Shown: in pieces, positions 1 through 64,000 of the stretch
How the letters are laid out: each line of letters begins with the position of its first letter
Position numbering within the stretch: the stretch's first letter is position 1
Source of the DNA: a virus
Strand: one strand, 5' to 3'
Length of the DNA: 64,000 bases
IMG/VR virus record: IMGVR_UViG_3300011269_000001
Translations under genes and position numbers: made by a program
Notes under the pieces: generated by a model
What the model was told of the DNA's origin: nothing
Seen by the model: the letters and a program-made list of their open reading frames with translations, nothing else
Database searches by the model: none

Positions 1-359
1 AGCTGCTGCAGGAGGACCAGAAGTTGTTGAGTTCCAAATTGGTGAGTGAAACCGATAGTTGGCTCAATCGCTGCCGCGAAGCGCTGATAGAGAGCCTCGG
101 CATCTACGGTCAGGGATTCGCCTTCGCCGTTGGCAATTTTAGCAAATTCAATACTGCCGGGACCGGTCACGAAAATACCAAAAGCCGCTTTCCGGAGGAG
201 TTCAGTGTACCGGGATGCAAGACTTTCCAGTCGTTGTTCAGCGGTTCTCTTGGCTGCTTCACGGCCCGGACGAACCTTGAAGCTTACCACGGAGATGTCT
301 TCGGTGGCGATTCTCTTTGTTTCTTGATACTCTTTCATCAGCGTGCTTAGTGTTTCCAT
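1..359 (-). CDS. hypothetical protein (partial, runs off the left edge)
   Basis: ATG at 359 directly after the polymerase stop; open frame METLSTLMKEYQETKRIATED... to the window edge. Confidence 0.6.
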   Translation of the reverse strand, partial: METLSTLMKEYQETKRIATEDISVVSFKVRPGREAAKRTAEQRLESLASRYTELLRKAAFGIFVTGPGSIEFAKIANGEGESLTVDAEALYQRFAAAIEPTIGFTHQFGTQQLLVLLQQ

Positions 360-3300
360 TTACTTGCTCTCCTCATCGAGCTTCTTCGGCAGTGGTGGTT
401 GAATCACTTCGACTCCGTCTATGTAGAACGGTCCTTCATCCCGTGAGCGGTATAATACCACAATCGCAATACTTCCTGCTATTGATGTCGCGGGAAGATT
501 TTCTATTTCGCCAGTTTTTCTGCTCGGCCACATCACGGTTGTGAGTCGGTGGCCGTCAATGTCCAGAGTGATTTCGGCCCGGGTGCATTTCTTGTTGTCT
601 GTCTTCCTAAAATAATCTTTGCGCTCATCATTGAGAATGTACGCGCAGACCCCGACGGCGATACCACCTTCTGGGACGGGCACAATTTCAGAAAGTCGGT
701 TCAGGCCGTTATTGCCGACGATTCTATATTTTTGGTCCCGGTACTCGTAGGTCCAGATACCCTTGATTTCTTCCGTGAAACCTTTGGACTTGAGGGAAAG
801 AATAGAACCAAAGAGTTCAGAAGAGAAGGATGGCGAAACTTTCTTGCAGAGTTGGTATCGGATGAGCGGGGTAGTATTCTGATACAAAGGATTGACGGGC
901 TTGGCGTTCTTCTTACTTTCGGCTCGGGCCAGAGCAGCTTCGAGGAGCATGAACTTCTCCTCAAAGAGGATATCGGGAGCGAAAAGGCTATCTAGGGAGC
1001 CACTGGCGACGAGCGGGTAAAGATTCCCGCGGTGCAAGCTACTGTGGCCTTTCTTTTCCTTTCCGGTTTCCGCGTCGACGGTCTTGTTGTCTTCCTTGTG
1101 CTTCTTTATTTTTTGGCAGAGGTCTTCGATGTTTGCGTACGGCTTCCCGGCCATCAGCTGCTTGTGAGCGTTTTCCCCGATGCCGTTCAAGAATGACAGC
1201 GGAGCATTGATTTTGTCACCGCGAATCTCGAAGACCTCGCTACTGACATTGATGTCCGGGATGGTTATCAGGTGGCCGCAGTACCGCCAGAACTTGGTGT
1301 CGATTTCATCTTTATCTGCGTGCCGGAGCACAGCAGTCCACCACTCCAGAGGATAATAGTGCTTCAGCCAGGCACAGGCATAGCCGATGGTGACGTAGCA
1401 CATGCTGTGGCTTTTATTGAATCCGTACTGGCCAAAGGTTTCCATACTGTTCCAGAGCTGTTCAGCGGCTTCTTTGCCGATGGTTTCTACAGCCCCGCGC
1501 ATGAATATTGCCCGGTCCTTGATGACGTTAGACATCTGCTTTTTGCTGATGTGGATTCGGAAGTTATTGGCCTCGATTGCCGTGGCCTTGCCAACTTCCT
1601 GGAAGACTTGCTGCAGCTGCTCCTGGTAGACGATGACACCGTAGGTCTCAGGAAATAACCGGTCCAAAATCGGGAAGGAGCCAATTTTGGCTTTATTCTT
1701 GGCTCGGTTGGCAAATTCCACGAGCATGTTGTGTTTCTTGCCTGTCACTGGGTCTTCGACTGGATAGTCCAGAGGTCCCGGACGGTCGAGAGCCGTGAAG
1801 GCGCTCAAGTCTTCAATGCTGTCCAGACCCTTATGTACTTCTCCGTTCTCCACGAAGCTGACCTCGTTGAAGTTACTCAACAGCTGCCGGGCGCCTGGGG
1901 TGTTGAACTGAAAAACTGATTCTGTCTTACTCTCGCACATGTCGTTGAAGACGGCTTGGTCCTCAGGAAGCTTCCAGATATCGTAGAATTCACCGCGGTG
2001 CGGTATCACGCGGATGATAGGCACTCGGCGGTTCTTGATTTCGATACTGGGAAGCTCGTACTTGGGGTTGAGTTTGATTTCTACTCCGCTCCGGGCCTGG
2101 ACGAGCTTGATACAGACGGCAATGTCCTTCAAGCTATTCAGATTCAAGAAGTCAACTTTCAGGGCGCCCATAGCCTCAACGCTGGTGGCCGTGAACTGAG
2201 TCACCCGGGTCTTGTCGATGGTGGTCAGTGGGATGAAGTTGGCGATGGGTTCGTTGCTGATAATGAATCCGCAGGCGTGGCGACCCTTCTGCCTTACCAG
2301 ACCAAGACAACGCTTGATGATTTCCCATTCCTTCGGATAGTTCTGGACAAAATATTGTAGCATGCCATCCTTCTCAATGACTCCCGGTGTCCAGGTCCCG
2401 TCACCGCTTTTGTACCCGAAGACAAAATCATGGTCCGTGATGCCCTGTGGCGGGTCCGGGAGGTCACCGCAGATGGCTTCGATGGTCGGGTCCACGCGAC
2501 CGTATAGGGCCCGGAAGACGTCCTTGATGCTGGACTTGAGCTTCATCGTCGTGTCGGTGCTGATTTGCGCGTAGCAATCCCCAAAACGGTCTCGGAGCCA
2601 GCCTTTGGTCGGGTCTTCTGGGTCCACGAGGATGTCACGGGACGGCAGGTCCTGGTCAATGTCCGGGAACTTACCACTCTGAATACGGTCAAGGGTCAGG
2701 AACCGGTCTCGGCTGAGCCCACGCTCCAGGGGGTCGACGTGGGTGATGTCTAGGACATAAGCCAGAAGCATGCCGGCGGCGCTACCTCGACCCGGTCCAG
2801 CGAGTTCCCCGCGCTTTTCATATTCCCAGTCAATTTCTTCGAGGATGAAAAAGTACGTGAGTAAGTCAATAGTGCCGTTGTAGTGTAGGAGGTCAATCTC
2901 GGACTTCAGGCGGTCGAAGTACTCGGGCTTGTGCCAATCCATGCGGCCGTGTTTTCGAACCAGTTCGATGGTATGTTCAAGGGTATTCGAGGGGTAGAAC
3001 TTAGTCGGGAGAGTGATTCTCGGAGAGAACTTAAAATCCTTGAAGCGACCGGACCAGGCCCAGTTATTCTCTATCCAGTATTCAAAGGTACTCTGGTCGA
3101 CCTTCATCACGTCCCGGAAATAATTCCAGGCCTGGTCGCTGGAGACTCGATGATGCACGTTCGAGAAACGCCAAGCGCCACCGCCTTGTTGAAGGCGAAT
3201 ATCTTGGACAATCTTCTCTTCGGGATTCGCAAAATGCGCATCGTCGCTGATGAGAACCGGGTCACCGTAACGCTGAGCCAATTCAAGCACGAATCTGTTG

Positions 3301-4226
3301 TGCCCTAACTGAAGGTCGCCGTCCGGAGCCCAGGCTCGACATTCATTTTTCAAAAAGCCTTGGCGAATCTCTATCAATTTAATTTCTTTTGGAGGATTCA
3401 GTTCCTGCCATTTGCGGTCTTCCATGATGGCAACCAGCCGATTGTGTTCCAACCTGAACCGCGCCGGGTTATCCACGAAGAGTCGAGCTAGCTTGCCGGC
3501 TTTGATGCCATGCTTCGCATCGCCTTTATGCTTGTCCGTCCGAAAATTCTTCCAATCCGGGAATCTTTGCGTCGTGTCATCCTCGAAAGTGACGAATACA
3601 GCACTGTCGTAAAAGGTATCGCAGACATGAGGGAATACTTCGACGTAGAAATTGCCGGGCTTCACCGATGCTCGAAGGCGTTCGTAGTACTTGATGGCTG
3701 TCTGGAAATCGTTCCGGGCCATCATGTGTCGGTTGACCATACCGATGAGACAGCTACTGGTCATGGTGATGTTTTTGCTTCCCAGCTCTTCGATGTCGCG
3801 CCAGTTGAACAGCGGCTTCTTTTCTTTGCCGTGACGTTCAGCCCTGAAATCAGCAGCGCTCAGAATCCGAGAGCAGGTGCTATAGGCTTCCTCGTCAAGG
3901 AGGTGCATGGTAATATGGCCGTACTTGAAATCTTCGTCCAGGAATTTGCCATCCTTGTCTTTCTGCAAGCCCTTCTCAAGCAAAATAGGACAGTCATCGT
4001 CTCGGAAGTATCCCTCCAGACCCAGGATGGGAGTCAACTTGCCGCGGTACTCCTTGCTGTGGGCCAGGTCATAGACCTTTCGGACAACAGAGAGGGAGCC
4101 GTGGTCAGTGACGGTGATGGCGCCGGTGCCCAATTCAACTTCCTTCTTGGCGAAAGCCTCTGCATTCGAAGCAGAGTCGAAGGAATCAATATGGACGTGG
4201 GGGCTTGGATAGCCGGGGAAACTCAT
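360..4226 (-). CDS. dnaE: DNA polymerase III alpha subunit (DnaE-type, family C)
   Basis: PHP motifs HVH and ITVTDHG; GPGRGSAAG; catalytic PDIDQD; KVDFLNL; RPGPL; ETYGVIVYQEQ; YGFNKSHS. Start taken at MSFPGYPSPHVH (4226). Confidence 0.95.
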   Translation of the reverse strand: MSFPGYPSPHVHIDSFDSASNAEAFAKKEVELGTGAITVTDHGSLSVVRKVYDLAHSKEYRGKLTPILGLEGYFRDDDCPILLEKGLQKDKDGKFLDEDFKYGHITMHLLDEEAYSTCSRILSAADFRAERHGKEKKPLFNWRDIEELGSKNITMTSSCLIGMVNRHMMARNDFQTAIKYYERLRASVKPGNFYVEVFPHVCDTFYDSAVFVTFEDDTTQRFPDWKNFRTDKHKGDAKHGIKAGKLARLFVDNPARFRLEHNRLVAIMEDRKWQELNPPKEIKLIEIRQGFLKNECRAWAPDGDLQLGHNRFVLELAQRYGDPVLISDDAHFANPEEKIVQDIRLQQGGGAWRFSNVHHRVSSDQAWNYFRDVMKVDQSTFEYWIENNWAWSGRFKDFKFSPRITLPTKFYPSNTLEHTIELVRKHGRMDWHKPEYFDRLKSEIDLLHYNGTIDLLTYFFILEEIDWEYEKRGELAGPGRGSAAGMLLAYVLDITHVDPLERGLSRDRFLTLDRIQSGKFPDIDQDLPSRDILVDPEDPTKGWLRDRFGDCYAQISTDTTMKLKSSIKDVFRALYGRVDPTIEAICGDLPDPPQGITDHDFVFGYKSGDGTWTPGVIEKDGMLQYFVQNYPKEWEIIKRCLGLVRQKGRHACGFIISNEPIANFIPLTTIDKTRVTQFTATSVEAMGALKVDFLNLNSLKDIAVCIKLVQARSGVEIKLNPKYELPSIEIKNRRVPIIRVIPHRGEFYDIWKLPEDQAVFNDMCESKTESVFQFNTPGARQLLSNFNEVSFVENGEVHKGLDSIEDLSAFTALDRPGPLDYPVEDPVTGKKHNMLVEFANRAKNKAKIGSFPILDRLFPETYGVIVYQEQLQQVFQEVGKATAIEANNFRIHISKKQMSNVIKDRAIFMRGAVETIGKEAAEQLWNSMETFGQYGFNKSHSMCYVTIGYACAWLKHYYPLEWWTAVLRHADKDEIDTKFWRYCGHLITIPDINVSSEVFEIRGDKINAPLSFLNGIGENAHKQLMAGKPYANIEDLCQKIKKHKEDNKTVDAETGKEKKGHSSLHRGNLYPLVASGSLDSLFAPDILFEEKFMLLEAALARAESKKNAKPVNPLYQNTTPLIRYQLCKKVSPSFSSELFGSILSLKSKGFTEEIKGIWTYEYRDQKYRIVGNNGLNRLSEIVPVPEGGIAVGVCAYILNDERKDYFRKTDNKKCTRAEITLDIDGHRLTTVMWPSRKTGEIENLPATSIAGSIAIVVLYRSRDEGPFYIDGVEVIQPPLPKKLDEESK

Positions 4227-4231
4227 TCCGA

Positions 4232-4489
4232 TTAGTCTAACACGGATTGCTTCAATTTGAACGCGAGAGGTTCTTGACGACGAGGGAAAACATTCACGTA
4301 CTGGTCCGGCATCCAACCGTACATGGGAATATTGTTCTCAGTCACCGCCATCCATTTCTGTCCACAGTTGCTGCACTTCAGAAACAAGCCGCCGTCAGAG
4401 AAATTCAGAAAATCGTGATGACAGGGCTCTGGTGCTTTCTTCGGAAGAAGAGCCTTTAGGAGGTCGTTGATTTTACTTTTTGATTTCAT
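4232..4489 (-). CDS. small zinc-ribbon-like hypothetical protein
   Basis: CHH...CSNCG; ATGA overlap with upstream gene. Confidence 0.55.
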   Translation of the reverse strand: MKSKSKINDLLKALLPKKAPEPCHHDFLNFSDGGLFLKCSNCGQKWMAVTENNIPMYGWMPDQYVNVFPRRQEPLAFKLKQSVLD

Positions 4490-4716
4490 GGCAAATCCTC
4501 TTCCCGGACTTTCATCTTCCGACGCATTTTTCGGATGACTTTTTCGTACTGAGCCTCAACGTCTTCTTCAGTAATCAACAGTGCCTGAGCGATGACCCGA
4601 GACGGGGCACCGTCGGGGTAGCGTTCCAAGAGCTTGTTCAGGCTGTAGTCGAAGCGCTTGACGAAGATGAAGTCTGGGTCTGTTTCGATTCTGATGCGAG
4701 CTTCTTCCATCGTCAT
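4486..4716 (-). CDS. small HTH (sigma70 region 4-like) protein
   Basis: SRVIAQALLITEEDVEAQYEKVIRKMR resembles a region-4 HTH. Confidence 0.5.
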   Translation of the reverse strand: MTMEEARIRIETDPDFIFVKRFDYSLNKLLERYPDGAPSRVIAQALLITEEDVEAQYEKVIRKMRRKMKVREEDLP

Positions 4717-5838
4717 TTAGAATCCAAAAAAGGGTTTGATGATTTTGTCCAGGGACTTGTCTTTGTCGGTGTGCTCGTCCACGTCAACGGTGAGTTTATG
4801 GCCGACGATATGACCCGGGACCGACTCCCAGATTTTCTGAGAGCAGGCGTTGTGGGTGATACCGATGCTCACGGCATAGGCATCAGGCGGCAGCAAGCAG
4901 CTGTTGGTCATGAAGATAACGCCGTTCGGGAGTTTTGTCTCGGAGTCTACGTGCACGTGGCCGCAGATAAAAAGCCGATGCCGTTTGTCCGGAGCAAGCT
5001 TGCCGTTAATTTCATTGACCTGCCGGCGAACCTTCTCTGTGTCGATGGACTTATTCGGATATCCGGGCGTCACCACCGTGTCGCCATGGGTTCCGAAACC
5101 GCTCATTCCGAAAGCGTCCCAGGTATAGAAAGGCATTAACGGGATGATGACTTCGACGTTGGGAATCTTCGCTGTCATCAGCGCGGTCTTGATGGAGAAG
5201 TAAATCATATTCTCCAGCGAATCCCACTTCTGATTGACGGCTCTGTCCTTGTGTCGGGCCGTATTTCGACCGTGATTGCCAGGGGTGCAAAACACGGTGA
5301 CTTTCTTGAACCGTCCACAGAGGTAAACGACGGCCTGCGTCAGGATGTGGACTGCACGGGAAAACTGTTCTGCCAGAGGAGCCCCATCCCGGGGGTCGTA
5401 GAGATGATTCTGGATGATGTCCCCGATGAGATGAATGAATAGTTGTGTCTCATCCCGATACTGGAGTTTCCATTCAGCCAGGGTCTGGACGATGAAAGCC
5501 ATTCGCCGTGACTCTTCGACGATGCCGTATTTGGTCGGAACTTCCCGCGGGTCCAGGTCTGAGCCAAAGTGTAGGTCAGACCAGATGCCGTTAAGGATTC
5601 GTTCCGTGGGAGTACGCCGGTCCTTCGCCTTGTACTGAGGGACGGCAATTTTGTCCTTGAAAATCTTCTCCAGTTTGTCTTCAATCTGAGACTGGAAAAG
5701 ATTGTTTTGTGCAGCCTGAAGGGTAACCTTCTTATTGACAAAACGCTGATTGACACCGAGGATGTCTTGCGCTTTGTCTTTAAGATAGGCTAAGACCTGC
5801 GCTTCTTGGAAGCGCGTTTCGTCAGCCTTTTTTGTCAT
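4717..5838 (-). CDS. calcineurin-like metallophosphoesterase
   Basis: SDLHFG, GDIIQN, GNHGR, HGD and GHVH motifs in canonical order. Confidence 0.85.
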   Translation of the reverse strand: MTKKADETRFQEAQVLAYLKDKAQDILGVNQRFVNKKVTLQAAQNNLFQSQIEDKLEKIFKDKIAVPQYKAKDRRTPTERILNGIWSDLHFGSDLDPREVPTKYGIVEESRRMAFIVQTLAEWKLQYRDETQLFIHLIGDIIQNHLYDPRDGAPLAEQFSRAVHILTQAVVYLCGRFKKVTVFCTPGNHGRNTARHKDRAVNQKWDSLENMIYFSIKTALMTAKIPNVEVIIPLMPFYTWDAFGMSGFGTHGDTVVTPGYPNKSIDTEKVRRQVNEINGKLAPDKRHRLFICGHVHVDSETKLPNGVIFMTNSCLLPPDAYAVSIGITHNACSQKIWESVPGHIVGHKLTVDVDEHTDKDKSLDKIIKPFFGF

Positions 5839-5841
5839 GGG

Positions 5842-6597
5842 TTACTGAGGCTGAGCAGGAGAAGGTTGCGTGGCCTCAGGCGTCGCTTCGGGAGCCGGCG
5901 GAGGAACAAGAGTCAAGCTTGGCTTGGCGGCTTCAGCTGCTGGAGCTGGAGTTGTCTCAGCGGTTGCTGGAGCTTCAGACGCCGGTGTCGCAGTAGCTTG
6001 GGCTTTTGCCTCGGCCTCGGCCTTTGCCTTGGCAAGAACTTCCTCTTGGGCTTTTGCCGCAGCCGCAGCCTCTTCCTTGGCAACTTCCTCAGAACGTTTC
6101 TCATCGACTTCGTAGATTTCGACAACCTCCCACTTACCACCAGGAGGAGTTTCGACCGTGAAGCCTATGCCCTGACCGAGCATCTTCTCGCCAATGGCTT
6201 TGTCGATTTGGCTAAAGCGGAGCTGCGAACGGCCTGGGAAGATAATCTCACCTTCCTTGGTGGTTTCTTTACCAATGAGGAGAGATTTGTCGGTGATTTT
6301 CTCCGAGACCACAAGAATGCCTTTGCCCTTAAGCGTTTCAATCTGGGCTACCTGGGCATCAGATTGTTCCTTCAGGCGATTGCGGCGAGTCTCGATGACC
6401 TGTTGCTGAACTTGCTCCATGCCAACGAGGACGACCACAGCGTCCAGCACCTCAGTAGCATTCATGACCTGGCTGTTGATGTTGCCCAGGCTCTGGTTGA
6501 CTGCGGTGATGATTTGCAATTGGCCTGCTTCAAGTGCATCCAGGCGCTCGATTGCGTTCTTGGTTCGTGCTCTCAGACTCGGATTTTCGTTTCCCAT
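5842..6597 (-). CDS. hypothetical protein with Ala/Pro/Glu-rich tail
   Basis: 251-aa ORF with GGAG SD, in operon. Confidence 0.7.
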   Translation of the reverse strand: MGNENPSLRARTKNAIERLDALEAGQLQIITAVNQSLGNINSQVMNATEVLDAVVVLVGMEQVQQQVIETRRNRLKEQSDAQVAQIETLKGKGILVVSEKITDKSLLIGKETTKEGEIIFPGRSQLRFSQIDKAIGEKMLGQGIGFTVETPPGGKWEVVEIYEVDEKRSEEVAKEEAAAAAKAQEEVLAKAKAEAEAKAQATATPASEAPATAETTPAPAAEAAKPSLTLVPPPAPEATPEATQPSPAQPQ

Positions 6598-6602
6598 TTT
6601 TA

Positions 6603-7526
6603 TTACTCCCCTTGTACACCGCTAGATGCGATGGTGATTGCCTTGGCAATTGTTCCGCCCTGTGCTCGCAGTGCCATGTCCGCGTGCTGGACGTTAATCA
6701 TGTTCTGTTGCTCCGGAGAAATCGGTGGAAATGGCACTATACCAACTCCCGGCTTCGGGCGTGCTGGCGGGGTGATGTTCATCCTGACTTCTTTGCCGTC
6801 TTCAGTCACGACTGTTTTGAAAACCTTTCCGTCTTCAACTTCCACCGCCGGGTCATCCCTGAGGGCTGGGGGAAGTTCTGCTTTGCTCTTGTATCTCCCA
6901 GCGGTACTCTTGGCCTGTTTCCTCGTGGCGACAGGTTTTGGTATCACCTTAGATTGTGTCTGGATTGCAGACTTTCTCAGTGCCGGAGCCGGAGCGACTG
7001 CTCTGGGAGCAGGACGAGTGATGGTAGCGGTCTCAACCTTTTTCAGGGCAGGGGGTGCAGAAGAAGGTTTTGCCGGAGCCGGTGCCAGTGGTGCTACCAG
7101 GTCCGGTCTTTTCAGGACTCGGGCAGCTAGGGCCTTAAGAGCCGCTACTTCTTCCTGGTCGAAAAGCGGTGGGGGCGGGGGTTCGGCTTTCTTTTCCTCG
7201 GGCTTCATACCCAGGAGAACCGCGAGCCGGCCTCGAATAAATTCTCGGAGTTCGTTCTGTACGGTTTGAGAAGATTCCGTTTCCTCTTCGAACAAGTTGT
7301 CCTTAAGAATCAGATTGTAGTACTGGGCAATGTCAAGCCTTTTCTCAACCTCGGACATCTGGTTTTCGACTTCGTCAGCGTACTCAGCGACAACAGCCTC
7401 GGCTTCTTGCTCTTGTGCTTGAGCGGACGTCTGTGGATTTGCTTCTTGAGCAGGGTCAGCCGCATCTAACCCTTCCATGGGGTCTAAGGGCTCAGGATTT
7501 TCTTGATTGAAGTCAAACGGCATCAA
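6603..7526 (-). CDS. hypothetical protein (acidic N-terminus, Pro/Lys-rich linker)
   Basis: 307-aa ORF preceded by the promoter-like motif at 7550-7560. Confidence 0.7.
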   Translation of the reverse strand: MMPFDFNQENPEPLDPMEGLDAADPAQEANPQTSAQAQEQEAEAVVAEYADEVENQMSEVEKRLDIAQYYNLILKDNLFEEETESSQTVQNELREFIRGRLAVLLGMKPEEKKAEPPPPPLFDQEEVAALKALAARVLKRPDLVAPLAPAPAKPSSAPPALKKVETATITRPAPRAVAPAPALRKSAIQTQSKVIPKPVATRKQAKSTAGRYKSKAELPPALRDDPAVEVEDGKVFKTVVTEDGKEVRMNITPPARPKPGVGIVPFPPISPEQQNMINVQHADMALRAQGGTIAKAITIASSGVQGE

Positions 7527-7562
7527 ATCCTCAGTTCATCAACGCGTGCAGTATAACACAAT

Positions 7563-9470
7563 TCATTTCAACTCGCATGCATCCCCGGTGCAGGCAAGAG
7601 CTGAAGAGCCGGTGGTGTTGTCATCGTTTTCGTAATTCGACAGCTTTGAATAGTCGATGACTGGAAATCTTTTAACCATTTCTTCATATTCAGCTTTGGT
7701 GATTTCCTGATAGGGAGCCAATTCATATTTCCCGCCGTCGAAGGGGAGGAACGAGACACCGGAGATGTCGTCAAAATGGTCGTAGACCCAGGAGGCAACC
7801 TGAAGCCATTCGGTCTCTTTCACATAGACGGTCATGCTCTGGTTATGTTCACACCAATGCTTTTTTAATTTCAGGTACCATTCCAGCTGTTCGATGGCTG
7901 TGACGTCATGGCGGGTCAAAGCTTTGGCTGGAGCTGCTTCAGGGAATTCAACAACCCAGGTCATCACATCTTCTGGTTTCCAGTCGGGTCTGCTGCCGGG
8001 GCCTTGATTGAGTTCCGGCACGAACTTGACACCCTGGTCCTTCATCATCCGGTACAGAGGGTCGGTGGCACTTATCCGGTACCGGCGGATGTAAAACTTC
8101 GCGTATCGAGTATGGCCACCTGAGGCACAGTTGACCAGTTGACTGACAGAGCCGCTGGGCTTACCGGTGGTAATGGCCGCGGACATGTTTATACCCAAGG
8201 CCTTGCAAGCCTTCCGACACTCGCGAATTGCCACGTCCCGTAGGTCTTCTAGGCGCTCTTCGGTTATCAACTTGGGGTTGTCCATGAGCCCGGTTAGACT
8301 CACGCCCAGAAGCCTTTCTTTTTCGCACATTTCCTTGAAAGAAGGTCTGATGAATGGGAAGTCGGTAAGGCAGGCTTGCATGACGCCCAGCCACACCGAG
8401 CTTTTTACCTTTTCTTGAAGGGTAGCAAAGGTATCGTGGGCTCTGATGACGTTTTCCGTCAGATTACAGAACTCCCCGGTATCTACTCTGAGAATTATTT
8501 CAAAGCATGGATTAGCTCGAAAATATTCGCTCTCTTCGCGACGGGGACTAGACTTCTTTGCCGCAGCCAGGTTGAAGATACCCCGTTCCCCAGAACCGGA
8601 AGCTGCCAAAGCCGTCCACTCGCGCATGAAGGTAATCATGTCCGGCTTGCCAACGTATACGGCACTGTTGTTACTCTGCCGACGCTGCTCCGGGATGGGG
8701 AAATCCTTAGCATGCCGCATTCGTTCGTCGTCAAGGTCCGAGAATGTGGATTCTGCAGCCCGGCGGATGCCTCCAACTTCAGTGACCAAGCCGCACATAT
8801 TCCCGATGTCCAACCACTCGTCGGAATACAGTCGTCTGCCCTGAGCTTTGAGGATGATGTCTCTGGTAAATTGATGCAGGCGCATCAAAGGCTCTGGGCC
8901 GCTGGCACGGCCGCCCATGGTCTTGAGCCTTGCCCCGCGGCGCCTGACGTTGCTGTAGTTGAACTCTACGTCTTTGCCGTCGAACCAAGTTTCCACACCG
9001 ACCCTGAGACTGGTGGCCCATCCTTCCCTACTGTCGCCAACAACATGTGTCCCGACAGAAAATTCTGTGAAGGGTTTTACCGCCGGTATCTGGTCAATGA
9101 ACTGCTTCTCAATGGCAAAACTACAGCCGGTGCTGCACATGAGGATGTAGAAAAGTTCGGATGTACTCACGAGGTCCTGGAAAGCCAGGGCGCCGCAGTT
9201 GTAGCCGATGATATTGTTTTTCTCCAGTGCTGGCCCAGCGCTCCAGAGAGCGCGCATCGACGGCATCACGTCCATGCTCAAGACTGCTTCCTGGGTCTTT
9301 TGCCAGACTTTCTTCGGGACCTTGGATTCGAACTTCTTCTTGAAGAAAGCAAAATACCTTTCGACAGCCTCTTCCCAGGTCTCACGTCGCTGCAGGCCGT
9401 CCTGCCACCGGGAGTAGGTTCGGTAGAATACGAAGAGCTGTGATGGAGAAAGTGATTTCATTCTTGTCAC
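7563..9470 (-). CDS. nrdJ: class II (B12-dependent) ribonucleotide reductase
   Basis: RRETWEE, PSMRALW, YNC, GGRASGPEPL, NPCFEI, KPSGSVSQL, EHNQSMT, APYQEI, C-terminal CTGDAC; no NrdB in window. Confidence 0.92.
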   Translation of the reverse strand: MTRMKSLSPSQLFVFYRTYSRWQDGLQRRETWEEAVERYFAFFKKKFESKVPKKVWQKTQEAVLSMDVMPSMRALWSAGPALEKNNIIGYNCGALAFQDLVSTSELFYILMCSTGCSFAIEKQFIDQIPAVKPFTEFSVGTHVVGDSREGWATSLRVGVETWFDGKDVEFNYSNVRRRGARLKTMGGRASGPEPLMRLHQFTRDIILKAQGRRLYSDEWLDIGNMCGLVTEVGGIRRAAESTFSDLDDERMRHAKDFPIPEQRRQSNNSAVYVGKPDMITFMREWTALAASGSGERGIFNLAAAKKSSPRREESEYFRANPCFEIILRVDTGEFCNLTENVIRAHDTFATLQEKVKSSVWLGVMQACLTDFPFIRPSFKEMCEKERLLGVSLTGLMDNPKLITEERLEDLRDVAIRECRKACKALGINMSAAITTGKPSGSVSQLVNCASGGHTRYAKFYIRRYRISATDPLYRMMKDQGVKFVPELNQGPGSRPDWKPEDVMTWVVEFPEAAPAKALTRHDVTAIEQLEWYLKLKKHWCEHNQSMTVYVKETEWLQVASWVYDHFDDISGVSFLPFDGGKYELAPYQEITKAEYEEMVKRFPVIDYSKLSNYENDDNTTGSSALACTGDACELK

Positions 9471-9787
9471 CGAACCCTTGGTGGACGTCGAAGTTCATAG
9501 GCTTCAAGATAGGCGGTTGCGTTGCGAGACCTTTCGACGGTGATGCCCCGACCAAGATAAGCGTGATTGCAAAACCAATCAGTCACTCCACGAACATATA
9601 GTTTCCGCTGCTCGGGAGGCATCTGGCGCCATTTTTTTACATGTTCGTGGTCAGTGACCATACGTCCTGTGGTCGGGACCTGTTTGCACACCGGGCAAAC
9701 CCCATCCTGTCGTTCGAGGATAGCCAGCCATTCCTCGGCTGTAAGACCATACTTGTTCAGTGTGGTCTTCGACGGTACCTTAACCAT
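9467..9787 (-). CDS. endonuclease VII-family protein
   Basis: KYGLT...QDGVCPVC...DHEH...VRGV..WFCN. Confidence 0.75.
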   Translation of the reverse strand: MVKVPSKTTLNKYGLTAEEWLAILERQDGVCPVCKQVPTTGRMVTDHEHVKKWRQMPPEQRKLYVRGVTDWFCNHAYLGRGITVERSRNATAYLEAYELRRPPRVR

Positions 9788-9797
9788 GACTAGAAGT

Positions 9798-10088
9798 TTA
9801 TCGCTTGCCGCGAGCTTCCAGAATGGAATGCGCGAAGCTGATGCGAAGCCTGTTCATCTTCGTCGCTTCCGAATACTGCTCCCCGGCAAACTTAGCTGCG
9901 TCGCGCTTTTCTTTGAGGTCTTGGTCAGCTTTCTTTGCCGCCAGATTCTCAACTTCATTCATCGCGACTTCGGCAATCCGCTGGCTGATTTCTTCGTCAG
10001 TCATGCCGGCGACGTTCTCTTTGAACTCCACATCCAAGTCAGCCCAAGGGCTTTTGTCTTTTTTCATGCGACGCATTAGAGTCTCCAA
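9798..10088 (-). CDS. hypothetical helical protein
   Basis: 96-aa ORF downstream of the promoter-like motif at 10140-10150. Confidence 0.6.
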   Translation of the reverse strand: METLMRRMKKDKSPWADLDVEFKENVAGMTDEEISQRIAEVAMNEVENLAAKKADQDLKEKRDAAKFAGEQYSEATKMNRLRISFAHSILEARGKR

Positions 10089-10155
10089 TATTCTGTGTAA
10101 TGCATTTTCGTTTCAGACCGAATATAGTCTGAGGACAGAAGTATATCACGAATCC

Positions 10156-10461
10156 TCAGTTCTTCTTCGGAGCTTTTGGCTTCGGGTCCCCGTCATCGTA
10201 GTCGTGGTAATCGACGTCCGGTTCTGAGTACTGGTTCCAGAGAAGGATTTCAAATTTCTCTTGCCAGTCGGGAACTAACAGCCCTCTTCGGTTCAAAAGC
10301 GCCAAGGACCCCTGAAGATAAGAAATCGCCACCAGCTCACCTTCGCCGAGGTCGTATTGCCCCGAGTCTGGGAGAATGCAGGGTCTGGGCGCTTCAAGGA
10401 GTGCTGTCCGAGCAGCTGACTTCAGAAGTAGAACCTCTTGCACCGTTAGTCTTTTGGACAC
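10156..10461 (-). CDS. hypothetical protein
   Basis: ORF overlapping the SbcC stop. Confidence 0.55.
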   Translation of the reverse strand: MSKRLTVQEVLLLKSAARTALLEAPRPCILPDSGQYDLGEGELVAISYLQGSLALLNRRGLLVPDWQEKFEILLWNQYSEPDVDYHDYDDGDPKPKAPKKN

Positions 10462-12581
10462 GAGACCACCCGAGAATGCCCAGTCGATTTGTCGAATTCA
10501 ATGTCGATAAACTGCGAAAAAGATTCTTTAACTTCGGTCATGTGGTCAATCACCAGGATGAGCTTCTCCTGAGCATAGCTGCGAAGAACTTCCAATGCGG
10601 ATTCCTTAGTCACCAGTCCCTGGCCTTCCCCGCTTTCGTCCATTGAGAACCAACCAGGCATGCAACCAGTCCGGCGTTGAATCACGTCCATGAGAGCCAG
10701 GTCGACGATTTGATGCACGCTGGCTTTCATGCCGCCACTGAGCGCCGCTTCGAGTCTACCTTCGTGGCCGCCGACATTCACCAACGGCACGATGGACTTC
10801 TTGAGCGTACCTTTCTGCAGGAGTGATTCGGTCCTGAACCTAATAGTCACATGAGATACGTTCGGTAACCGTCCAAGTCGGGTATTGGCCTCTTCACTGA
10901 TTTCCTGCAGGATTTCGTCGAAAACCAGCCCCAGGAATCCGTTGCGGCCCACCATTTCCACGTAGTCTTTTTCCTGGGCCAAACTCTTCTGCAAGGTCGT
11001 CAGCTTTCCCTGAGCCACAATTACCAATTCTTCCTGAGTCAGGACTTCTTGGGTATTGCGGTCGTATTCTCTTTGCTTCCATTCGTTCCCACCCTTGATG
11101 GCTTCAATCTTGTTTCGGGCATGGGCGATGAAGTTCCCCAACTCAAGCACCTTTGCAAGCCGGCTAGAGACCAAAGCCTCGGCTTCCATTTCTTTTTTGT
11201 ATTTCTCCCGGCGGACGTTCTCAAAGTCAGCTCTCAGCGCAGTCGTCTTTGTGTTCAGCGCGTCAAGGGCTTGGAGCTTTTCTCTTTCAAATCGGGCGGC
11301 CTCGGCGCTAATATCATCATCGAATCGTATCTTCAGGTCTTCAAGCTTCTTGATGTCTTCGTGAGGCTGGAATGCATTTTGCGCAACGGCGATGGCACGT
11401 TGGACCGTGATGGTGAACGGGATAACTACGTTTTGGATGTTGTGAATCTTTGTCTTGAGCTGAGCCATTTCCTCCATGTACTTGGAGATATCCATGGCAA
11501 CATCCTGAGGCCATTCCTGACCGCACGTCGGGCAAAGGTCTTCCTTGACGGCCTTGATTTTGGCTTCAATGGAATGAAGTTCTTTTTCCAGGTGCGGGAG
11601 ACTGGCAGCAATACTGAGGGCTCCGGTCAGTTTCTGCCTCATGTCCTGAATGGCTGCGTCTTCTTTCTTTTTCCGGGCGGTGTCATCAGCCTGAAGGTCT
11701 TTGATTCTTTTGATGATACTCTCCCGAAGAGCTACCAATTCACTCTTGGGCATTACCTGAGCACGTACCTCCCGGGCATCTTTTTCAAGACCGAGGATGA
11801 CCGCGGATAGGTCGTCCATCTTCTTGTTAAACCCGCCCTCGCTAATATTCTGTGATGACAGAACCTTAACCGCCTGCTTGGCTTCTTCGTGTTGGTTCTT
11901 CGCTTCTTCAAGCCTGCGCTGCGCATCCTCCAGGACAGTCACAACCCCAGAATCGTCTTCGAAAATAAGCTGTCCGGTGTTGTTCTTCTTTCTTTCTAGG
12001 GCTTGCTTCTCGCTTTGTAGAGCAGCTTCCAGCTGAGGTAACTGCCTGGTCAGGTTTTTGATTTCTTCTTCGGCTGCGTCCACCGAGGCCTCGAACCGGT
12101 CCAGGCCCACCAGTTGAGATAGGAATTCTTTTTTCTCTGAGTCAGTCTTGCTGAGGAACAGACCTCCGCGGGCCTGTGCTCTATACGTCAGCGCAGCTAG
12201 AACTTCTGGAATCTGACCAAAGACCTTCTGAAAATTCTCGCTGATGGCCCGGGCGCCGGTGATGGTTTGGTCGCCAATCTTGAGAACGTTTTTCTTTCCG
12301 CGGCCAATGACTACGTCACCTTGTGGTGTGCCCAGGCACAAGTAGACCTGCAGGGGCTCGTCAGTAAGCCAAGACTGTAATTCAGTCGCCGGCAATTGAC
12401 CAGGAAAATCCAGGGCGTAAGCAATGGCCAAATTGACATTGCTCTTCCCGGTTCCGCTCGATTCACCGCTCTTGTTGTCGTTGCCTCGGATGAGAACGAG
12501 ACCAGTCTCAGGGAATTTGATGAAAGCCTCTTCCGCGAAACTTCGAAAGGCTTTCATTTTCAGCCACTTGAGTCTTATCAC
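10446..12581 (-). CDS. Rad50/SbcC/gp46-like SMC ATPase
   Basis: Walker A SGTGKS, coiled coil with CPTC zinc hook, LSGG signature, Walker B MDE, C-terminal DH. Confidence 0.92.
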   Translation of the reverse strand: MIRLKWLKMKAFRSFAEEAFIKFPETGLVLIRGNDNKSGESSGTGKSNVNLAIAYALDFPGQLPATELQSWLTDEPLQVYLCLGTPQGDVVIGRGKKNVLKIGDQTITGARAISENFQKVFGQIPEVLAALTYRAQARGGLFLSKTDSEKKEFLSQLVGLDRFEASVDAAEEEIKNLTRQLPQLEAALQSEKQALERKKNNTGQLIFEDDSGVVTVLEDAQRRLEEAKNQHEEAKQAVKVLSSQNISEGGFNKKMDDLSAVILGLEKDAREVRAQVMPKSELVALRESIIKRIKDLQADDTARKKKEDAAIQDMRQKLTGALSIAASLPHLEKELHSIEAKIKAVKEDLCPTCGQEWPQDVAMDISKYMEEMAQLKTKIHNIQNVVIPFTITVQRAIAVAQNAFQPHEDIKKLEDLKIRFDDDISAEAARFEREKLQALDALNTKTTALRADFENVRREKYKKEMEAEALVSSRLAKVLELGNFIAHARNKIEAIKGGNEWKQREYDRNTQEVLTQEELVIVAQGKLTTLQKSLAQEKDYVEMVGRNGFLGLVFDEILQEISEEANTRLGRLPNVSHVTIRFRTESLLQKGTLKKSIVPLVNVGGHEGRLEAALSGGMKASVHQIVDLALMDVIQRRTGCMPGWFSMDESGEGQGLVTKESALEVLRSYAQEKLILVIDHMTEVKESFSQFIDIEFDKSTGHSRVVSCPKD

Positions 12582-12835
12582 TTGTTTTCTTCCATTTCTC
12601 GGTCAAACTTCAGAGAGCGTTCGCGGTGAATTCTCTCAGCATCGGCGGGCCTTGTCAATTTGCGAATCATAACCCCGTTGTCAAGGGTCTCGACAACCTG
12701 GGCCTGAGAGCCTTTCGGAGTCCGCACCAGGACCTTGCCGCAGATGCAATACCGCTGAACTTCGACTTCTTCTGTGCTGAGAAGTCTACGTTCCTTGCGG
12801 CCGCAGCCGGGACATTGGAAATAATACAAAGGCAC
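12578..12835 (-). CDS. FmdB-like zinc-ribbon protein
   Basis: (M)PLYYFQCPGCG...CICG; GTG start 2 nt after the groEL stop. Confidence 0.7.
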   Translation of the reverse strand: MPLYYFQCPGCGRKERRLLSTEEVEVQRYCICGKVLVRTPKGSQAQVVETLDNGVMIRKLTRPADAERIHRERSLKFDREMEENK

Positions 12836-12837
12836 GT

Positions 12838-14610
12838 CTAGGCTCTTTCGTCGGCTTCGTTGACGTTGGCACTGCGAATCCATTCAGCTGTATCCCGGGC
12901 TTCGGTCCTTTCCACTTCTAGGTCTCTCTTGAAAGCCACGGTTCCGCCACAGGTCCCGAGCTGCGAAGCGATGCTGAGGCTGGTCTGGATAGCTACCCTA
13001 ACCGCGGGTACGCTATCCAAAATTCCTCCCTCAAGAGCATCGACATACTTACCTTCAAGGGCGTCGTAGACGGTCTTGGAATTCCTCATGGACTCAGTGA
13101 TTTTGCCGATGATGGTGTCAACCTCTTCGGTCGTGTGACCAGAATTTGAGAAAATGAGTGCCGCAGTCTCTTTGAGAGCCGGAGCCAGGACTTGCTTGAG
13201 GATTTCGGTCTGTAGTGAATGTTCGACCAGGTTAATTTCCCGGGCAATTTTCAAGAGAGTCCAACCTCCACCCGGAAGGGCTCCGTGGTTGATAGTACCT
13301 CGGACTCCGCAGACTGCATCTTCAGCCCTGTCTCTTTTTTCCCGGGTCTCACCGAAGCTCGAACCGAAAACCTTCAGTTTGGCGATGCCGCCGGTGAGCT
13401 TGCCGATGCGTTCCTGGACGAGAGCCTTCTCCAATTCCCCGGACTCGGCTTGAATCTGCTTCTGAAGATTGTCGACCCGCTCCAGGACCAGGATTTCATC
13501 GTTCCTGCCGATGATTGCAGACCGGAAGCGACCGGCTTCGAATGCCGTAACCCCGCCACCAAGCTCGTTCAGTTCTGCGCGCTCCAGCGGAAAATCCAGG
13601 CCGTCAAAAATCTTCGCCCCGGTCAGAGCTGAAAGGTCCTTCAGGAATTCATACTGACCAGTTCGCATAGCACTCAGTGGCGCCAGCAACGGATAGACGT
13701 TGATGCTGTGTGCATCCAGGAAGTTCACGGCAAAGTCGGCCAGAGCAGCCTCACTGAATTTCGTGGCCACGAGGACGACATTGTGCGCATACCCTTGATT
13801 CTGCCAGGCATCGCCGATGCGCTCCAGAAGCAGGACCGCGGTCTGGGTCTGATTGATTGGCCCATGGTAGAGAATGAAGACCGGACGCTCCAGGTAACAA
13901 ACCTGTGCCGCAGGGTCGTTGATGAACTTTTGGTAGAACGGTCCGCAGCAATCCTCATAGCCGATAGGAATCGGGTAACCGTCAATCTTCTCGGCCTCGT
14001 AGTGGCTTTCGCCCGGTAACTCCATGATGGTCACGTTGCCGTCATCACCGACAAGCCGAAAGCATTCCATCACGGCTTCTGCGAGGGCTGTGTCACCGTT
14101 GGCACTGACCTTGGCCACGGACTTGAGGATATTCAAGCCCTCTGGGGTCGTACTATCCGCGGGGATGGAATTCTGCTTGATGGTCGGTTCAACGTACCAC
14201 CGGAAGGCGTCTTCCAGGGTTCTGACAACTCGCTGTGGAGAAATCTTTGGGTTTGCTTGGCAATATTCGCTTATCTTCCGGGTAATGGCCTCTGCGAGCA
14301 CGGTTGCGGTCGTGGTCCCGTCGCCGGCCTCGTTGGCCGTCCGGACCGCAGCATCACGAACCGATTCCATGATGAGTTGCGAGGTGCTGTCATTGAACCC
14401 AAGGTGCCTGAATACCGTTACCCCGTCCTTCGTGACCATTGGCGGCAGTCCCACTTCCTGTCTCTCGATGAGCACCGGCATCCCGCCCGGTCCCAGAGTC
14501 GCCCCCACCATGTCCGCGCAGGTCTTCAGGGTGCTGAGAACTTTCTTCTGCAGCTGCGGACCTTTTACGAACATGTCTTTGCTTACTGACTTTGGCTTCT
14601 GATATTGCAT
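12838..14610 (-). CDS. groEL: GroEL-like (group I) chaperonin
   Basis: TLGPGG, TKDGVTV, AGDGTTTATVLA, ERIGKLTGGIA, EKRDRAEDA, PGGG, GILD; no GGM tail. Confidence 0.93.
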   Translation of the reverse strand: MQYQKPKSVSKDMFVKGPQLQKKVLSTLKTCADMVGATLGPGGMPVLIERQEVGLPPMVTKDGVTVFRHLGFNDSTSQLIMESVRDAAVRTANEAGDGTTTATVLAEAITRKISEYCQANPKISPQRVVRTLEDAFRWYVEPTIKQNSIPADSTTPEGLNILKSVAKVSANGDTALAEAVMECFRLVGDDGNVTIMELPGESHYEAEKIDGYPIPIGYEDCCGPFYQKFINDPAAQVCYLERPVFILYHGPINQTQTAVLLLERIGDAWQNQGYAHNVVLVATKFSEAALADFAVNFLDAHSINVYPLLAPLSAMRTGQYEFLKDLSALTGAKIFDGLDFPLERAELNELGGGVTAFEAGRFRSAIIGRNDEILVLERVDNLQKQIQAESGELEKALVQERIGKLTGGIAKLKVFGSSFGETREKRDRAEDAVCGVRGTINHGALPGGGWTLLKIAREINLVEHSLQTEILKQVLAPALKETAALIFSNSGHTTEEVDTIIGKITESMRNSKTVYDALEGKYVDALEGGILDSVPAVRVAIQTSLSIASQLGTCGGTVAFKRDLEVERTEARDTAEWIRSANVNEADERA

Positions 14611-15097
14611 CTTGGTCCTCGTTGACGATGATGGTCCGGTCGTTGGCCCATCCTTGTCCCAAAAAATATCTTTTGCGTCGAACGGAGATTATACCACCTT
14701 CTTGGAACTTTTTCAGGTATCTCTGAGTTTGACTTCGGCTCAACCCCGAGGCTGCAGCAAGTTGTTTATCACTCATGGTGCAGGGATTTCTCCTCCCGAG
14801 AATCATGAGCAGGACTTCTTTTCTATTGACCTCTTTCCCGATTCGGTCGTTGAGAAGGTCAGGGTACATCTTCATGAATGACCAGAGGCTCTTTTGTCTT
14901 TCCTCGTGAGAAGCGAACTCAACTAGCTCCTGGTAAACGACCCTGTCCGGAAGAATTCCTGGCGGGGTCAAGGCCTTCATCCTGAGCCATTGTTCTTCCG
15001 GGGATGGTTCTCCGGAGTCTACAGACCCAACGTAAAAAACTTTCCCGTTTCTGGGGTCCGCGAAGGTAAAAATTCTGCCTTTCCAAGCTTCTGTCAC
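14390..15097 (-). CDS. GIY-YIG-like N-terminus plus winged-HTH protein (candidate origin-binding or regulatory protein)
   Basis: RIFTFADPRNGKVFYVGS; HTH SDKQLAAASGLSRSQTQRYLKKFQEGGIISVRR; last 221 nt overlap groEL out of frame. Confidence 0.55.
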   Translation of the reverse strand: MTEAWKGRIFTFADPRNGKVFYVGSVDSGEPSPEEQWLRMKALTPPGILPDRVVYQELVEFASHEERQKSLWSFMKMYPDLLNDRIGKEVNRKEVLLMILGRRNPCTMSDKQLAAASGLSRSQTQRYLKKFQEGGIISVRRKRYFLGQGWANDRTIIVNEDQDAISEAKVSKQRHVRKRSAAAEESSQHPEDLRGHGGGDSGTGRDAGAHRETGSGTAANGHEGRGNGIQAPWVQ

Positions 15098-15118
15098 GGC
15101 CGGTATGGTAGCACGAAC

Positions 15119-15258
15119 GATGAGGCTTCACCAACACTGAAGCCTCATCCGAAAGAAAAAATAAAACGGTGCTTCACAGTACCTACATCTCTGAAGCGTC
15201 AGTTTATTTTTCCTCTCCCCGGATCTGAAGCCTCAGTTTATTTTTGATGAGGCTTCAG
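15119..15258. repeat. iteron-like TGAAGCCTCA repeat cluster in an AT-rich divergent intergenic region
   Basis: copies at 15121-15130(-), 15138-15147(+), 15192-15201(+, 1 mismatch), 15226-15235(+), 15248-15257(-); 22-bp direct repeat at 15190-15211 and 15224-15245. Confidence 0.85.
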
Positions 15259-15409
15259 TGTCACTATCTAAATCCTATTATCATGACACATATAAGAAGG
15301 TGATTTTTTGAGTTCGTAGAATTCTGACAGCTTAACAAATTGGCTGCGCCTTAATGGGAAAAATTTTCTTTTTCGCGTCAGAGCCCCGGTTTGGTGTATA
15401 CTCAAAGTC

Positions 15410-16081
15410 TTGAGGTGGATGACAATGCTCGTGAACTTCGTCGGTAGTCCAGCAAGTGGGAAGACCACTACCGCGGCTATGCTCTTTGCTACCCTGAAGG
15501 AAAGAGGATTGGCAGCTGAGTTCATCACCGAAGTAGCTCGTTACTACATCGCTGAAAGAAAGTTTTTTCTGGCTCTGGAGAATTTGGAAATGCCGGTTCT
15601 CTACGACCTAGACCAATGCAAAATCATGGACCGTCAATACAGGACAGAGTACACGATGGTCATCAACGGAGGAAGAGATTCTCTGATTATCAGCGATGGA
15701 AGTCCATTGAACTCTCTTCTCTACATGACTCCGGAATTTCGCCAGAACCCCTTGATTCAAGACCTCGTGGAAAGAACCAAACGGCTAATGGAAGGTCCAT
15801 GTGGTCTACCAAAGTCCCTGACGTTTATCTGTGCCCCGGTAGACCGTGACCGCAACATCCCCGACCCTAACAGAGCCCATGACTTAGAGCAGATTAAGAA
15901 AATCGATAGTCAACTCATTGACGTCATGAATCAAACCGGATTGGGACTGCTGACAGAACCCGGAGTCTTTCTGGAGGCACTTGGGGAATGGAAGGAAGCC
16001 CGCTGGATTTGGTTGACCGGTGACACTCAGCGAAGACTTACCGATGCCTTGGAATGGGTTTACCGAAGGTTATGTGAATGA
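15410..16081 (+). CDS. P-loop nucleotide kinase (NadR/AAA_28-like)
   Basis: GSPASGKTT, EVAR, ISDGSPL. Confidence 0.75.
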   Translation: MRWMTMLVNFVGSPASGKTTTAAMLFATLKERGLAAEFITEVARYYIAERKFFLALENLEMPVLYDLDQCKIMDRQYRTEYTMVINGGRDSLIISDGSPLNSLLYMTPEFRQNPLIQDLVERTKRLMEGPCGLPKSLTFICAPVDRDRNIPDPNRAHDLEQIKKIDSQLIDVMNQTGLGLLTEPGVFLEALGEWKEARWIWLTGDTQRRLTDALEWVYRRLCE

Positions 16082-16233
16082 AAAAAGTTCGTTGCTTTAT
16101 TTGTCAGAGAGTGTTCAAGCATCGGCAACCAGGAATCTGGGTGGCCCGACACTTCCCTAACTGCCCAAAGTGGAAGTACCTGACAGAGCCGCGTCGCCTG
16201 GTTTATCGAAATGGTTCCTGGTGGGATGAATGA
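16078..16233 (+). CDS. 51-aa zinc-finger-like protein (not in ORF track)
   Basis: MKKVRCFICQRVF...RHFPNCPKW...; ATGA overlaps with both neighbours. Confidence 0.55.
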   Translation: MKKVRCFICQRVFKHRQPGIWVARHFPNCPKWKYLTEPRRLVYRNGSWWDE

Positions 16234-17741
16234 GCATTCTTGACGTTGTTGACCCGGTACGGATGTACATCCGCGGATACGAAGACCGTCTGGGAGAACT
16301 TCAGACCGGTCTCACGTACGTAGACAAGAAAGTCGACTACCTGATTCAGAGGCACAGGCACGCTCACTGGTTCCGGCGAAAGTATGGAGAAGAAGCCTAC
16401 CAGGAAAAGATGAAAACCCTCAAGGCTGAGCGGAAGAAGTGTTTGCTCTTCATCGACGAAGAAGGAATGTGGACTTACTCCGGTCTCAAGTCCTTTGTCG
16501 AGTCCATTGTCCGATCCGACGAAATCCGTTCCCAAATCGAATATCCAGAGCCAAAACTCATGGCCTGGGACGCCAAGCCCGTGAATGAGAGGTATCCGTA
16601 TCAGTTCACGGCCACCGAGAAAATGCTCCACCACCGTCACTGTGCCGTGGAACTCGCGACCGGCCTCGGGAAGACTTTTATTATTCTTCATCTGGTGAAG
16701 GAACTCGGTTTGAAGACTTTGGTCATGGCCCCGAGTCTCAGTATCGCTGAGCAGATTCGGGACCTGTTCATTGAACACTTCGGCCGGCGTCGGGTTGGAC
16801 AGTTTTTTGACGGCCGGAAAGAAGTCCACAAGCTCATAACCGTGGGCATTCCGCAGTCCCTGATTAGAATCGAAGAAGATTCCCCGGAGCAGCAGGCCTT
16901 AAGCCAGGTCCAGGTCTTTATTGCCGATGAATCCCATCTCTGCCCAGCACAGACCCTGGCAAACGTCTGCTTTGGGCTTATGAAGGCCGCTCCCTACCGA
17001 TTCTTCTTCTCGGGTACCCAGATGCGAAACGACGGCCTGGATACGCTCCTTGGCGCTATAACCGGGCCAGTCGTTCTTCGCATGACTGTCCGTGAAGGAG
17101 TTGACCACAATCCTCCGTACCTTGCCAAGCCCGTGTTCAGGATGGTCAAGACTTTTTCTCAGTCTCCGTTCCGGGGTCAGGACGTGAATGACATGACCCG
17201 GACGCATCTGTACTACAACCCTGTGGTTGTCAGCCAAGCGGCTTTGATTGCCAACAATTCCGTGGCGGCCTACGGTCACCCGGTATTGATTCTCGTGGAT
17301 GAGATTGAGCAGTTCGTCCAACTTCTGCCTCAGCTCCGGCATCGGGTCGGATTTGCTCATGGGCCTTTGGACGCTGAGAACAAAGGCAAGGTCCCTGACG
17401 CCTATCATGTCAGTGAGCCGAACTTTCTGGTTCGAGAATTTAATAATCTGCGTTTGCCTATCCTCGTCGGTACCAGCTGCATCAGTACGGGTACTGACGT
17501 ACAGGCAGTGAAGACGATGATAAACCTCCGCGGCGGAAAATCAGAAATCGAGGTCCGCCAATCTGTAGGTAGATGTACGAGACTTCATAAGCCCGGAGAG
17601 AAAATAGCCTGCAATATCTTTGACTTCGACGTCGCGAACGTTGAACCGGTGAGCCGGCATGCGAAGTTCCGGAAGAAGGTGTATGAGGAGATTTATGGTC
17701 CCGTGGAGGACGTAGACTGGCGAATGAGTCTGGGAAAATGA
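16230..17741 (+). CDS. superfamily 2 helicase (UvsW-like)
   Basis: ATGLGKT, DESH, SGT, QSVGRCTR. Confidence 0.9.
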   Translation: MSILDVVDPVRMYIRGYEDRLGELQTGLTYVDKKVDYLIQRHRHAHWFRRKYGEEAYQEKMKTLKAERKKCLLFIDEEGMWTYSGLKSFVESIVRSDEIRSQIEYPEPKLMAWDAKPVNERYPYQFTATEKMLHHRHCAVELATGLGKTFIILHLVKELGLKTLVMAPSLSIAEQIRDLFIEHFGRRRVGQFFDGRKEVHKLITVGIPQSLIRIEEDSPEQQALSQVQVFIADESHLCPAQTLANVCFGLMKAAPYRFFFSGTQMRNDGLDTLLGAITGPVVLRMTVREGVDHNPPYLAKPVFRMVKTFSQSPFRGQDVNDMTRTHLYYNPVVVSQAALIANNSVAAYGHPVLILVDEIEQFVQLLPQLRHRVGFAHGPLDAENKGKVPDAYHVSEPNFLVREFNNLRLPILVGTSCISTGTDVQAVKTMINLRGGKSEIEVRQSVGRCTRLHKPGEKIACNIFDFDVANVEPVSRHAKFRKKVYEEIYGPVEDVDWRMSLGK

Positions 17742-17744
17742 GAT

Positions 17745-18260
17745 GTGAAAAACGCACTTTGTCATCCCGAACGACGACATTATGCCAAAGGCTTGTGTGA
17801 GTCGTGTTGGCGCCGGGAGCGGTACAATCGAAAGCTAAAGGGTTACTACCAGCAAAGATACATCGAAAATTCAGAACAATTTCGGGAGTATTCGCGGGGT
17901 TGGAGAAAAAGGAATCCGGGGGCGGCGAGAGCGAAGGGTACCTTACAGCATCGTTTTGGCAATCTACTCCAAGTATCTAAAAAACGTCGGCTGGAATGTA
18001 CGCTTGCTTTTGAAGATTTTCTAAAGCTCGCAGCCCAAAAATGTACTTATTGTAATGGTTTTTTCGGCGGCAGCAAAACCGGATACGGCCTTGACCGAGT
18101 TGACAACAGCGTTGGTTATACTAGGGAAAATGTGGTTAGTTGTTGTCCCACATGCAATAAAATAAAAAGCGACCATCTTACATTTGAAGAAACCTGTGCC
18201 GCTGTACGTGCTATAATCACAGTACGTCAGGGGAATCAGGTTTCTAATGAGTGTCGATGA
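17745..18260 (+). CDS. free-standing HNH homing endonuclease
   Basis: CTYC...GLDRVDNSVGYTRENVVSCCPTCNKIK; AT-richer than neighbours. Confidence 0.85.
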   Translation: MKNALCHPERRHYAKGLCESCWRRERYNRKLKGYYQQRYIENSEQFREYSRGWRKRNPGAARAKGTLQHRFGNLLQVSKKRRLECTLAFEDFLKLAAQKCTYCNGFFGGSKTGYGLDRVDNSVGYTRENVVSCCPTCNKIKSDHLTFEETCAAVRAIITVRQGNQVSNECR

Positions 18261-19302
18261 ATCAGCAGAGCATTTTCAGGTATTTGCCTCCAATCTGGAG
18301 AAGTGCATTGAGAAGTACGGCCCCGGCGAAGACGAATCCCTCCTGGAGCGCCAACGCCGACAGATAAAGCTCCTCATCAGCCTTGAGACCAAGTTCCGGA
18401 AGGTTCTCCTGGAGCATCGTTGGGGTCCGGGAATCTACCGCCGGTTCGTTCACTTCATTTGCGAGGAACGCCGAAACATTCTCGCCGCCAGGCCCTACTT
18501 CCGGGAACGACAGACGGTTTTCACGAAGTACATCAGCAACGCCCTGAAAAAGAAACGCGACCGGTCTCTGTATCGATTCCGGTTCAATTACATGTTCGTG
18601 CTCTTTGCCCTCCGTTGCTACCGATGGCGGGCCGGTAGCGAAGTCGTCGCCTTGGCGAAGCAAATTGAATCCATCCGTCGGGAACTGATGGAAATGAACA
18701 TGCCCTTGGCTATCAGCCAGACGCGAATTTTCTGGTCCAGCACCCCAAGGTCTCACCTCTCGTATATGGACCTGATTCAGATTCATTGTGCCGGCCTCCT
18801 GGCAGCCATCGACAAGTTCGTGCCCGGGAGCACCCGCGGGATGACTAAGACACAGGCCCTGGAGGAATATCGCAAGTTCCGAGCCGTGGCAATCGGAAGA
18901 ATGATTGGAGACCGTATAGAGCAGTACTCTGAGACTCTGATTCACTTCTACCCTGTCGACAAACGGAAAATATATCGTGCCAATAAACGGCTTCGGCAAT
19001 TTCCGGACCAGATTGACCACGAGGCCCTGTCGCAACTTGTCAACGCTGAAGTCGACAATCCCGCTCACCGAACCAACGCCGCGGAAATTGCTGACTTACT
19101 GGCTTCTGCCTCGGTTCTGAGCCTTGATGCTGAAACTGAATCCGAGCCAGATGGTATAATCAGCAGGTACGTGGACCCGGCAACAGAGGGTGGGGAAAAA
19201 ATAGAAAAAGCAGACGCGATGATTGCCATGCAGGCTGCCATCCAGGACCTTCCTATGATGGAAAAGAAATTGTTGCGGATGCGAGGAGTTTCGTATGAAT
19301 GA
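18247..19302 (+). CDS. phage RNA polymerase sigma factor (sigma70-like)
   Basis: region 2-like RELMEMNMPLAIS...YMDLIQ...GLLAAIDKF; VLSLD; AIQDLP..EKKLLRMR. Confidence 0.8.
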   Translation: MSVDESAEHFQVFASNLEKCIEKYGPGEDESLLERQRRQIKLLISLETKFRKVLLEHRWGPGIYRRFVHFICEERRNILAARPYFRERQTVFTKYISNALKKKRDRSLYRFRFNYMFVLFALRCYRWRAGSEVVALAKQIESIRRELMEMNMPLAISQTRIFWSSTPRSHLSYMDLIQIHCAGLLAAIDKFVPGSTRGMTKTQALEEYRKFRAVAIGRMIGDRIEQYSETLIHFYPVDKRKIYRANKRLRQFPDQIDHEALSQLVNAEVDNPAHRTNAAEIADLLASASVLSLDAETESEPDGIISRYVDPATEGGEKIEKADAMIAMQAAIQDLPMMEKKLLRMRGVSYE

Positions 19303-19642
19303 GCCTTTGCTGAACGCGAATGCGAAAGTAACCGGCTACATGCAGGTCCTGCCATTTGGGGCCTGGACTGTGGGTAAAGTTCTTGCCCTGGAGCCATTTC
19401 CGACGATGTCTATTGAGAAAGACACTCGCAGTGGTTTTACGACCATTCGCCAGAAGGCTACTCTGACGGGTCTCAGGGTTGTCTTTCCCTCGGAAGATAA
19501 TCGATTTCTTGCCGGCGATACGGTTTTCGTGATGGCAGACAACTACGCCCAGCCATTCGCCAAGAACGTCTATGAGCAGGAAGGAAAGAAGTTCATTCTC
19601 TGTCCCGAGGCTCTCATCCAATTGGTGCGCCGTGGAACCTAA
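19295..19642 (+). CDS. divergent GroES-like co-chaperonin
   Basis: KDTRSGFTTI ~ TKSAGGIVL; AGDTVFV ~ VGDIVIF; EQEGKKFILCPEALIQLV ~ KIDNEEVLIMSESDILAIV. Confidence 0.65.
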   Translation: MNEPLLNANAKVTGYMQVLPFGAWTVGKVLALEPFPTMSIEKDTRSGFTTIRQKATLTGLRVVFPSEDNRFLAGDTVFVMADNYAQPFAKNVYEQEGKKFILCPEALIQLVRRGT

Positions 19643-19646
19643 GTTC

Positions 19647-20684
19647 ATGGTGACATATCTTGACGTCGGCGACCCGCACGTCAAGGTCACGGAATTGGAA
19701 GAATGCGGGCGCCTGGCGGATGAAGTTCTTGCCCTGGCTCGGGCAAAGAAGGTTGACAAGATTCTAGTGACCGGCGATTGTTTTCATAGTTTTGCGCTCC
19801 TGCGTCAGGAAGTCATTCGCTATTGGAAGGATACTTTCAAGAAGTGGACTCAGCCAAAAGCTATCGAAGGTACTCTCGGGATTGTCTGCCCGCCGGAGTT
19901 TGAAGTCATCATCACGCCCGGGAACCATGATATGACCGGCGACGGCACGACCGCGGACAAATTGAATGCCTTGATGATGTTTGAAGGTACCCCTGGGGTC
20001 ACCATCGTCAGCAGACCCATGGTCATAGACAAGATGCTCATGCTTCCCTACTATCCTGACCCTCGGGAATTCGTGAAAGTCTGCAATCAGTACAAGGATT
20101 GCCTGACCGTGTACTGCCACCAGGAATTTAACGGCTCTGAATATGAGAACGGCCTGTTCTCGAAGAATGGTGTCAACCCTGAGGACATCCCCCAGAGTCA
20201 AGTCATCAGCGGCCACATTCACAAAGCCCAAAATTTTGGAAAGATTTTCTACGTGGGTTCTCCGCGGTGGCTGACGGCCAGCGATGCCAATCAAAATAAG
20301 GCCTTGTGGGTCATAACTCATGGTCCAAATGGGACCGTTGCCAGCGCCACCGCTCACTCTACGGAGGGGTACTGCCGGAAGATAGTCGAAGTTGATGACA
20401 CTCCCGAAAGTCCCTTCAATGAAGCCTCTCTCAACCCAAATCATGAATACGTCATCAACGTTCGGGGACCATCAGCTTGGTTGGAATCTCGCAAACCCCT
20501 GTGGACCGGTCGTGCTCGTCCTCGAATGGTCAATACCGACGTGCAAGTTGCCCGGGTGAAAGAGAGCGAAGGCATTTCGGTAGCCTTTCAAAAGTTCGCG
20601 GCCGCTTACCAGCCAAAGTTCGGGACGGAGCTGGCAATCTTGAAAGCAATGGCAGAAGAAAGGCTGTTTGGCCATGTCGCTTAA
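19647..20684 (+). CDS. Mre11/SbcD/gp47-like nuclease
   Basis: GDPH, TGDCFH, GNHD, HQ, SGHIH, YVGSP. Confidence 0.9.
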   Translation: MVTYLDVGDPHVKVTELEECGRLADEVLALARAKKVDKILVTGDCFHSFALLRQEVIRYWKDTFKKWTQPKAIEGTLGIVCPPEFEVIITPGNHDMTGDGTTADKLNALMMFEGTPGVTIVSRPMVIDKMLMLPYYPDPREFVKVCNQYKDCLTVYCHQEFNGSEYENGLFSKNGVNPEDIPQSQVISGHIHKAQNFGKIFYVGSPRWLTASDANQNKALWVITHGPNGTVASATAHSTEGYCRKIVEVDDTPESPFNEASLNPNHEYVINVRGPSAWLESRKPLWTGRARPRMVNTDVQVARVKESEGISVAFQKFAAAYQPKFGTELAILKAMAEERLFGHVA

Positions 20685-21084
20685 TCCACTTAATATTGAC
20701 ATGGAGCGCGCTCTTTCGTCGCTAGTCGACAAGAATGCTCTCCAGCAAGTACAGAGCCTGCGAAAAATGACGGAGTGGACTGGGCAAGTATTTGAATTCC
20801 AGCTCGCTAACCTGAAGCTATGGCCTCTAGTTTTGTTCAAGCACATAGCCACGAACGAGGTTCGGGTTGACACTGACAGCAAGGAAATCACGTTCATTCT
20901 TCAGCCCAAGCCTAAGGCAAGGAAGCCTTCAGACCTGAAGAACAACTTGGCGATTCTGGATTACTCAGTTCGAAAACTTCTCGGTCGTGATTGGCTCATC
21001 AAGGTGAGAATCGGCAATGTGCAAGTCCACCGAGGAGAAAAGTATGACAGAGCAATCTCTGACAGTTCAATCGCAGCCAATTGA
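20674..21084 (+). CDS. hypothetical protein
   Basis: ORF in operon. Confidence 0.6.
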   Translation: MSLNPLNIDMERALSSLVDKNALQQVQSLRKMTEWTGQVFEFQLANLKLWPLVLFKHIATNEVRVDTDSKEITFILQPKPKARKPSDLKNNLAILDYSVRKLLGRDWLIKVRIGNVQVHRGEKYDRAISDSSIAAN

Positions 21085-21655
21085 GCAGCTTCTAAACATA
21101 CGAGAGCAGGAAGCCCACGAGAAGTACCTCCGTGGCGGCGGTGCTCCGTTGGCGCCCTCGACGGCTGGGAAGTTCTTTGAACTATTTCTTCAGGGCCATA
21201 GCTGTGAGGAGATTGCCAAGCTCAACCCAGGCTTTGGTCTCGGCATCGTCGTCAAGGCTCGTCTTGACCACCACTGGGATGACCTCCGTAACGAACACAT
21301 GCTGGAGTTGATGAAGGGCATCCGCAGTCGTGTGCAACAATCACACCTTGAGGCTGTGGTCTTTGCCGCCGACGCCATGGCTGTTTACCACAAGCTTATG
21401 GGTGACAAGTTCAAGAAGTTCTTGCAGACCGGCGACCCGGCTGAGTTGGGAGAGTTCAAAAACGCTAGCTTCAGGACGTACAAGGATTTTGTCGACATGC
21501 TGCTCAAGCTCACGGGACAAGATGGGGCCAAGAAAGCTCCACCGATTGACCCTTACCACAATCCCCAGGCGGTCGAGCAACCAGGCCCCCCAAAGGCCAT
21601 GACGGCAGATGAAGCCCGGATGACCATCAGGGGCTACGTGAAGAGAGTCAAGTGA
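21044..21655 (+). CDS. putative terminase small subunit
   Basis: HTH-like FLQGHSCEEIAK, GAGGAG SD, overlaps the terL start. Confidence 0.5.
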   Translation: MTEQSLTVQSQPIEQLLNIREQEAHEKYLRGGGAPLAPSTAGKFFELFLQGHSCEEIAKLNPGFGLGIVVKARLDHHWDDLRNEHMLELMKGIRSRVQQSHLEAVVFAADAMAVYHKLMGDKFKKFLQTGDPAELGEFKNASFRTYKDFVDMLLKLTGQDGAKKAPPIDPYHNPQAVEQPGPPKAMTADEARMTIRGYVKRVK

Positions 21656-23595
21656 GCGACCTGACAGAATCAGATAAGGCCCGGCTAGCCAATGCTGTAT
21701 TCTTTTCCTGTGAGACGAAGGAAGACCTTCAGGATTGGATACGGTGTTACATAGGTCTTGACCTTCCGGATTGTATCGTTGACCCTGAATCAACTTCTTC
21801 CCCGATGGACTTTGTCTGGGAAGTTTACAACGAGAGCCGCAAGAATAAGCCAGCTTTCAGTCGAATTCTGGCCTACAGCTGCCGAGACGGTTTCAAAACA
21901 TTAGGCGCATCGATTCTTGAAGCGTTAATGATTTTGCACATGGGCCGCAGTGGCGCTCACATGGCAGCTACTGAAATTCAGTCTAAGAAAGCTCAGAGCT
22001 ACGTCAAGGACTTTTTCAACAAATCTTTCCTAACCCCTTTCGTTACGGTCCGCAACGACCGCCGGTTGGAATATCTTCGTTTTTTCAATCCAGAGCTTGG
22101 CGAGAACCTGACGCAGGCTCAATGGGAAGGTCTTCCCGAAGCTGTTCGGGAAACGTACGAAAGAATCTACAACTACATTCAAATTGTCATCTGTAATACC
22201 GCCGGTTCCCGAAGCGAGCACGTCCCTTACATGTCCGTGGACGAAATTGACGTCATCCCGACTGAAAACAAGAAAGCCTATGAAGACGCGAAGTACATCC
22301 CTGCTCCTTGGAAAGGAAAGCAACCTATTACCGTTCTGACTTCCACTCGGGAATTCTCGTGGGCTATTGTTCAAAGGGAAATCGACAATGCTGCGAACAC
22401 TGGTCTTGAGGTTCGGCATTGGAACATTATCGACGTCACAGAATCTTGCCCGCCGGGAAGACATCTTCCAGCCGAGCCCAAGATTCCCATCTACTACAGC
22501 CGGGAGAACCTCCGAGCCATCAGCGAAGTTGAGTACGAGAACCTAAACGATGAGCACAAGACCCTTTATGCCCGGGATGAAGGATACGCCGGCTGTCTGA
22601 AGAATTGCAAGCTCTTTGCTGTTTGTCGTGGGCGGCTCGCCACCATGCAAAAGTCCAAGTCCCCACTCTTGAAGGGCATTGACTACGTTCAGGACAAGTT
22701 CAAGGAAGTTTCTGTTTCTGGCGCCAAAGCCCAACTCCTTTGCTGGAAGCCCTCGGACACGGGTTTGATTTATCCGAACCTCAATCGTGAAATCCATGCC
22801 CTTACTGCTGCTCAGATGTGGCAGAAAATAACCGCCGAAGAGTGCGACCCAAATCTGACGAAGCTACAACTCATTCAACTTATGCTCGAACGGGGAATGA
22901 GATTCTTTGCCGGCATCGACTATGGTTTCAGTCACAACTATGCTGTTGTTACCGGTGCCGTCGACGGAGCAAATGCTTACGTTCTCGACGTTATAGCCAT
23001 AGCTGGTCTGGAACTGGACCAGAAGATAGAACATACCCAGAGAATCAGACCCTGGAATCCGACCTGCTTTGGCGACCCCGAAGCTCCAGCGGATACGAAG
23101 ACCTTCAAACGCAAGGGCTTCAAAATGAAGGAGTGGGTCAAATATCCAGGAAGCGTGAAGGCTGGCATTGAAGTTGTGCGGATGAAGCTCATGCCGGCCA
23201 TGGGCAATCCGACCCTTTTCTTCCTGAAGGGCGATGCTGGTGTCGAGTTCTTGTTGAAGATGATGAGCAAGTATCACTTCAAGCTCAATGCCGACGGGAC
23301 TGTCAGCGAAATACCAGCCGAGGAAAACGATGACGAATGTGACGCCATTCGGTACTACATCATGAACGTTTTCGCGCCGAAGGGAAAAATAAAATCCAGT
23401 ATTGAATCCGAAGGCATGGTGCAGACATACGTGGACTCTGAATATCCGGAGGTTCTGGCGGCAAAGCGGGAACAGTATACCGAAGAGAACTGGATGTCCA
23501 AAATCATTGCCGAAAACACCGGCGAGGAAATTCCTGAATCTGAACAACCGACGACTAAGGGGAAGAAGGGAAGTTTCGTCTGGGATATCAGTTAG
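21652..23595 (+). CDS. terL: terminase large subunit
   Basis: Walker A-like CRDGFKT, Walker B SVDEID, TST, nuclease GIDYG and DDECDAIRY. Confidence 0.88.
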   Translation: MSDLTESDKARLANAVFFSCETKEDLQDWIRCYIGLDLPDCIVDPESTSSPMDFVWEVYNESRKNKPAFSRILAYSCRDGFKTLGASILEALMILHMGRSGAHMAATEIQSKKAQSYVKDFFNKSFLTPFVTVRNDRRLEYLRFFNPELGENLTQAQWEGLPEAVRETYERIYNYIQIVICNTAGSRSEHVPYMSVDEIDVIPTENKKAYEDAKYIPAPWKGKQPITVLTSTREFSWAIVQREIDNAANTGLEVRHWNIIDVTESCPPGRHLPAEPKIPIYYSRENLRAISEVEYENLNDEHKTLYARDEGYAGCLKNCKLFAVCRGRLATMQKSKSPLLKGIDYVQDKFKEVSVSGAKAQLLCWKPSDTGLIYPNLNREIHALTAAQMWQKITAEECDPNLTKLQLIQLMLERGMRFFAGIDYGFSHNYAVVTGAVDGANAYVLDVIAIAGLELDQKIEHTQRIRPWNPTCFGDPEAPADTKTFKRKGFKMKEWVKYPGSVKAGIEVVRMKLMPAMGNPTLFFLKGDAGVEFLLKMMSKYHFKLNADGTVSEIPAEENDDECDAIRYYIMNVFAPKGKIKSSIESEGMVQTYVDSEYPEVLAAKREQYTEENWMSKIIAENTGEEIPESEQPTTKGKKGSFVWDIS

Positions 23596-23643
23596 CCCGG
23601 CGACAATCTTCTCCGTAGGCGCGAGGAAGCCCGAGACCAAACT

Positions 23644-24633
23644 ATGCCCAATGCCTTCATGAACTTAATTGCCAAGGTCCTGGCGTTCAGTGACGCGATT
23701 TCCAACAGCAATCCGTTGCTCAAAAACGTCGATTGGGACAGAGAGCAACTTGGGATTCCGGTCACGGACCCACGTGCGACTCCGTACACCATCGACCCTC
23801 AGGCTACGTTTCTGGTCTTCAATGGCCAGCGGACTACGGCCATCGACGGTACCACAGCTTTCACGGTTACTCTTTCGTCCCTGGACCCGAGTACTTATCG
23901 TTTCACTGCCGTCAGCGGCACTCCCCCAGGCCTTCGAACCAACAGAAACCTAGCCCTCAATGGTAGCGCCGTTACCATTGCCGTCAACGCCAACCAAACC
24001 GTCAACATCAGCGTTGTTTCGGCAGCAGACTTTACCGGAACCATTGTCGGTGACATTGTCTTCATCCCCGGACCTATCACCGGCGACGCGGCAACTCCTT
24101 TCAGTGCCCTGAATCAGGGCTTCTGGCAGGTCCTGTCCGTTGTCACCAGTAAGAACCTTGTCTTGACGAGGCCCCCTGGCCAGTCTTTTAGTGGGACCTC
24201 CGAAACCCAGACCCTGACGGCGTCTTCTCAGGTCCAAGCTTTCTCGGCTGCTGGAGTCCAGGTTGGTGACATCGTGGATATCACCGCTGGATTCTCGATC
24301 GGGACCCGAACCACGTTTGTGGTCAAGACCGTGACAGCTACGTTCTTTGAAATTGTGGCTTCGACCCCAATTGCTTTGGATACCAGCGTTCTTCCCGGTG
24401 CCACGGGTCTGATTTTCTACACTCTTGGCCGGACGTTCTTGTACATCGAAGTTGACCAGGAAGCTGCCGTCCAGGTGAACAACGATGTGGGTCAAACGCA
24501 GCGGGTAGCACCAATCATTCCCGCAGACCCGTTGAATGTCGGCATCTACATGAAGAAAGGCCCGGCGTACGCCCTTTCGATTGTGAATCGAACTGTTTTC
24601 CCGCTACACGCCCTCGTCATCTCGGCTCTGTAA
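23644..24633 (+). CDS. virion structural protein (beta-rich, Thr/Val/Gly-rich)
   Basis: composition; position between terL and portal; upstream CAATCTT motif. Confidence 0.6.
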   Translation: MPNAFMNLIAKVLAFSDAISNSNPLLKNVDWDREQLGIPVTDPRATPYTIDPQATFLVFNGQRTTAIDGTTAFTVTLSSLDPSTYRFTAVSGTPPGLRTNRNLALNGSAVTIAVNANQTVNISVVSAADFTGTIVGDIVFIPGPITGDAATPFSALNQGFWQVLSVVTSKNLVLTRPPGQSFSGTSETQTLTASSQVQAFSAAGVQVGDIVDITAGFSIGTRTTFVVKTVTATFFEIVASTPIALDTSVLPGATGLIFYTLGRTFLYIEVDQEAAVQVNNDVGQTQRVAPIIPADPLNVGIYMKKGPAYALSIVNRTVFPLHALVISAL

Positions 24634-24636
24634 ATC

Positions 24637-26847
24637 ATGGCCAAAAAGACTTCCATAGAAGCGGACCTCTCACCGTTCGCTAAAAGCCTCATCGAGACTG
24701 TTGTCAGCAATCGGCCGACCAAGGTGGCTAAGTCTGTAAAAAAGGGCAGCGGCAACATCCAGATGATGATGAATTACCCTTCCTTTGACGATACCCTCAA
24801 CGTCCTGGAGGCAGCGGAATTTAAGAAGCTCGAAGAGGAACTGAATAAGAAAGTAGCAAGTTCCAGTCCTCTTGTGAAGTCGGTTCTTAACGTCCTCAAC
24901 GGACCAGGCAAGGTCAGCATTGAGCGGTTGGCCTTTGAGACAGACCCCAGCCAACACAACATTTACCAGAGTGTCTACCGGGTAAAGCTTCGGCTCCTGC
25001 CCGATGACATCCTGAAGCGAATCAGTATCCAAGACGACCTTGTGGCGTCTATTGCCAACGCCCGCTGCAACCAGGTAGCTGTCTTCGGACGTCCACAGCC
25101 AGACCGCTTCGGAACCGGATTCAAGATTGAAGCTGAGCCCGGGTATATGGAGAAGTTGGACAAGGAAGAGAAGAAAAAACTCCAGGAGAAGATTCGTAAG
25201 GCCGAATTGAGGCTCCTGAATTGCGGTAGCACCACCGGCTGGTCTGACAAAGAGGCCCTGACCTTCAATCAGTTTCTGTTCATCTCTGCCCGCAATGCGG
25301 TCATCTTCGGTCGGACGGCAACGGAAATCATTTTCAAGAAGACCATGGATGGTAATAGGGAATTCCATTCTTTCAGGCCCATCGACGCCGGTACTATCTA
25401 CCAAGCTTCGCCCCAAAGGGAAGCAGTGGAAAGCGTCCGCCAAGAAGCTCGAAAGCTGTTGGAGCAACTCAAGAACCGAAAACTGGAGCCGGAGAAGTTC
25501 GCGAATGACGAATACGCCTGGGTCCAAGTTGTTCACGGTCGTCCGGTGCAGGCTTTCACTCCTGATGAATGCTTAGTCCACAACTTCTATCCGGTCTCTG
25601 ACGTTGAACTTGACGGGTATCCGTTGACGCCAATCGACACGATGATTGCTGCGGTCACGACCCATATCAATATCACGAACCATAATAAGCTCTATTTCCA
25701 ATCCGGTCGCGCAGCCCGTGGCATGATTGTCATCAAGTCGGATGACGTCGACGAGGGAGTTATCTCCAAGATTCGGCAGCAGTTCAACGCCAGCATCAAC
25801 AGTGTTGCCAACGCATGGCGTATGCCCATCTTTGGCGTCGGCAGCGATGATGAGATTGGCTGGTATCCAATCGACAACAGTAGCCGCGACATGGAATTCC
25901 AGTATCTTTCTGATACGAATGCCCGGGTTATTCTCTCTGCGTTCCAGATGAGTCCTGAGGAACTCCCGGGCTACGCACACCTGAGTCGTGGTACCAACAA
26001 TCAGGCTCTCTCAGAAAGTAATAACGAATACAAGCTCGAAGCCCACCGTGACGTTGGCATCAGACCCCTAGTGGGCCAGTTCCAGAACTTTATTAACAGC
26101 CGAATCTTCCCGCTGATTGACGAGGAACTGGCGAAGATTTGTACCATCAAGTTCATTGGCCTCGACGTAGATACTGCCGAAAAGGAAGCCATTAGACTCC
26201 AGCAGGACATGGGCATTCACATGACCATGGACGATGTTCTGGAGCGCGTCGAGAAGAAGCCGCTTGGGAAGAAATTTGGCGGCAAGTTTATCCTCAATCC
26301 TCAATGGCAGGCTGTCCTTGACAAGTATGTGCCCGTGGGCGTCATCATGGAGGAATTTTTTGAAGTCCCAGGCGCCAGCAAAGACCCTCTCTATGCGTAT
26401 CTCCGGGACCCGTTCTATTTCACGCAGGTTCAGAATCTCATGCAGCAACAGCAGCTGCAACAGCAAGCCGAGCAGGCTAAGCAAGCCGCAGCTCAAGGTC
26501 AGCCACTGCCTGGACAAGAAGGCCCCCCTTCGGATAGTGGTGGTGATGGTGGACCGGCGAAGAGTCGTGAGCAGCATGGAGCAGACCGCGAGCAGGTCAA
26601 GGAACAGGGCGAACAAGGCGGCTCTGACCAATCTGCTGGTGACCAAGGTCAGGACCTGACTCGGTCCATCGACCAAATGATTGGACTCCTTAGCAAGAGC
26701 GAAAACCAATTGCCTCCTTCCAAACGACGCCTGATAGCTCAACAACGGAAGCTGGTGACCAGCGCCCTTGAAGCCTGGGAAAAAGATAGCCAGGACACGC
26801 TGAAGGAAATCACCGATATCGCGCTGAAACATCTGCCGAGGAAATAG
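24637..26847 (+). CDS. portal protein
   Basis: FRPIDAGTI, NKLYFQSGRAARGMI, AWRMPI, DMEFQ, FQMSPEEL, GIRPL; position in head module. Confidence 0.88.
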   Translation: MAKKTSIEADLSPFAKSLIETVVSNRPTKVAKSVKKGSGNIQMMMNYPSFDDTLNVLEAAEFKKLEEELNKKVASSSPLVKSVLNVLNGPGKVSIERLAFETDPSQHNIYQSVYRVKLRLLPDDILKRISIQDDLVASIANARCNQVAVFGRPQPDRFGTGFKIEAEPGYMEKLDKEEKKKLQEKIRKAELRLLNCGSTTGWSDKEALTFNQFLFISARNAVIFGRTATEIIFKKTMDGNREFHSFRPIDAGTIYQASPQREAVESVRQEARKLLEQLKNRKLEPEKFANDEYAWVQVVHGRPVQAFTPDECLVHNFYPVSDVELDGYPLTPIDTMIAAVTTHINITNHNKLYFQSGRAARGMIVIKSDDVDEGVISKIRQQFNASINSVANAWRMPIFGVGSDDEIGWYPIDNSSRDMEFQYLSDTNARVILSAFQMSPEELPGYAHLSRGTNNQALSESNNEYKLEAHRDVGIRPLVGQFQNFINSRIFPLIDEELAKICTIKFIGLDVDTAEKEAIRLQQDMGIHMTMDDVLERVEKKPLGKKFGGKFILNPQWQAVLDKYVPVGVIMEEFFEVPGASKDPLYAYLRDPFYFTQVQNLMQQQQLQQQAEQAKQAAAQGQPLPGQEGPPSDSGGDGGPAKSREQHGADREQVKEQGEQGGSDQSAGDQGQDLTRSIDQMIGLLSKSENQLPPSKRRLIAQQRKLVTSALEAWEKDSQDTLKEITDIALKHLPRK

Positions 26848-26849
26848 CC

Positions 26850-27605
26850 ATGAAGGCTAGGCTTTCTCCCGGTGCGGTCAAAATCATAGAAGATGCTGTC
26901 GATGAAATCTTCAACCGGGCCAAGACCCGGCTTCTGGGTCGTTATGCCGGAGGCAAAACCTTGGCTGTTGGCTTCCTTCATGAACTTACCTTGCCTGGGG
27001 TCTTCGAAGCGGCTGCGGCCGAAGAAGGCGTGAAGCCAAGCGAAGATGTCCTGAATACAGTCCTGAAAATTGCCGGCAACTACCTGGATGCGAGCAAGCT
27101 CCGGGCCAAGGCCAAGATAGTCCACGGGGTCCAGTCGTTCATTACCGGGGCCGCGCATCAGGGTGTACCGGCGAACGTTGAGACGGTGCTCGGGGGCCAG
27201 CTATCAAAGCTCTGGGGCGAAGTCACGAACGATGTCAGCCGAATCATTCAGACTGAGACCACCCAGGCTCGAAACCTGAGCATCATGGATGGTATCGTGC
27301 GGGTAAATGCTGCCGCGGGAGTCGAAGACCCAAACGTATTTTTTGTCGTGGTCCGGGACATTTCTCTCTGCCCTGAGTGTCGGCGTCTTCACTTAAATGC
27401 TGGCGGTACTCCCCGAGTCTATAAACTTTCCGAAGTCGGCCACGGGTACCACAAGCCAGGGGAAGATGACCCGAAGGTCGGGGGATTGCATCCACTTTGT
27501 CGCTGCGTGCTTACGACTCTTATGCCTGGCTACGGGTTCAACAAGGATGGCATGGTCGAATACAAAGGCCCAGGCCATGATGAGTACGCCAAACAGAACA
27601 GCTAG
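26850..27605 (+). CDS. MuF/SPP1 gp7-like head morphogenesis protein
   Basis: RIIQTET, CPECRRL, HPLCRC; follows portal. Confidence 0.8.
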   Translation: MKARLSPGAVKIIEDAVDEIFNRAKTRLLGRYAGGKTLAVGFLHELTLPGVFEAAAAEEGVKPSEDVLNTVLKIAGNYLDASKLRAKAKIVHGVQSFITGAAHQGVPANVETVLGGQLSKLWGEVTNDVSRIIQTETTQARNLSIMDGIVRVNAAAGVEDPNVFFVVVRDISLCPECRRLHLNAGGTPRVYKLSEVGHGYHKPGEDDPKVGGLHPLCRCVLTTLMPGYGFNKDGMVEYKGPGHDEYAKQNS

Positions 27606-27751
27606 CTGATTATCTTAGTCTGAGTTCCCTTGTTAGAGTTGTATGCCACTAGATACCCGTTTCGTTTCTGGGGGTCCACGGTAACAACTCCCGACGTCGT
27701 GTAAATAACCACCGTGCCGTTTTCGACAACTACGCTTTTCACATTTGCCAT
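27602..27751 (-). CDS. 49-aa hypothetical protein (not in ORF track)
   Basis: MANVKSVVVENGTVVIYTT...; start lies within a 16-bp palindrome. Confidence 0.3.
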   Translation of the reverse strand: MANVKSVVVENGTVVIYTTSGVVTVDPQKRNGYLVAYNSNKGTQTKIIS

Positions 27752-27798
27752 GGCAAATTCTTTCAGAAAAAATTGGACCATTGCCGCGAGCCAGCGGT

Positions 27799-28254
27799 TT
27801 AGATGGTAGCTTTCTGCATTTTGACGTGACTTTCGTCGTAGGTGACGTCGAGAACGTTCTCGCCGGCCCCATCGACGTTGATATCCGGAAGCTTCCTCGA
27901 CCAGGTAGAAACCCCTTCCTCTACAGAAATAGTCCCGTCAAGGAAGTCGCCGTTGACCACGACTCGGCTTTCGGCTGCATCGCGGAGGAATTTCGGCGCC
28001 AGCGCCACGGCGCCATCGCCATTGATTCGAAAGGCTCCGGCTGGTCGAACCATTTCCCGGCCATCGCTTCGGGTCTCAGTCACCCGGTAGACGCTGCCGG
28101 TTATGGCTCCGTCGTCGTGCTCACGGTTACTGGATTCCCAGAAATAGGCCTTACCTTTGACCGTGTAGGTATTTTGGCTCTTGGTGGAAATCAGACAAGC
28201 CGCGGTCCATTTCCGGAGGGTTTCCGCTGCGGCGCTAGAGTAGCTGGTGCCCAT
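27799..28254 (-). CDS. hypothetical protein, antisense moron in the head module
   Basis: AAGGAG SD; own TTGACT-N17-TAGAAG promoter-like sequence near 28298-28326. Confidence 0.65.
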   Translation of the reverse strand: MGTSYSSAAAETLRKWTAACLISTKSQNTYTVKGKAYFWESSNREHDDGAITGSVYRVTETRSDGREMVRPAGAFRINGDGAVALAPKFLRDAAESRVVVNGDFLDGTISVEEGVSTWSRKLPDINVDGAGENVLDVTYDESHVKMQKATI

Positions 28255-28392
28255 GTACGACTCCTTTAAGTCGAAAAATAAAAATCATCAATAAGTCTTC
28301 TACACCCGACTCCTGGAAAAGTCAAGCTCTGTCCAACTTTTTGTTTCATTATAGCGATAATCTTACCTCTGCGGGAAGAAGGGGACCGGCGC

Positions 28393-28917
28393 ATGTCGCT
28401 ACTCACACTGCTCAACAGCAAATTTGACCCGGGACCACCGGCTCAATCCGGCATGCTTACTCTATCAGAGAAGCAGGCCCTTGACCAGTTTTTCACCAAC
28501 CTGCTGCCTTTGGCGCAATTCCGCAGAGACGCTATCTCCGACAGCATTTCTGCCCTTTTGGACAACGCGGTCCCGCCCTCGAACAACCTTCCTTCCATTC
28601 TCGGGGCTCCAGCCGCTGGTACTGCCTTCTCCAGCTCGCGCTCTGACCATTCACACGGTTGGGGAGTGCAAGCCGGTTCTGCGATTGCATCGGCTGCGAC
28701 CATTGCTCCCTTTGCCGGCGTTCATCACGTCACCGGGACAGCTGCTATCAACACCATCACCCCGCCCTATGCCGGTTTTACCGGTTCCATTCGCTTGATT
28801 CCAGATGGCCTTTGGACTCTGGCCACCGGCGGGAACATTGCCTTGGCTTCGACCGCGGTAGTCAGTCGAGCCCTAACGGTCACTTTCGACGGTACCTCCT
28901 GGTACCCGAGCTACTAA
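28393..28917 (+). CDS. virion structural protein
   Basis: SRSDHSH fibre-type motif, FDGTSW C-terminus, upstream TAATCTT motif. Confidence 0.6.
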   Translation: MSLLTLLNSKFDPGPPAQSGMLTLSEKQALDQFFTNLLPLAQFRRDAISDSISALLDNAVPPSNNLPSILGAPAAGTAFSSSRSDHSHGWGVQAGSAIASAATIAPFAGVHHVTGTAAINTITPPYAGFTGSIRLIPDGLWTLATGGNIALASTAVVSRALTVTFDGTSWYPSY

Positions 28918-28952
28918 AGACACAATCTTAATTCCTTAGAGGAGAGAAACAA

Positions 28953-30782
28953 ATGGCAAACGATTTCGTCAAGGTCGCACCCGATAGTACCGGTAAAGCG
29001 GTCCAGACCTTTCTTAACACTGTCGGCGGCACCCCTGTTGAAGCTCAAGGTATTGCCCTTGTCGATTCCGGAAGCGGTAGTGCTATTGCTTCCTCGACAG
29101 CCGCATTGACGGGAACCGAAATGGGTCTCGCGGTCCGACTCATTCCTAGTACAACTTTGGCTCAGCTCGTGCAGCAAGGCGCTCCGAACGCGGTGGCGGC
29201 TAACGGCTGGCCGACAAAGTTGACGGACGCTACCGGCAACATTGCCAACGTCTTCCAATTCCACAACGCTGACAATCAGGCCCTCGGCGCTTCGTCTTTC
29301 GGTTTGAACACCGGTGGCGTGGCTCAGCTCCTGAACGCCGGTGGTCGTGTTGACCGTCAGCGTGAAACCGGGACTGATAATGCCCCGGCGGCTGGCATCG
29401 CCTCTGGGTCTCAGCAACTGGCTTCGCCGATTTCCATCACTTTGGCTCAGGTGGTAACCGGCAACGTGGCTTCTCAGACTGTCAACGTCTCAGCTATCAG
29501 CGGTACGAACCGTGGCGCTGCCTGGAATATCCAACCCGGGACTGTGCTCTTAGTGGAGCCGGGCCTGGCTGCAGCTGAGGCCGTGGTTGTTACCGCGGTC
29601 GCAACCGGCCCTGCCCGAGTGACCGGTATCTTCTTGAACAGTCACTTGAATAACGGTGCTGTGACCACAGCTGCGTATAATCAAGCTCGTGATGCCACGG
29701 CCCCGGATGGTTCTACCGGTCAAGGCTTTGCGGCCGGCGCAACATTCCTTTTCAATGGTACCTTGAATACCGGTGCCGGTGGATGGGAAAGCGAACGAAG
29801 CGCCGCCGGTGAACAAGATGGTGCAACCGGCGTCGGTACAGCGGTTGCCACAGAATACTTGTTCAATAGTGGCGGTCCTCTGTTGACTGGCGCTGTTACA
29901 CCCAGTCAGTTAGGGTATGACCGAGCCCGCAATCTTCAGGGCAAAGGTCGAGGAACCTCTACTCTGGCCCAGGCCGGTACTCTGGCCGTTGGTTCTACGT
30001 CCTTGAACCTGGCTGCGGTTGTTGGCTTGATGCCTGGTTCTCCGATTATCATCGAACAGGGCCTGGCAAACGAAGAAGTTGTCTACGTTGCTACTACGGC
30101 AACTCTGCCACTGACTGCGACGGCAGTTCCTCTTGCTTCTCCGACTGTCGCCACCCACGCTAACGGCGTCGCTGCAGCTTGGGATATTTATGTCAATAAA
30201 GGCCCGGGCATCGCCGGATTCCTGGCAACTGGTATCGCCATCGCAGAAGAGGCACTCTGGGACCCCGTGTCCAACCTCTTCTACCTGGAGCGTTCTGCGA
30301 CCCAGGATGCGGTCAGCGGCCAGAACGTTGTCATGGAGAACCCGGCTCTTTGGAACGGTGCAACGTTTGACCGTGGCCGTAGCGGTTCTGCTGCTACTCT
30401 TGCGGCTCAAAGCGCTACCGGTTCTGAACTGACTACGACTCCAGGTAACTGGACTGTTGTCAGTACCCCTGCGGCTAATACTCAGGCGTCTGCGATTAAG
30501 GCTGCTGGTGCTGCCGGTGTCCGGCACGTTTGCAACTCGATTTCAGCAAGCTTCGCCGCTGGCGCGACGGCTGGCGCCGCAATCTTGGTGAACCTCTTGG
30601 ACGGTGCTGCGATTGTGTGGAGTCAATACTTGACAGCTCCAGTGGGCGATGTTCGAGCCATCGACATCACTGGTTTGAATATCGTCGGTTCTGCGGCAAC
30701 GAGCATGACCCTTCAGTTTGCGGCAGCTGGTGGCTTGACTACCCTTGAGTCTGTGACCATCGGCGGATACGACTCCATCTAA
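28953..30782 (+). CDS. Gly/Ala/Thr-rich virion (head fibre or decoration) protein
   Basis: composition, repeated xNGxx(W/F)(D/E)R motifs, GAGGAG SD. Confidence 0.65.
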   Translation: MANDFVKVAPDSTGKAVQTFLNTVGGTPVEAQGIALVDSGSGSAIASSTAALTGTEMGLAVRLIPSTTLAQLVQQGAPNAVAANGWPTKLTDATGNIANVFQFHNADNQALGASSFGLNTGGVAQLLNAGGRVDRQRETGTDNAPAAGIASGSQQLASPISITLAQVVTGNVASQTVNVSAISGTNRGAAWNIQPGTVLLVEPGLAAAEAVVVTAVATGPARVTGIFLNSHLNNGAVTTAAYNQARDATAPDGSTGQGFAAGATFLFNGTLNTGAGGWESERSAAGEQDGATGVGTAVATEYLFNSGGPLLTGAVTPSQLGYDRARNLQGKGRGTSTLAQAGTLAVGSTSLNLAAVVGLMPGSPIIIEQGLANEEVVYVATTATLPLTATAVPLASPTVATHANGVAAAWDIYVNKGPGIAGFLATGIAIAEEALWDPVSNLFYLERSATQDAVSGQNVVMENPALWNGATFDRGRSGSAATLAAQSATGSELTTTPGNWTVVSTPAANTQASAIKAAGAAGVRHVCNSISASFAAGATAGAAILVNLLDGAAIVWSQYLTAPVGDVRAIDITGLNIVGSAATSMTLQFAAAGGLTTLESVTIGGYDSI

Positions 30783-30810
30783 TAATCCTGCTTCGCTAGA
30801 CTAGGACCTA

Positions 30811-30846
30811 AGAGCCCGACTTGCTTTCCGTCAGTCGGGCTCTTTG
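30811..30846 (+). terminator. intrinsic terminator
   Basis: AGAGCCCGACT...AGTCGGGCTCT stem followed by a short T tract. Confidence 0.7.
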
Positions 30847-30893
30847 TCTATCTGGCAGCAATCTTTCCTTAAGGAACCCAGGAGCTATCCAGT

Positions 30894-33800
30894 ATGGCGT
30901 CTACAGGAATGGTACTTGACGGCGTCCTCGCGTCCGAGGCCATTGACAGCTCCGGTGAAATCCTCGACATCAAAGGCGCAGACATTTCCGACCTTGTTGA
31001 GGGCAAAGGTATTCTCAACTGGGAACACAACGGAGACCAGGGCAGTCAGGACATTGTTGGGAAAATAATCTACGCCAAGAAAATATTTTCCGAGAAAGAC
31101 TGCGACAACGACCGGGAGCTTGAGTTCTATCATAAGGTCAGGTTGCCGTTGATTTACGGCATCGGGCGCCTCTTTGACGGTTCCGGTCATCCGAATGCAG
31201 TAGCTCTGGCCGCTCAGATTCGCGACTACCTGGCCAATGACGAGCCCATCATCGTCGGCTTTTCCATCGAGGGTTCAACGCTCGAATCCAAAGACAAGAG
31301 ACTGCTCAGGACCGTGTGTCGGAAGGCGGCTCTGACGGTCAAGCCCTGTAACAAATCCTGCGTTGTCGGCGTCGTGGAAGACCCCAACGCCCCGAAGGGC
31401 TTCAAACAGAAACCAGATGACAGCCTGAAGCTTAACGAGCACCCTAATTACACTCGACTCGGCGGCTCTGAGTTACAGTTCAATCCGGTTCTGGATGGTG
31501 ATGTCCTCCAGCGGGCATTGGCCAAAGTTGAATCCGTCCGGAAGGCTCTTGAAGCCGGGAACTATAACGTGGCTCCTTCGGCTATGACCGGCGGCGCTGC
31601 CCTTCAAGTCGAAGACCGAAGTCTGCACCTGGCTCATCTCCGCAATCAGGCCCGGGCAGCACTTAGGGACTGGGACCGGAAGACGCCGTTTCGTGAGGTC
31701 CTGAAGCACAAGCTCCCAGAGGCCAGTGACGATTTCATCGACCGATTCTCGAACCTCGTCGATAATTACACGATGAAGCTCAGGAAGGCTCAGGAATCTT
31801 TTTCCAAGTGCATGGAATGCTCAAAGCCGCCCAGATACGAGGCCCGGTGGGCTGAAGGCATGGCCAGGGTCTGGTTCTGCGAAGACCATTGGCCTCAGTG
31901 GGAAGAAAAGCACCAAGACGACATCGACTTTGTCCGGAAGCTGACTGACGCCCGGGTCGGAAGTAAGTATGGTGAGGCTCCTGGGGAAACTCTTCAGAAA
32001 GCCGAAAAAGAATCATTGAACTGGACTGCCGGAAAGCAATCATGGGCTGGGGAAACAAAAGTACATTCTGCCGGAGCCCGTCATGGAGAATACCACGTAT
32101 TGCCACACCAATCGGGAGGTTTTGACGTCCAGTATTACAAAAAAGGGCACGACTCTCTAAGGTCATCTGCTAAAGCCTCCACTCTTGAGAATGCCAAAGA
32201 ACTTGCTTCTCAGCATCATAATTCTGGGGAATGGAAACTTTACAAGAAGGAAGGTGAACCTCGAAAGCCTGGTAGCCGTGGCAGTCAAGCCCCGTCATTT
32301 AAGAAATGGGTAGAAAGTGGCAAGGCCGAGACTGAGCAAGCCACCATCCGCGGCAAACCCGTGCAGCCGAATCCTCAAATCAAGCAACCTCATTTCGACG
32401 AGAAAGCCGGAATTCTGCATACCCCAAAGGGCAGCTTCCCGATGTATATCCCCTCTCGGGATAAAGAGAACAAGGGCGCTGGTGAAGCTTTCCACAATAT
32501 CCTCAATGACCCCAAACTCAGCAAGTTTCACGATTATGCTACTGAGAACTGGGCCCAGGTTCATAAGCTTCTGAAAGAAGGGAAACTCCCCGAGGAAGTC
32601 ATTATGCACGGAGTTCTCTTCTCCCAGCTCAGCCCTAATACTCCGGTGCCGGTGCAGGAATTGATGTACGGTCATCTTGTGGATTCGATGAAGCACACGG
32701 GCCTGGACCCTCGACATTCCGAATTTTCGAACATCCGTCAGGATTGGCTAGGTCGAGACAATCCGTCAGTGTTCCCAGAGCATGGCCGCAGCCATTTCGA
32801 ACGGCTCCAAGAAGAACTCCGGAATAAGAGAGACTCGAAGCTCACTAACCGCAAGGCCGGGGATATCAGCAGCTTCATGTTGGCGAACAATAAGTTCAAG
32901 AACATGGAGAAGTACCATACTCTCCACCAAGGTCTTGTGGAATTGGTAAATCGCCATCGCCATGATGCCCGCTCCGCCGTCCAGGAGCTGATGGACCACA
33001 AACACCGCGCCATGCTCTGGAATTCGAAGCGAAATCGGGACATCGATAAAGGTCTTCCAGACCCTGGCGAATACCAAGGCCCAGTGGTTCCTGGTCTTGC
33101 TCCCAAGACGGCCAGGTATACGTACGGGATGATGGGTGGTGGAAACGTCATAGTCCCGGATACGCACATGAGCCGGTATCTGTTCGGGTTGGAGAAGGGC
33201 AAAGACAATCCGACGATTTCTTACGTCAAGGACCTGCTCTGGAATCCGAACAACAGTGAAGTCCTGAACGCCATCGACCGCTATTACGCCAAGCACCATG
33301 ACGCCGTCAAGCACATGCGCGAGCATCCGCGTTGGGGCTCGGAATTTGAATCAGACGAAGACGCTATCTTCCCAGCGTTTTGGAAGAATTGGGTTGCCAT
33401 CGCTCCTCACGAAAAATTCCGCGGCCTGTCGACTCTGGCTCATAATGAGGCCACCGACCATCGACCTTTCTGGGAAGCAATTGCTCCGCATCTGACCAAG
33501 AACGAAGGCGAATCCCTGGATACGTCTTTGCCCGAGAAGACTGCCATAACCATGCATTCTTGGGTCAAGGAATATGGCGAAGTTCCGGCAATGATGCTCT
33601 ACTATCGATACCTGGCACCGCAGCTGTTAGAGGCTGCCAAGCGCCGGTTAAATAAGAAACCGAATCCGGTGATGAAGTTCGAGGCCATGACCATTGAACT
33701 CCGGAAGGCTTTCGGCGACCCGAATATTTTTGACCGACAGGGTCTTAAGTCGCCGGCTAAGGCGGTATTGGGTACTCCGGAACGGGCGAAAGCTTACGCT

Positions 33801-34742
33801 CAGGAATTTGCTCAAAAGAATGAGCAGAACCGGCTGCGAAATATTGTTGATTCTCAGCGTCATAGTGTCGGTGAGTACAATCAGCGCCCGGAACAACATA
33901 AGCTTGTCCACGGCCTTGATTTCAACAAGGAAGGCAGACGACCGGAAGCCCCTACGGCTCAAAGCGAAATGTCTCATTGGCGGAAAGCTCCAACTGGGTC
34001 TTGGGCGTTTGTAAAAGGGAGTTCTATCATACACCGGAGCGCCTATACGCCTGCGGGGGGTGGCAAGGCCCTGACTGAGCCTCACGAAGCTTTCAACGAA
34101 GCACGGCGCGAGGGATTGTTTCATAACCTAGCCCACAACGTTTTCAAGCTCGGCAATTACCTGCCCACGGTCTCGGTGGTACACCATCCAGATTCCGGCG
34201 ACGAACTTGCAGTCATCGAGAAAATCAAAGGCGGCGAGCATTACCATGATTCTCCTCAACACCGGGCAATGCTTCAGCAATTGGGTGATAGCGGTGAACT
34301 CGACAAGTTGATGGCTCAAGACCTTATCCTGGGAGTGCCAGACCGACATGACCACAACTGGATGGTAACGCCCAAAGGAATGAAGGTCCTTGACCATGGA
34401 TATGCTTTTGAGGACCCGGGCAACATTCCCGACTATATCGAGCGGTATTCATTTCTGGGCAGAGACTTCAAAAGCATGAAGCCTCACGAGCTTACCGAAC
34501 TTGCCCGGAATTGGACCGGCGCTCCGGTGCACGATAGCGCCCGTCAATTCATCAGAGACATTGACGAGGATGCTCTCCGTCATGAGATGGTCAGGCATCA
34601 GGCCCCGCAGCATATCATCGAACAGACGATGGAAAGACTCCGGAAGGCAAAGGAAATAAACGATGACGAGAAATTCAAGCACGGACTTCCGAGGATGAAA
34701 CTCTGGAATTCACACGCTTACCGTGGTCCCGAGGATTACTAA
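30894..34742 (+). CDS. prohead protease polyprotein: protease + capsid-like peptide + small Cys/His domain + HhH-GPD glycosylase-like domain + PI3/4K/HipA-like kinase
   Basis: protease DSSGEIL, NWEH, GFSIEG, ALTVKPCN; HhH PGLAPKTARY...VPDTH; kinase FVK...REG...DRHDHN...LDHG. Confidence 0.8.
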   Translation: MASTGMVLDGVLASEAIDSSGEILDIKGADISDLVEGKGILNWEHNGDQGSQDIVGKIIYAKKIFSEKDCDNDRELEFYHKVRLPLIYGIGRLFDGSGHPNAVALAAQIRDYLANDEPIIVGFSIEGSTLESKDKRLLRTVCRKAALTVKPCNKSCVVGVVEDPNAPKGFKQKPDDSLKLNEHPNYTRLGGSELQFNPVLDGDVLQRALAKVESVRKALEAGNYNVAPSAMTGGAALQVEDRSLHLAHLRNQARAALRDWDRKTPFREVLKHKLPEASDDFIDRFSNLVDNYTMKLRKAQESFSKCMECSKPPRYEARWAEGMARVWFCEDHWPQWEEKHQDDIDFVRKLTDARVGSKYGEAPGETLQKAEKESLNWTAGKQSWAGETKVHSAGARHGEYHVLPHQSGGFDVQYYKKGHDSLRSSAKASTLENAKELASQHHNSGEWKLYKKEGEPRKPGSRGSQAPSFKKWVESGKAETEQATIRGKPVQPNPQIKQPHFDEKAGILHTPKGSFPMYIPSRDKENKGAGEAFHNILNDPKLSKFHDYATENWAQVHKLLKEGKLPEEVIMHGVLFSQLSPNTPVPVQELMYGHLVDSMKHTGLDPRHSEFSNIRQDWLGRDNPSVFPEHGRSHFERLQEELRNKRDSKLTNRKAGDISSFMLANNKFKNMEKYHTLHQGLVELVNRHRHDARSAVQELMDHKHRAMLWNSKRNRDIDKGLPDPGEYQGPVVPGLAPKTARYTYGMMGGGNVIVPDTHMSRYLFGLEKGKDNPTISYVKDLLWNPNNSEVLNAIDRYYAKHHDAVKHMREHPRWGSEFESDEDAIFPAFWKNWVAIAPHEKFRGLSTLAHNEATDHRPFWEAIAPHLTKNEGESLDTSLPEKTAITMHSWVKEYGEVPAMMLYYRYLAPQLLEAAKRRLNKKPNPVMKFEAMTIELRKAFGDPNIFDRQGLKSPAKAVLGTPERAKAYAQEFAQKNEQNRLRNIVDSQRHSVGEYNQRPEQHKLVHGLDFNKEGRRPEAPTAQSEMSHWRKAPTGSWAFVKGSSIIHRSAYTPAGGGKALTEPHEAFNEARREGLFHNLAHNVFKLGNYLPTVSVVHHPDSGDELAVIEKIKGGEHYHDSPQHRAMLQQLGDSGELDKLMAQDLILGVPDRHDHNWMVTPKGMKVLDHGYAFEDPGNIPDYIERYSFLGRDFKSMKPHELTELARNWTGAPVHDSARQFIRDIDEDALRHEMVRHQAPQHIIEQTMERLRKAKEINDDEKFKHGLPRMKLWNSHAYRGPEDY

Positions 34743-35878
34743 TGGACATTCAACATGAGAACATCTGGCTGGTCTTTGCCGTGCATCCCAAAGATGGAAG
34801 TGACACGATAGAGCGAAGCCTTGTCGGGAAATTCAGCCTACATGATGGCAGACTGGACGTCCTGGAAGACCATGTAGGTTTTCTCAGGGACTTGGAGCGG
34901 CAACCTCCGGCCGTGGCGACGCGGAAAATCTGGTCTATGGAGCATTCACCATACCTGCAGCTCATCAGTCTCGAAGAGCTGAAGCAGGGCGAACATCCTG
35001 ACCTACAGCCGTACTTGACAATGGTTCATGGTAAACTCGAAGATGTCGAACAGCCAAAGGGAGAGAATGTTTTCGAGTACCATCGACAGGGCATGGAAGC
35101 GCCTCAGACCGTCACCGTCAATGAAGATGGCACCGTCCTCCTTGATGGCCACGAGCTTATCCCCGAGGAAGTCCAGAGACTTCTCCAGAACGCAGCGCAG
35201 GGCGTTGCCACAATCCGTTATCCCCAGGACCACGAAGACCAGGCCATGCAGAAGATGGAGGCATTGCTAATGAGTCTTGACGGCGTTGGCGAGTCTGGCC
35301 TCGGCAGGGCCATGCAAGAACTCCGCAAGGCCCAGAAGGATGGCCGCATCGAATCTTACGTCGCTGAGGAAATTGCCCGGCATCTATTCAAGGACACCTT
35401 GGTTCCGGTCATGGGGAATCTGAAAGCGTACCGAGATTTTCTCAGTCGCCCGCGGCGGGGCATCCACGTCCACATCGACGGGAACCAATTTAAGTCCATC
35501 AACGACACCCACGGTCACGAAGTCGGTAATCAGGCCATCAGGGGTATCGGGATGGCAATTCGTTCAGCTCTCGATGAAGCGATCGGACGCGCCAAAGCAA
35601 AGTCCTTTCGTACCGGCGGTGATGAATTCGTGGTCCATGTGCCAACTCACCAGGAAGCGGCTCATTTCTCTAGAGTCCTGAGGTCCAAGCTCGAAGCCCT
35701 GCCGCCTGTCGGCGGTACTCATGGCCTCAGCGTGTCAATGGGATTCGGAATGGTTCCGGAGCATGCCGAAGCAGCACTGCAACAGGCCAAGGAAGCCAGC
35801 CACCAGGCCAATTATCAGCCGGGCAAGGCTCAGCATCACGTCCATAGTTTAGTTCCGGGTTCTGAGGGAGCCTTGTGA
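34742..35878 (+). CDS. GGDEF-domain nucleotide cyclase with N-terminal extension
   Basis: IDGNQFKSINDTHGHEVGN, FRTGGDEF, SVSMG, AEAALQQAK; TAATG overlap with the protease gene. Confidence 0.88.
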   Translation: MDIQHENIWLVFAVHPKDGSDTIERSLVGKFSLHDGRLDVLEDHVGFLRDLERQPPAVATRKIWSMEHSPYLQLISLEELKQGEHPDLQPYLTMVHGKLEDVEQPKGENVFEYHRQGMEAPQTVTVNEDGTVLLDGHELIPEEVQRLLQNAAQGVATIRYPQDHEDQAMQKMEALLMSLDGVGESGLGRAMQELRKAQKDGRIESYVAEEIARHLFKDTLVPVMGNLKAYRDFLSRPRRGIHVHIDGNQFKSINDTHGHEVGNQAIRGIGMAIRSALDEAIGRAKAKSFRTGGDEFVVHVPTHQEAAHFSRVLRSKLEALPPVGGTHGLSVSMGFGMVPEHAEAALQQAKEASHQANYQPGKAQHHVHSLVPGSEGAL

Positions 35879-35977
35879 GGATAAACAAAACTTGCGGGTG
35901 TTTGGAACTTCCGCACTATGCCAAAGGTATGTGTATTCGAACTGCCATCGGCTAAAGGACCTGGGTTCGCCAACACG

Positions 35978-36292
35978 CTATTTCTTAGCGCAATCCTTAC
36001 AGATTTTCTTCCGGCCGTAGAACTGCAAGTCCACTGACAGGACTTCCAAGCAGGTTTGGCATTGCCGCAGGTTTCGCCTGGCGTTGCACCGCCGGCAGGC
36101 TCTGTTCACGTCCAGGGGCCGGTTGTTCCCGCAGACTTCACAGACCGTATCCGGGTACTGGCGCCGATAATATTCTTGGCTTCGGCACTTCCGGCACCAG
36201 GACGTAACCTCTCTCTTCCTGTCCCGGTGGGGACTCTCGTGGAACTGATTCTTGGGCTTGGGGAGGCCACACTTTGAGCAGACGTAGTTCAC
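35978..36292 (-). CDS. Cys-rich multi-zinc-finger protein
   Basis: six CxxC pairs; antisense to the head operon. Confidence 0.6.
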   Translation of the reverse strand: MNYVCSKCGLPKPKNQFHESPHRDRKREVTSWCRKCRSQEYYRRQYPDTVCEVCGNNRPLDVNRACRRCNARRNLRQCQTCLEVLSVDLQFYGRKKICKDCAKK

Positions 36293-36394
36293 GAAACAAA
36301 AGATTGTCGCTTCACACAATTTTTGTTCCAGCTGAGAGGCAATCTAATCCTTTGCACAAGACTTTTCAACCAACTTCTCTGAAGGAGAAAGACC

Positions 36395-36850
36395 ATGGGG
36401 CTCACTTCCTCGAAAGCAAACAGCATCGCAGGCGAACTACTTGACGCGCTTCAAAAGCGTTTTGGTAAGGCGACCGCTACTGACGGTGGCTTGGACACGG
36501 ACGGAAACCGTCTCATTAAGTACGGTCCCGGTACGGCCGGCAGCCAGTCGGCGCTCATCAAGGTCAGCGCGTTCCCGAACATTGGAGCAGATGTCCTTGG
36601 TCTGCAGCAACAGTCTTACAGCCCGACGCTGATTCAGATGGTCCTGGAAACCAGCACCATCGCCAACGTTGCGCTTCTGCAATCTGCGACCCTGATTCCG
36701 CTTAGCGATGAAATCGCGAAATTCGGGACCCGAGTTGAATTGTTCATGACCGCAAATCTCACGGGTCCTTCGGCAGCAGGTATCACGGGCAACCCCGTTG
36801 CAGTGTACGACGGCGCTTCGCTCCAGTACCGGCAATTGGCGAGCTTGTAA
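36395..36850 (+). CDS. virion/head protein
   Basis: AAGGAG SD, upstream CAATCT motif, located before scaffold and MCP. Confidence 0.65.
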   Translation: MGLTSSKANSIAGELLDALQKRFGKATATDGGLDTDGNRLIKYGPGTAGSQSALIKVSAFPNIGADVLGLQQQSYSPTLIQMVLETSTIANVALLQSATLIPLSDEIAKFGTRVELFMTANLTGPSAAGITGNPVAVYDGASLQYRQLASL

Positions 36851-36882
36851 TCCAAAAGATTTTTTCAAGACGGGAAACGTCA

Positions 36883-38178
36883 ATGAAAATCAAAAACTCA
36901 GAGCTTATGGCAATTCTCGAAGACGTCGAAGCCGACCTAGCGAAGGCCTTCGATTCGTCTAAAGGGAACTTTGCCAAAGCTGAAGAGCGTGAGTTCGTAG
37001 AGGAAGGTCGTAAAGCCAAGGAACACGATGGCTATCACGACAGCCCCGAACATCACGACAAAGAAGTTCTGCCTGAAGTTCACAAGGCCTCTCCGTCTGC
37101 AAGTGAATCCAGTACTTCTGCCAGTAGGTCTGCCCGAAAGGCTGAAGATTCTGCTCACGGCGGCCCGGAATGGTCGAAGGTTAGAGAAGGCTCTCATTCT
37201 TCTACGGCTCAAAAGGCTGAGAGGTCTGCGAGCGAATCTTCTACGACCAGTGGTTCACTGAGCAAGGATTCACCGGATTTTGGCGACAAGTCGCCTTCTG
37301 ATGGGTCTCCGAGCGCTGCCAGCGAAGGTAGTGCCAGCGGCGGTGATAAGTCCCCTGAAGACCTTCACAGCGAATTGAGTGCTGAGGCTCAACCCGACCA
37401 GGCTCCGCCCGAGAACGGTGACCAACCCCAGGACCCAGGTGCGATGCAGTCATATAGCCCTGAGGAACTGATGTCTGAGTACCTGAAACTTCCTCCCGAG
37501 GAACTGGATATCCATCTTCAAGCTGCTATGGCGGCCAAAGAACAGCAAGCCGGTGCGCAGCAGCAACCGGCTCCTGATGCTATGGCTCAACCCCCGGCTA
37601 GCCCTTCCCCGGCAGCACCGGCACCGGCTCCTTCTCCCAGCCCCTTGGCTCAGAATGAGAACCGACTGGACGCAGTGTCCCCGAGTAAGGCCAATGGCGG
37701 ACAGAACCGCCTTCTGGATGTGAAGCCCACGGACGCCAAATCCGCAGGCCCGAGCAGACTCGCTGATGTGGCTCCGAGCAAGGAACACATGGAAAGCACG
37801 GACCCAGCAACCAAAGGAAACAAGGCCATGGGCAAGTCCGAACAAGAACAAGACAACCTCAAGAAGTCCGAAGCGGAGAAAGACTCCCTTATCAAGACTC
37901 TTCAAGAGGATGTGGAAATTCTTACCAAGGCCGTGAAACACGTCCTTGAGACTCCGGTCCGCAAGGCTGTGACCAGCATTTCTTTCATCCCCCGCGCCGA
38001 CGCGGCCCCCGCGCCTGCAGCTGAGGAAAAGAAAGCTCCACAGAATCTGAGCGATGTCCGGGCTCGGCTGAATCAACTGACCCAAGACCCCAAGTTGGCC
38101 AAGTCCGACCGTGAACTCATCACGGCTTGGTACGAGCGGCGAGCAAGTCTGGAACAGTTGGCAAAATTTTTCGAGTAA
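36883..38178 (+). CDS. capsid scaffold protein
   Basis: low complexity and acidic; many xxK[AS] sites (LAKA, FAKA, ARKA, AQKA, MGKS, LKKS, LTKA, VRKA, LAKS); immediately before MCP. Confidence 0.75.
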   Translation: MKIKNSELMAILEDVEADLAKAFDSSKGNFAKAEEREFVEEGRKAKEHDGYHDSPEHHDKEVLPEVHKASPSASESSTSASRSARKAEDSAHGGPEWSKVREGSHSSTAQKAERSASESSTTSGSLSKDSPDFGDKSPSDGSPSAASEGSASGGDKSPEDLHSELSAEAQPDQAPPENGDQPQDPGAMQSYSPEELMSEYLKLPPEELDIHLQAAMAAKEQQAGAQQQPAPDAMAQPPASPSPAAPAPAPSPSPLAQNENRLDAVSPSKANGGQNRLLDVKPTDAKSAGPSRLADVAPSKEHMESTDPATKGNKAMGKSEQEQDNLKKSEAEKDSLIKTLQEDVEILTKAVKHVLETPVRKAVTSISFIPRADAAPAPAAEEKKAPQNLSDVRARLNQLTQDPKLAKSDRELITAWYERRASLEQLAKFFE

Positions 38179-38215
38179 CACTGAAGGAAACTTTTCTTAA
38201 AACAGGAGAAACGTC

Positions 38216-39607
38216 ATGGCAAGTGAAGTCACCCAAGCATTGCTGAAGGCCCTAGAGGCGGGCAACTACAATGCAGCTCCCTCGACTTTGGTCCAGGGTT
38301 CCGCATTGCAGATTGAAGACCTCTCGCCGGTGATGAACAACGTCACCTACGATGACAGCCACATTAAGCTGCAGAAGATGCTGAAAGTCGACCCGGTCAA
38401 GAGTACCTTGGCCCAATTCGACCGTCAGCTCAGCTACGGCATCTTCGGGGCTACCGCCCAGAACGAAGGCGCAGTCGGTCAAGAGGAAATGAGCGAATAC
38501 GTTCGTATCGTGGTCCCGATGGCCTATTATAGCCATGTTCGTCGTGTGACGGTGGTCGCAAACCTCGTGGCAACGGTCGACGGCGTCAAAGCCGAAGAGC
38601 GGGCAGCCAGCGACGGTGCGAAGAAAATTGCCGGCGATATCGAGTTCGACAGCTTCCGCGGTAAGGCGGACTTCTCGAACGCGGGTCTTTTCGACGGCTC
38701 CATGCTTGCTATCCCCGGTCTTCCGAACATTCTCGGCCTGGATGCCCAGGTCCGGATGTCGGACGGTCAGCGGAACGCAACGGACTTGATGTTCGGCGAG
38801 TTTGGGTCTGACGACACCGTGGTCATCCAAGGTGGCGGTACCCTGACGCAGGACAACATCGAAGACGCCAGTGTCCGGTCCTCGATGAACTTCGGTATGG
38901 CGGACAAGTTAGTCGTCGACCCGAAGGTTCTCAGCGCCTACAACAAGATTTCGTTCGGCAAAGAGCGAATCATCCTCGCCGGGGCTCCTCAGGACGCCAC
39001 CAGCGCCGACCTTCGGCGTCAGTGGGTGTCCGGTGGAACCGTCAACGTCGAGGCTTCTCGATTCCTCTCTGGCAAGACCCGTCCGGCAACGGCACGGTCT
39101 TCTTCGCCTGGCGCGCCTTCCATCGCGCTGACGGACAACGCTGCTCAAGGCACCAGTGCTCCGGCAGGTACTTACAACTACTACGCTTCAGCTGTCAACG
39201 AGCGTGGTGAGTCTGTCAAGTCGACCTCTGTGACTGTGACCATTGCCGCTGGCGACAGCGTGACGGTTACCATCACTCCTCCGGGTTCCGGCGTGGTTCG
39301 GTACTTCAACGTGTTCCGTTCGAATGCCGGCGGCAACGATGCGACCTCGCGGTTCATCGGCCGTGTGTCCAACAGCGGCGCTGCGACGACAACCTTCCTC
39401 GACCTGTTCAACAAGAATCCTGGTTTCGTCACCGGCTTCTTGATTCAGGGCGATACGATGGCTTTGAAGGAGTTAGCCCCGTATTCTAGGCTGAAGCTTG
39501 CAGTTACGGACCTGAGTATACCTGAAGCGCACTTCAGGTTTGTAACGCTAGCCGTTATGCATCCGAGAAAGAATGTTCTGGTAGACAATCTCAGAGGCGC
39601 ATTCTAA
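38216..39607 (+). CDS. major capsid protein (Herelleviridae-like, with Ig/FN3-like insertion)
   Basis: LLKALEAG...ALQIEDL N-terminus; YYASAVNERGES insertion; AGGAG SD; followed by a terminator. Confidence 0.9.
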   Translation: MASEVTQALLKALEAGNYNAAPSTLVQGSALQIEDLSPVMNNVTYDDSHIKLQKMLKVDPVKSTLAQFDRQLSYGIFGATAQNEGAVGQEEMSEYVRIVVPMAYYSHVRRVTVVANLVATVDGVKAEERAASDGAKKIAGDIEFDSFRGKADFSNAGLFDGSMLAIPGLPNILGLDAQVRMSDGQRNATDLMFGEFGSDDTVVIQGGGTLTQDNIEDASVRSSMNFGMADKLVVDPKVLSAYNKISFGKERIILAGAPQDATSADLRRQWVSGGTVNVEASRFLSGKTRPATARSSSPGAPSIALTDNAAQGTSAPAGTYNYYASAVNERGESVKSTSVTVTIAAGDSVTVTITPPGSGVVRYFNVFRSNAGGNDATSRFIGRVSNSGAATTTFLDLFNKNPGFVTGFLIQGDTMALKELAPYSRLKLAVTDLSIPEAHFRFVTLAVMHPRKNVLVDNLRGAF

Positions 39608-39633
39608 CAAACCGTAAAAACTTAGATTCTTCC

Positions 39634-39675
39634 AAGCCGGGCGAGCCCTAAAAAGCTCGCCCGGCTTCGTTTTTG
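39634..39675 (+). terminator. intrinsic terminator after MCP
   Basis: AAGCCGGGCGAGC / GCTCGCCCGGCTT 13-bp stem, then CGTTTTT. Confidence 0.85.
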
Positions 39676-39701
39676 AGGTTTGTGATATACTCTTCGTCAC
39701 C

Positions 39702-40268
39702 ATGGCAGATGAAGAAAGAAAAAAGAAAAACGCAGAGAGACAAAGGCGATGGAGGGAACGACATCCTCCAACGGAAGAAGATTTGAAGCGTGCTGCTGAG
39801 AGGGCTGCAAAGCGGCGACTAGAGAATCCAGAGAGGGTTGCTGAAAGCAATAGAAGGTATTACCAGAAGCATCGAGAGGATATTTTGGAGTATCAAAAGC
39901 AATACAATGCTGAGCACCCTGAGAAGAATATAGAATGGATTAAAAATCATCCCGACAACGTAAAGAACAACCGTCTAAAAAGTCACTATGGCATCGACCT
40001 CGATTGGTACAATGAGACTTTATCGAAGCAAGGTAATGGTTGTGCCATCTGCGGAACAAAAGAACCTGGAGGCGCAGCCACCAATGGTTACTTTCACGTA
40101 GACCACGACCATGAAACCGGCAAGCCCAGAGGTCTTCTTTGTCATGCCTGCAATACTTCTCTCGGTGGCTTCAAAGAATCTACAGACCTCCTCCAAAAAG
40201 CCATCGACTATCTCAAATCTTTCCTCATTTGCTCGGGTAGTTCAGCGGTCAGAACACCGCACCTGTAA
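39702..40268 (+). CDS. endonuclease VII-family homing endonuclease
   Basis: CAIC...HVDHDHETGKPRGLLCHACN; AT-rich; own TGTGATATACT promoter; 3' end overlaps tRNA-Thr. Confidence 0.85.
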   Translation: MADEERKKKNAERQRRWRERHPPTEEDLKRAAERAAKRRLENPERVAESNRRYYQKHREDILEYQKQYNAEHPEKNIEWIKNHPDNVKNNRLKSHYGIDLDWYNETLSKQGNGCAICGTKEPGGAATNGYFHVDHDHETGKPRGLLCHACNTSLGGFKESTDLLQKAIDYLKSFLICSGSSAVRTPHL

Positions 40269-40303
40269 TGCGGCTGTCGAGGGTTCGAATCCTTCTCCGA
40301 GCT
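40231..40303 (+). tRNA. tRNA-Thr(UGU), atypical C33, no encoded CCA
   Basis: acceptor GCTCGGG/TCCGAGC; anticodon arm CCGCA-CCTGTAA-TGCGG; T-loop TTCGAAT. Confidence 0.85.
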
Positions 40304-40306
40304 TAT

Positions 40307-40379
40307 TCCACTGTAGCTCAATCGGGAGAGCGCCTAACTGTTAATTAGGAAGATGTTGGTTCAAATCCAACCTGTGGAG
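40307..40379 (+). tRNA. tRNA-Asn(GUU), no encoded CCA
   Basis: acceptor TCCACTG/CTGTGGA; anticodon arm CCTAA-CTGTTAA-TTAGG; T-loop TTCAAAT; G73. Confidence 0.9.
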
Positions 40380-40401
40380 CTTTCGTGGTATACTGAAGGT
40401 C

Positions 40402-40884
40402 ATGAAAATTATTTTCCTCGACATGGACGGAGTCCTGAATTGCTATGACACCACGGACCGGATTGTGTTCCCGCCCTGGAATCAGACATTCTTGGGCCTG
40501 GACAATGATAAGGTCCAGCTGCTCTCCAAGCTCGTCCAGGAAACCGGCGCCAAGGTCATCATCAGTTCCAGCTGGCGAGAAAACTTCAAACCTCAAGAAC
40601 TTCAGAAGACCCTCAACGAGCGTGGATTCACCGGTGAGGTTGTCGGTGAAACCCCGAAGTCTTACGAGCAGGTAGGCTTTGGCCTGCCCTCTAAGCGCGG
40701 TGACCGTAGCGATGAAATCCAGGCCTGGTTGGCGGCGAATCCCGGGCTGGAGTCGTTCGTGGTCGTTGATGATATCAAGACCCGGTACTTGGACATGGGC
40801 AGGCAGGTACAGACAAGCATGGTCACAGGTTTTACGCAGGAACACTACGACCAGGCCCTGACGATTCTCAACAAAGCTCTTTGA
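40402..40884 (+). CDS. HAD-family (Swiss-Army-knife RNA-repair type) phosphatase
   Basis: IFLDMDGVLN, ISSSWR, RSDEIQAWL, VVVDD. Confidence 0.85.
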   Translation: MKIIFLDMDGVLNCYDTTDRIVFPPWNQTFLGLDNDKVQLLSKLVQETGAKVIISSSWRENFKPQELQKTLNERGFTGEVVGETPKSYEQVGFGLPSKRGDRSDEIQAWLAANPGLESFVVVDDIKTRYLDMGRQVQTSMVTGFTQEHYDQALTILNKAL

Positions 40885-40950
40885 TTAGGGAGGTCAATCG
40901 TGTGGATTTTCGTTGACAGGAAAAACAGAAGCTGGCTCGTACCTTGAAGC

Positions 40951-41166
40951 GTGTCTGATGAAGTCCTGGAAGGACTTTCAGAAAAAGAAATCACGAGTTC
41001 GGAACTGGAAGCCTGCAAAGACGTGGTTGTTTCCTTGAACCCAGTTCCCCTCTCGATTGAGGTTCCGAATGCCAAGACACGAGCCGCGATGGAAGAAGCG
41101 GAGCAAGGCGGTCTGCCTTCGTTCGATACCGTGTCCAAGTTGATGGCGGATTTGAAAGAAGACTGA
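40951..41166 (+). CDS. orphan DinJ/RelB-type antitoxin C-terminal module
   Basis: VPNAKTRAAMEEAEQGGLPSFDTVSKLMADL; no RHH N-terminus; no adjacent toxin. Confidence 0.6.
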   Translation: MSDEVLEGLSEKEITSSELEACKDVVVSLNPVPLSIEVPNAKTRAAMEEAEQGGLPSFDTVSKLMADLKED

Positions 41167-42398
41167 TGCACAACCACTCAATCACCGTGGGCTGTCACAC
41201 ACTTTGTCCGGCGTTCTGCGTCTGTGCCTGGCGGTGTGCCTACTGCAATCGTCAACGGCCGATGATGGCGGACACAGAGTCGTGGCCGGTACAGATTTGC
41301 GACGAATGTTACTTGGAGTACTACAATGCACAAGACGATAGGGCCGAAGAAGAGAACGGGGCGGTACATTGAGCGGTTTCCGCATTGCGACCAGCGCATC
41401 CTCCATGCGCCGGAGGAATGCGAGTTCTGTGACCGTCATCCTGAATGGCAGGAACTGAGGATGGCCTGGAGTATTGCCTTTACCGGTTGGACTCCTGACG
41501 CCAATGAGCTTCCCTGTCCAGCCGACAAAGCCCGCGGCCCTGACCATCAGAAATGGCCTGGAAATAGACCCGCCGGCAATGATGGCAAGACCCCTGAGCC
41601 CCTGAGCAGCTAATGACCAAGGAACTCACTGCCGACTCTAAACATTGTGACCATCGGTGGTTTCTTGTGCCCGGCGCCGAAATCGATGGCTGGCAGGTAT
41701 TGGGTTATTGGGTTATTGGCTTTGTGTGCTTTGCAAGTTAAGAGGCCCAAGTAGCCGTTTCGGATGTCCGGGTAAATGGTATGACTACTAAGAAAGAGAA
41801 GAAAGAGGATAACGCCGCGAAGTGGGCCCATGAAATAGCTTTGCGCGCCCGGGCCAAGAAGGTCATCAAGGGCCTGTGCCGCGACCTCCGGGACGCTGAG
41901 AAGATGAAGCTACCCTGTGATGAGTGCGCGGAACCGGCTACTGGCCGTTGTTCGTCCGGGAAGCATTGGCTCTGTGACAGCTGTGAACTCTGCAGGGCCT
42001 GCGGCTGTGATACAATCAGGTCATGAGATATTCTGTCCCGGGCTGGTTTGCCTTCTTGGTCCTGGTGGCCATAATCGGACTTTCTTTATTTGAATTCCGG
42101 ATGGGCTACCTTGCCGGCCTCCAGGCCCTGGAATCGCCTGAATACTGCCCTCCCCGGGGCTTGGACCCCAAACGTTTTGGTCAACCACACCGGTGGAAGA
42201 TATGAAACTGCCAGCTGAACTCATAATCCGCTGGCGCGGCAATGAATTGCGGATGGACAGACTATCTCGCGGCGGCGTGGTAATTCAGGTCGGCGTTGAC
42301 CGTGGCGGTACGCAGCTGGAGTGGAATTATATCGAGCTACCGAAACGCTTCGCGGTCTATGTTCAAAAATACCTTGCCCTAAAGCTACAGAGAAAATC

Positions 42399-42707
42399 AT
42401 GACCCCGGAAGTCGACCTTATGGCAATCTGGCGTCGTTGGGCTGCAGCAACGTCTGGACCCTGGACCGCTGAAGAGGACTCTACGCACCCCCGCGGAGTT
42501 TATCGCGTTGTTGAAGTAGACGCATATCGACGTCGCCGGGAAGCTAGGTGTTCTGCACGACCTCAATATTTTGCGACAGTCTACAGTCTTGCTGACACAG
42601 AGTTCATTGCCCATTCCCGTGAGGACGTCGGGACGTTGTTGGCAGAAATAAAGAAATTGAAAGCCGACTTGGAGGCAAGAACATGTCCTTCCTGCAAACC
42701 GTCCTAG
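42399..42707 (+). CDS. Ead/Ea22-like protein
   Basis: AATSGPW...DTEFIAHSREDVGTLLAEIKKL. Confidence 0.6.
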   Translation: MTPEVDLMAIWRRWAAATSGPWTAEEDSTHPRGVYRVVEVDAYRRRREARCSARPQYFATVYSLADTEFIAHSREDVGTLLAEIKKLKADLEARTCPSCKPS

Positions 42708-43045
42708 GCCTCGCCGGTGGCTCCCTATTCGCCTACGCTGCCGTCCCACAGGCTCTGAGGACCATCAGGGCTGGCAGACACCTTGGCGTGCCCCTGGACC
42801 TCGTAGCGGCCATCCTTGGCGGCACCATGGTCATGTACACGTACCTGACCTGGACCCGAGGCTTCGATTGGGTCCTGGCTGTGAATTACAGTGTCGAGGC
42901 TGCCAGCTGGGGAGTCCTGGGTTTCTACCGACTGTTTAGGCGCCAGCCGGTACTTGAGGTCATTTCTGAAGCCTTCCGGAAGAGCGCTGAGTCCTCGAAG
43001 AATCTCATCCGGGCCATAGACGAAGCCGGTCGGTCAAGAACATGA
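42683..43045 (+). CDS. PQ-loop (SemiSWEET-like) small membrane protein
   Basis: FAYAAVPQALRTIR plus three hydrophobic segments. Confidence 0.65.
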   Translation: MSFLQTVLGLAGGSLFAYAAVPQALRTIRAGRHLGVPLDLVAAILGGTMVMYTYLTWTRGFDWVLAVNYSVEAASWGVLGFYRLFRRQPVLEVISEAFRKSAESSKNLIRAIDEAGRSRT

Positions 43046-43494
43046 AGGACGCCGCTTTTGTATCTAAGGTTCTTGGATTTTTTATTTTTCTGTCATTTGG
43101 CACCATGACCGTGCTCATGTGGCGGGAAGCAAACCCTTTTGTGTTCCTGTCCGCGACCACCGCGGTACTGGGTTTGACTACTGTCGTTCTTCCTGACTGA
43201 GGGTTCTGATGGAAAACATTACCTGCTACCTTTGTGGAATTGTCTTCGGTTGTCCAGACAATTGGGTTGATAACCGTCGGGACCGGCACGATACCTTTTA
43301 CTGTCCGAATGGGCATGACCAACACTTCGTCGGTAAGTCTGAAGCCGAAAGACTCAAGGATGAGGTAGAAGCTCGGAAGAAGCAACTTCTTAACGCCGAG
43401 GAACGGTTGAAGGAAGTCTGGAAGCGGGTCTACCACCAGGAACGCCGCGCCCGGGCCTATAGGGGCAAGTTCTACAGCATCAAGGAGCGTTTGA

Positions 43495-43779
43495 ATGGAC
43501 GCGCTTAAGATGGCCGGGGTTCAGCTACTGACCAACAAGATTATTGAAACGCTTCGATTCTATGGAGTTGAGCCGGCTTCGATTCAAGTCGAGCCGGTTC
43601 GTTCTGACCAACTTGACGTCTTCCCGCTGCGGTTCACCTGTGTCCTGAAGCTGCCCAACCCTGTGAAGTTCGTCCAGCTGAATCTTGAGGAACTTTCTGA
43701 TACGAACGCCCAGGTCATTCTCTCCGCGTTCCAATTGAATTTTATGGACCCGTCCGTAGAGGATTTCCCAGATGAGTGA
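43495..43779 (+). CDS. small protein carrying a copy of a portal peptide
   Basis: LSDTNAQVILSAFQ versus portal LSDTNARVILSAFQ; 37/41 nt identity. Confidence 0.7.
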   Translation: MDALKMAGVQLLTNKIIETLRFYGVEPASIQVEPVRSDQLDVFPLRFTCVLKLPNPVKFVQLNLEELSDTNAQVILSAFQLNFMDPSVEDFPDE

Positions 43780-45180
43780 ATCCTATCAGCCGGAAATTGA
43801 GAAGCTCAAGAATGACTTCGTCAACTGGTGCTGCACGTGGCAGATTGCTGCCCGTCCGCACAGCGGGATGACTGCAGTCGAATGGGCTCTGGATGAGATT
43901 GGCAGGATGACGCTTTATTACCTTCTGGACAAAATGAAAATCCGGCTCTACAACGGGCCTCGTCACGGTCGCCAGCTGGTTCACGCCGTGGTCATCGATA
44001 AAGACATCATGGCAAAGATGCTGGCCACCAAGACCAGCAGTGCGTACTACGAAATCCTAGACCCTTTTCGGAAGCAGGGCCTAGACGACATGCATTTTAT
44101 TGTTCCCGACGCCGTACACAGAATCGGATGCACCTGCTGCCAGGGCGATGGACCGGATATCGACATCCGCCACCCGCGGCCTCAACTTGATGGCTCGGCT
44201 GTGGTAGAATTCTGGGTTGATTTCGATTTCAGGATGCCGGAGGCAGAAGAAAATGAAGAAGAAAGCTAAGCCGAGCCCGTTTCCACGTGTGATTTATGTA
44301 TTCGCCGACGAAGAGTTGCATTCGGGTGTCGTTAACCTGTTAGTGAACAACGGTGACGGAGTTGATGATATTTCTGCCGGCTCGCCGGTGGCTATCTACA
44401 AGCTGGTAGAGACTGGCACGGTCAGGGTTCAGAGCCAGTTTGTTCCGCACTTCACCCCCGGGAACCTGCAGGGTCGAGGTTAAGATGTTCCCTCCTAAAT
44501 GGCTCAAAAAGTTTCGTTGGGACAATGCCAAGCGAGTCACCAAGGCCGACCGCCTGGAGTGGACACGGGGCGTCTTCCAGTCCCTCGTCGGCGGCAAGAC
44601 GAAGGATTATTATTTTCATCTCAGCGGGGATTCCGCGGTCCTGGGCTTTCGGACCGAAAAGGGTCACATCAGTATCTACGACGTGAAGGTGAGAACCATT
44701 TGGGAAGGCTTTGAGCCAAAATGAACCCCGTGGCTGGAATCAAGTATTACTTCCGGTACGGATTCTGGACCACGGTCAAACTTGACTGGCGGGTCTTCGG
44801 GCTCCGTTGGCGTACCTTCTGGAGCCAGCTATTGACGCCATACCTATGGCGAGAACTTCCTCTGCTCCGAAAGCAGATTATCCAACTGACGAACGACCTC
44901 GTCAACGCGGAACAGAATATGGGCAGATGCAATCACTTGACTATCAGAGCCCCGTTCCTGCCCTGCCCGCATCCTGACTGCTATTCGGTTGGTGGAACGC
45001 TCTACCTTAACCACTACCCTGGCCATTGGATTCCGAGACTATTCCTAACACCTGAGGAGCCTATGACGCAACAATCTTCTTGGAAGAGGGAAAAGGTAAC
45101 GATTGGATACAACGCTTATCCCCGGACTGAAGTTTGGGCCTGGATTCCTCTCTGCGGATTTCCTCCGAAGGAGAATCCAG

Positions 45181-46542
45181 ATGCCGTATAGTGGAAAATC
45201 TTTCGTTTTCATCTGTCCGTTCAGCTGCCGGCAGATTCTGAACGTCAGGGCTGCTGACCCCAACGAGGGCTGGATTGACCTTCAGGGACCCGGGACTTCA
45301 TGGGTTAACCTGCACAGGATTTACTGCGACTACGATGTTTGGGACCCCCTGGCAAAAGCGGTCGTGACGTCGAGTGTTGATGACGACCCTATTTCTGATG
45401 AGTTCCCCAATCTGGATGCAGTTCTTGGGTACTTGGTTCCCGGCTATCGCGAGGATGAAGATTTCATCAAGGAACTGAACCCTGACCTCAGTGAGCTACC
45501 GGCTGTAGAGGAAGATGTTGTTTACGACCTGCCCGACGAGAAGTTTCAACCTGCAAAGACCAAGGTCTTGACCGGCGCGGTGGCCAAGCTCATCATCAGG
45601 AATGATGACGGTACGGAACGCGAGATTATCCCTCTCAACAATGTTTCCTGGAGTATGAATTACGACACGAAGCCCGTCTTTATTCTCGGCAAGACCGACC
45701 CCGTTGAATACAGCCCCGGGGATGCTGAAGCAGTGTACAGGGCTGTGACCTGGGAGTCATCGCATAGCGAATCTGGAGAGCTTATCAATGACTCCGGGAC
45801 TCCGCCGGCAAGAGTTGAGTTTATTTCCGCTGAAGAGGCAGTGAAGAATGTGCCGCAGTACTATGACAGCGTTAAGCGGGTAACAGGACCGGTGTTTACC
45901 TTTCCGGTCGAAAAGATTGAAATCGCGGAGGAACTTATCCAAGACCCGCAAAAGGCCTGCGAAGCCGACCGAGACCTCAGCGCCGAAGGCGACCTGTTCC
46001 TGACCGACAAGAGCATTTTCGGGGACATCGACTCCATTACCTGCGATTTCAAGCCTCCAGGCCCCTTGACCATGAAGATGATTGAAGATGCATGGATACA
46101 CGCTCTCAATGACCATGGCCGTTGGCGCGACCACGATTTTGTCATGGACCCGGTAGAGTTGAAGGCTTATCAGGATATTATTGAAGAGTCCGAGAAGAAG
46201 AAATTTAGTGGTCTCGGTATCCAGCTCCCGGAGCTACCCGAAGGTTCGAAATACTGGAATGTCTACCGTGGCTCCGACAAAGTCTTTGCCGGCACCGTGA
46301 ACGCGGCCGGCAATTGGATTGACCTCGACGAGGAAGAAGAGAACGAAGAGACTCCGGTCATCGACGACGAGCCTGATGAAGGTGATGCCCCGGACTGCAT
46401 GCGCTGTGGAATTGAACTCTGCGACGCCCTGGACCATTGGTACGGGCATCCGGATGACGTCCGCCAGGACTACTGCGCCAAGTGCCGGAAGCTTCCAGAG
46501 GTCGACAAGCTCGGCCTATCACCTGACTACAAGGGGACGTGA
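45181..46542 (+). CDS. acidic mosaic protein with degenerate MCP segments and a tail-tube-like segment
   Basis: collinear similarity blocks to the MCP at 38216-39607 (see findings). Confidence 0.65.
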   Translation: MPYSGKSFVFICPFSCRQILNVRAADPNEGWIDLQGPGTSWVNLHRIYCDYDVWDPLAKAVVTSSVDDDPISDEFPNLDAVLGYLVPGYREDEDFIKELNPDLSELPAVEEDVVYDLPDEKFQPAKTKVLTGAVAKLIIRNDDGTEREIIPLNNVSWSMNYDTKPVFILGKTDPVEYSPGDAEAVYRAVTWESSHSESGELINDSGTPPARVEFISAEEAVKNVPQYYDSVKRVTGPVFTFPVEKIEIAEELIQDPQKACEADRDLSAEGDLFLTDKSIFGDIDSITCDFKPPGPLTMKMIEDAWIHALNDHGRWRDHDFVMDPVELKAYQDIIEESEKKKFSGLGIQLPELPEGSKYWNVYRGSDKVFAGTVNAAGNWIDLDEEEENEETPVIDDEPDEGDAPDCMRCGIELCDALDHWYGHPDDVRQDYCAKCRKLPEVDKLGLSPDYKGT

Positions 46543-46804
46543 CCCATGGGCTATCCAATGACCTATCGGCGGGTTATCAACCGCAACAACCTCCTGGAAG
46601 GTTATGAGAGCACGAGGCCTAACCGTCTCATTGCCGGTGACCTCCGGCGTCTGGAGGCCGACACCCGAGATGAAGGGCATTTGAATCTCTACGCTCAGAT
46701 TGCAGGCACGACCCCGGACATCGTGAAAAAGATTTTCGATGAATTCTTTGAATGCAGTCGCTGGAAGTTTACGCCAAAAGGCATCGAATTGTTTTTGAGG
46801 AGAA

Positions 46805-47107
46805 ATGAAAATGAAAAAGCTTGACGGTTTCGTAGAAATCAAAACCCTGACTCCGGACATGGAATTCGCGCCCGGAATTGACCCCACGACCGCGGGAATA
46901 GCCGTGGTCGAAGCCGGTGGGAAACTCTGGCCTTGGACCAAACTCAGCACCCAACGTGACATCGAGGAAGCCTGGGTTCTATTCGAAGGTATCGGGCTAC
47001 CGGTTACCATCGTGTACATGAATGCTGACGACCTGAAGGCTTACAATCAGTTGGTGTGGAGAACGAAGGAAACCGTTATCCTCCGGGAGTCAGATGAGCT
47101 TGCGTAG
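46805..47107 (+). CDS. small protein with a degenerate MCP segment
   Basis: TQRDIEEA...AYNQLVWRTKETVIL versus MCP TQDNIEDA...AYNKISFGKERIIL. Confidence 0.6.
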   Translation: MKMKKLDGFVEIKTLTPDMEFAPGIDPTTAGIAVVEAGGKLWPWTKLSTQRDIEEAWVLFEGIGLPVTIVYMNADDLKAYNQLVWRTKETVILRESDELA

Positions 47108-48706
47108 CGAAAATATGAAATTGACCAACCGGGCCTACTGGACCCCGGTGGTCAACATGGTTGAAGTCGAGTGCGCCTGCCTGGAGAAGTTCTATGTTCG
47201 GGCCGACCGTGCTAAGATAGTGTGTCCGTCGTGCCGTCGCACGGCCAATATTCACGTCCTGAGGATAGCATGATTGGCGGAGCCAGCAAGCACAGTCACG
47301 ATGATGCCTGTTTTCTCCGCCAGGCAGGGTATAATCATCGTCTAAACGACTGCGTGAATTGTGGCTCCGGACCGGAGGAACACTTCGCCCCGGAGCTGTT
47401 CTGTACTTATCAGATGATTCCCGGTGACAGGCCAGAGAGATATGAATCGATGATACTGAGAAAAATCGCTGACTCCCCGGAGCCCTGCCGCGACCGTGAG
47501 CACCTGCCTCCGTCAATGATTAGCCTGAGCCCAGGCCTCTGGGAGCACACCTGCCCCGGTTGCGGAAAGAAAATTATTTTTTACATCTCCGGGAAGTTCC
47601 TGGAGTTGAAGCCCAACATGCACCGGAGCATTCTCCCGGTCCGCTTGCCGCGGAAAAACGAGGTCTGGATATGACAATGATAGTCGAAAATCGTCAACAG
47701 GTTATGGAGCCTTTTCTCAGTGAAAAGGCAAAAGCAGCTTTCGCGCCTGAGAAGTCGTTCAAGTCTCTGGAACGGTACCGGGATGAAACCCGTGAAGCCT
47801 CAGGTCGAATCAAGTGCATCTTTCTTTCGAAGCTTGTACCCAAGGTCAGTATCGAGGAACGGGTTGCGGAGCACTTTGCCGGAATTTTGAATCAGCTCGC
47901 CGAGTTCAATCTCCTTGAAGGGCACTTGGTCACCTTCAGCCGAATTGAGGCCATCATCTTCGGTGGTTACCAGGACCTGAAATGGACCGGGGAGCCGGTT
48001 TACGGCTACGCGTATCTGTGCTTTGTGCATGTACCGGCAGAGGAAGAATACCTGGCTACTGCCATCGCCAATGCCAATGACGTCACCGTCAGACGTGAAG
48101 GTTCGATTGGAGAAGTCTGTTATGATTTCTGTCCAATGTCCACGAGCGGGCAGACTCTGAAGGACTTGGCCGATTCCTTTAAGGGCGTTCTCAAGACCGG
48201 CGAGTCTGCGTAATGGGCTGCAAGCATGAGCATCAGATGCGGAAGCTCATCAACTTTGACGAGCAACGCGCTGACCCTGACCCTGAGTATCCAACGCCGG
48301 TAAACCACCAGGTGAACTTTTGTTGCGATTGCTGGCAGGTCATTGGCCAGGAGCGGTCGAACCTTTGGGGACGAGCTGTGTACCTCTGGTATCGGTTTGG
48401 CGTTCGCGCCCGATGACTCGATGGAAGATTTCTCGTGAAGCGCGTACGTCAGTGTCGAATCTGTAATTCGCGTCCGGCGCCGGCAGGCGTCATATGCGGC
48501 CTCTGTCTTCGGTCCTATCGTATAATCGTCCAGGAAGGTGCCTTCGATGTTGCTGTCTGGGCCGCAGAACGTGCCCGCAAGTACGAACGCCAGGCCCGTG
48601 GGGTTCTGAGTCGTCTGGAGAGTGAGTTTGTCATCAAGTTGATAAAGCGTCCGCCGCAGGTTAACAGTCGTCTTCTCCAGGCAATGAAGAACTACGAGAG
48701 TGTCTT

Positions 48707-49039
48707 ATGTCCTCCCCCAGAGTTGTCCACTGCAAGCGGGATAAATTTGACGTCTACATCGGCAGGCCCTCAAAATGGGGCAATCCCTTCAGCCACAAGT
48801 CCGGCACCTTAGCTCAGTTCCGGGTCGCTACCCGTGAGGAAGCCGTGGCCCGGTATCGTGAGTGGTTCCCCCAGCAGTCTCATCTTGTGGCCGACCTCGG
48901 GGAACTGATTGACAAGGTCCTGGGTTGATGGTGCGACCCCCATGCGTGTCATGGGCATGTGCTCGTGGATTTCGCCGGCCGGATGAAGATGCTCAGGGGT
49001 CTGAAATCAACTCCAGGACTAGCAGTTGGTTTTCCCTGA
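48707..49039 (+). CDS. DUF4326 protein with in-frame TGA at 48926-48928 (selenoprotein candidate or pseudogene)
   Basis: VYIGRPSKWGNPF...KVLG*WCDPHACHGHVL matches the family LGCWCxPxxCHGxVL motif. Confidence 0.75.
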
Positions 49040-51952
49040 ACTTCATGCTGTGGCAAATTTTGCCGTGGAGTTCGGGGTTGCTGTCCAGGGTCTCGGCATC
49101 GGGGGCCTCAGTGTTCAAGTCCCAGTGCGCGCCCATGCCCTCGGTGATGACCTGTTCATAGGCGTACGGGCCATTGAGGAGTCGACGGAAGGTTAAATGC
49201 ATCTCAGGGTTGACCGGGTTAAGGTCGTAGATGTCACCGTCTTCGTCTCGGACGATTTCGATGATGGCTCTGGCTTTCATGTCAGCTTCCCATCGCGGCC
49301 TTGGTGGTAGTGTCCTGCTTGGACGTCTTTCCAGAAGAGCATGGTCAGAACCCGATGCAGATGCCGAAAAAGTGCAAGACCCGATCGAGGATGAAATATG
49401 CCAAAGTCCCGAGGCCCCCAACCCAGAGCACGACCCGATGCCACCAGACCCTGCAGATTGGTCCGTACTTGGCTTTCATCGTGATGTCTTGCGCCAGGGA
49501 TGGTCGGGGTGGTTCTCTTCCAGGCGCCAGTTGTTGTCATCCCAGGCCTGGAGATAAGCGCCGCGTCCCGAATACTCTACCTGGTGACAACGTTCGCAGT
49601 GTCGACGCCGGGTGTAAGGGCGCCTGAACTTATAGTCCGGATTGTCCGGGCCAATGGTGTAGATTACCCAGAGATGAAATCCCAACCGGCAAAGCCAGGG
49701 GACTTCTACTTTGGGCTCGGGTTTGATGAGCACCCCATCCTTCCAATAGCCGCGCCGGCGCTCTTCCTCGTCCAGTTCGTCTTGGATTTCTTTGGCGCCT
49801 TCTCTGATGAGCCGGTCGCATTCCGCGTTGAAGCTCCTAAATAGACGCATCATGACGGCGATTGTACCAGATAATCCTTCTTGCAGGTAGGGCAGACGCC
49901 TTCGGTCGGTCGCTGACTGGTGGCCATCATAATAAAATGTGCACACGGCAGCCGATGGGTCCGGAGTCCGCGGGGTTTCCCGGTGCCCTTGTTGGTCTTC
50001 CGGCCCGCCATCCGAGCAAGAGTTCCACCGCCGCTGACGATGGGGGTCTTGCTGCCTTTGTTTGCTCCCGTCTTTGCGTCAGCCATTTTGTTTCTCCAGT
50101 TCCTTCACTGCCAGGTTCTCGGCTCTTGAAAGAACAGTCACTACATCCCAGGTGGATTTGGCTACTCGGTTGTTCCACTCGACCATGAATTGCCAAGGTA
50201 TAATGGTCTCTAACTCCTGCTTTTCGGTAGCGGTAAGAGTGTCCACAATGACTTCTTTTATAAAAAGGCTTGCGATGTCTTGCGAAGGTATTTCCCAGTG
50301 TTTAGAAAACTCTTTACGTTTGAGGTGGGGGCGGATTTCAATGCCCATGAGCGCTCCGCCAATACACCGCTTGCCGGACAGGTCCTGGAGAGTTCTTCTT
50401 GTCCATCCGTCTTTGATGATGAGTCGTCGGCCCAGGGCAATGGACCGTCGGGCTGATTCAATTAGGTCGGGTCTCATTTTGTTTCCTTTGCCATTCGGGC
50501 GTAGATGATAGCAGCTTTGGCCAATCTCCGCCAGAAACGAAGACCTACTCTATCTTTAGGGTCGTCGCGCGTTGGAAGAGGAGCATTCGTCCAGTTTCTT
50601 GCGGCTTCTCTCAGGGCTATAGCTTGTCTGCTGATTCGCAGCTCATATTGTTTTTTGGTCTCGCTCATTTGCGTTTGAGGTATCTCTTGGCTTTCTTTAG
50701 GGTCTTTGTTTTCTTCGGGCTGGGGTCACTTCTGATAAGGTCCTGCAGCTGGCTGATGCCCAGGCTCACCCCGAGAGCCATTTCGGCGTCGAAGAGGAGC
50801 TTCTGTCTCTCGCTGATGAACTTCCTGGCCTTGTTGCGGACGTTTTGAACCGCTTCTTGCGGGGTGTCACCAGACTCAGCCCAGGTGCCGCTGCCGGGAT
50901 ATTTCCCGTCGCCCAGGAATGCGGTAAACCATTCCGCCGGCTTCGTCTTATCAAGACAGTGACCTGGTACAACGGTCAGGCCCTTGAGGAGGGCACAGTA
51001 GTGCCAGCCCAGATTTTCGAAGACATGGGATTCCCAGCCCGGGCCTAGATTCTGACACAACTCCGCAGCATAGGCGGTGGCTTGTTCCCGGGTGGTGAGA
51101 TAGCCAGTGGGTTTCAAAATAAGTCCTCCTCGTACCGGTAGTCTACTCCGTAAACTCCTTCGTAGCCCTCGATATCCCGCCGCTGGTACGCAGCTTCTGA
51201 CCAGTTGTCGTATGGACCTGACTCGAACTTCTTAGGCTCTCCGTCAGGGGTCAGGCCCTGTCCTTCGACGTGATACGTGACGTAGATTTTCATGGAGACT
51301 GTGGGACTCCTGAAGGTGGGGGTCTGGTACCGCTGATTGTGGTGCCGCTGCGATGGTAGTAGTCCTTGAGTTCCCAGCGTAGCTCGGCGGTAAGCTTCAT
51401 CATCTTGGCCAGAGCCCAGCGGTTTCCTCCGACGCCGTTGTAATTAGACCCAAGCTCGTGTTCCACTTCGTCGAGGAGCTGATGTATTTTCCCTGTATCC
51501 ATGGCTAGGCCTGCTTCTTGGCCCTGAGGCCAGTCGAGGAACGGATTGCCGGAGCGCAGGTCCCGGAGAATACTGTCTTGTCACCCAGGCATCGCTTGCA
51601 CCTGACGTTATTGTGACCGAGCTTGTGACCGAGCTTCTTTGCAGCAACTCGTTGCTGGGTTCGGGACATCCTTCGCGCGGTGCGGCGCTTGGCCTTCTCT
51701 TTGGTTTGACGTTCAGCTTTGACTTTGGCTGCAGCTTGGTCGAGGACCTCATCCGATGCATTGGCCAGCATTTCCGGTGTCAGTGGAGCTTCCATTTTCG
51801 CAGCATCCTCTCTATTCCTTCCGGGGTGGGATTGTCAAGTATGGCCTGGACTTCCTCGGCATCTTCCATCCTGGGGAAGACAATCGAGGTCGACCTGCCG
51901 GTGGTGGGGTGCTTGAAAAACACACCCCATCCCCATCGGACCTTGTAGGCCA

Positions 51953-52918
51953 TTAGTTCAGGACAACTTGCTTGACGTCGATTCCCGTCGTGGACGTGAT
52001 GAAGTCGAAGGCGTGACGCTTCATCAGGGCACCGGTGCCGAACCAGGCGCTTGCGGTTCGTTGCTCGTCGACCGTGTTCGGATTGCCTCGACGGACGCGG
52101 GTCGTGCGCTTGTGGTCCACGTATTCAGCAACCGCGTTCAGCGCTGCCCAGGCGGTGCCCTGGATACGGGTTTCCTCGTGGCCGGCGCCGTTTTCAAATA
52201 GGTCCAGGAGCGTCAGGCGATTGTTGACCGTCCGGGTCGGAATCTCAGCGACACCAGGGCCGACAGGGAAGAGCATCTTGGTCAGGGCCAGCATGTTGCC
52301 AGCACTGAATCGGGTCTCGTAGAGACGATTGGCGACTCGTTCATAGGCCCTGTAAAAGCCCATGGCCTGACCAAGGGTCTGTCGGGCTACGTCGAGTTTC
52401 TCGTCCATGCCTCCGGTGTGGCGGATGCTCACTCGGTCCGAGGAGTTTGTCCGCAGGAAGCCGCTATGTAGAAGATTCGGCAGCTGGTTGGTGCAGAACA
52501 ACCGGATGGCGTTGATGAGTCCAGACAGAGCCGAGGTTCCGTCATGACTGTTGAAGAGCGTGAGGTACTTCCGGGTTACATCATTGCCAAGGCGGATTTC
52601 GCCTGGGAGTTGAAGGCTCAGGTAAATCTTCTTTCCATCTTCGAAGCTGCCGGCGCGGGCGAACTTGACGCCTTCGTCGCGGGCTAGAACGTCGGCGACG
52701 CTAAACATGTCCGCGTTCTGGACGAGGGAGTAGTTTTTGCCTACGACCCCGAGAGGCTTGCCGTCGTTGACCCGGATAATAGCCTTGTGGCTGGTCACGG
52801 GTCCGTTCGAGGCCGTGAACAGAGGTACGGTGGCTACTTCCCAGTTGAGTTTGGCGATTGCCAGCGCATCAGACGAGGTCTTTGCTTCCGAAACGTCGAT
52901 GCCGGGGATTCGATTCAT
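51953..52918 (-). CDS. DUF932/TIGR03299-family protein
   Basis: LNWEV, LGVVGKNYSLVQN, NSHDGTS, RLFCTNQL, IRHT, GTAWAALNAVAEYVDH. Confidence 0.85.
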   Translation of the reverse strand: MNRIPGIDVSEAKTSSDALAIAKLNWEVATVPLFTASNGPVTSHKAIIRVNDGKPLGVVGKNYSLVQNADMFSVADVLARDEGVKFARAGSFEDGKKIYLSLQLPGEIRLGNDVTRKYLTLFNSHDGTSALSGLINAIRLFCTNQLPNLLHSGFLRTNSSDRVSIRHTGGMDEKLDVARQTLGQAMGFYRAYERVANRLYETRFSAGNMLALTKMLFPVGPGVAEIPTRTVNNRLTLLDLFENGAGHEETRIQGTAWAALNAVAEYVDHKRTTRVRRGNPNTVDEQRTASAWFGTGALMKRHAFDFITSTTGIDVKQVVLN

Positions 52919-52982
52919 TGTGTCTGTTCCTTGGCCTCTGGATTGAGGTTGAGTTGACCTTAGCTCAGTCTTCTTTAACTTG

Positions 52983-53579
52983 TCAAGGATGCGAAGGGTC
53001 TTCGCCGCAAGTGCTTGGTTTTATGGTATTTCCGAACGGTGGCTTCCAGTCTTTGCCCTTGGCCAGGTAATTGTCCATGATGAACTTGGCGTGTGCGATA
53101 CTGTGTTCCAAGTCACCCATGGCCCGGTGCTTGGTACTGCCGGTGCTGGGATAGAACGTCTGGATATGGCCAAGGTCTGAAAAGGCTTTGAAGACCGACA
53201 TGTTCAGGTGCCGATACGAGAACCGTCTGAACAGGTCCGCTGGTAGAAAGCTCTTGTCGAAATGAGGATTGTTCCCGGCGAGGTAGATGTCATCGTTGTA
53301 GGCCAACTGCTTGCGGAAGAAGCCCTCCAGGTCGCCGAGAACTGCGCCGATGCTGAATCCAAATTCAACAGCCTCTTGGTAGAGTCCGGTGGTCAGGTGC
53401 GAAGCAAAGGTCATGCTTTCAAACGGATGGGTTATTGGCTTCACTAGGCTATGGAAGCGAGCCTGGTCTTGTTCCTGGAAATACTTGTCTGTGATGATTG
53501 ACGCGATTTCGAGAATCTCGTCACGCTGCGGGTCGAGGCCGGTAGTCTCAAGGTCCAACCATACGAGTCTGATGCTCAT
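52983..53579 (-). CDS. oligoribonuclease-like DEDDh exonuclease
   Basis: LVWLDLETTGLDP, ILEIA, AGNNPHFDKSFL, YRHLNMS, HRAMGD. Confidence 0.88.
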   Translation of the reverse strand: MSIRLVWLDLETTGLDPQRDEILEIASIITDKYFQEQDQARFHSLVKPITHPFESMTFASHLTTGLYQEAVEFGFSIGAVLGDLEGFFRKQLAYNDDIYLAGNNPHFDKSFLPADLFRRFSYRHLNMSVFKAFSDLGHIQTFYPSTGSTKHRAMGDLEHSIAHAKFIMDNYLAKGKDWKPPFGNTIKPSTCGEDPSHP

Positions 53580-55883
53580 GGTCTCAACTCCATTTCGATG
53601 ATGACAAATTCTCTGTCGATAGCTTCCCATCTGCCTTGGGTATAGTGTTTCCCCCAGTCGAGCATGTCGCCACCATGGTGCTCGGCGTATTCCGCGGCGC
53701 CTTTCCACGATTGGAAGACTCCCAGAATCTCGATATCATCCAAAATATCCAAACCTTTCTCTTGGAGAAGGTAGACCCTGGCGGAAGAAACAGCAGTGAA
53801 AAATATTTCCCGCTCCCCGTCGTCACGCTCTTCGTTGGGAGCAAAAGTAGTCATGCGAAAAACTCGGCCGTCGCGGATGTCAAGCCAGAAATTCTCCCAA
53901 TGGGAACCTGCCTGAGGACATTTGTCGCAACTTTGGTAGATATGAACTGTCCCAGAATACGCAGAATCTGTAGCTACGAGCGGTCGTGGAGGGTCGAGAT
54001 TAAGACCAGCAGCACGGCAGTTGTCGATGTCCGCGGTGTTGCACTCCTCTAGAATTCGACCGTCTGCCATGATGCGGTAGTTGTCCAGCGAGCAGTCCAG
54101 GTCCTTGGTCTGCCATTCTTCGCGCATCACATGCCCGTTGCGGCATAGTCGCGGGGTCTCGAAGCGGAATGAATCGAACATGCCCATTAGCGTAGCTCCT
54201 GCAGTGCCCTTGCCACCGGGTCGAGATTGAGTTCGTTCGGAATGAACAGCGCGTCGTAGCCCTGGCATGGCGACGAAGGATAGCAAACGTAGGTGATGAG
54301 TATTGCCCATCTGAGGGCTTCGGGGTCTTCGAGCACAGCCCCGCAGAGAAACCAACTACGGAATGGCATGCAATCGACTTTTGCCCTCAGGAACTTTGAG
54401 TCAGCGAAATGCTGTTGGACCTCGACTATCGCCAGCTCTCGCTCGCTCATCGGTCGACCTTCGATGTCCACCGGCGGCGAGTCGACTTCCGCGCAGGCGC
54501 CCACCGACAAGAGAAGCATGAAGAGAAGAAGGCGCACTAGAATCCTTTCTTATGGTAGAGAATTTCCTTCAAGGCCTCGCGGGCATACCCGCTGCTTTCA
54601 TAACTGTCGAATTCTGACTCAACTTTGCCGATGATACCCCGGACCAGATAGTCAAGGTGCTCGCGAATCAAGGCCCGAGTTTCTGTGACCTGGTTAAACG
54701 TGAATTGAGATTTCCATTCGGGAAACAAGCGTTCAAACAGTTCATCCACTCGGTCGTCTAGGGTTCTTGGTCCAATTATGCCCATGCTACACTGCTCCTA
54801 CCTTCCGCGATGCGGATACGGTTGTCTGGGTTGCCGTCCCATTCTACTACAAGGCCATTCAAGTTCTTGGCGGTACAGTAGACCAGATGGCCGATGTTCT
54901 TCTGTGTCAGTCCGGATGCCCCGGGGCCGACGTCGAACGCCAGGTAGACTTCCTTGCTGTCTTCTAGGCGTTCGCTATCCTGTTTGTGGTAGAAGACGAC
55001 ACCCTTCTTGTCTCTGAGTTCTTCCTCGGTCAGTGCCTCGAAGCCGCAGCCGAGGCAACACATCCAATTCTGTTTAGCCAGGAAGCCCTCCTTGCGGAGG
55101 TCCCGGAAAAATCGGTTCAATTTTTTCTTAAATTCGGTCATGGCCCCAGCCAGATTCGGTAGTAGTCTGCGAAATCATACAACTCGTCGAGTTTTTTGTC
55201 AAAGTCTTCGACATCTGCCTCGGAATCTTCAGCCAGGTCGCGGAAGTCCTGGTCAAGGTCCGTGTCCTTGAAGAGGGTAGGATTCTCCGCCAATTTGCCG
55301 GCAATCTTCACCGCGGTCTGCCGCCAGTCGAGGGTGTTATCGTTTAGGAAAACCTTGATGTCGACGGTGCCGCGCCAGGGTTTCGGGGAGTAGCTCATGG
55401 GGTTTATCCGAATGGGTACAGGTGGCAGTTGCGTTCAGCACTCCACCGGGGACCGGCTTGGCCTTTCTTGACCCGCGGTCGATAGTGCATATTCAAAGCG
55501 TGGTCTACTTCCATCTGAGACCCACCGGTCATTTCCATGATTTCTGCCAGGCTCCAATTGCCAGGGCGTTTGATTTTGGCGAGAACTTCATCTGGGGTCA
55601 TGGAATCTCCGCGTGCTCCGGGCAGTGCCGGCCAGGATTGGTGTCAGTTCGAAGGCAATTCGGTCTGGAGCAGACCCGGACGAATTCCTCTACGTCCATG
55701 ATAGTGGCCTTGGGATAGAAGTAGAGAACCTCATCGCGGTTCCGGGCATAGCCCACCGACGTCCAGGTATGACCCATGAGGCCAGTGTCCTGGAAGATGA
55801 TGTAGCCGCCGTTGGATTGTGGCGTGGCGACGGTCAGGTCGCCGGCTGTGACTGCAAGGCGCTTAGCCATGATTCTGGTTTTA

Positions 55884-57950
55884 TCCGAAGATAATATTTT
55901 TGTCAAGTAGCAGCCCCGGGAGTCGAACCGATATCTCAGGCTTATGAGGCCCGCGTTGGTTATCCGTTCCACTCGGCTGCTATAAGTCCATCTTAAAAGA
56001 AATCCTGGTACCTTTGGCTTGACTAATGACGGTGCCGTTGTCCCAGCTCTGGAACATGCTCTGCATGCGCTTGAGGACGCTGACTTCGTCTTCTGGTAGA
56101 TACTGGTTCTCGTCAATGAACCTTTGAGCATCCGTCGCAGTTTTGAAGACAGCCAGGAATTCAGTACAGCCATCGCCCGAGGTCTCTCGAAGCACCATGA
56201 ACGCTCCGCCGTCCCGCGTCTGTTTAATCAGCCACATTGGTTATGCCGTCCCTTCAGCTTCGAGTTTTTTCAGGTCCGTGATGAGCTTGCCGATTCCCTT
56301 GGATAGCCTCTGGTTGCGGGCCTTGGCTGTCTCCGTCGGCCGGCAGAGGTAGAGCACGGCTGCGGTTACTGGCTGGCCTTCGACTAGGAAGTCTCTGGTG
56401 GAAGTGAACGCCCGGTAGTTCTTGCCCCCGACATTCACTCGACCCTCAACGTCATGTCCGCTCATTTGCGGTCTTTGCAGATACCGTAGACCGTAGACTC
56501 GCAAGCCGTTGCGCGCGACTTCAATGACCAAGCCGACCAGCTTCTTGATAGTGCCGTCCTGGTGCCAGCTAACGTCGAAGCGGACTCGACCGTCGGTAAT
56601 AGGCGCCGGGAATGGGATGACTTTGGGCCATATTGCCGCCGTTAGGTCATCATTCGATGACCATTCCGCGAAGGCCACGATGCCCTTGAGTGGTGGAACG
56701 TCTCTCGTTTTCATGGTTCCTTCTTTAGCAAGCGAAAATATTTTTGTCAACTGCCGAATGTGGGGACTTGGACCACGGGCTTCAAGTTCGCGTCGTGTTC
56801 CAAGGTGTAGGGGCTACCGTAGCAGCTGTGGTAGAGCAGGATTCCAACGGGCTTGATGTCGGTCACCCCGTAGTCTGCGGAAGTTTTCTTGATGGAGGTG
56901 TAGATGCGCTTGACTGTACGGCCGGTGTCGATGAGGTCATCCACGATGAGATAACGGGTCCCGTCGGACGCGAATCCGTTCACCCTGTGGCTGTCGTGGG
57001 AGTCATCCCTTTCCTTGCGTACAGATAGAATCGGGAGCTTGAGCTTGTACCCCAGGATGGCGATGATGAGTCCGGATTGACCGCAACCGGCCAAGGTATT
57101 GACTCCGTGGGTTGCCTGCAGGCGGCGGATTTTCCTCGCGAGTCTGGTCACGAGTTTCGGGAGCGTCAGTGGGTTGAAAATGTCTGACGTGTGACCGGGT
57201 GCGATGAGACGACCGGAGCCCTGTTGATAGAAGTCGTCAATTGGCATAGGATTAGCGGGCATGTCAGACCTTAGATGAGGGGTAGAAAACGGTCGTACTT
57301 GTCGCCGGTCGCCTTCACAATCTTGGCCGCGAGCTTGACCGTGGCCTCATTGCGGGGGTCGTACCACCCCGAGCCCTTCTCGAAGATGTCAGCCCAGGCC
57401 TCAATAGCGACCAGGAATAACCTCATCGCCTTCTGCTGTAGGGTTCGATGGGTCCGGGTCGTCAATTGCTCGGCAAACTCCTTCATGTCGCTCTCGTTGG
57501 CCTTGTTCACGAACTCGTCTACAAGCTCGGCCAATTCAGTGCCGGATAGGTCTCGACCATGGACAGTGACGGCCAGGCGATTCTCTCCATGGAGATAGAT
57601 GACTTTGCTACTCACGGGTATATCCCACTTTCAGGTAGGCGTCGACGAATTGTTTGAGGAGGGCCTCGGCGGGGACTGCAACCGCGTCCCGCATCTTGCC
57701 AAACTTCTTCCAACCGTAGCTGTGCCGGCGGCCATCGGACGAGAACCGGATGTCGCGCTTCCGGAGGATAGAACCATCGCTCATCAGCGCGACCGTGGTT
57801 CGACTCCAGTTCGTGAGGTCGTCGGTGGGGTCCTCGCGGACTTTGCTCAATCTGACCAACTCCGTTCTGCCCCGCGCGTTCAACTTTGCCATTTGGCTCT
57901 CCAGGCGTTTGTGGTAGACTCTTTATCCAACGTGGAATATTTTTTGTCAA
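55884..57950 (-). promoter_or_regulatory. repeated early promoter TTGACAAAAA(A)TATT...TAAA
   Basis: TTGACA on the minus strand at 55901-55906, 56745-56750 and 57945-57950 sharing the AAAATATT spacer; plain TTGACA also at 51833-51838 and 52981-52986. Confidence 0.7.
56747..57262 (-). CDS. type I phosphoribosyltransferase
   Basis: PRPP loop YLIVDDLIDTGRT; VRK. Confidence 0.8.
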   Translation of the reverse strand: MPANPMPIDDFYQQGSGRLIAPGHTSDIFNPLTLPKLVTRLARKIRRLQATHGVNTLAGCGQSGLIIAILGYKLKLPILSVRKERDDSHDSHRVNGFASDGTRYLIVDDLIDTGRTVKRIYTSIKKTSADYGVTDIKPVGILLYHSCYGSPYTLEHDANLKPVVQVPTFGS

Positions 57951-58276
57951 TAGGCCCTCCGCGGCACCGTATATTCTACTGTGAGTGTACCTGCGCTGAG
58001 GTCAAGAAATTTGCTGACGGTCAGGGCATACCTCACTTCTACCCACTTGACAAAACCCGCGAGGCCATGAAGAAGTTCCGTTTTTTCAAGGACATCAGTC
58101 ATCGACATTTTGCCGACAACAATCATTACCGCCCGGACTGTAAGTGTCCTCTGTTCTGGGCTGTGCACATCGGCGGAAAACACGTGATGAGTTTCAAGGA
58201 AGATAAAGGCGTCCAGTTGCTCTCTGACACAATCTCCGCTTCGCCCGGGAGTCAATCTATCCTTTAGGGAGCGTGA

Positions 58277-60895
58277 ATGTTTCTCGACCTGACAGAGCAC
58301 TTGAAAGAGCTACGCGAGACTGCGGCTCTGATTTTGCCCCGGGTTGAAAAGATTCTTGCCGTCCGGCGGAATCTCAGAGCCTTCAAAGACCATCTGGGAG
58401 TGGTTCGCTACTGCAGCTCTGACGTCAATGCGGTCGTGGACACCGTGGAGATAACTCACAGGACCGATGAAGAAGACGGGGTCCTGGAAATTCTACCGTC
58501 GGTTCTGGACGAGGGAATGCACATCTACTCGGACCCGCCAATTTTCATCCTCGGGTATCGGAATCCGAAAGGCTTTGGAGAAGTTCCGCTGCATGATTGG
58601 CGGGACATTCTCAATGACAATAATATTTCTGATGCCGTCATCCGGAAGGTCCGGTTGTATTTCAAGAAGCACGCGGCCGTGAACTACGACCAAGTCTCGG
58701 AAGAGCCAAAACCGGTTGAGGTAAAACCGTAGACTGTGGTAAACTCCTAGCTTAGGAGACTATCATGGCCACTGCAGAAGAACGACTCGATGCTTTTCGT
58801 CGCGATGCCATGAAGGCATTGTTGGAGAAGAACGCAGGTCCTTTGCTTTTTAATGGTATCCTTTGTGAGGATGCTCGCTGGGAAGAGTATAGCGTCAACA
58901 CGAAAAAAGTCATTCAGCGCTTGGCGGAAATTGCCGAGACCGTGGCTCAAGAACAATTGAAGGCTTCTTACCGTGGGTGATATTGAAGCCAAAATCCGTT
59001 GGGACCAAGACGCCAACGCTTGTTCGAAGATTCCGCAAAGGACCTGGGAGCAAAAGAAAATCCCATTCAATGAGTGGATAAACAAGATAGATATTTACTT
59101 GGACCGGGATGTCAGGTTGTATCCGAACTATTGGGCAGAAATCACCAGGCGCGCAAATGCTGAAGCGTTGCCCCTGCGCGAGCAAGAATTGGACCATTAC
59201 AAGGAAGAGCGTATACCTTCGACTTGGGACTACGCCACGACTCGGACTCGGCAAGTTCCGGTGATGAAGACTGTGGTTTATATGCCGGCAAAGGCTATCC
59301 GTCGAATGCGCGCCAAGTATCAATTGGAGAATCCTCCACGCCCGAAGTATGGTCCGAAGATTGATTTCTGGATTCAGGATGAACTCCGTGACCTTGTCAA
59401 AGAGCACGGTGACCACTGCAATAACAACTGGCGCTGGGCGGACAAAAAGAAAAATGGGGAAGTCCGGAGGTATAAGCGCGCCCGGGACAGCGGCTGCTGC
59501 GGTTCGTACGACACCGAGGTCGAGTACAAGCCCATCTTTGGGAAGCCTCGAACCTTTCTGCTAGGGTTCAACTATGGACACTAAAGAAATTCGTGTCTGT
59601 GCTCGATGTAAACATGAAATTCAAGGCAACGACATTCACCTGGCGTTGCCAGACGGCTTCAAACGTCTCTGTGCGATTGTAACCAATCTTCTGGGGACTG
59701 AAAAATGACCACGCGCCGGAGTGCAACTGGAATTGACCTGGAAAAGCTCAAATCAGACCCCGGCACCGAGGTCTTCCACAAGAAATGTGACCAGCGCGTT
59801 TTCTACGACCCGGTCACGGACTATTTTGACTGTACCAACAACCACGGGGTCCACAACGCCAAGTCTCCGTGCCCACGTTGGAAGGGGTATATCTGCGACG
59901 AGCATCAGTGGAATCAGCGTGTCCTTATAACCGGGCAGCCAACTTTGGGCTGGAAGGCGTATTTGGCCGAATATTTTTACGTCAACGCTCCCGACTTGGA
60001 AATGGTCTGGAAGCTGTACTTTGACGAGAAGCTTGGCTGCACGATGTCCAGGGAAATGACACCCGAGGAACTCCAAGAATATTATCACCGAGTCTCGCCT
60101 TGGTCCACGGCCGGCCGCAGGTTGTGATATACTACGCGCATGTTTGGAAAGTACGACTGCATCGAAGACCCGGAGATTGAAATGGAACAGCAAGAAGCGA
60201 AGAAACTGGATTTTGACGAAGTGCAGGATTTCGTGGCGCGAGCCCAACAGCAAGGCTATCCGCTGGATTTTACCGGTGACATTGCGGAGGGTTCGCCAGC
60301 TTGGGTTAGGCTCCAAATTGCCAATCTTGAAGGAATGGCAGCAAAAGGCCCTCTCAGTGATATTGATGCTCAGTACCTTGTCAGTCTTCGCGATGCTCTT
60401 GGCCGAGGTAATGTTCAGGAGTTTGTTTTCGTTGAGAATCTACTCCGAGAGAAACTTGGCAAAAACTACGCCAAGTTTGTGCGCCGACGTGGCAAGCACT
60501 CTGAAGAGCTGAAGCGCCTGGAAGCCATTAACGCAGAACTTCAGAAAGAGGTTGAGCTTGCGGCTCAGCTTCGTGGTGGGGCCTATCCCAGGTTAAATCA
60601 CATGACCACGGAAATCGATGAAGTTAGCGGGGGGTCGGTTGATGTTCCTAATACACTCGCTGCTGCTTTTGAGGGCTATTCGGCCCAGGCCCGCATTGAC
60701 CCAGGAACGTATATCGTCGATGTCGACAAGAATCACAGGCTTACCAGCTTCAAAGTTGAGCCCAAGACCTCGGAACAGACTGCGACTTCGCTCGGTGGTA
60801 AGATTATTCCGGTCAGTTTTTGGACTCGGGTTTACAATTGGTTTTTCCTCTTGGGCCGCTATCGTTTCGGGGGCTCCTTCCGCAATCGTGAGTAG
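58277..60895 (+). other. plus-strand hypothetical ORFs 58277-58732, 58765-58980, 58973-59584, 59705-60127, 60140-60895
   Basis: SD sequences or promoter motifs upstream; contiguous packing. Confidence 0.65.
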
Positions 60896-60898
60896 ACA

Positions 60899-61750
60899 AT
60901 GGCCATTGAAGCCAAAGTTCTTGCCGACAGCATCGCCAATGGCCATCGGCTGACGACCTTTCAGCTGAAGTTTCCGCGTTTCATCTTGGCTGAGTTCAAC
61001 ACTCATCGGGCCTTGAGCCGGAATGCAAGTTCCAGCCGGGCCATCCCGGTCAAGAAGGTACTGCAGATGGTCAGAGAAGACCCCGCAATGCCGGTGTTCT
61101 GGGGCAAGAATCAACCGGGCATGTTGGCTGAGGAAGAGATTTCCGGCGGAGTCAAAGATATTGCCATCAGGCGTTGGCTTCGGTTCCGGGACGATGCTGT
61201 CCACGAGGCAGAATGGTTCGACTACAATGGAATCCATAAGCAACTCAGTAACAGATTAGTCGAGTTATGGATGAACGCGCATGTTGTCTGTACAGGCACT
61301 GAATGGGAAAACTTTTACGCTCTGCGAACAGACAAAATGGCCCAACCGGAAATGAAGGTGCTGGCTGATACTATGCTCGAAGCCCACAATGCCAGCACCC
61401 CAGTCTCTCGCGAACCCTCCTGGGCCGATGAAGAAATTAACTGGCATCTTCCGTATATCAGCGAGGAAGACCGTCGTATTCTCCTGTTCCCGAATGCCAT
61501 GAAAGTTAGTGTAGCCCGATGCGCCCGAGTTTCGCTTGTAAACCACGACGGGACAACCCATAATCTGGGTAGAGATATAGAGCTTCATGACCAGCTGAAA
61601 AACAATGGCCACGTCTCGCCGTTCGAACACCAAGCCAGGCCCGCGATAGATGATGAGACTGGCTCTGGCAACTTCCGGGGTTGGATGCAGTACCGGTATT
61701 TCCTTCCCAACGAAAACCGGTCCTTCGAAGGACTTCGGAGGATATCATGA
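60899..61750 (+). CDS. thyX: flavin-dependent thymidylate synthase
   Basis: PRFILAEFNTHRALSRNASSSRAIP, HKQLSNR, ARCARVS, HVSPFEHQA. Confidence 0.9.
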   Translation: MAIEAKVLADSIANGHRLTTFQLKFPRFILAEFNTHRALSRNASSSRAIPVKKVLQMVREDPAMPVFWGKNQPGMLAEEEISGGVKDIAIRRWLRFRDDAVHEAEWFDYNGIHKQLSNRLVELWMNAHVVCTGTEWENFYALRTDKMAQPEMKVLADTMLEAHNASTPVSREPSWADEEINWHLPYISEEDRRILLFPNAMKVSVARCARVSLVNHDGTTHNLGRDIELHDQLKNNGHVSPFEHQARPAIDDETGSGNFRGWMQYRYFLPNENRSFEGLRRIS

Positions 61751-63629
61751 GGGGAACAATCAGAGACGCGTTGGTCCAGGACCTGATGACCATGGACCGC
61801 CGGGAAACGGTCCGGGAACTCGACACTTTCCTGGTGGACCTGTACAAGGCCTTGGCAGACTACGACCTGAACAAAGGCGATGCGCATTATCTCAGTGTCA
61901 CCCCCGAGCTTCAATACCTTGAGGAAGTGGCAATCTTGAGTCGAGAGCGGTTCCTGAAGATTGGTCGACCGCCCGCCCCTCCTCTGCCGGCTGCAGGTGG
62001 CAAATGACCGACGACATCAAAAAGAAACTGGCCGAGATTGCCGAGAAGATGAAGACCGCGACTCCGGCGCAGAAGAAGGTCCTCAGCAAAGAGCTAGATA
62101 AGCTCTTGAACACCCGGGCCGAGGAGTCTCCTGAGGACTTTTACCCTGAACCTCAATACATCGGATACGATGATGAATTCTTCGAAGATGAGAAAGACTC
62201 CGAAGATGACATCCTGGATTACTAAATGGACACTGAAATCAAAGCCAAGTGCGAGCATCAACTGCTGGTTATCCAGGACATGCGTCGGGCTCAGTCGGTA
62301 GCTGACAACGACTATTTCAAAGTCCTGGTCTGTTTGAGCCACGAATATCTCAAAGGCGATGATGTCAACATGTGCCTCTCCCTTTTGAATCAATGCGCGC
62401 CCGCATACTTCAAGGACGTCCAGCCGCAGCAGATGCGCGAAGACCCCATGTATTGTGGCCTGGTCATTCTTCTGGCAGAGCTAATTCAGAAGAAGGGTTT
62501 GGTAGAATATGTACAGGGCGGTTTGATTCCAACCCAGGCTCCGGGGCTAGCATGAGCGAAAATACCGAGAACATCGAATCCGTATCTGACGAAGTCGTAG
62601 CTATTGAGAAGGTCTTCACTCAGGAAGAAACTAAGCTTTTTAGAACCAAGGCTCTTCTCTTTCAGTTGACCGGCGAAGCCCTGAGGGCTAAGGTCGAGCA
62701 TGCTCCGTCGGTACCGGTCTTTTCTGGGGAGAAGCTAATCGGGTATGCCAGTACCTGGCAAGACGGCCCGAGAGTGAGCGCCGAATTGGTCATCGACTAC
62801 TCGACTCCTGAGCGTCTGGAAATCGAGAACGGTGGAGCCCTCTACGCTGCCCCTCAGGTCGAGTTCTACCAGATGGTCGAGACCTCGCCGTATTCCATGC
62901 AGTGGATTCCCACAGTCATCAGGGTCCTTCAAATCAAGATTGTCAACAAGAAGCTTTTCGAAGGTATGGAGCCCATCGGGAAGATTTTATGAAACCCGTT
63001 CCCGGATGGTGTTTTTTGTCTGGAACTACTATCTGGGTTGAACCAGCTGAGGACAAATCAATGTTGATGACTTTGGAAGAGTTTTTGAAGAAGTTCCCTG
63101 AAGTGAAAAGCGCCCGGGGACTTGACCTAAACAGCCTACAAGGTCTCATGTCAACCACAGAGCGCGAGCAAGAAATCGGACGGCAGGTTCTTAGGAATCT
63201 GAAGCAAAAAGCTGATGTATGAACAGGCAGGAAATTTGGTATCCCCACTGGGTTTTCGTGGTCGGAGGTCGAGCGATGGTCTGGAAATTTGGTGACGAGC
63301 ACATAGCGAGTTACCGAGAGCATCTCCCCGACGGTAATTTTCGTCAGTCTGGTCGTTGGGCCAAGGCCCGAACCGCAGAAGAGGCAGCCGACACGGTCAA
63401 TGACCTATACTTCCGGTACGAGTTGTTGCCTTTTATAGGATATACTTGCGAGACGTGCGGAGGCTCCTACGACGCCCAGGGGCTGGATAGCATCTTGATT
63501 GTCGGGGTGAAATCTTGTGATGCCTGCATGAACGTTTTGTTGAGTTTGGGGCTCGACACTCTGGGTAAGCTCAAGCACTTTGTACAGATGTTCAAACACG
63601 CTTGGGAAGGACAGGACATCTTTGACTGA
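61747..63629 (+). other. hypothetical ORFs 61747-62007, 62004-62225, 62226-62555, 62552-62992, 62989-63222, 63219-63629
   Basis: chain of mostly ATGA overlaps. Confidence 0.65.
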
Positions 63630-63966
63630 ACACGACGTAGACGACGGACACTGCAGCTGCGGGGCCACCCATGACCTCTTTGCTGACCAGGCTTACCTTG
63701 AGAGAATCAGGACCTTGGAAGGCAAAACCCACCCCGGGCCGTGGATTGATGAATACAGTTACAGAATGCGTTTCCCAGATGGGATGCTGATTGCTGAGTT
63801 TAAGCACGTTGAGGATTGGCCAGTCAAGCCCAGCGGTGCTGACGTTGCATTCCTGGCCCAGAGTCGCGAGACCGTGCCTTGGCTCCTGAATCTGGTCGAC
63901 CGGACTCAAAGCTATGTCCGGGCACTCAGGGCAGAGATTCAGGCCCTCCGAGCCGGGGACCATTGA
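63622..63966 (+). CDS. Ead/Ea22-like protein (paralogue of 42399-42707)
   Basis: THPGPW...ADVAFLAQSRETVPWLL. Confidence 0.55.
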   Translation: MTEHDVDDGHCSCGATHDLFADQAYLERIRTLEGKTHPGPWIDEYSYRMRFPDGMLIAEFKHVEDWPVKPSGADVAFLAQSRETVPWLLNLVDRTQSYVRALRAEIQALRAGDH

Positions 63967-64000
63967 TTGCCGGAAGAGTGAGATGAACAACAAGGTCTAC

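Follow-up and report, generated by a model that had tools for sequence, protein, structure and literature searches.

A GGDEF module beside the protease polyprotein in the head-morphogenesis region of an Mx1-like phage, and its candidate role as virion cargo

Phages have known means of destroying the cyclic nucleotides of their hosts or of sequestering them. To our knowledge, a dinucleotide cyclase has not been reported as virion cargo. The known kinds of system that lie behind the gene described here are virion-delivered enzymes and phage GGDEF proteins. In phage T4, the enzyme Alt and the internal proteins belong to the prohead core, are processed by gp21 and enter the host by ejection (PMC9026906). 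Polyvalent proteins of phages, for which delivery has been predicted, contain GGDEF domains as rare constituents; the part of this source that we draw on does not link its GGDEF examples to a head-maturation protease (PMC5512222). In GGDEF enzymes, a position at the Watson-Crick face sets the choice between GTP and ATP. Hypr enzymes are defined by Ser or Thr at this position (PleD-344, or GacA-348), and such variants are active only in a GGDEF background, not in GGEEF; Asn at this position is not discussed (PMC6456294). The closest known relative of the phage studied here is Myxococcus phage Mx1 (OR576727.2), which is notably resistant to CBASS/type III CRISPR-type immunity in Myxococcus xanthus (PMC11506125). 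The Mx1 paper lists its counterpart of our gene as 'nucleotide cyclase', and nothing further has been published about it.

We analyzed a viral DNA stretch of 64,000 nucleotides (the window; IMG/VR virus record IMGVR_UViG_3300011269_000001), in which one gene, P0001, encodes a GGDEF protein. With moderate confidence, we consider P0001 to be a free-standing cargo module, composed of an N-domain, a linker and a GGDEF domain, that belongs to the head-morphogenesis module of Mx1-like myophages. Its features are as follows.

34742..35878, plus strand: GGDEF module gene P0001, an ORF of 378 aa
34739..34743, plus strand: TAATG stop/start overlap from the polyprotein gene to the GGDEF gene, with a GAGGA Shine-Dalgarno sequence 7 nt upstream of the ATG
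34742..35227, plus strand: N-terminal domain (aa 1-162), two beta-rich lobes, family-specific
35234..35389, plus strand: helical linker or stalk (aa ~165-216), with model helices at 165-177, 186-199 and 205-216
35321-35332, plus strand: LRKA (aa 194-197, including K196), inside the helical linker
35390..35875, plus strand: complete GGDEF catalytic domain (aa ~217-378), from fold and profile matches
35528..35530, plus strand: Asn263, at the base-recognition position of PleD Asp344 and GacA Ser348
35588..35599, plus strand: RAKA (residues 283-286), at the RxxD inhibitory-site position
35615..35629, plus strand: GGDEF active-site motif (residues 292-296), read directly from the sequence
35843..35869, plus strand: C-terminal motif HSLVPGSEG (family consensus HSLVPGxEGPVP)

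The architecture is therefore tripartite: an N-domain whose fold is not recognisable, then the helical linker, then an entire GGDEF domain. An initial annotation, made from the letters and their open reading frames, had stated that the gene is TAATG-coupled to the protease gene and has an intact GGDEF, and both statements held when the ORF, overlap and motif coordinates were rechecked. Such a stop/start overlap occurs at five of eight standalone loci, and the other three have a gap of 1-9 nt. No intrinsic terminator was found 3' of the GGDEF gene.

Assignment of P0001 to the GGDEF domains is far beyond chance, because Pfam, PDB profile and fold searches agree. The match to PF00990 scored 57.8 bits (Pfam cut-off 23.8), and that to TIGR00254 scored 46.7 (cut-off 37.4). 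A profile search of the PDB found WspR at E 2e-11, and Foldseek found SiaD at E 8e-10. The AF2 model (pLDDT 86.8) aligned by VIA-align to the canonical cyclases WspR and PleD at Z 19.1 and 18.1, the former (3bre) over 149 residues at an rmsd of 1.9 A. All of the top 32 structural matches are GGDEF-domain entries, and class III cyclases come next at Z 12-13. The possibility that P0001 is a minimal CRISPR polymerase or a class III cyclase was rejected on this basis (Z ~12 versus 19 for GGDEF). The N-domain is also modeled with high scores (AF2 pLDDT 90.1); Pfam gave no match to it, and its best VIA-align match among 48,161 chains reached only Z 4.4 at a poor rmsd, so no fold is named. A two-copy prediction of P0001 returned a score of 0.00 and is uninformative either way on dimerisation.

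At 50% identity, the P0001 family forms at least 262 sequence clusters; residue counts were taken over 176 members. P0001 retains G292-G-D-E-F296, the metal Asp D246 (PleD D327), and R290 and K350, the equivalents of R366 and K442. Among the 176 members, D246 is conserved in 169, N254 in 174, R290 in 158 and K350 in 170, and the five GGDEF positions are conserved in 160, 173, 173, 162 and 141, respectively. As these residues are nearly invariant among relatives, the P0001 cyclase is apparently catalytically intact. In one subgroup, a conserved Lys is shifted by one helical turn (K251/D255 versus G251/K255), which looks like a compensated change. Conservation extends to the C-terminal motif (P372 in 136 members, G373 in 145, E375 in 137 and G376 in 154), which in most relatives is followed by a Pro-rich tail that is missing from P0001. 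The RxxD inhibitory site had been described as replaced by RAKA. This observation stands, as RAKA begins nine residues ahead of GG, in the place of PleD R359-x-x-D362, and RxxD occurs in none of the 176 members. These residues likewise favor the earlier proposal that the enzyme would be insensitive to feedback through the I-site.

The genes around P0001 that bear on its role are listed below.

30894..34742, plus strand: upstream 1282-aa polyprotein, consisting of a protease, a middle region and a kinase-like domain (PHROG and Pfam matches)
30894-31793, plus strand: head-maturation protease domain of the polyprotein (~aa 1-300; phrog_1028)
33843-34655, plus strand: PI3/4-kinase-like domain of the polyprotein (aa 984-1254; DRHDHN and LDHG motifs)
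36395..36850, plus strand: ~150-aa conserved head-module protein, syntenic in 10/10 loci and aligning across the window, Mx1 and loci L003-L005
36883..38178, plus strand: scaffold-like protein, acidic and Pro/Ala-rich, conserved at its C-terminus and in a [GA]-K-S-E motif
38216..39607, plus strand: major capsid protein (MCP; phrog_752, E 9e-49), with a conserved N-terminal L-x-K-A-[LM]-E-A-G

The upstream gene had been annotated simply as a protease. This description fits its N-terminal ~300 aa, but the protein is a 1282-aa polyprotein, and the portion abutting the GGDEF gene is PI3/4-kinase-like. The profile phrog_1028 ('head maturation protease') matches the polyprotein at E 1.3e-5 and also matches 14 of 26 aligned homologues, and H45 and S124 are invariant in the homologue alignment. 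PDB sequence and profile searches with the protease domain found nothing significant, and Pfam found nothing, so the putative protease assignment is carried by PHROG profiles, whose matches are weak (E 1e-5 to 1e-9). The Pfam family PI3_PI4_kinase also matches weakly, and the orthologue in locus L003 retains the kinase block. The sequences MKLRKA (294) and IELRKA (934) lie at borders of conserved blocks of the polyprotein.

In all ten loci examined from Mx1-like phages, the gene order is protease/kinase protein, GGDEF module, ~150-aa protein, scaffold and MCP. The MCP is 59.7% identical to that of Mx1 and ~27% identical to SPO1-like MCPs. The placement of P0001 within a head operon was thus upheld as to its head-module position, but a 516-bp stretch that contains a conserved minus-strand Cys-rich ORF separates it from the next head genes, and therefore 'head module' is a safer term than 'one operon'. 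P0001 is the only GGDEF gene in the phage genome, and EAL and PilZ genes are absent. A 12-kb query gave no megablast match among GenBank phages, and a pattern scan of viral contigs recovered no relatives.

The counterpart of P0001 in Mx1 is a pair of proteins, WNM70323 (hypothetical, 150 aa) and WNM70324 ('nucleotide cyclase', 243 aa), and upstream of them is WNM70322 ('putative prohead protease', 1239 aa). Mx1 shares the order portal, protease polyprotein, module, ~150-aa protein, scaffold and MCP. Whereas P0001 is one gene, the Mx1 module is split into a gene for the N-domain and a gene for the linker and GGDEF domain. The GGDEF parts are 46.8% identical, and that of Mx1 is also intact and without RxxD. 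The C-terminal PGxEG motif is degenerate in Mx1, whereas P0001 retains PGSEG.

A more direct connection to the protease comes from relatives in which the module is the C-terminal part of the protease protein. Among 54 long representatives, 38 carry the protease domain and the whole module on one chain. These fusions, which reach 1704 aa, occupy the orthologous syntenic position in contigs of 122-170 kb. One fused orthologue, P0117, has its protease at residues 1-307 and the module at 355-740. Of 42 fusions, 27 have L[RK]K[AST] in the 45 aa that precede the module, compared with 16 of 472 background windows that contain a looser form of this motif. A motif of the junction type recurs at the MCP N-terminus, and the start Met of standalone modules lies about where a cut at the joint would put the module's N-terminus. 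We also considered cleavage of the T4/phiKZ type at [AG]-x-E, a possibility prompted by A-L-E|A-G in the MCP and G-S-E-G at the C-terminus of the module. This candidate was rejected, because fusion joints have no conserved Glu, and the Lys motif L-R-K-[AST] appears to be the better candidate for a cut site. PGQEG in the portal was rejected as chance because it is not conserved among portal orthologues.

In this phage P0001 is separate from the protease, and the covalent tie is seen in the 38 relatives. The initial annotation had called P0001 packaged, and the case for this is now stronger than from synteny alone, given the protease fusions and their L-R-K-[A/S/T] joint, even though P0001 itself is unfused. 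It had also pointed to an LRK|A site before the catalytic domain. LRKA with K196 is indeed present, but the family consensus in this part of the linker is LRxAVKAGH, and cleavage at K196 is unsupported because Lys occurs there in only 13 of 176 members. No capsid-targeting signal was identified on P0001. Moreover, prohead-core proteins are often degraded and expelled, not retained, so that association with the protease is no proof that the module is kept in the mature virion or is ejected. We nonetheless regard it as probable from these comparisons that the phage packages the enzyme in its head and transfers it to the next host.

According to the mechanism that we propose, the module would be co-assembled with the protease into the prohead core, and the fused forms would be cut free by the protease. 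Once the head has been filled, the module would remain inside and, like T4 Alt, enter the new host together with the DNA. There it would join two purine NTPs to form a cyclic dinucleotide and would not be inhibited by its product, so that the level of a host second messenger would rise ahead of all phage gene expression. Since the phage encodes neither EAL nor PilZ proteins, the signal would be read by receptors of the host.

Several alternatives should be weighed against this cargo role. P0001 might be an ordinary auxiliary diguanylate cyclase that is not packaged. It would then be produced late, together with the head proteins, and would affect only the cell that makes it, for instance through surface polysaccharide or motility, superinfection exclusion or lysis timing. 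The free-standing gene agrees with such a role, as does the lack in P0001 of both a targeting peptide and a conserved cleavage site (K196 being Lys in so few relatives), and GGDEF genes outside head modules do exist, as seen in seven PHROG families and in BFVD matches from phages G, SP-15 and CN1. We consider this explanation possible but doubtful, as it accounts neither for the linkage to the head protease in 10/10 loci nor for the 38 protease fusions behind a motif of the kind seen at the MCP N-terminus. A different idea is that the GGDEF fold serves only in assembly, as a part of the prohead core or scaffolding or as a domain that docks the protease to the capsid, with no catalysis. P0001 does reside among core, scaffold and capsid genes, and the conserved HSLVPGxEGPVP with its Pro-rich tail could dock to the shell. 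However, catalytic residues for which there would be no structural need (metal Asp, base-binding Asn, GGDEF, and the Lys and Arg that bind phosphate) hardly vary even among relatives at ~35% identity or lower, and the conserved Lys of the subgroup noted above is relocated and not lost. A purely structural role is accordingly very improbable.

The remaining alternative concerns the product. Asn263 might make P0001 a Hypr-like synthase of altered specificity, yielding 3',3'-cGAMP, c-di-AMP or another purine dinucleotide, with the novel product being the purpose of the gene, such as interference with cyclic-nucleotide immunity. The motif NDTHGHEVGN (residues 254-263) ends in this residue, so that of the guanine-recognition pair (PleD Asn335 and Asp344), P0001 has the first as N254 and Asn in place of the second. 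From general chemistry, we infer that the amide of Asn can pair with adenine N1/N6. Asn263 is at the Watson-Crick-face position that decides between GTP and ATP, and the family is uniformly GGDEF and never GGEEF (Asp in 173/176, and in P0001); Ser/Thr variants are active in no background other than GGDEF (PMC6456294). The family does contain one Ser and two Thr variants. In a profile alignment with WspR, the family's G-N-K-K-A-Y faces S-N-R-R-H-F, and the cross-dimer position, which in Hypr enzymes has Tyr (GacA Y304) in place of Arg, is likely Lys, although this alignment does not fix the exact GacA column. On the other hand, the Hypr definition is Ser or Thr, not Asn, and Asn is isosteric with Asp, so guanine binding could persist. 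Over the 176 members, the position is D in 143, N in 29, T in 2 and S in 1; at least 12 D/N switches are found on the family tree, and Mx1 has Asp. The Asn that was first noticed at the PleD D344 position is thus confirmed as a residue but is no family signature, and the role of the family seems independent of it. Similarly, the analogy to Hypr enzymes fails on residue identity, though it leaves room for an altered product. We judge a Hypr-like purpose to be rather unlikely. Because Asp is the majority state, c-di-GMP is the most likely product; Asn263 may relax or shift the choice of purine, and it could lower activity.

A broader extension of the cargo role can be imagined. Mx1-like phages might inject a kit of enzymes (the kinase-like domain, other polyprotein domains and the cyclase), with the specificity residue varying among Asp, Asn, Ser and Thr in an arms race with hosts, and a burst of c-di-GMP or a variant dinucleotide at entry might rewire the host, or jam or decoy CBASS or type III CRISPR. 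More boldly still, synthesis might take place within the head, so that the dinucleotide itself would be carried in as a small-molecule cargo. This is a long shot, and we offer it as speculation.

If the cargo role is correct, a feedback-free cyclic-dinucleotide synthase in the capsid would be the opposite of the tactic of destroying or sequestering host messengers, as the phage would write a host messenger at entry. In Myxococcus xanthus, c-di-GMP controls motility, exopolysaccharide and development. The large size of the family and its tie to a cultivable model, Mx1 on M. xanthus, make the idea directly testable. The protease-fused forms would also represent natural enzyme cargo that is addressed to the capsid through the maturation protease, and may be relevant to capsid engineering.

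In comparison with the canonical cyclases WspR (3bre, 3i5c) and PleD (1w25, 2v0n), P0001 shares the GGDEF fold, the metal Asp, the base-binding Asn, the R366 and K442 equivalents and the GG[DE]EF motif. It differs from them in lacking the RxxD I-site, in having Asn at PleD Asp344, in carrying a family-specific N-domain instead of a Rec, PAS, GAF or membrane sensor, and in being encoded in a phage head module. With the Hypr enzymes Geobacter GacA (5VS9/6d9m) and Bdellovibrio Bd0367, it shares a non-acidic residue in place of Asp at the specificity position and GGDEF rather than GGEEF (PMC6456294); it has Asn where they have Ser or Thr, and GacA keeps its I-site and Rec domain.

Among virion-delivered proteins, T4 Alt and IPI-III are built into the core, cut by the protease, ejected with the DNA and active before phage gene expression, and Alt, like P0001, is an enzyme (PMC9026906); for P0001, packaging is the presumed part of the likeness. 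The ejection proteins of giant phages such as SPN3US appear, from the part of the source considered, to be of this same core-built, protease-cut and ejected type (PMC10052503). T4 relies on a short N-terminal capsid-targeting sequence and on cleavage after Glu, whereas here the corresponding elements would be the relatives' protease fusion and a Lys-containing motif. The polyvalent proteins of phages and conjugative elements are multi-enzyme chains whose delivery with the DNA is predicted, and the passages of the source used here propose GGDEF for interference with nucleotide signals (PMC5512222). The 1282-aa upstream protein and the fused relatives would fit this description, whereas P0001 alone has a single enzymatic domain; across the family, the module lies beside a protease polyprotein or forms part of its chain, within a head module of the SPO1-like kind.

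P0001, the 378-aa GGDEF-module protein of the window, is encoded directly after a 1282-aa polyprotein gene (30894-34742, plus strand), in a virus record of 164,871 bp with direct terminal repeats. Every coordinate that the initial annotation had assigned to this locus was reproduced by script. The main features are as follows.

Features of the P0001 gene and protein
34742-35878, plus strand: ORF of the GGDEF module P0001, 378 aa
TAATG (script check): upstream stop codon overlapping the P0001 ATG, with GAGGA 7 nt upstream
35615-35629, plus strand (script check): GGDEF motif, residues 292-296
35528-35530: Asn263, the last residue of NDTHGHEVGN, at the position of PleD Asp344
Residues 283-286: RAKA, starting nine residues before GG, at the place of the PleD RxxD
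Residues 194-197 (script check): LRKA
Residues 1-162: N-terminal domain, two beta-rich lobes (AF2 model)
Residues 165-216: linker, three helices (AF2 model)
Residues ~217-378: GGDEF domain, with the conserved HSLVPG segment as last strand (AF2 model)

The GGDEF domain is identified by four lines of evidence. P0001 matches PF00990 with 57.8 bits (Pfam cut-off 23.8) and also passes the TIGR00254 cut-off, the family profile matches WspR (E 2e-11), and Foldseek gives a match to SiaD with E 8e-10. The AF2 model (mean pLDDT 86.8) aligns with WspR 3bre over 149 residues (Z 19.1, rmsd 1.9 A); the top 32 rows of the structure alignment ranking are GGDEF-domain entries, and class III cyclases come next at Z 12-13. 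The N-terminal domain was predicted with a pLDDT of 90.1 when folded by itself; it has no Pfam match, and structure comparison gave no convincing relative (Z 4.4 at best). Since its counterpart in Myxococcus phage Mx1 is a 150-aa gene of its own, we regard it as a separable unit. At the other end of the protein, the motif HSLVPGxEGPVP (residues 368-376, window 35843-35869) is almost invariant, with its P, G, E and G kept in 136-154 of 176 family members. In most relatives in A1, our alignment of full-length homologues, a Pro-rich tail, variable and 20-60 residues long, follows this motif; the window protein has none. Docking, cleavage or dimer contact are candidate roles for the motif.

A word-indexed search recovered about 30 full-length homologues (36-67% identity), many of which lie on contigs 50-172 kb long. 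When 1.84 billion representatives were searched with a profile, 262 scored E <= 1e-30. Mx1 is the sole isolated phage that carries the gene, annotated as "nucleotide cyclase" (46.8% identity); its genome note says nothing further on it. Conservation was counted over 176 family members.

Conservation of catalytic residues (members of 176)
D246, metal Asp: 169
N254, base-binding Asn: 174
R290, PleD R366: 158
G292, G293, D294, E295, F296: 160, 173, 173, 162, 141
K350, PleD K442: 170

The prediction of an intact cyclase is supported, with catalytic residues kept in 141-174 of the 176 members. In one subgroup, the Lys of "FKxIND" is lost and a Lys is gained four residues on ("FGxINK"). The charge is thereby displaced a single turn along the helix, a change that looks compensatory, as if catalysis were under selection. 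Because the catalytic residues are conserved and this Lys is relocated, a module with a structural role alone appears unlikely. Residues 251, 255 and 259 (window 35492-35518, A1) co-vary, reading either K251/D255/H259 ("FKxINDxxGH") or G251/K255/F259 ("FGxINKxxGF"). The former type accounts for 88 members with Asp263 and the latter for 20 of the 29 with Asn263; P0001 has the rare K-D-H-N combination (3/176).

The inhibitory site is indeed missing, as initially noted: P0001 has RAKA, and RxxD occurs in none of the 176 members, so the lack of I-site feedback would be family-wide. The phage genome contains no second GGDEF gene and no EAL or PilZ gene; any receptor of the product would therefore belong to the host.

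The initial annotation also described an altered base-specificity residue. Asn263 is present and real in the window lineage, but a changed specificity gains little from the comparison. Position 263 is Asp in 143 of the 176 members, Asn in 29, Thr in two and Ser in one; Mx1 has Asp. On a FastTree tree of 160 rows, built with position 263 left out, the Asp/Asn pattern requires at least 12 changes, and P0001 forms a small Asn pair with its closest relative, P0002. Asn263 is thus carried by a minority, is evolutionarily labile and does not define the family. Work on Hypr enzymes reports that the residue at the PleD Asp344 position touches the Watson-Crick face of the base, that Asp there gives GTP specificity, and that Ser or Thr, found solely with GGDEF and not GGEEF, allows ATP (PMC6456294). 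The P0001 family is uniformly GGDEF, that is, the permissive background. The Hypr literature that we searched yielded no assay of Asn at this position; the chemistry of Asn could allow pairing with guanine or adenine. A changed product of P0001 is possible, and c-di-GMP is the default expectation. The true Hypr signature does occur within the family, as Thr in two relatives and Ser in one, with GGDEF (for example, P0118 and P0168).

We compared ten loci, namely the window, Mx1 and eight related loci (L003-L010). Gene order is identical in all ten.

Shared gene order
Gene 1: large protein with head-protease and/or kinase-like domain
Gene 2: GGDEF module
Gene 3: ~150-aa protein
Gene 4: scaffold-like protein, Pro/Ala-rich
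Gene 5: major capsid protein, ~465 aa

The window capsid protein matches phrog_752 (E 9e-49) and is about 27% identical to SPO1-like capsid proteins. Among the eight standalone loci, the upstream stop overlaps the module start in five; in the remaining three, the two codons are no more than 9 nt apart. Other arrangements and neighbors were also noted. In P0058, P0060, P0140 and P0161 (707-915 aa), the module is N-terminal and is followed by 300-500 more residues. Close to the head module, L008 encodes a Ribosomal_L12 homologue and a HopBF1-type kinase (15507-16359), and L006 has a DUF3626 protein (2422-4482) between portal and protease polyprotein.

A 516-bp stretch (35879-36394) separates the GGDEF gene from the head gene that follows, and it contains an ORF on the opposite strand.

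35978-36319, minus strand: ORF of 113 codons with TTG start, rich in CxxC pairs

Its double-zinc-ribbon match is weak (E 0.011). When the equivalent gaps of six phages were aligned, recurring GCA/CA columns corresponded to minus-strand Cys codons, and in L009 a minus-strand gene of 117 aa is called in this gap. We interpret the ORF as a conserved antisense gene, putatively zinc-ribbon, inside the head module.

The first ~300 aa of the upstream polyprotein match phrog_1028, "head maturation protease" (E 1.3e-5), as do 14 of 26 aligned homologues (best E 1.1e-9), and His45 and Ser124 are invariant among those aligned. PDB sequence searches and Pfam gave no match to this domain, and we therefore assign it as a head-maturation protease with moderate confidence. 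The polyprotein ends in a further domain.

33843-34655, plus strand: PI3/4-kinase-like domain, aa 984-1254, with DRHDHN and LDHG motifs

Where a polyprotein ends in this domain, the module has its own gene, which is translationally coupled to it; none of 54 long relatives (at least 600 aa) combines the two in one polypeptide. The upstream proteins of L003 and L008 (652 and 681 aa) match PI3_PI4_kinase weakly. In L003, no protease family matches the first 300 residues of this protein, and a ClpP-family gene lies nearby.

Fusions connect the module to the protease directly. Among the top 150 representatives, 54 have at least 600 aa, and 38 of these join a homologue of the protease domain (window aa 1-~300) to a complete C-terminal module. 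The middle region (aa ~470-942) is also present in 22 of the 38, and the kinase-like region in none. Two fusions, traced to contigs with lengths of 122 and 170 kb, fill the portal-to-scaffold/capsid slot, exactly where the window has two genes. The motif L[RK]K[AST] occurs at most 45 residues upstream of the module in 27 of 42 fusions, compared with 16 of 472 windows elsewhere in the fusion proteins for a looser form. The Met of standalone proteins lies approximately at the module N-terminus that a cut at this joint would leave. In the window polyprotein, joint-type motifs at residues 294-299 and 934-939 mark the borders of BLAST-conserved blocks. The similar L-x-K-A-[LM]-E-A-G is found at the N-terminus of all five aligned capsid proteins, and the related L-x-K-S-E is conserved in the scaffold and at the portal C-terminus. 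These motifs fit a putative Lys-specific head-protease site common to capsid, scaffold, portal and polyproteins. All aligned scaffolds (window 36883-38178) have [L/M/G]-x-K-S-E, such as MGKSEQE or LAKSENE, and seven portal orthologues (window 24637-26847) conserve L-x-K-[SGN]-E-x-Q-L-P near the C-terminus.

A different site, LRK|A at K196, had been proposed within P0001. It lies in the linker helix 186-199, where the family reads LRxAVKAGH and Lys occupies the K196 position in only 13 of 176 members. In the window phage and P0002, LRKA coincidentally fits the joint motif well; cleavage between N-domain and GGDEF domain finds no comparative support.

The prohead core includes the head-maturation protease, and a module covalently joined to it would therefore be built into the prohead. 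The fusions are the strongest available argument for the module as head-internal cargo, which we infer also for the window phage, whose module protein stands alone. From these comparisons, packaging of the module appears indirectly but substantially supported.

In the literature that we searched, no paper ties a GGDEF family to a head-maturation protease, and no study addresses the Mx1 cyclase gene. Expression of a CBASS/type III CRISPR island blocks Mx4 and leaves Mx1 unaffected (PMC11506125), which fits a role in defence interference and proves nothing. Established cases of head-packed, ejected proteins are T4 Alt and the internal proteins (PMC9026906) and the ejection proteins of giant phages (PMC10052503). 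GGDEF has also been noted, as a rare component, in the "polyvalent proteins" of phages, whose delivery on invasion is predicted; nucleotide-signal interference was the suggested role (PMC5512222). Head-packed ejected enzymes and GGDEF domains in polyvalent proteins are already known kinds, and the P0001 family would represent a variant of them.

Follow-up and report, generated by a model that had tools for sequence, protein, structure and literature searches.

Why should small accessory genes of a large phage, lying outside its structural operon, carry short pieces of the proteins that build the virion? The question arose from a preliminary description of the 64,000-nucleotide stretch of DNA analysed here (the window), which had read three ORFs as proteins built from fragments of the phage's own portal and major capsid protein (MCP) and as candidate decoys for bacterial immunity. 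The complete phage genome containing the window is 164,871 bp, that of a 165-kb myovirus from soil. The nearest cultured phage is Myxococcus phage Mx1 (OR576727.2; ~170 kb), which shares the core gene order and has an MCP 60% identical, and the carrier phage appears to be Mx1-like and lytic. The donor genes and landmarks are as follows; coordinates are those of the window unless a contig is named.

21652-23595, TerL gene
24637..26847, plus strand, portal gene, a donor (PHROG portal families; phi812 portal, E 4e-21)
25906-25947, plus strand, donor stretch within the portal gene
30894-34742, prohead protease gene
38216..39607, plus strand, MCP gene, a donor (HK97 fold; A-domain stretch at ~38801-38986)
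39634..39667, plus strand, strong terminator-like hairpin 3' of the MCP gene
G000:C1:18908-19381, minus strand, tail-tube gene, a donor, beyond the window and after the sheath gene

The product of the last of these genes is the tail tube, as indicated by a match to the phi812 tube (8q01, E 4.5e-7), and the MCP structure is closest to the SPO1 capsid (9vel, TM 0.74). The hairpin at 39634..39667 separates the head operon from an accessory island of small, coupled genes, whose content is very different even in a phage with a 91% identical MCP. The HAD-like gene at 40402-40884 contains a 39-bp in-frame match to DnaB, which we did not accept as a real fragment; it is probably a chance match on a family-typical last helix. 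The three ORFs (A, B and C) were present as described, in a tightly coupled plus-strand run, and they do lie outside the structural operon, at a distance of 3.9-7.5 kb downstream from the MCP gene and the terminator that follows it. Pfam and PHROG scans placed none of the three in a family of known function, and searches for distant relatives of ORFs A, B and C found none.

The clearest copy is the portal piece of ORF A, which is located as follows.

43495..43779, plus strand, ORF A, 94 aa, made up of a 75-aa host gene and, in frame, a 19-codon block with the portal piece
43675..43740, plus strand, indel block with an imperfect 9-bp direct repeat at either edge (43675-43683 and 43732-43740)
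43693..43734, plus strand, the 14 portal-derived codons (portal 424-437, the helix after the clip)

The match to the portal spans 21 aa with 13/14 core residues identical, and its score of 66 exceeded the shuffle maximum of 48 (p 0.002). At the DNA level it extends over 41 bp at 90% (E 1.65e-7) and is, terminal overlap excepted, the best self-match in the 165-kb genome. The piece shares 37/42 nucleotides with the phage's own portal gene, compared to no more than 34/42 with any of 18 other family portals and 29-34/42 with those relatives in which the same amino acids are encoded, and the donor was therefore this lineage. A natural allele, P0020, is without exactly the 57-bp block. This fits insertion by template switching or a later slippage deletion, as judged from the only two alleles. 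The homologue search returned one allele only, and the dN/dS between the alleles, a value from which the portal block was left out, was 0.12. In a structure search, alpha-beta-beta look-alikes of the ORF A body included a gp25-like cluster (TM 0.53). The idea that the body may be a remnant of the sheath C-terminal region reached a P of only 0.03-0.04 and is kept as a lead.

That a natural allele can dispense with the portal block, and that the block is bounded by 9-bp repeats, would also be expected if the pieces were by-products of gene birth. On this view, pieces of virion genes would enter a recombination-prone island through illegitimate recombination or via reverse-transcribed late mRNA, which is abundant; in-frame inserts would survive by being tolerated or by folding as generic units, and it is the host gene, not the likeness to the virion, that would be under selection. 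However, the piece differs from the own portal by 4 synonymous and 1 non-synonymous change, set against a donor stretch that is invariant among three alleles (suggestive only, ~p 0.09), and we consider this explanation rather unlikely in view of further evidence given below.

ORF B is a larger chimera in which an N-domain is followed by a tube hairpin, an eroded MCP copy, an acidic linker and a CxxC..CxxC end, with these parts.

45181..46542, plus strand, ORF B, 453 aa, with an AAGGAG ribosome-binding site before the ATG
45553..45735, plus strand, tail-tube N-terminal strands and beta-hairpin (tube 2-57)
45745..46017, plus strand, weak upstream part of the MCP copy (MCP 43-49, 103-146 and 182-193), a chain member
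46018..46212, plus strand, MCP A-domain piece (MCP 196-257)
46219..46332, plus strand, part of the Ig-like insertion domain of the MCP (MCP 349-399; hhalign E 0.003)

The best match of ORF B is the tail tube (aa125-185; BLASTP 44% identity over 50 aa, E 2e-7; z 16.6; hhalign profile E 6e-11), and it is supported by an in-frame match at the DNA level. This match was missed in the preliminary description; the donor gene lies beyond the window. Further along the chain, aa280-344 correspond to MCP 196-256 with 31% identity (p 0.004; profile E 8e-4) and aa347-384 form the second MCP piece (E 0.003), and the pieces upstream of these are singly not significant. Taken as a whole, ~aa189-384 is a collinear, heavily deleted copy of the MCP (p 0.002-0.003 with long-gap scoring). 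In a collinear-chain test against the proteins of the genome, the MCP came out on top with the window allele and in third place with the other one. The AF2 model of ORF B was unusable (pLDDT 32).

Homologue searches with ORF B returned near alleles only. The 3' half is a recombinant allele, with a pS of ~0.05 before aa275 and of 0.2-0.5 after it, and allelic divergence is partly due to recombination. The A-domain piece is the fastest-evolving part of ORF B between alleles, with a dN/dS of 0.39 inside the piece, 0.17 outside it and 0.10-0.17 downstream; at similar pS it shows 3x the amino-acid change of the C-terminal part, and its helix-start and turn motifs are kept in both alleles. The tube piece is identical between the alleles and is uninformative on selection. 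In the L255 orthologue the N-domain is kept and the tube-like and MCP-like parts have decayed below significance (E 0.1-0.2 for the tube- and A-domain-like stretches), which is again what would be expected of generic inserts in a gene selected for other reasons.

The third ORF is the weakest case, and two additional carriers were found elsewhere in the genome.

46805..47107, plus strand, ORF C, 98-100 aa; aa48-95 (46946-47089) are a probable, borderline MCP A-domain piece (MCP 210-258)
27799..28254, minus strand, a further carrier, a 151-aa ORF that ends in MCP 42-54
G000:C1:10517-11002, a further carrier, with an MCP N-arm piece (51% identity, E 4e-7)

The pairwise alignment of ORF C with MCP 210-258 gave p 0.048, and the MCP was not its best match in the genome; hhalign gave E 3e-4, and a fragment profile gave E 0.008 compared to 0.0075 for the best null. 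Residues 48-95 are thus probably, on borderline sequence similarity, derived from the MCP A-domain. No relatives of ORF C were found among 1.8e9 representatives, and the ESM Atlas gave no usable match. ORF C also matched phrog_7742 (E 0.006), a family of unknown function, and it has a frameshift near its end in one assembly. In the 151-aa ORF, the MCP 42-54 piece (27811-27849) retains 77% nucleotide identity to the own MCP gene.

The similarities in the cluster could be put down to chance, or to convergent patterns of helices, if they all resembled those of ORF C and of the outer pieces of the ORF B chain, which singly fall within or near the null. This reading is refuted for ORFs A and B by the in-frame DNA-level matches of ORF A and of the ORF B tube piece and by the exact indel allele. 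Matches across the family, obtained with an empty null, argue against it as well, and for the cluster we regard it as very improbable. The combined results demonstrate that the pieces originate from virion genes, and they qualify the first account of the locus in several respects. The alignments do beat shuffles for ORFs A and B, and for ORF C only at the margin given above. The portal piece of ORF A stands, the MCP piece of ORF B is moderately supported and that of ORF C is borderline, so that the presence of the same MCP segment in two ORFs is firm for the former and only probable for the latter. The proteins do contain virion pieces, but their bodies are unrelated to the virion, and they are chimeras rather than proteins made wholly of fragments. 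The run of three ORFs is tight, but it does not hold all the carriers of this genome.

We surveyed 22 related genomes with 43 core-family profiles cut into 587 tiles, 274 from virion/packaging and 313 from replication/metabolism families, using a threshold of E<=1e-5 and reversed ORFs as the null. There were 17 matches and 0 in the reversed null. Four were set aside, namely three ORFs of 260-306 aa matched by non-structural families and one Ig domain in a long protein. The large-ORF matches include G007_14645 and the 290-aa G009_1573; R159907, the one of the three that was read, is a full-length ClpP paralogue. Matches to SbcC were dismissed as coiled-coil noise, present in the null too. The remaining 13 fragment carriers occur in 8/22 genomes, and their donors are the MCP (6), the portal (2), the sheath (2, one orthologous pair), the tube (2) and TerL (1). 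No short fragment at E<=1e-5 came from the 313 replication/metabolism tiles or from 166 other virion/packaging tiles. Looser thresholds added further MCP and portal carriers. No carriers were detected in genome G001 or in Mx1, which differs from the present phage in this respect (OR576727.2; PMC10720576).

The carriers are patchy across the family and outside the fragment mostly unrelated to each other, which points to repeated independent origin. Segments that recur with unrelated flanks are the MCP A-domain (~7 times), the MCP N-arm (5 times) and the tube hairpin (at least 2 times). Of the 16 MCP events, 7 include at least part of residues 210-222 and another 6 lie within residues 4-57; the depth-7 pile-up has a p of 0.01-0.02, a value inflated because ORFs B and C came from a targeted search. 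These counts bear on the by-product explanation. Detection does favour conserved segments, but conservation of the MCP is flat over residues 1-300 (0.75-0.80), yet 13/16 events fall in two segments; no fragments came from the equally conserved genes for GroEL, DnaE, RNR, RecA and helicase or from most other virion genes; and the low-copy portal and TerL are among the donors. In a DNA-level scan the strongest copies were in frame and in intact ORFs, and a few self-matches, which would fit the by-product explanation, lay in non-structural genes or in wrong frames.

The 27799 ORF and an N-arm piece in G007 likewise point clearly to a donor in their own genome. Synonymous sites of the older pieces are near saturation, and their donors are therefore not assignable; most old fragments resemble the genes of relatives at least as closely as the own gene. 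ORFs A and B and the family carriers are genes under protein-level purifying selection. In orthologue pairs from relatives, the fragment segments themselves have dN/dS values of 0.17-0.45 and as a rule show no tighter constraint than the remainder of the gene (0.29-0.45 vs 0.22-0.35), as the by-product explanation would have it, and the dN/dS of the carriers does not imply selection on resemblance to the virion. It does contradict the other outcome considered in the preliminary description, that the segments are neutral, decayed duplications. With values of 0.12-0.45, fragment segments in orthologue pairs included, intact ORFs and in-frame copies, we also rejected pseudogene debris. As judged from the sequences, the phenomenon is family-wide, selected and donor-biased, and it extends beyond the three ORFs.

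What the captured segments have in common was considered at the level of structure. MCP 203-249 forms a strand-helix-strand-helix unit in the AF2 model, which we assigned by HK97 topology to the predicted core of the A-domain. The MCP N-arm, the capsomer-forming A-domain, the inter-ring tube hairpin and the portal clip and stem are all subunit-contact elements. The portal stem and clip are reportedly bound by Avs4, and we know of no sensor for which the MCP N-arm is an epitope. Assembly interfaces coincide with immune epitopes, and the hotspots therefore cannot separate a decoy from a modulator of assembly.

The pieces may accordingly be handles on assembly interfaces, by which accessory proteins (cargo or regulators) dock or by which co-infecting related phages or satellites are poisoned. 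All recurrent segments being subunit-contact elements is in keeping with such handles. The MCP N-arm motif is present in the family's core protease as well, a precedent for reuse of an MCP piece inside another protein, and targets other than self would fit the finding that most old fragments are not nearest to the own gene. The motif CAATCTT, which precedes many late genes, occurs once 103 nt upstream of ORF B, but this copy is inside the upstream gene, and with 51 copies on the plus strand and 28 on the minus strand the motif is no more frequent than chance allows for a 7-mer. Moreover, the carriers are patchy, mutually unrelated, outside the late operons and, here, behind the MCP terminator, and a self-derived poison would endanger its carrier, the youngest piece (ORF A) being nearly identical to the own portal. 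We therefore think it improbable, though well worth keeping in view, that assembly is the target. Two related candidates were rejected. The carriers are not full-length structural paralogues (vertex proteins, a second tube or cryptic proteases), since most of the parent fold is missing: the pieces cover 2% of the portal and about a third of the tube, and the MCP copy in ORF B is without the N-arm, the E-loop, half of the A-domain and the last strands. Nor do they look like tagged head cargo, as none of the terminal 4-mers of 172 small ORFs was enriched and the island lies behind the MCP terminator. LxK[AS] sites are absent from ORFs A and C, and the one in ORF B is at chance level.

The modelled targets of bacterial sensors overlap the same segments. 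Avs7, Avs8 and Avs10 have been modelled on the penton/hexon (capsomer) interface in the A-domain of the MCP, binding monomers, and Avs16 on the tube beta-hairpin, as a monomer; these sensors bind extended folded surfaces (10.64898/2026.01.04.697583). Both modelled elements, A-domain and tube hairpin, are carried by ORF B. The targets of the same sensors further include helicase/RecA, polymerase, neck and tape-measure proteins, of which no fragments were seen in the family survey, and truncated targets can activate sensors rather than block them.

We tentatively favour, at somewhat short of even confidence, the reading that the pieces in the accessory proteins are homology-derived immune decoys. 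Short in-frame stretches of the MCP, portal, tube, sheath and TerL genes of the phage or of a relative are copied recurrently into fast-turnover accessory genes, probably via short-homology template switching. Because most of the parent fold is missing, the chimeric proteins would be unable to build a capsid or a tube; they could present a portion of a conserved virion surface and tie up sensors of the STAND/Avs, CapRel or DSR2 type without full activation, and the real late proteins would be protected. ORF B may be a multi-epitope decoy that combines the tube hairpin with the MCP A-domain, the latter part of which would be undergoing retuning. The restriction of the donors to MCP, portal, tube, sheath and terminase, together with the overlap with modelled Avs epitopes, favours the decoy idea. 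That the carriers are patchy, that the same segments were captured repeatedly and that the A-domain piece changes faster is all expected of a decoy in conflict with the host, and the presence/absence polymorphism of the portal block and the patchy carriers are expected of accessory conflict genes. Pieces of 14-60 aa may not reproduce extended folded surfaces, and the N-arm hotspot is not a known epitope and is reused by the phage's own protease; both points weigh against decoys. The decoy interpretation put forward at the outset is thus partly supported.

A broader form of the idea, possible yet doubtful, is that large phages sample themselves, repeatedly capturing the receptor-read segments of their own MCP, portal, tube, sheath and terminase. 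These segments would be grafted into accessory proteins, with several epitopes per chain in ORF B, and then diversified as antagonists. If this were true, the captured segments would amount to a genomic map of immune epitopes, including some not yet known, such as the MCP N-arm and the sheath C-terminal domain. The ~20 natural carriers identified, and the natural ORF A alleles with and without the 19-codon portal block, which form a built-in control, are available for such questions. Even if the pieces are related to assembly or neutral, they represent a clear birth of new phage genes from fragments of core genes, strongly biased towards certain donors.

Pattern-recognition immunity of bacteria is triggered mainly by virion proteins, which do not mutate easily, and this raises the question of how phages that must make them escape. 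That short capsid-related peptides suffice for function is known from T4, in which the Gol peptide of gp23, part of the intact capsid protein, engages a host factor and triggers exclusion, and a common 10-aa N-terminal tag, the capsid-targeting sequence, addresses proteins to the prohead. The pieces described here differ in being internal, of many kinds and without a shared tag. Tab and Tai are likewise small proteins, acting on virion assembly of competing phages, but they serve as defence and their genes belong to prophages, satellites or hosts, in contrast to the apparently lytic Mx1-like carrier, and they are not known to be pieces of virion genes (PMC10884400, PMC11364771). In open-access papers and on bioRxiv we found no report of homology-derived virion-fragment genes or decoys, and by sequence and profile ORFs A, B and C are not members of a known anti-defence family.

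On the host side, the targets of Avs7/8/10/11/16 and Avs2/4 (A-domain, tube beta-hairpin, portal and terminase) match the donors found here (10.64898/2026.01.04.697583; PMC13601566); fragment decoys are not mentioned in the former study. The closest phage-side comparison is DSAD1 of SPbeta-like phages, an inhibitor of DSR2 that occupies the sensor pocket used for the tail tube (PMC10973363). Like the carriers, DSAD1 is a small, patchy accessory phage gene outside the structural operon, and by analogy the carriers would work as it does. DSAD1, however, is a convergent fold, and the pieces here are derived by homology; unlike convergent mimics of this kind, self-derived fragment decoys, if confirmed, would give phages a simple and renewable route of escape.

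A 31-aa copy of the N-arm from the major capsid protein (MCP) was found inside the prohead protease, where residues 213-243 match MCP residues 7-37 with 61% identity. Because this copy is conserved in the proteases of most family members (the Mx1-related phages), we regard it as a core feature; it is perhaps a cleavage or docking motif. An N-arm piece was also detected in an accessory ORF of the phage genome (G000), preceded by a Trp/Arg-rich stretch ending in Pro. G030_7762, from a related phage, is arranged much like this ORF.

Window 31530-31622, MCP N-arm copy in the protease (aa 213-243)
Window 38234-38326, MCP N-arm (aa 7-37), counterpart of the protease copy
G000:C1:10517-11002 (L257), + strand, 161-aa accessory ORF with MCP 7-45 (51%, E 4e-7)

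Related phages also have small clusters of carriers, accessory ORFs holding pieces of virion genes, one of which (in G003) sits 3.5 kb after MCP. A conserved family of ~100-aa proteins, with homologues in G012, G015, G017, G023 and G027, bears a weak resemblance to the clip region of the portal (one member reaches E 1e-4), and its G017 member has an MCP-like stretch at its end. The gene adjoins a DnaB-like gene in G011, G015 and G023.

G009:C1:46273-47414 (L166), carrier cluster, 1.1 kb, with pieces from large terminase (TerL), possibly the sheath end, and the MCP N-arm
G003:C1:58207-59470 (L035-L036), carrier cluster, 1.3 kb, with portal clip and MCP spine-helix pieces
G011:C1:119860-120153, ~100-aa protein

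Among the window's own accessory genes, the body of ORF A (43495-43680) looks like a candidate alpha-beta-beta unit of the gp25 or sheath C-terminal type (ESM Atlas TM 0.53; sequence P 0.03-0.04). In L255, the locus with a short ORF B orthologue, a ~55-bp DNA repeat closes two different genes. The second copy is the stop point of the short orthologue, whereas ORF B of the window runs on into the A-domain piece; this copy is a possible recombination cassette boundary. ORF C is frameshifted in its last 15 codons in one assembly of the same phage (L256:1622-1909, P0009), either a real variant or an assembly error, and P0010 shares the altered end.

L255:10113-10172, first copy of the ~55-bp repeat
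L255:12148-12207, second copy

A CAATCTT/TAATCTT box, a candidate late promoter, lies 7-45 nt upstream of many virion genes. One copy, at 45072, falls 103 nt before ORF B, within the upstream gene.

Window 20635, 23604, 28358, 28923 and 30859, CAATCTT/TAATCTT boxes, with many further sites beyond the window

At its end, the HAD-like gene (40402-40884) matches the DnaB gene in frame over 39 bp (85%; 40840-40878), probably by chance. Position 40312 is T in the window and G in the whole-genome sequence. A second ClpP-like protease and a GGDEF-domain gene were also identified; the latter, within the head operon, is shared with Myxococcus phage Mx1 and L254.

G000:C1:4045-4965, - strand, second ClpP-like protease of 306 aa, predicted to have a hydrophobic stretch at the N terminus and a coiled coil
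Window 34742-35878, GGDEF-domain gene, coupled to the prohead protease gene
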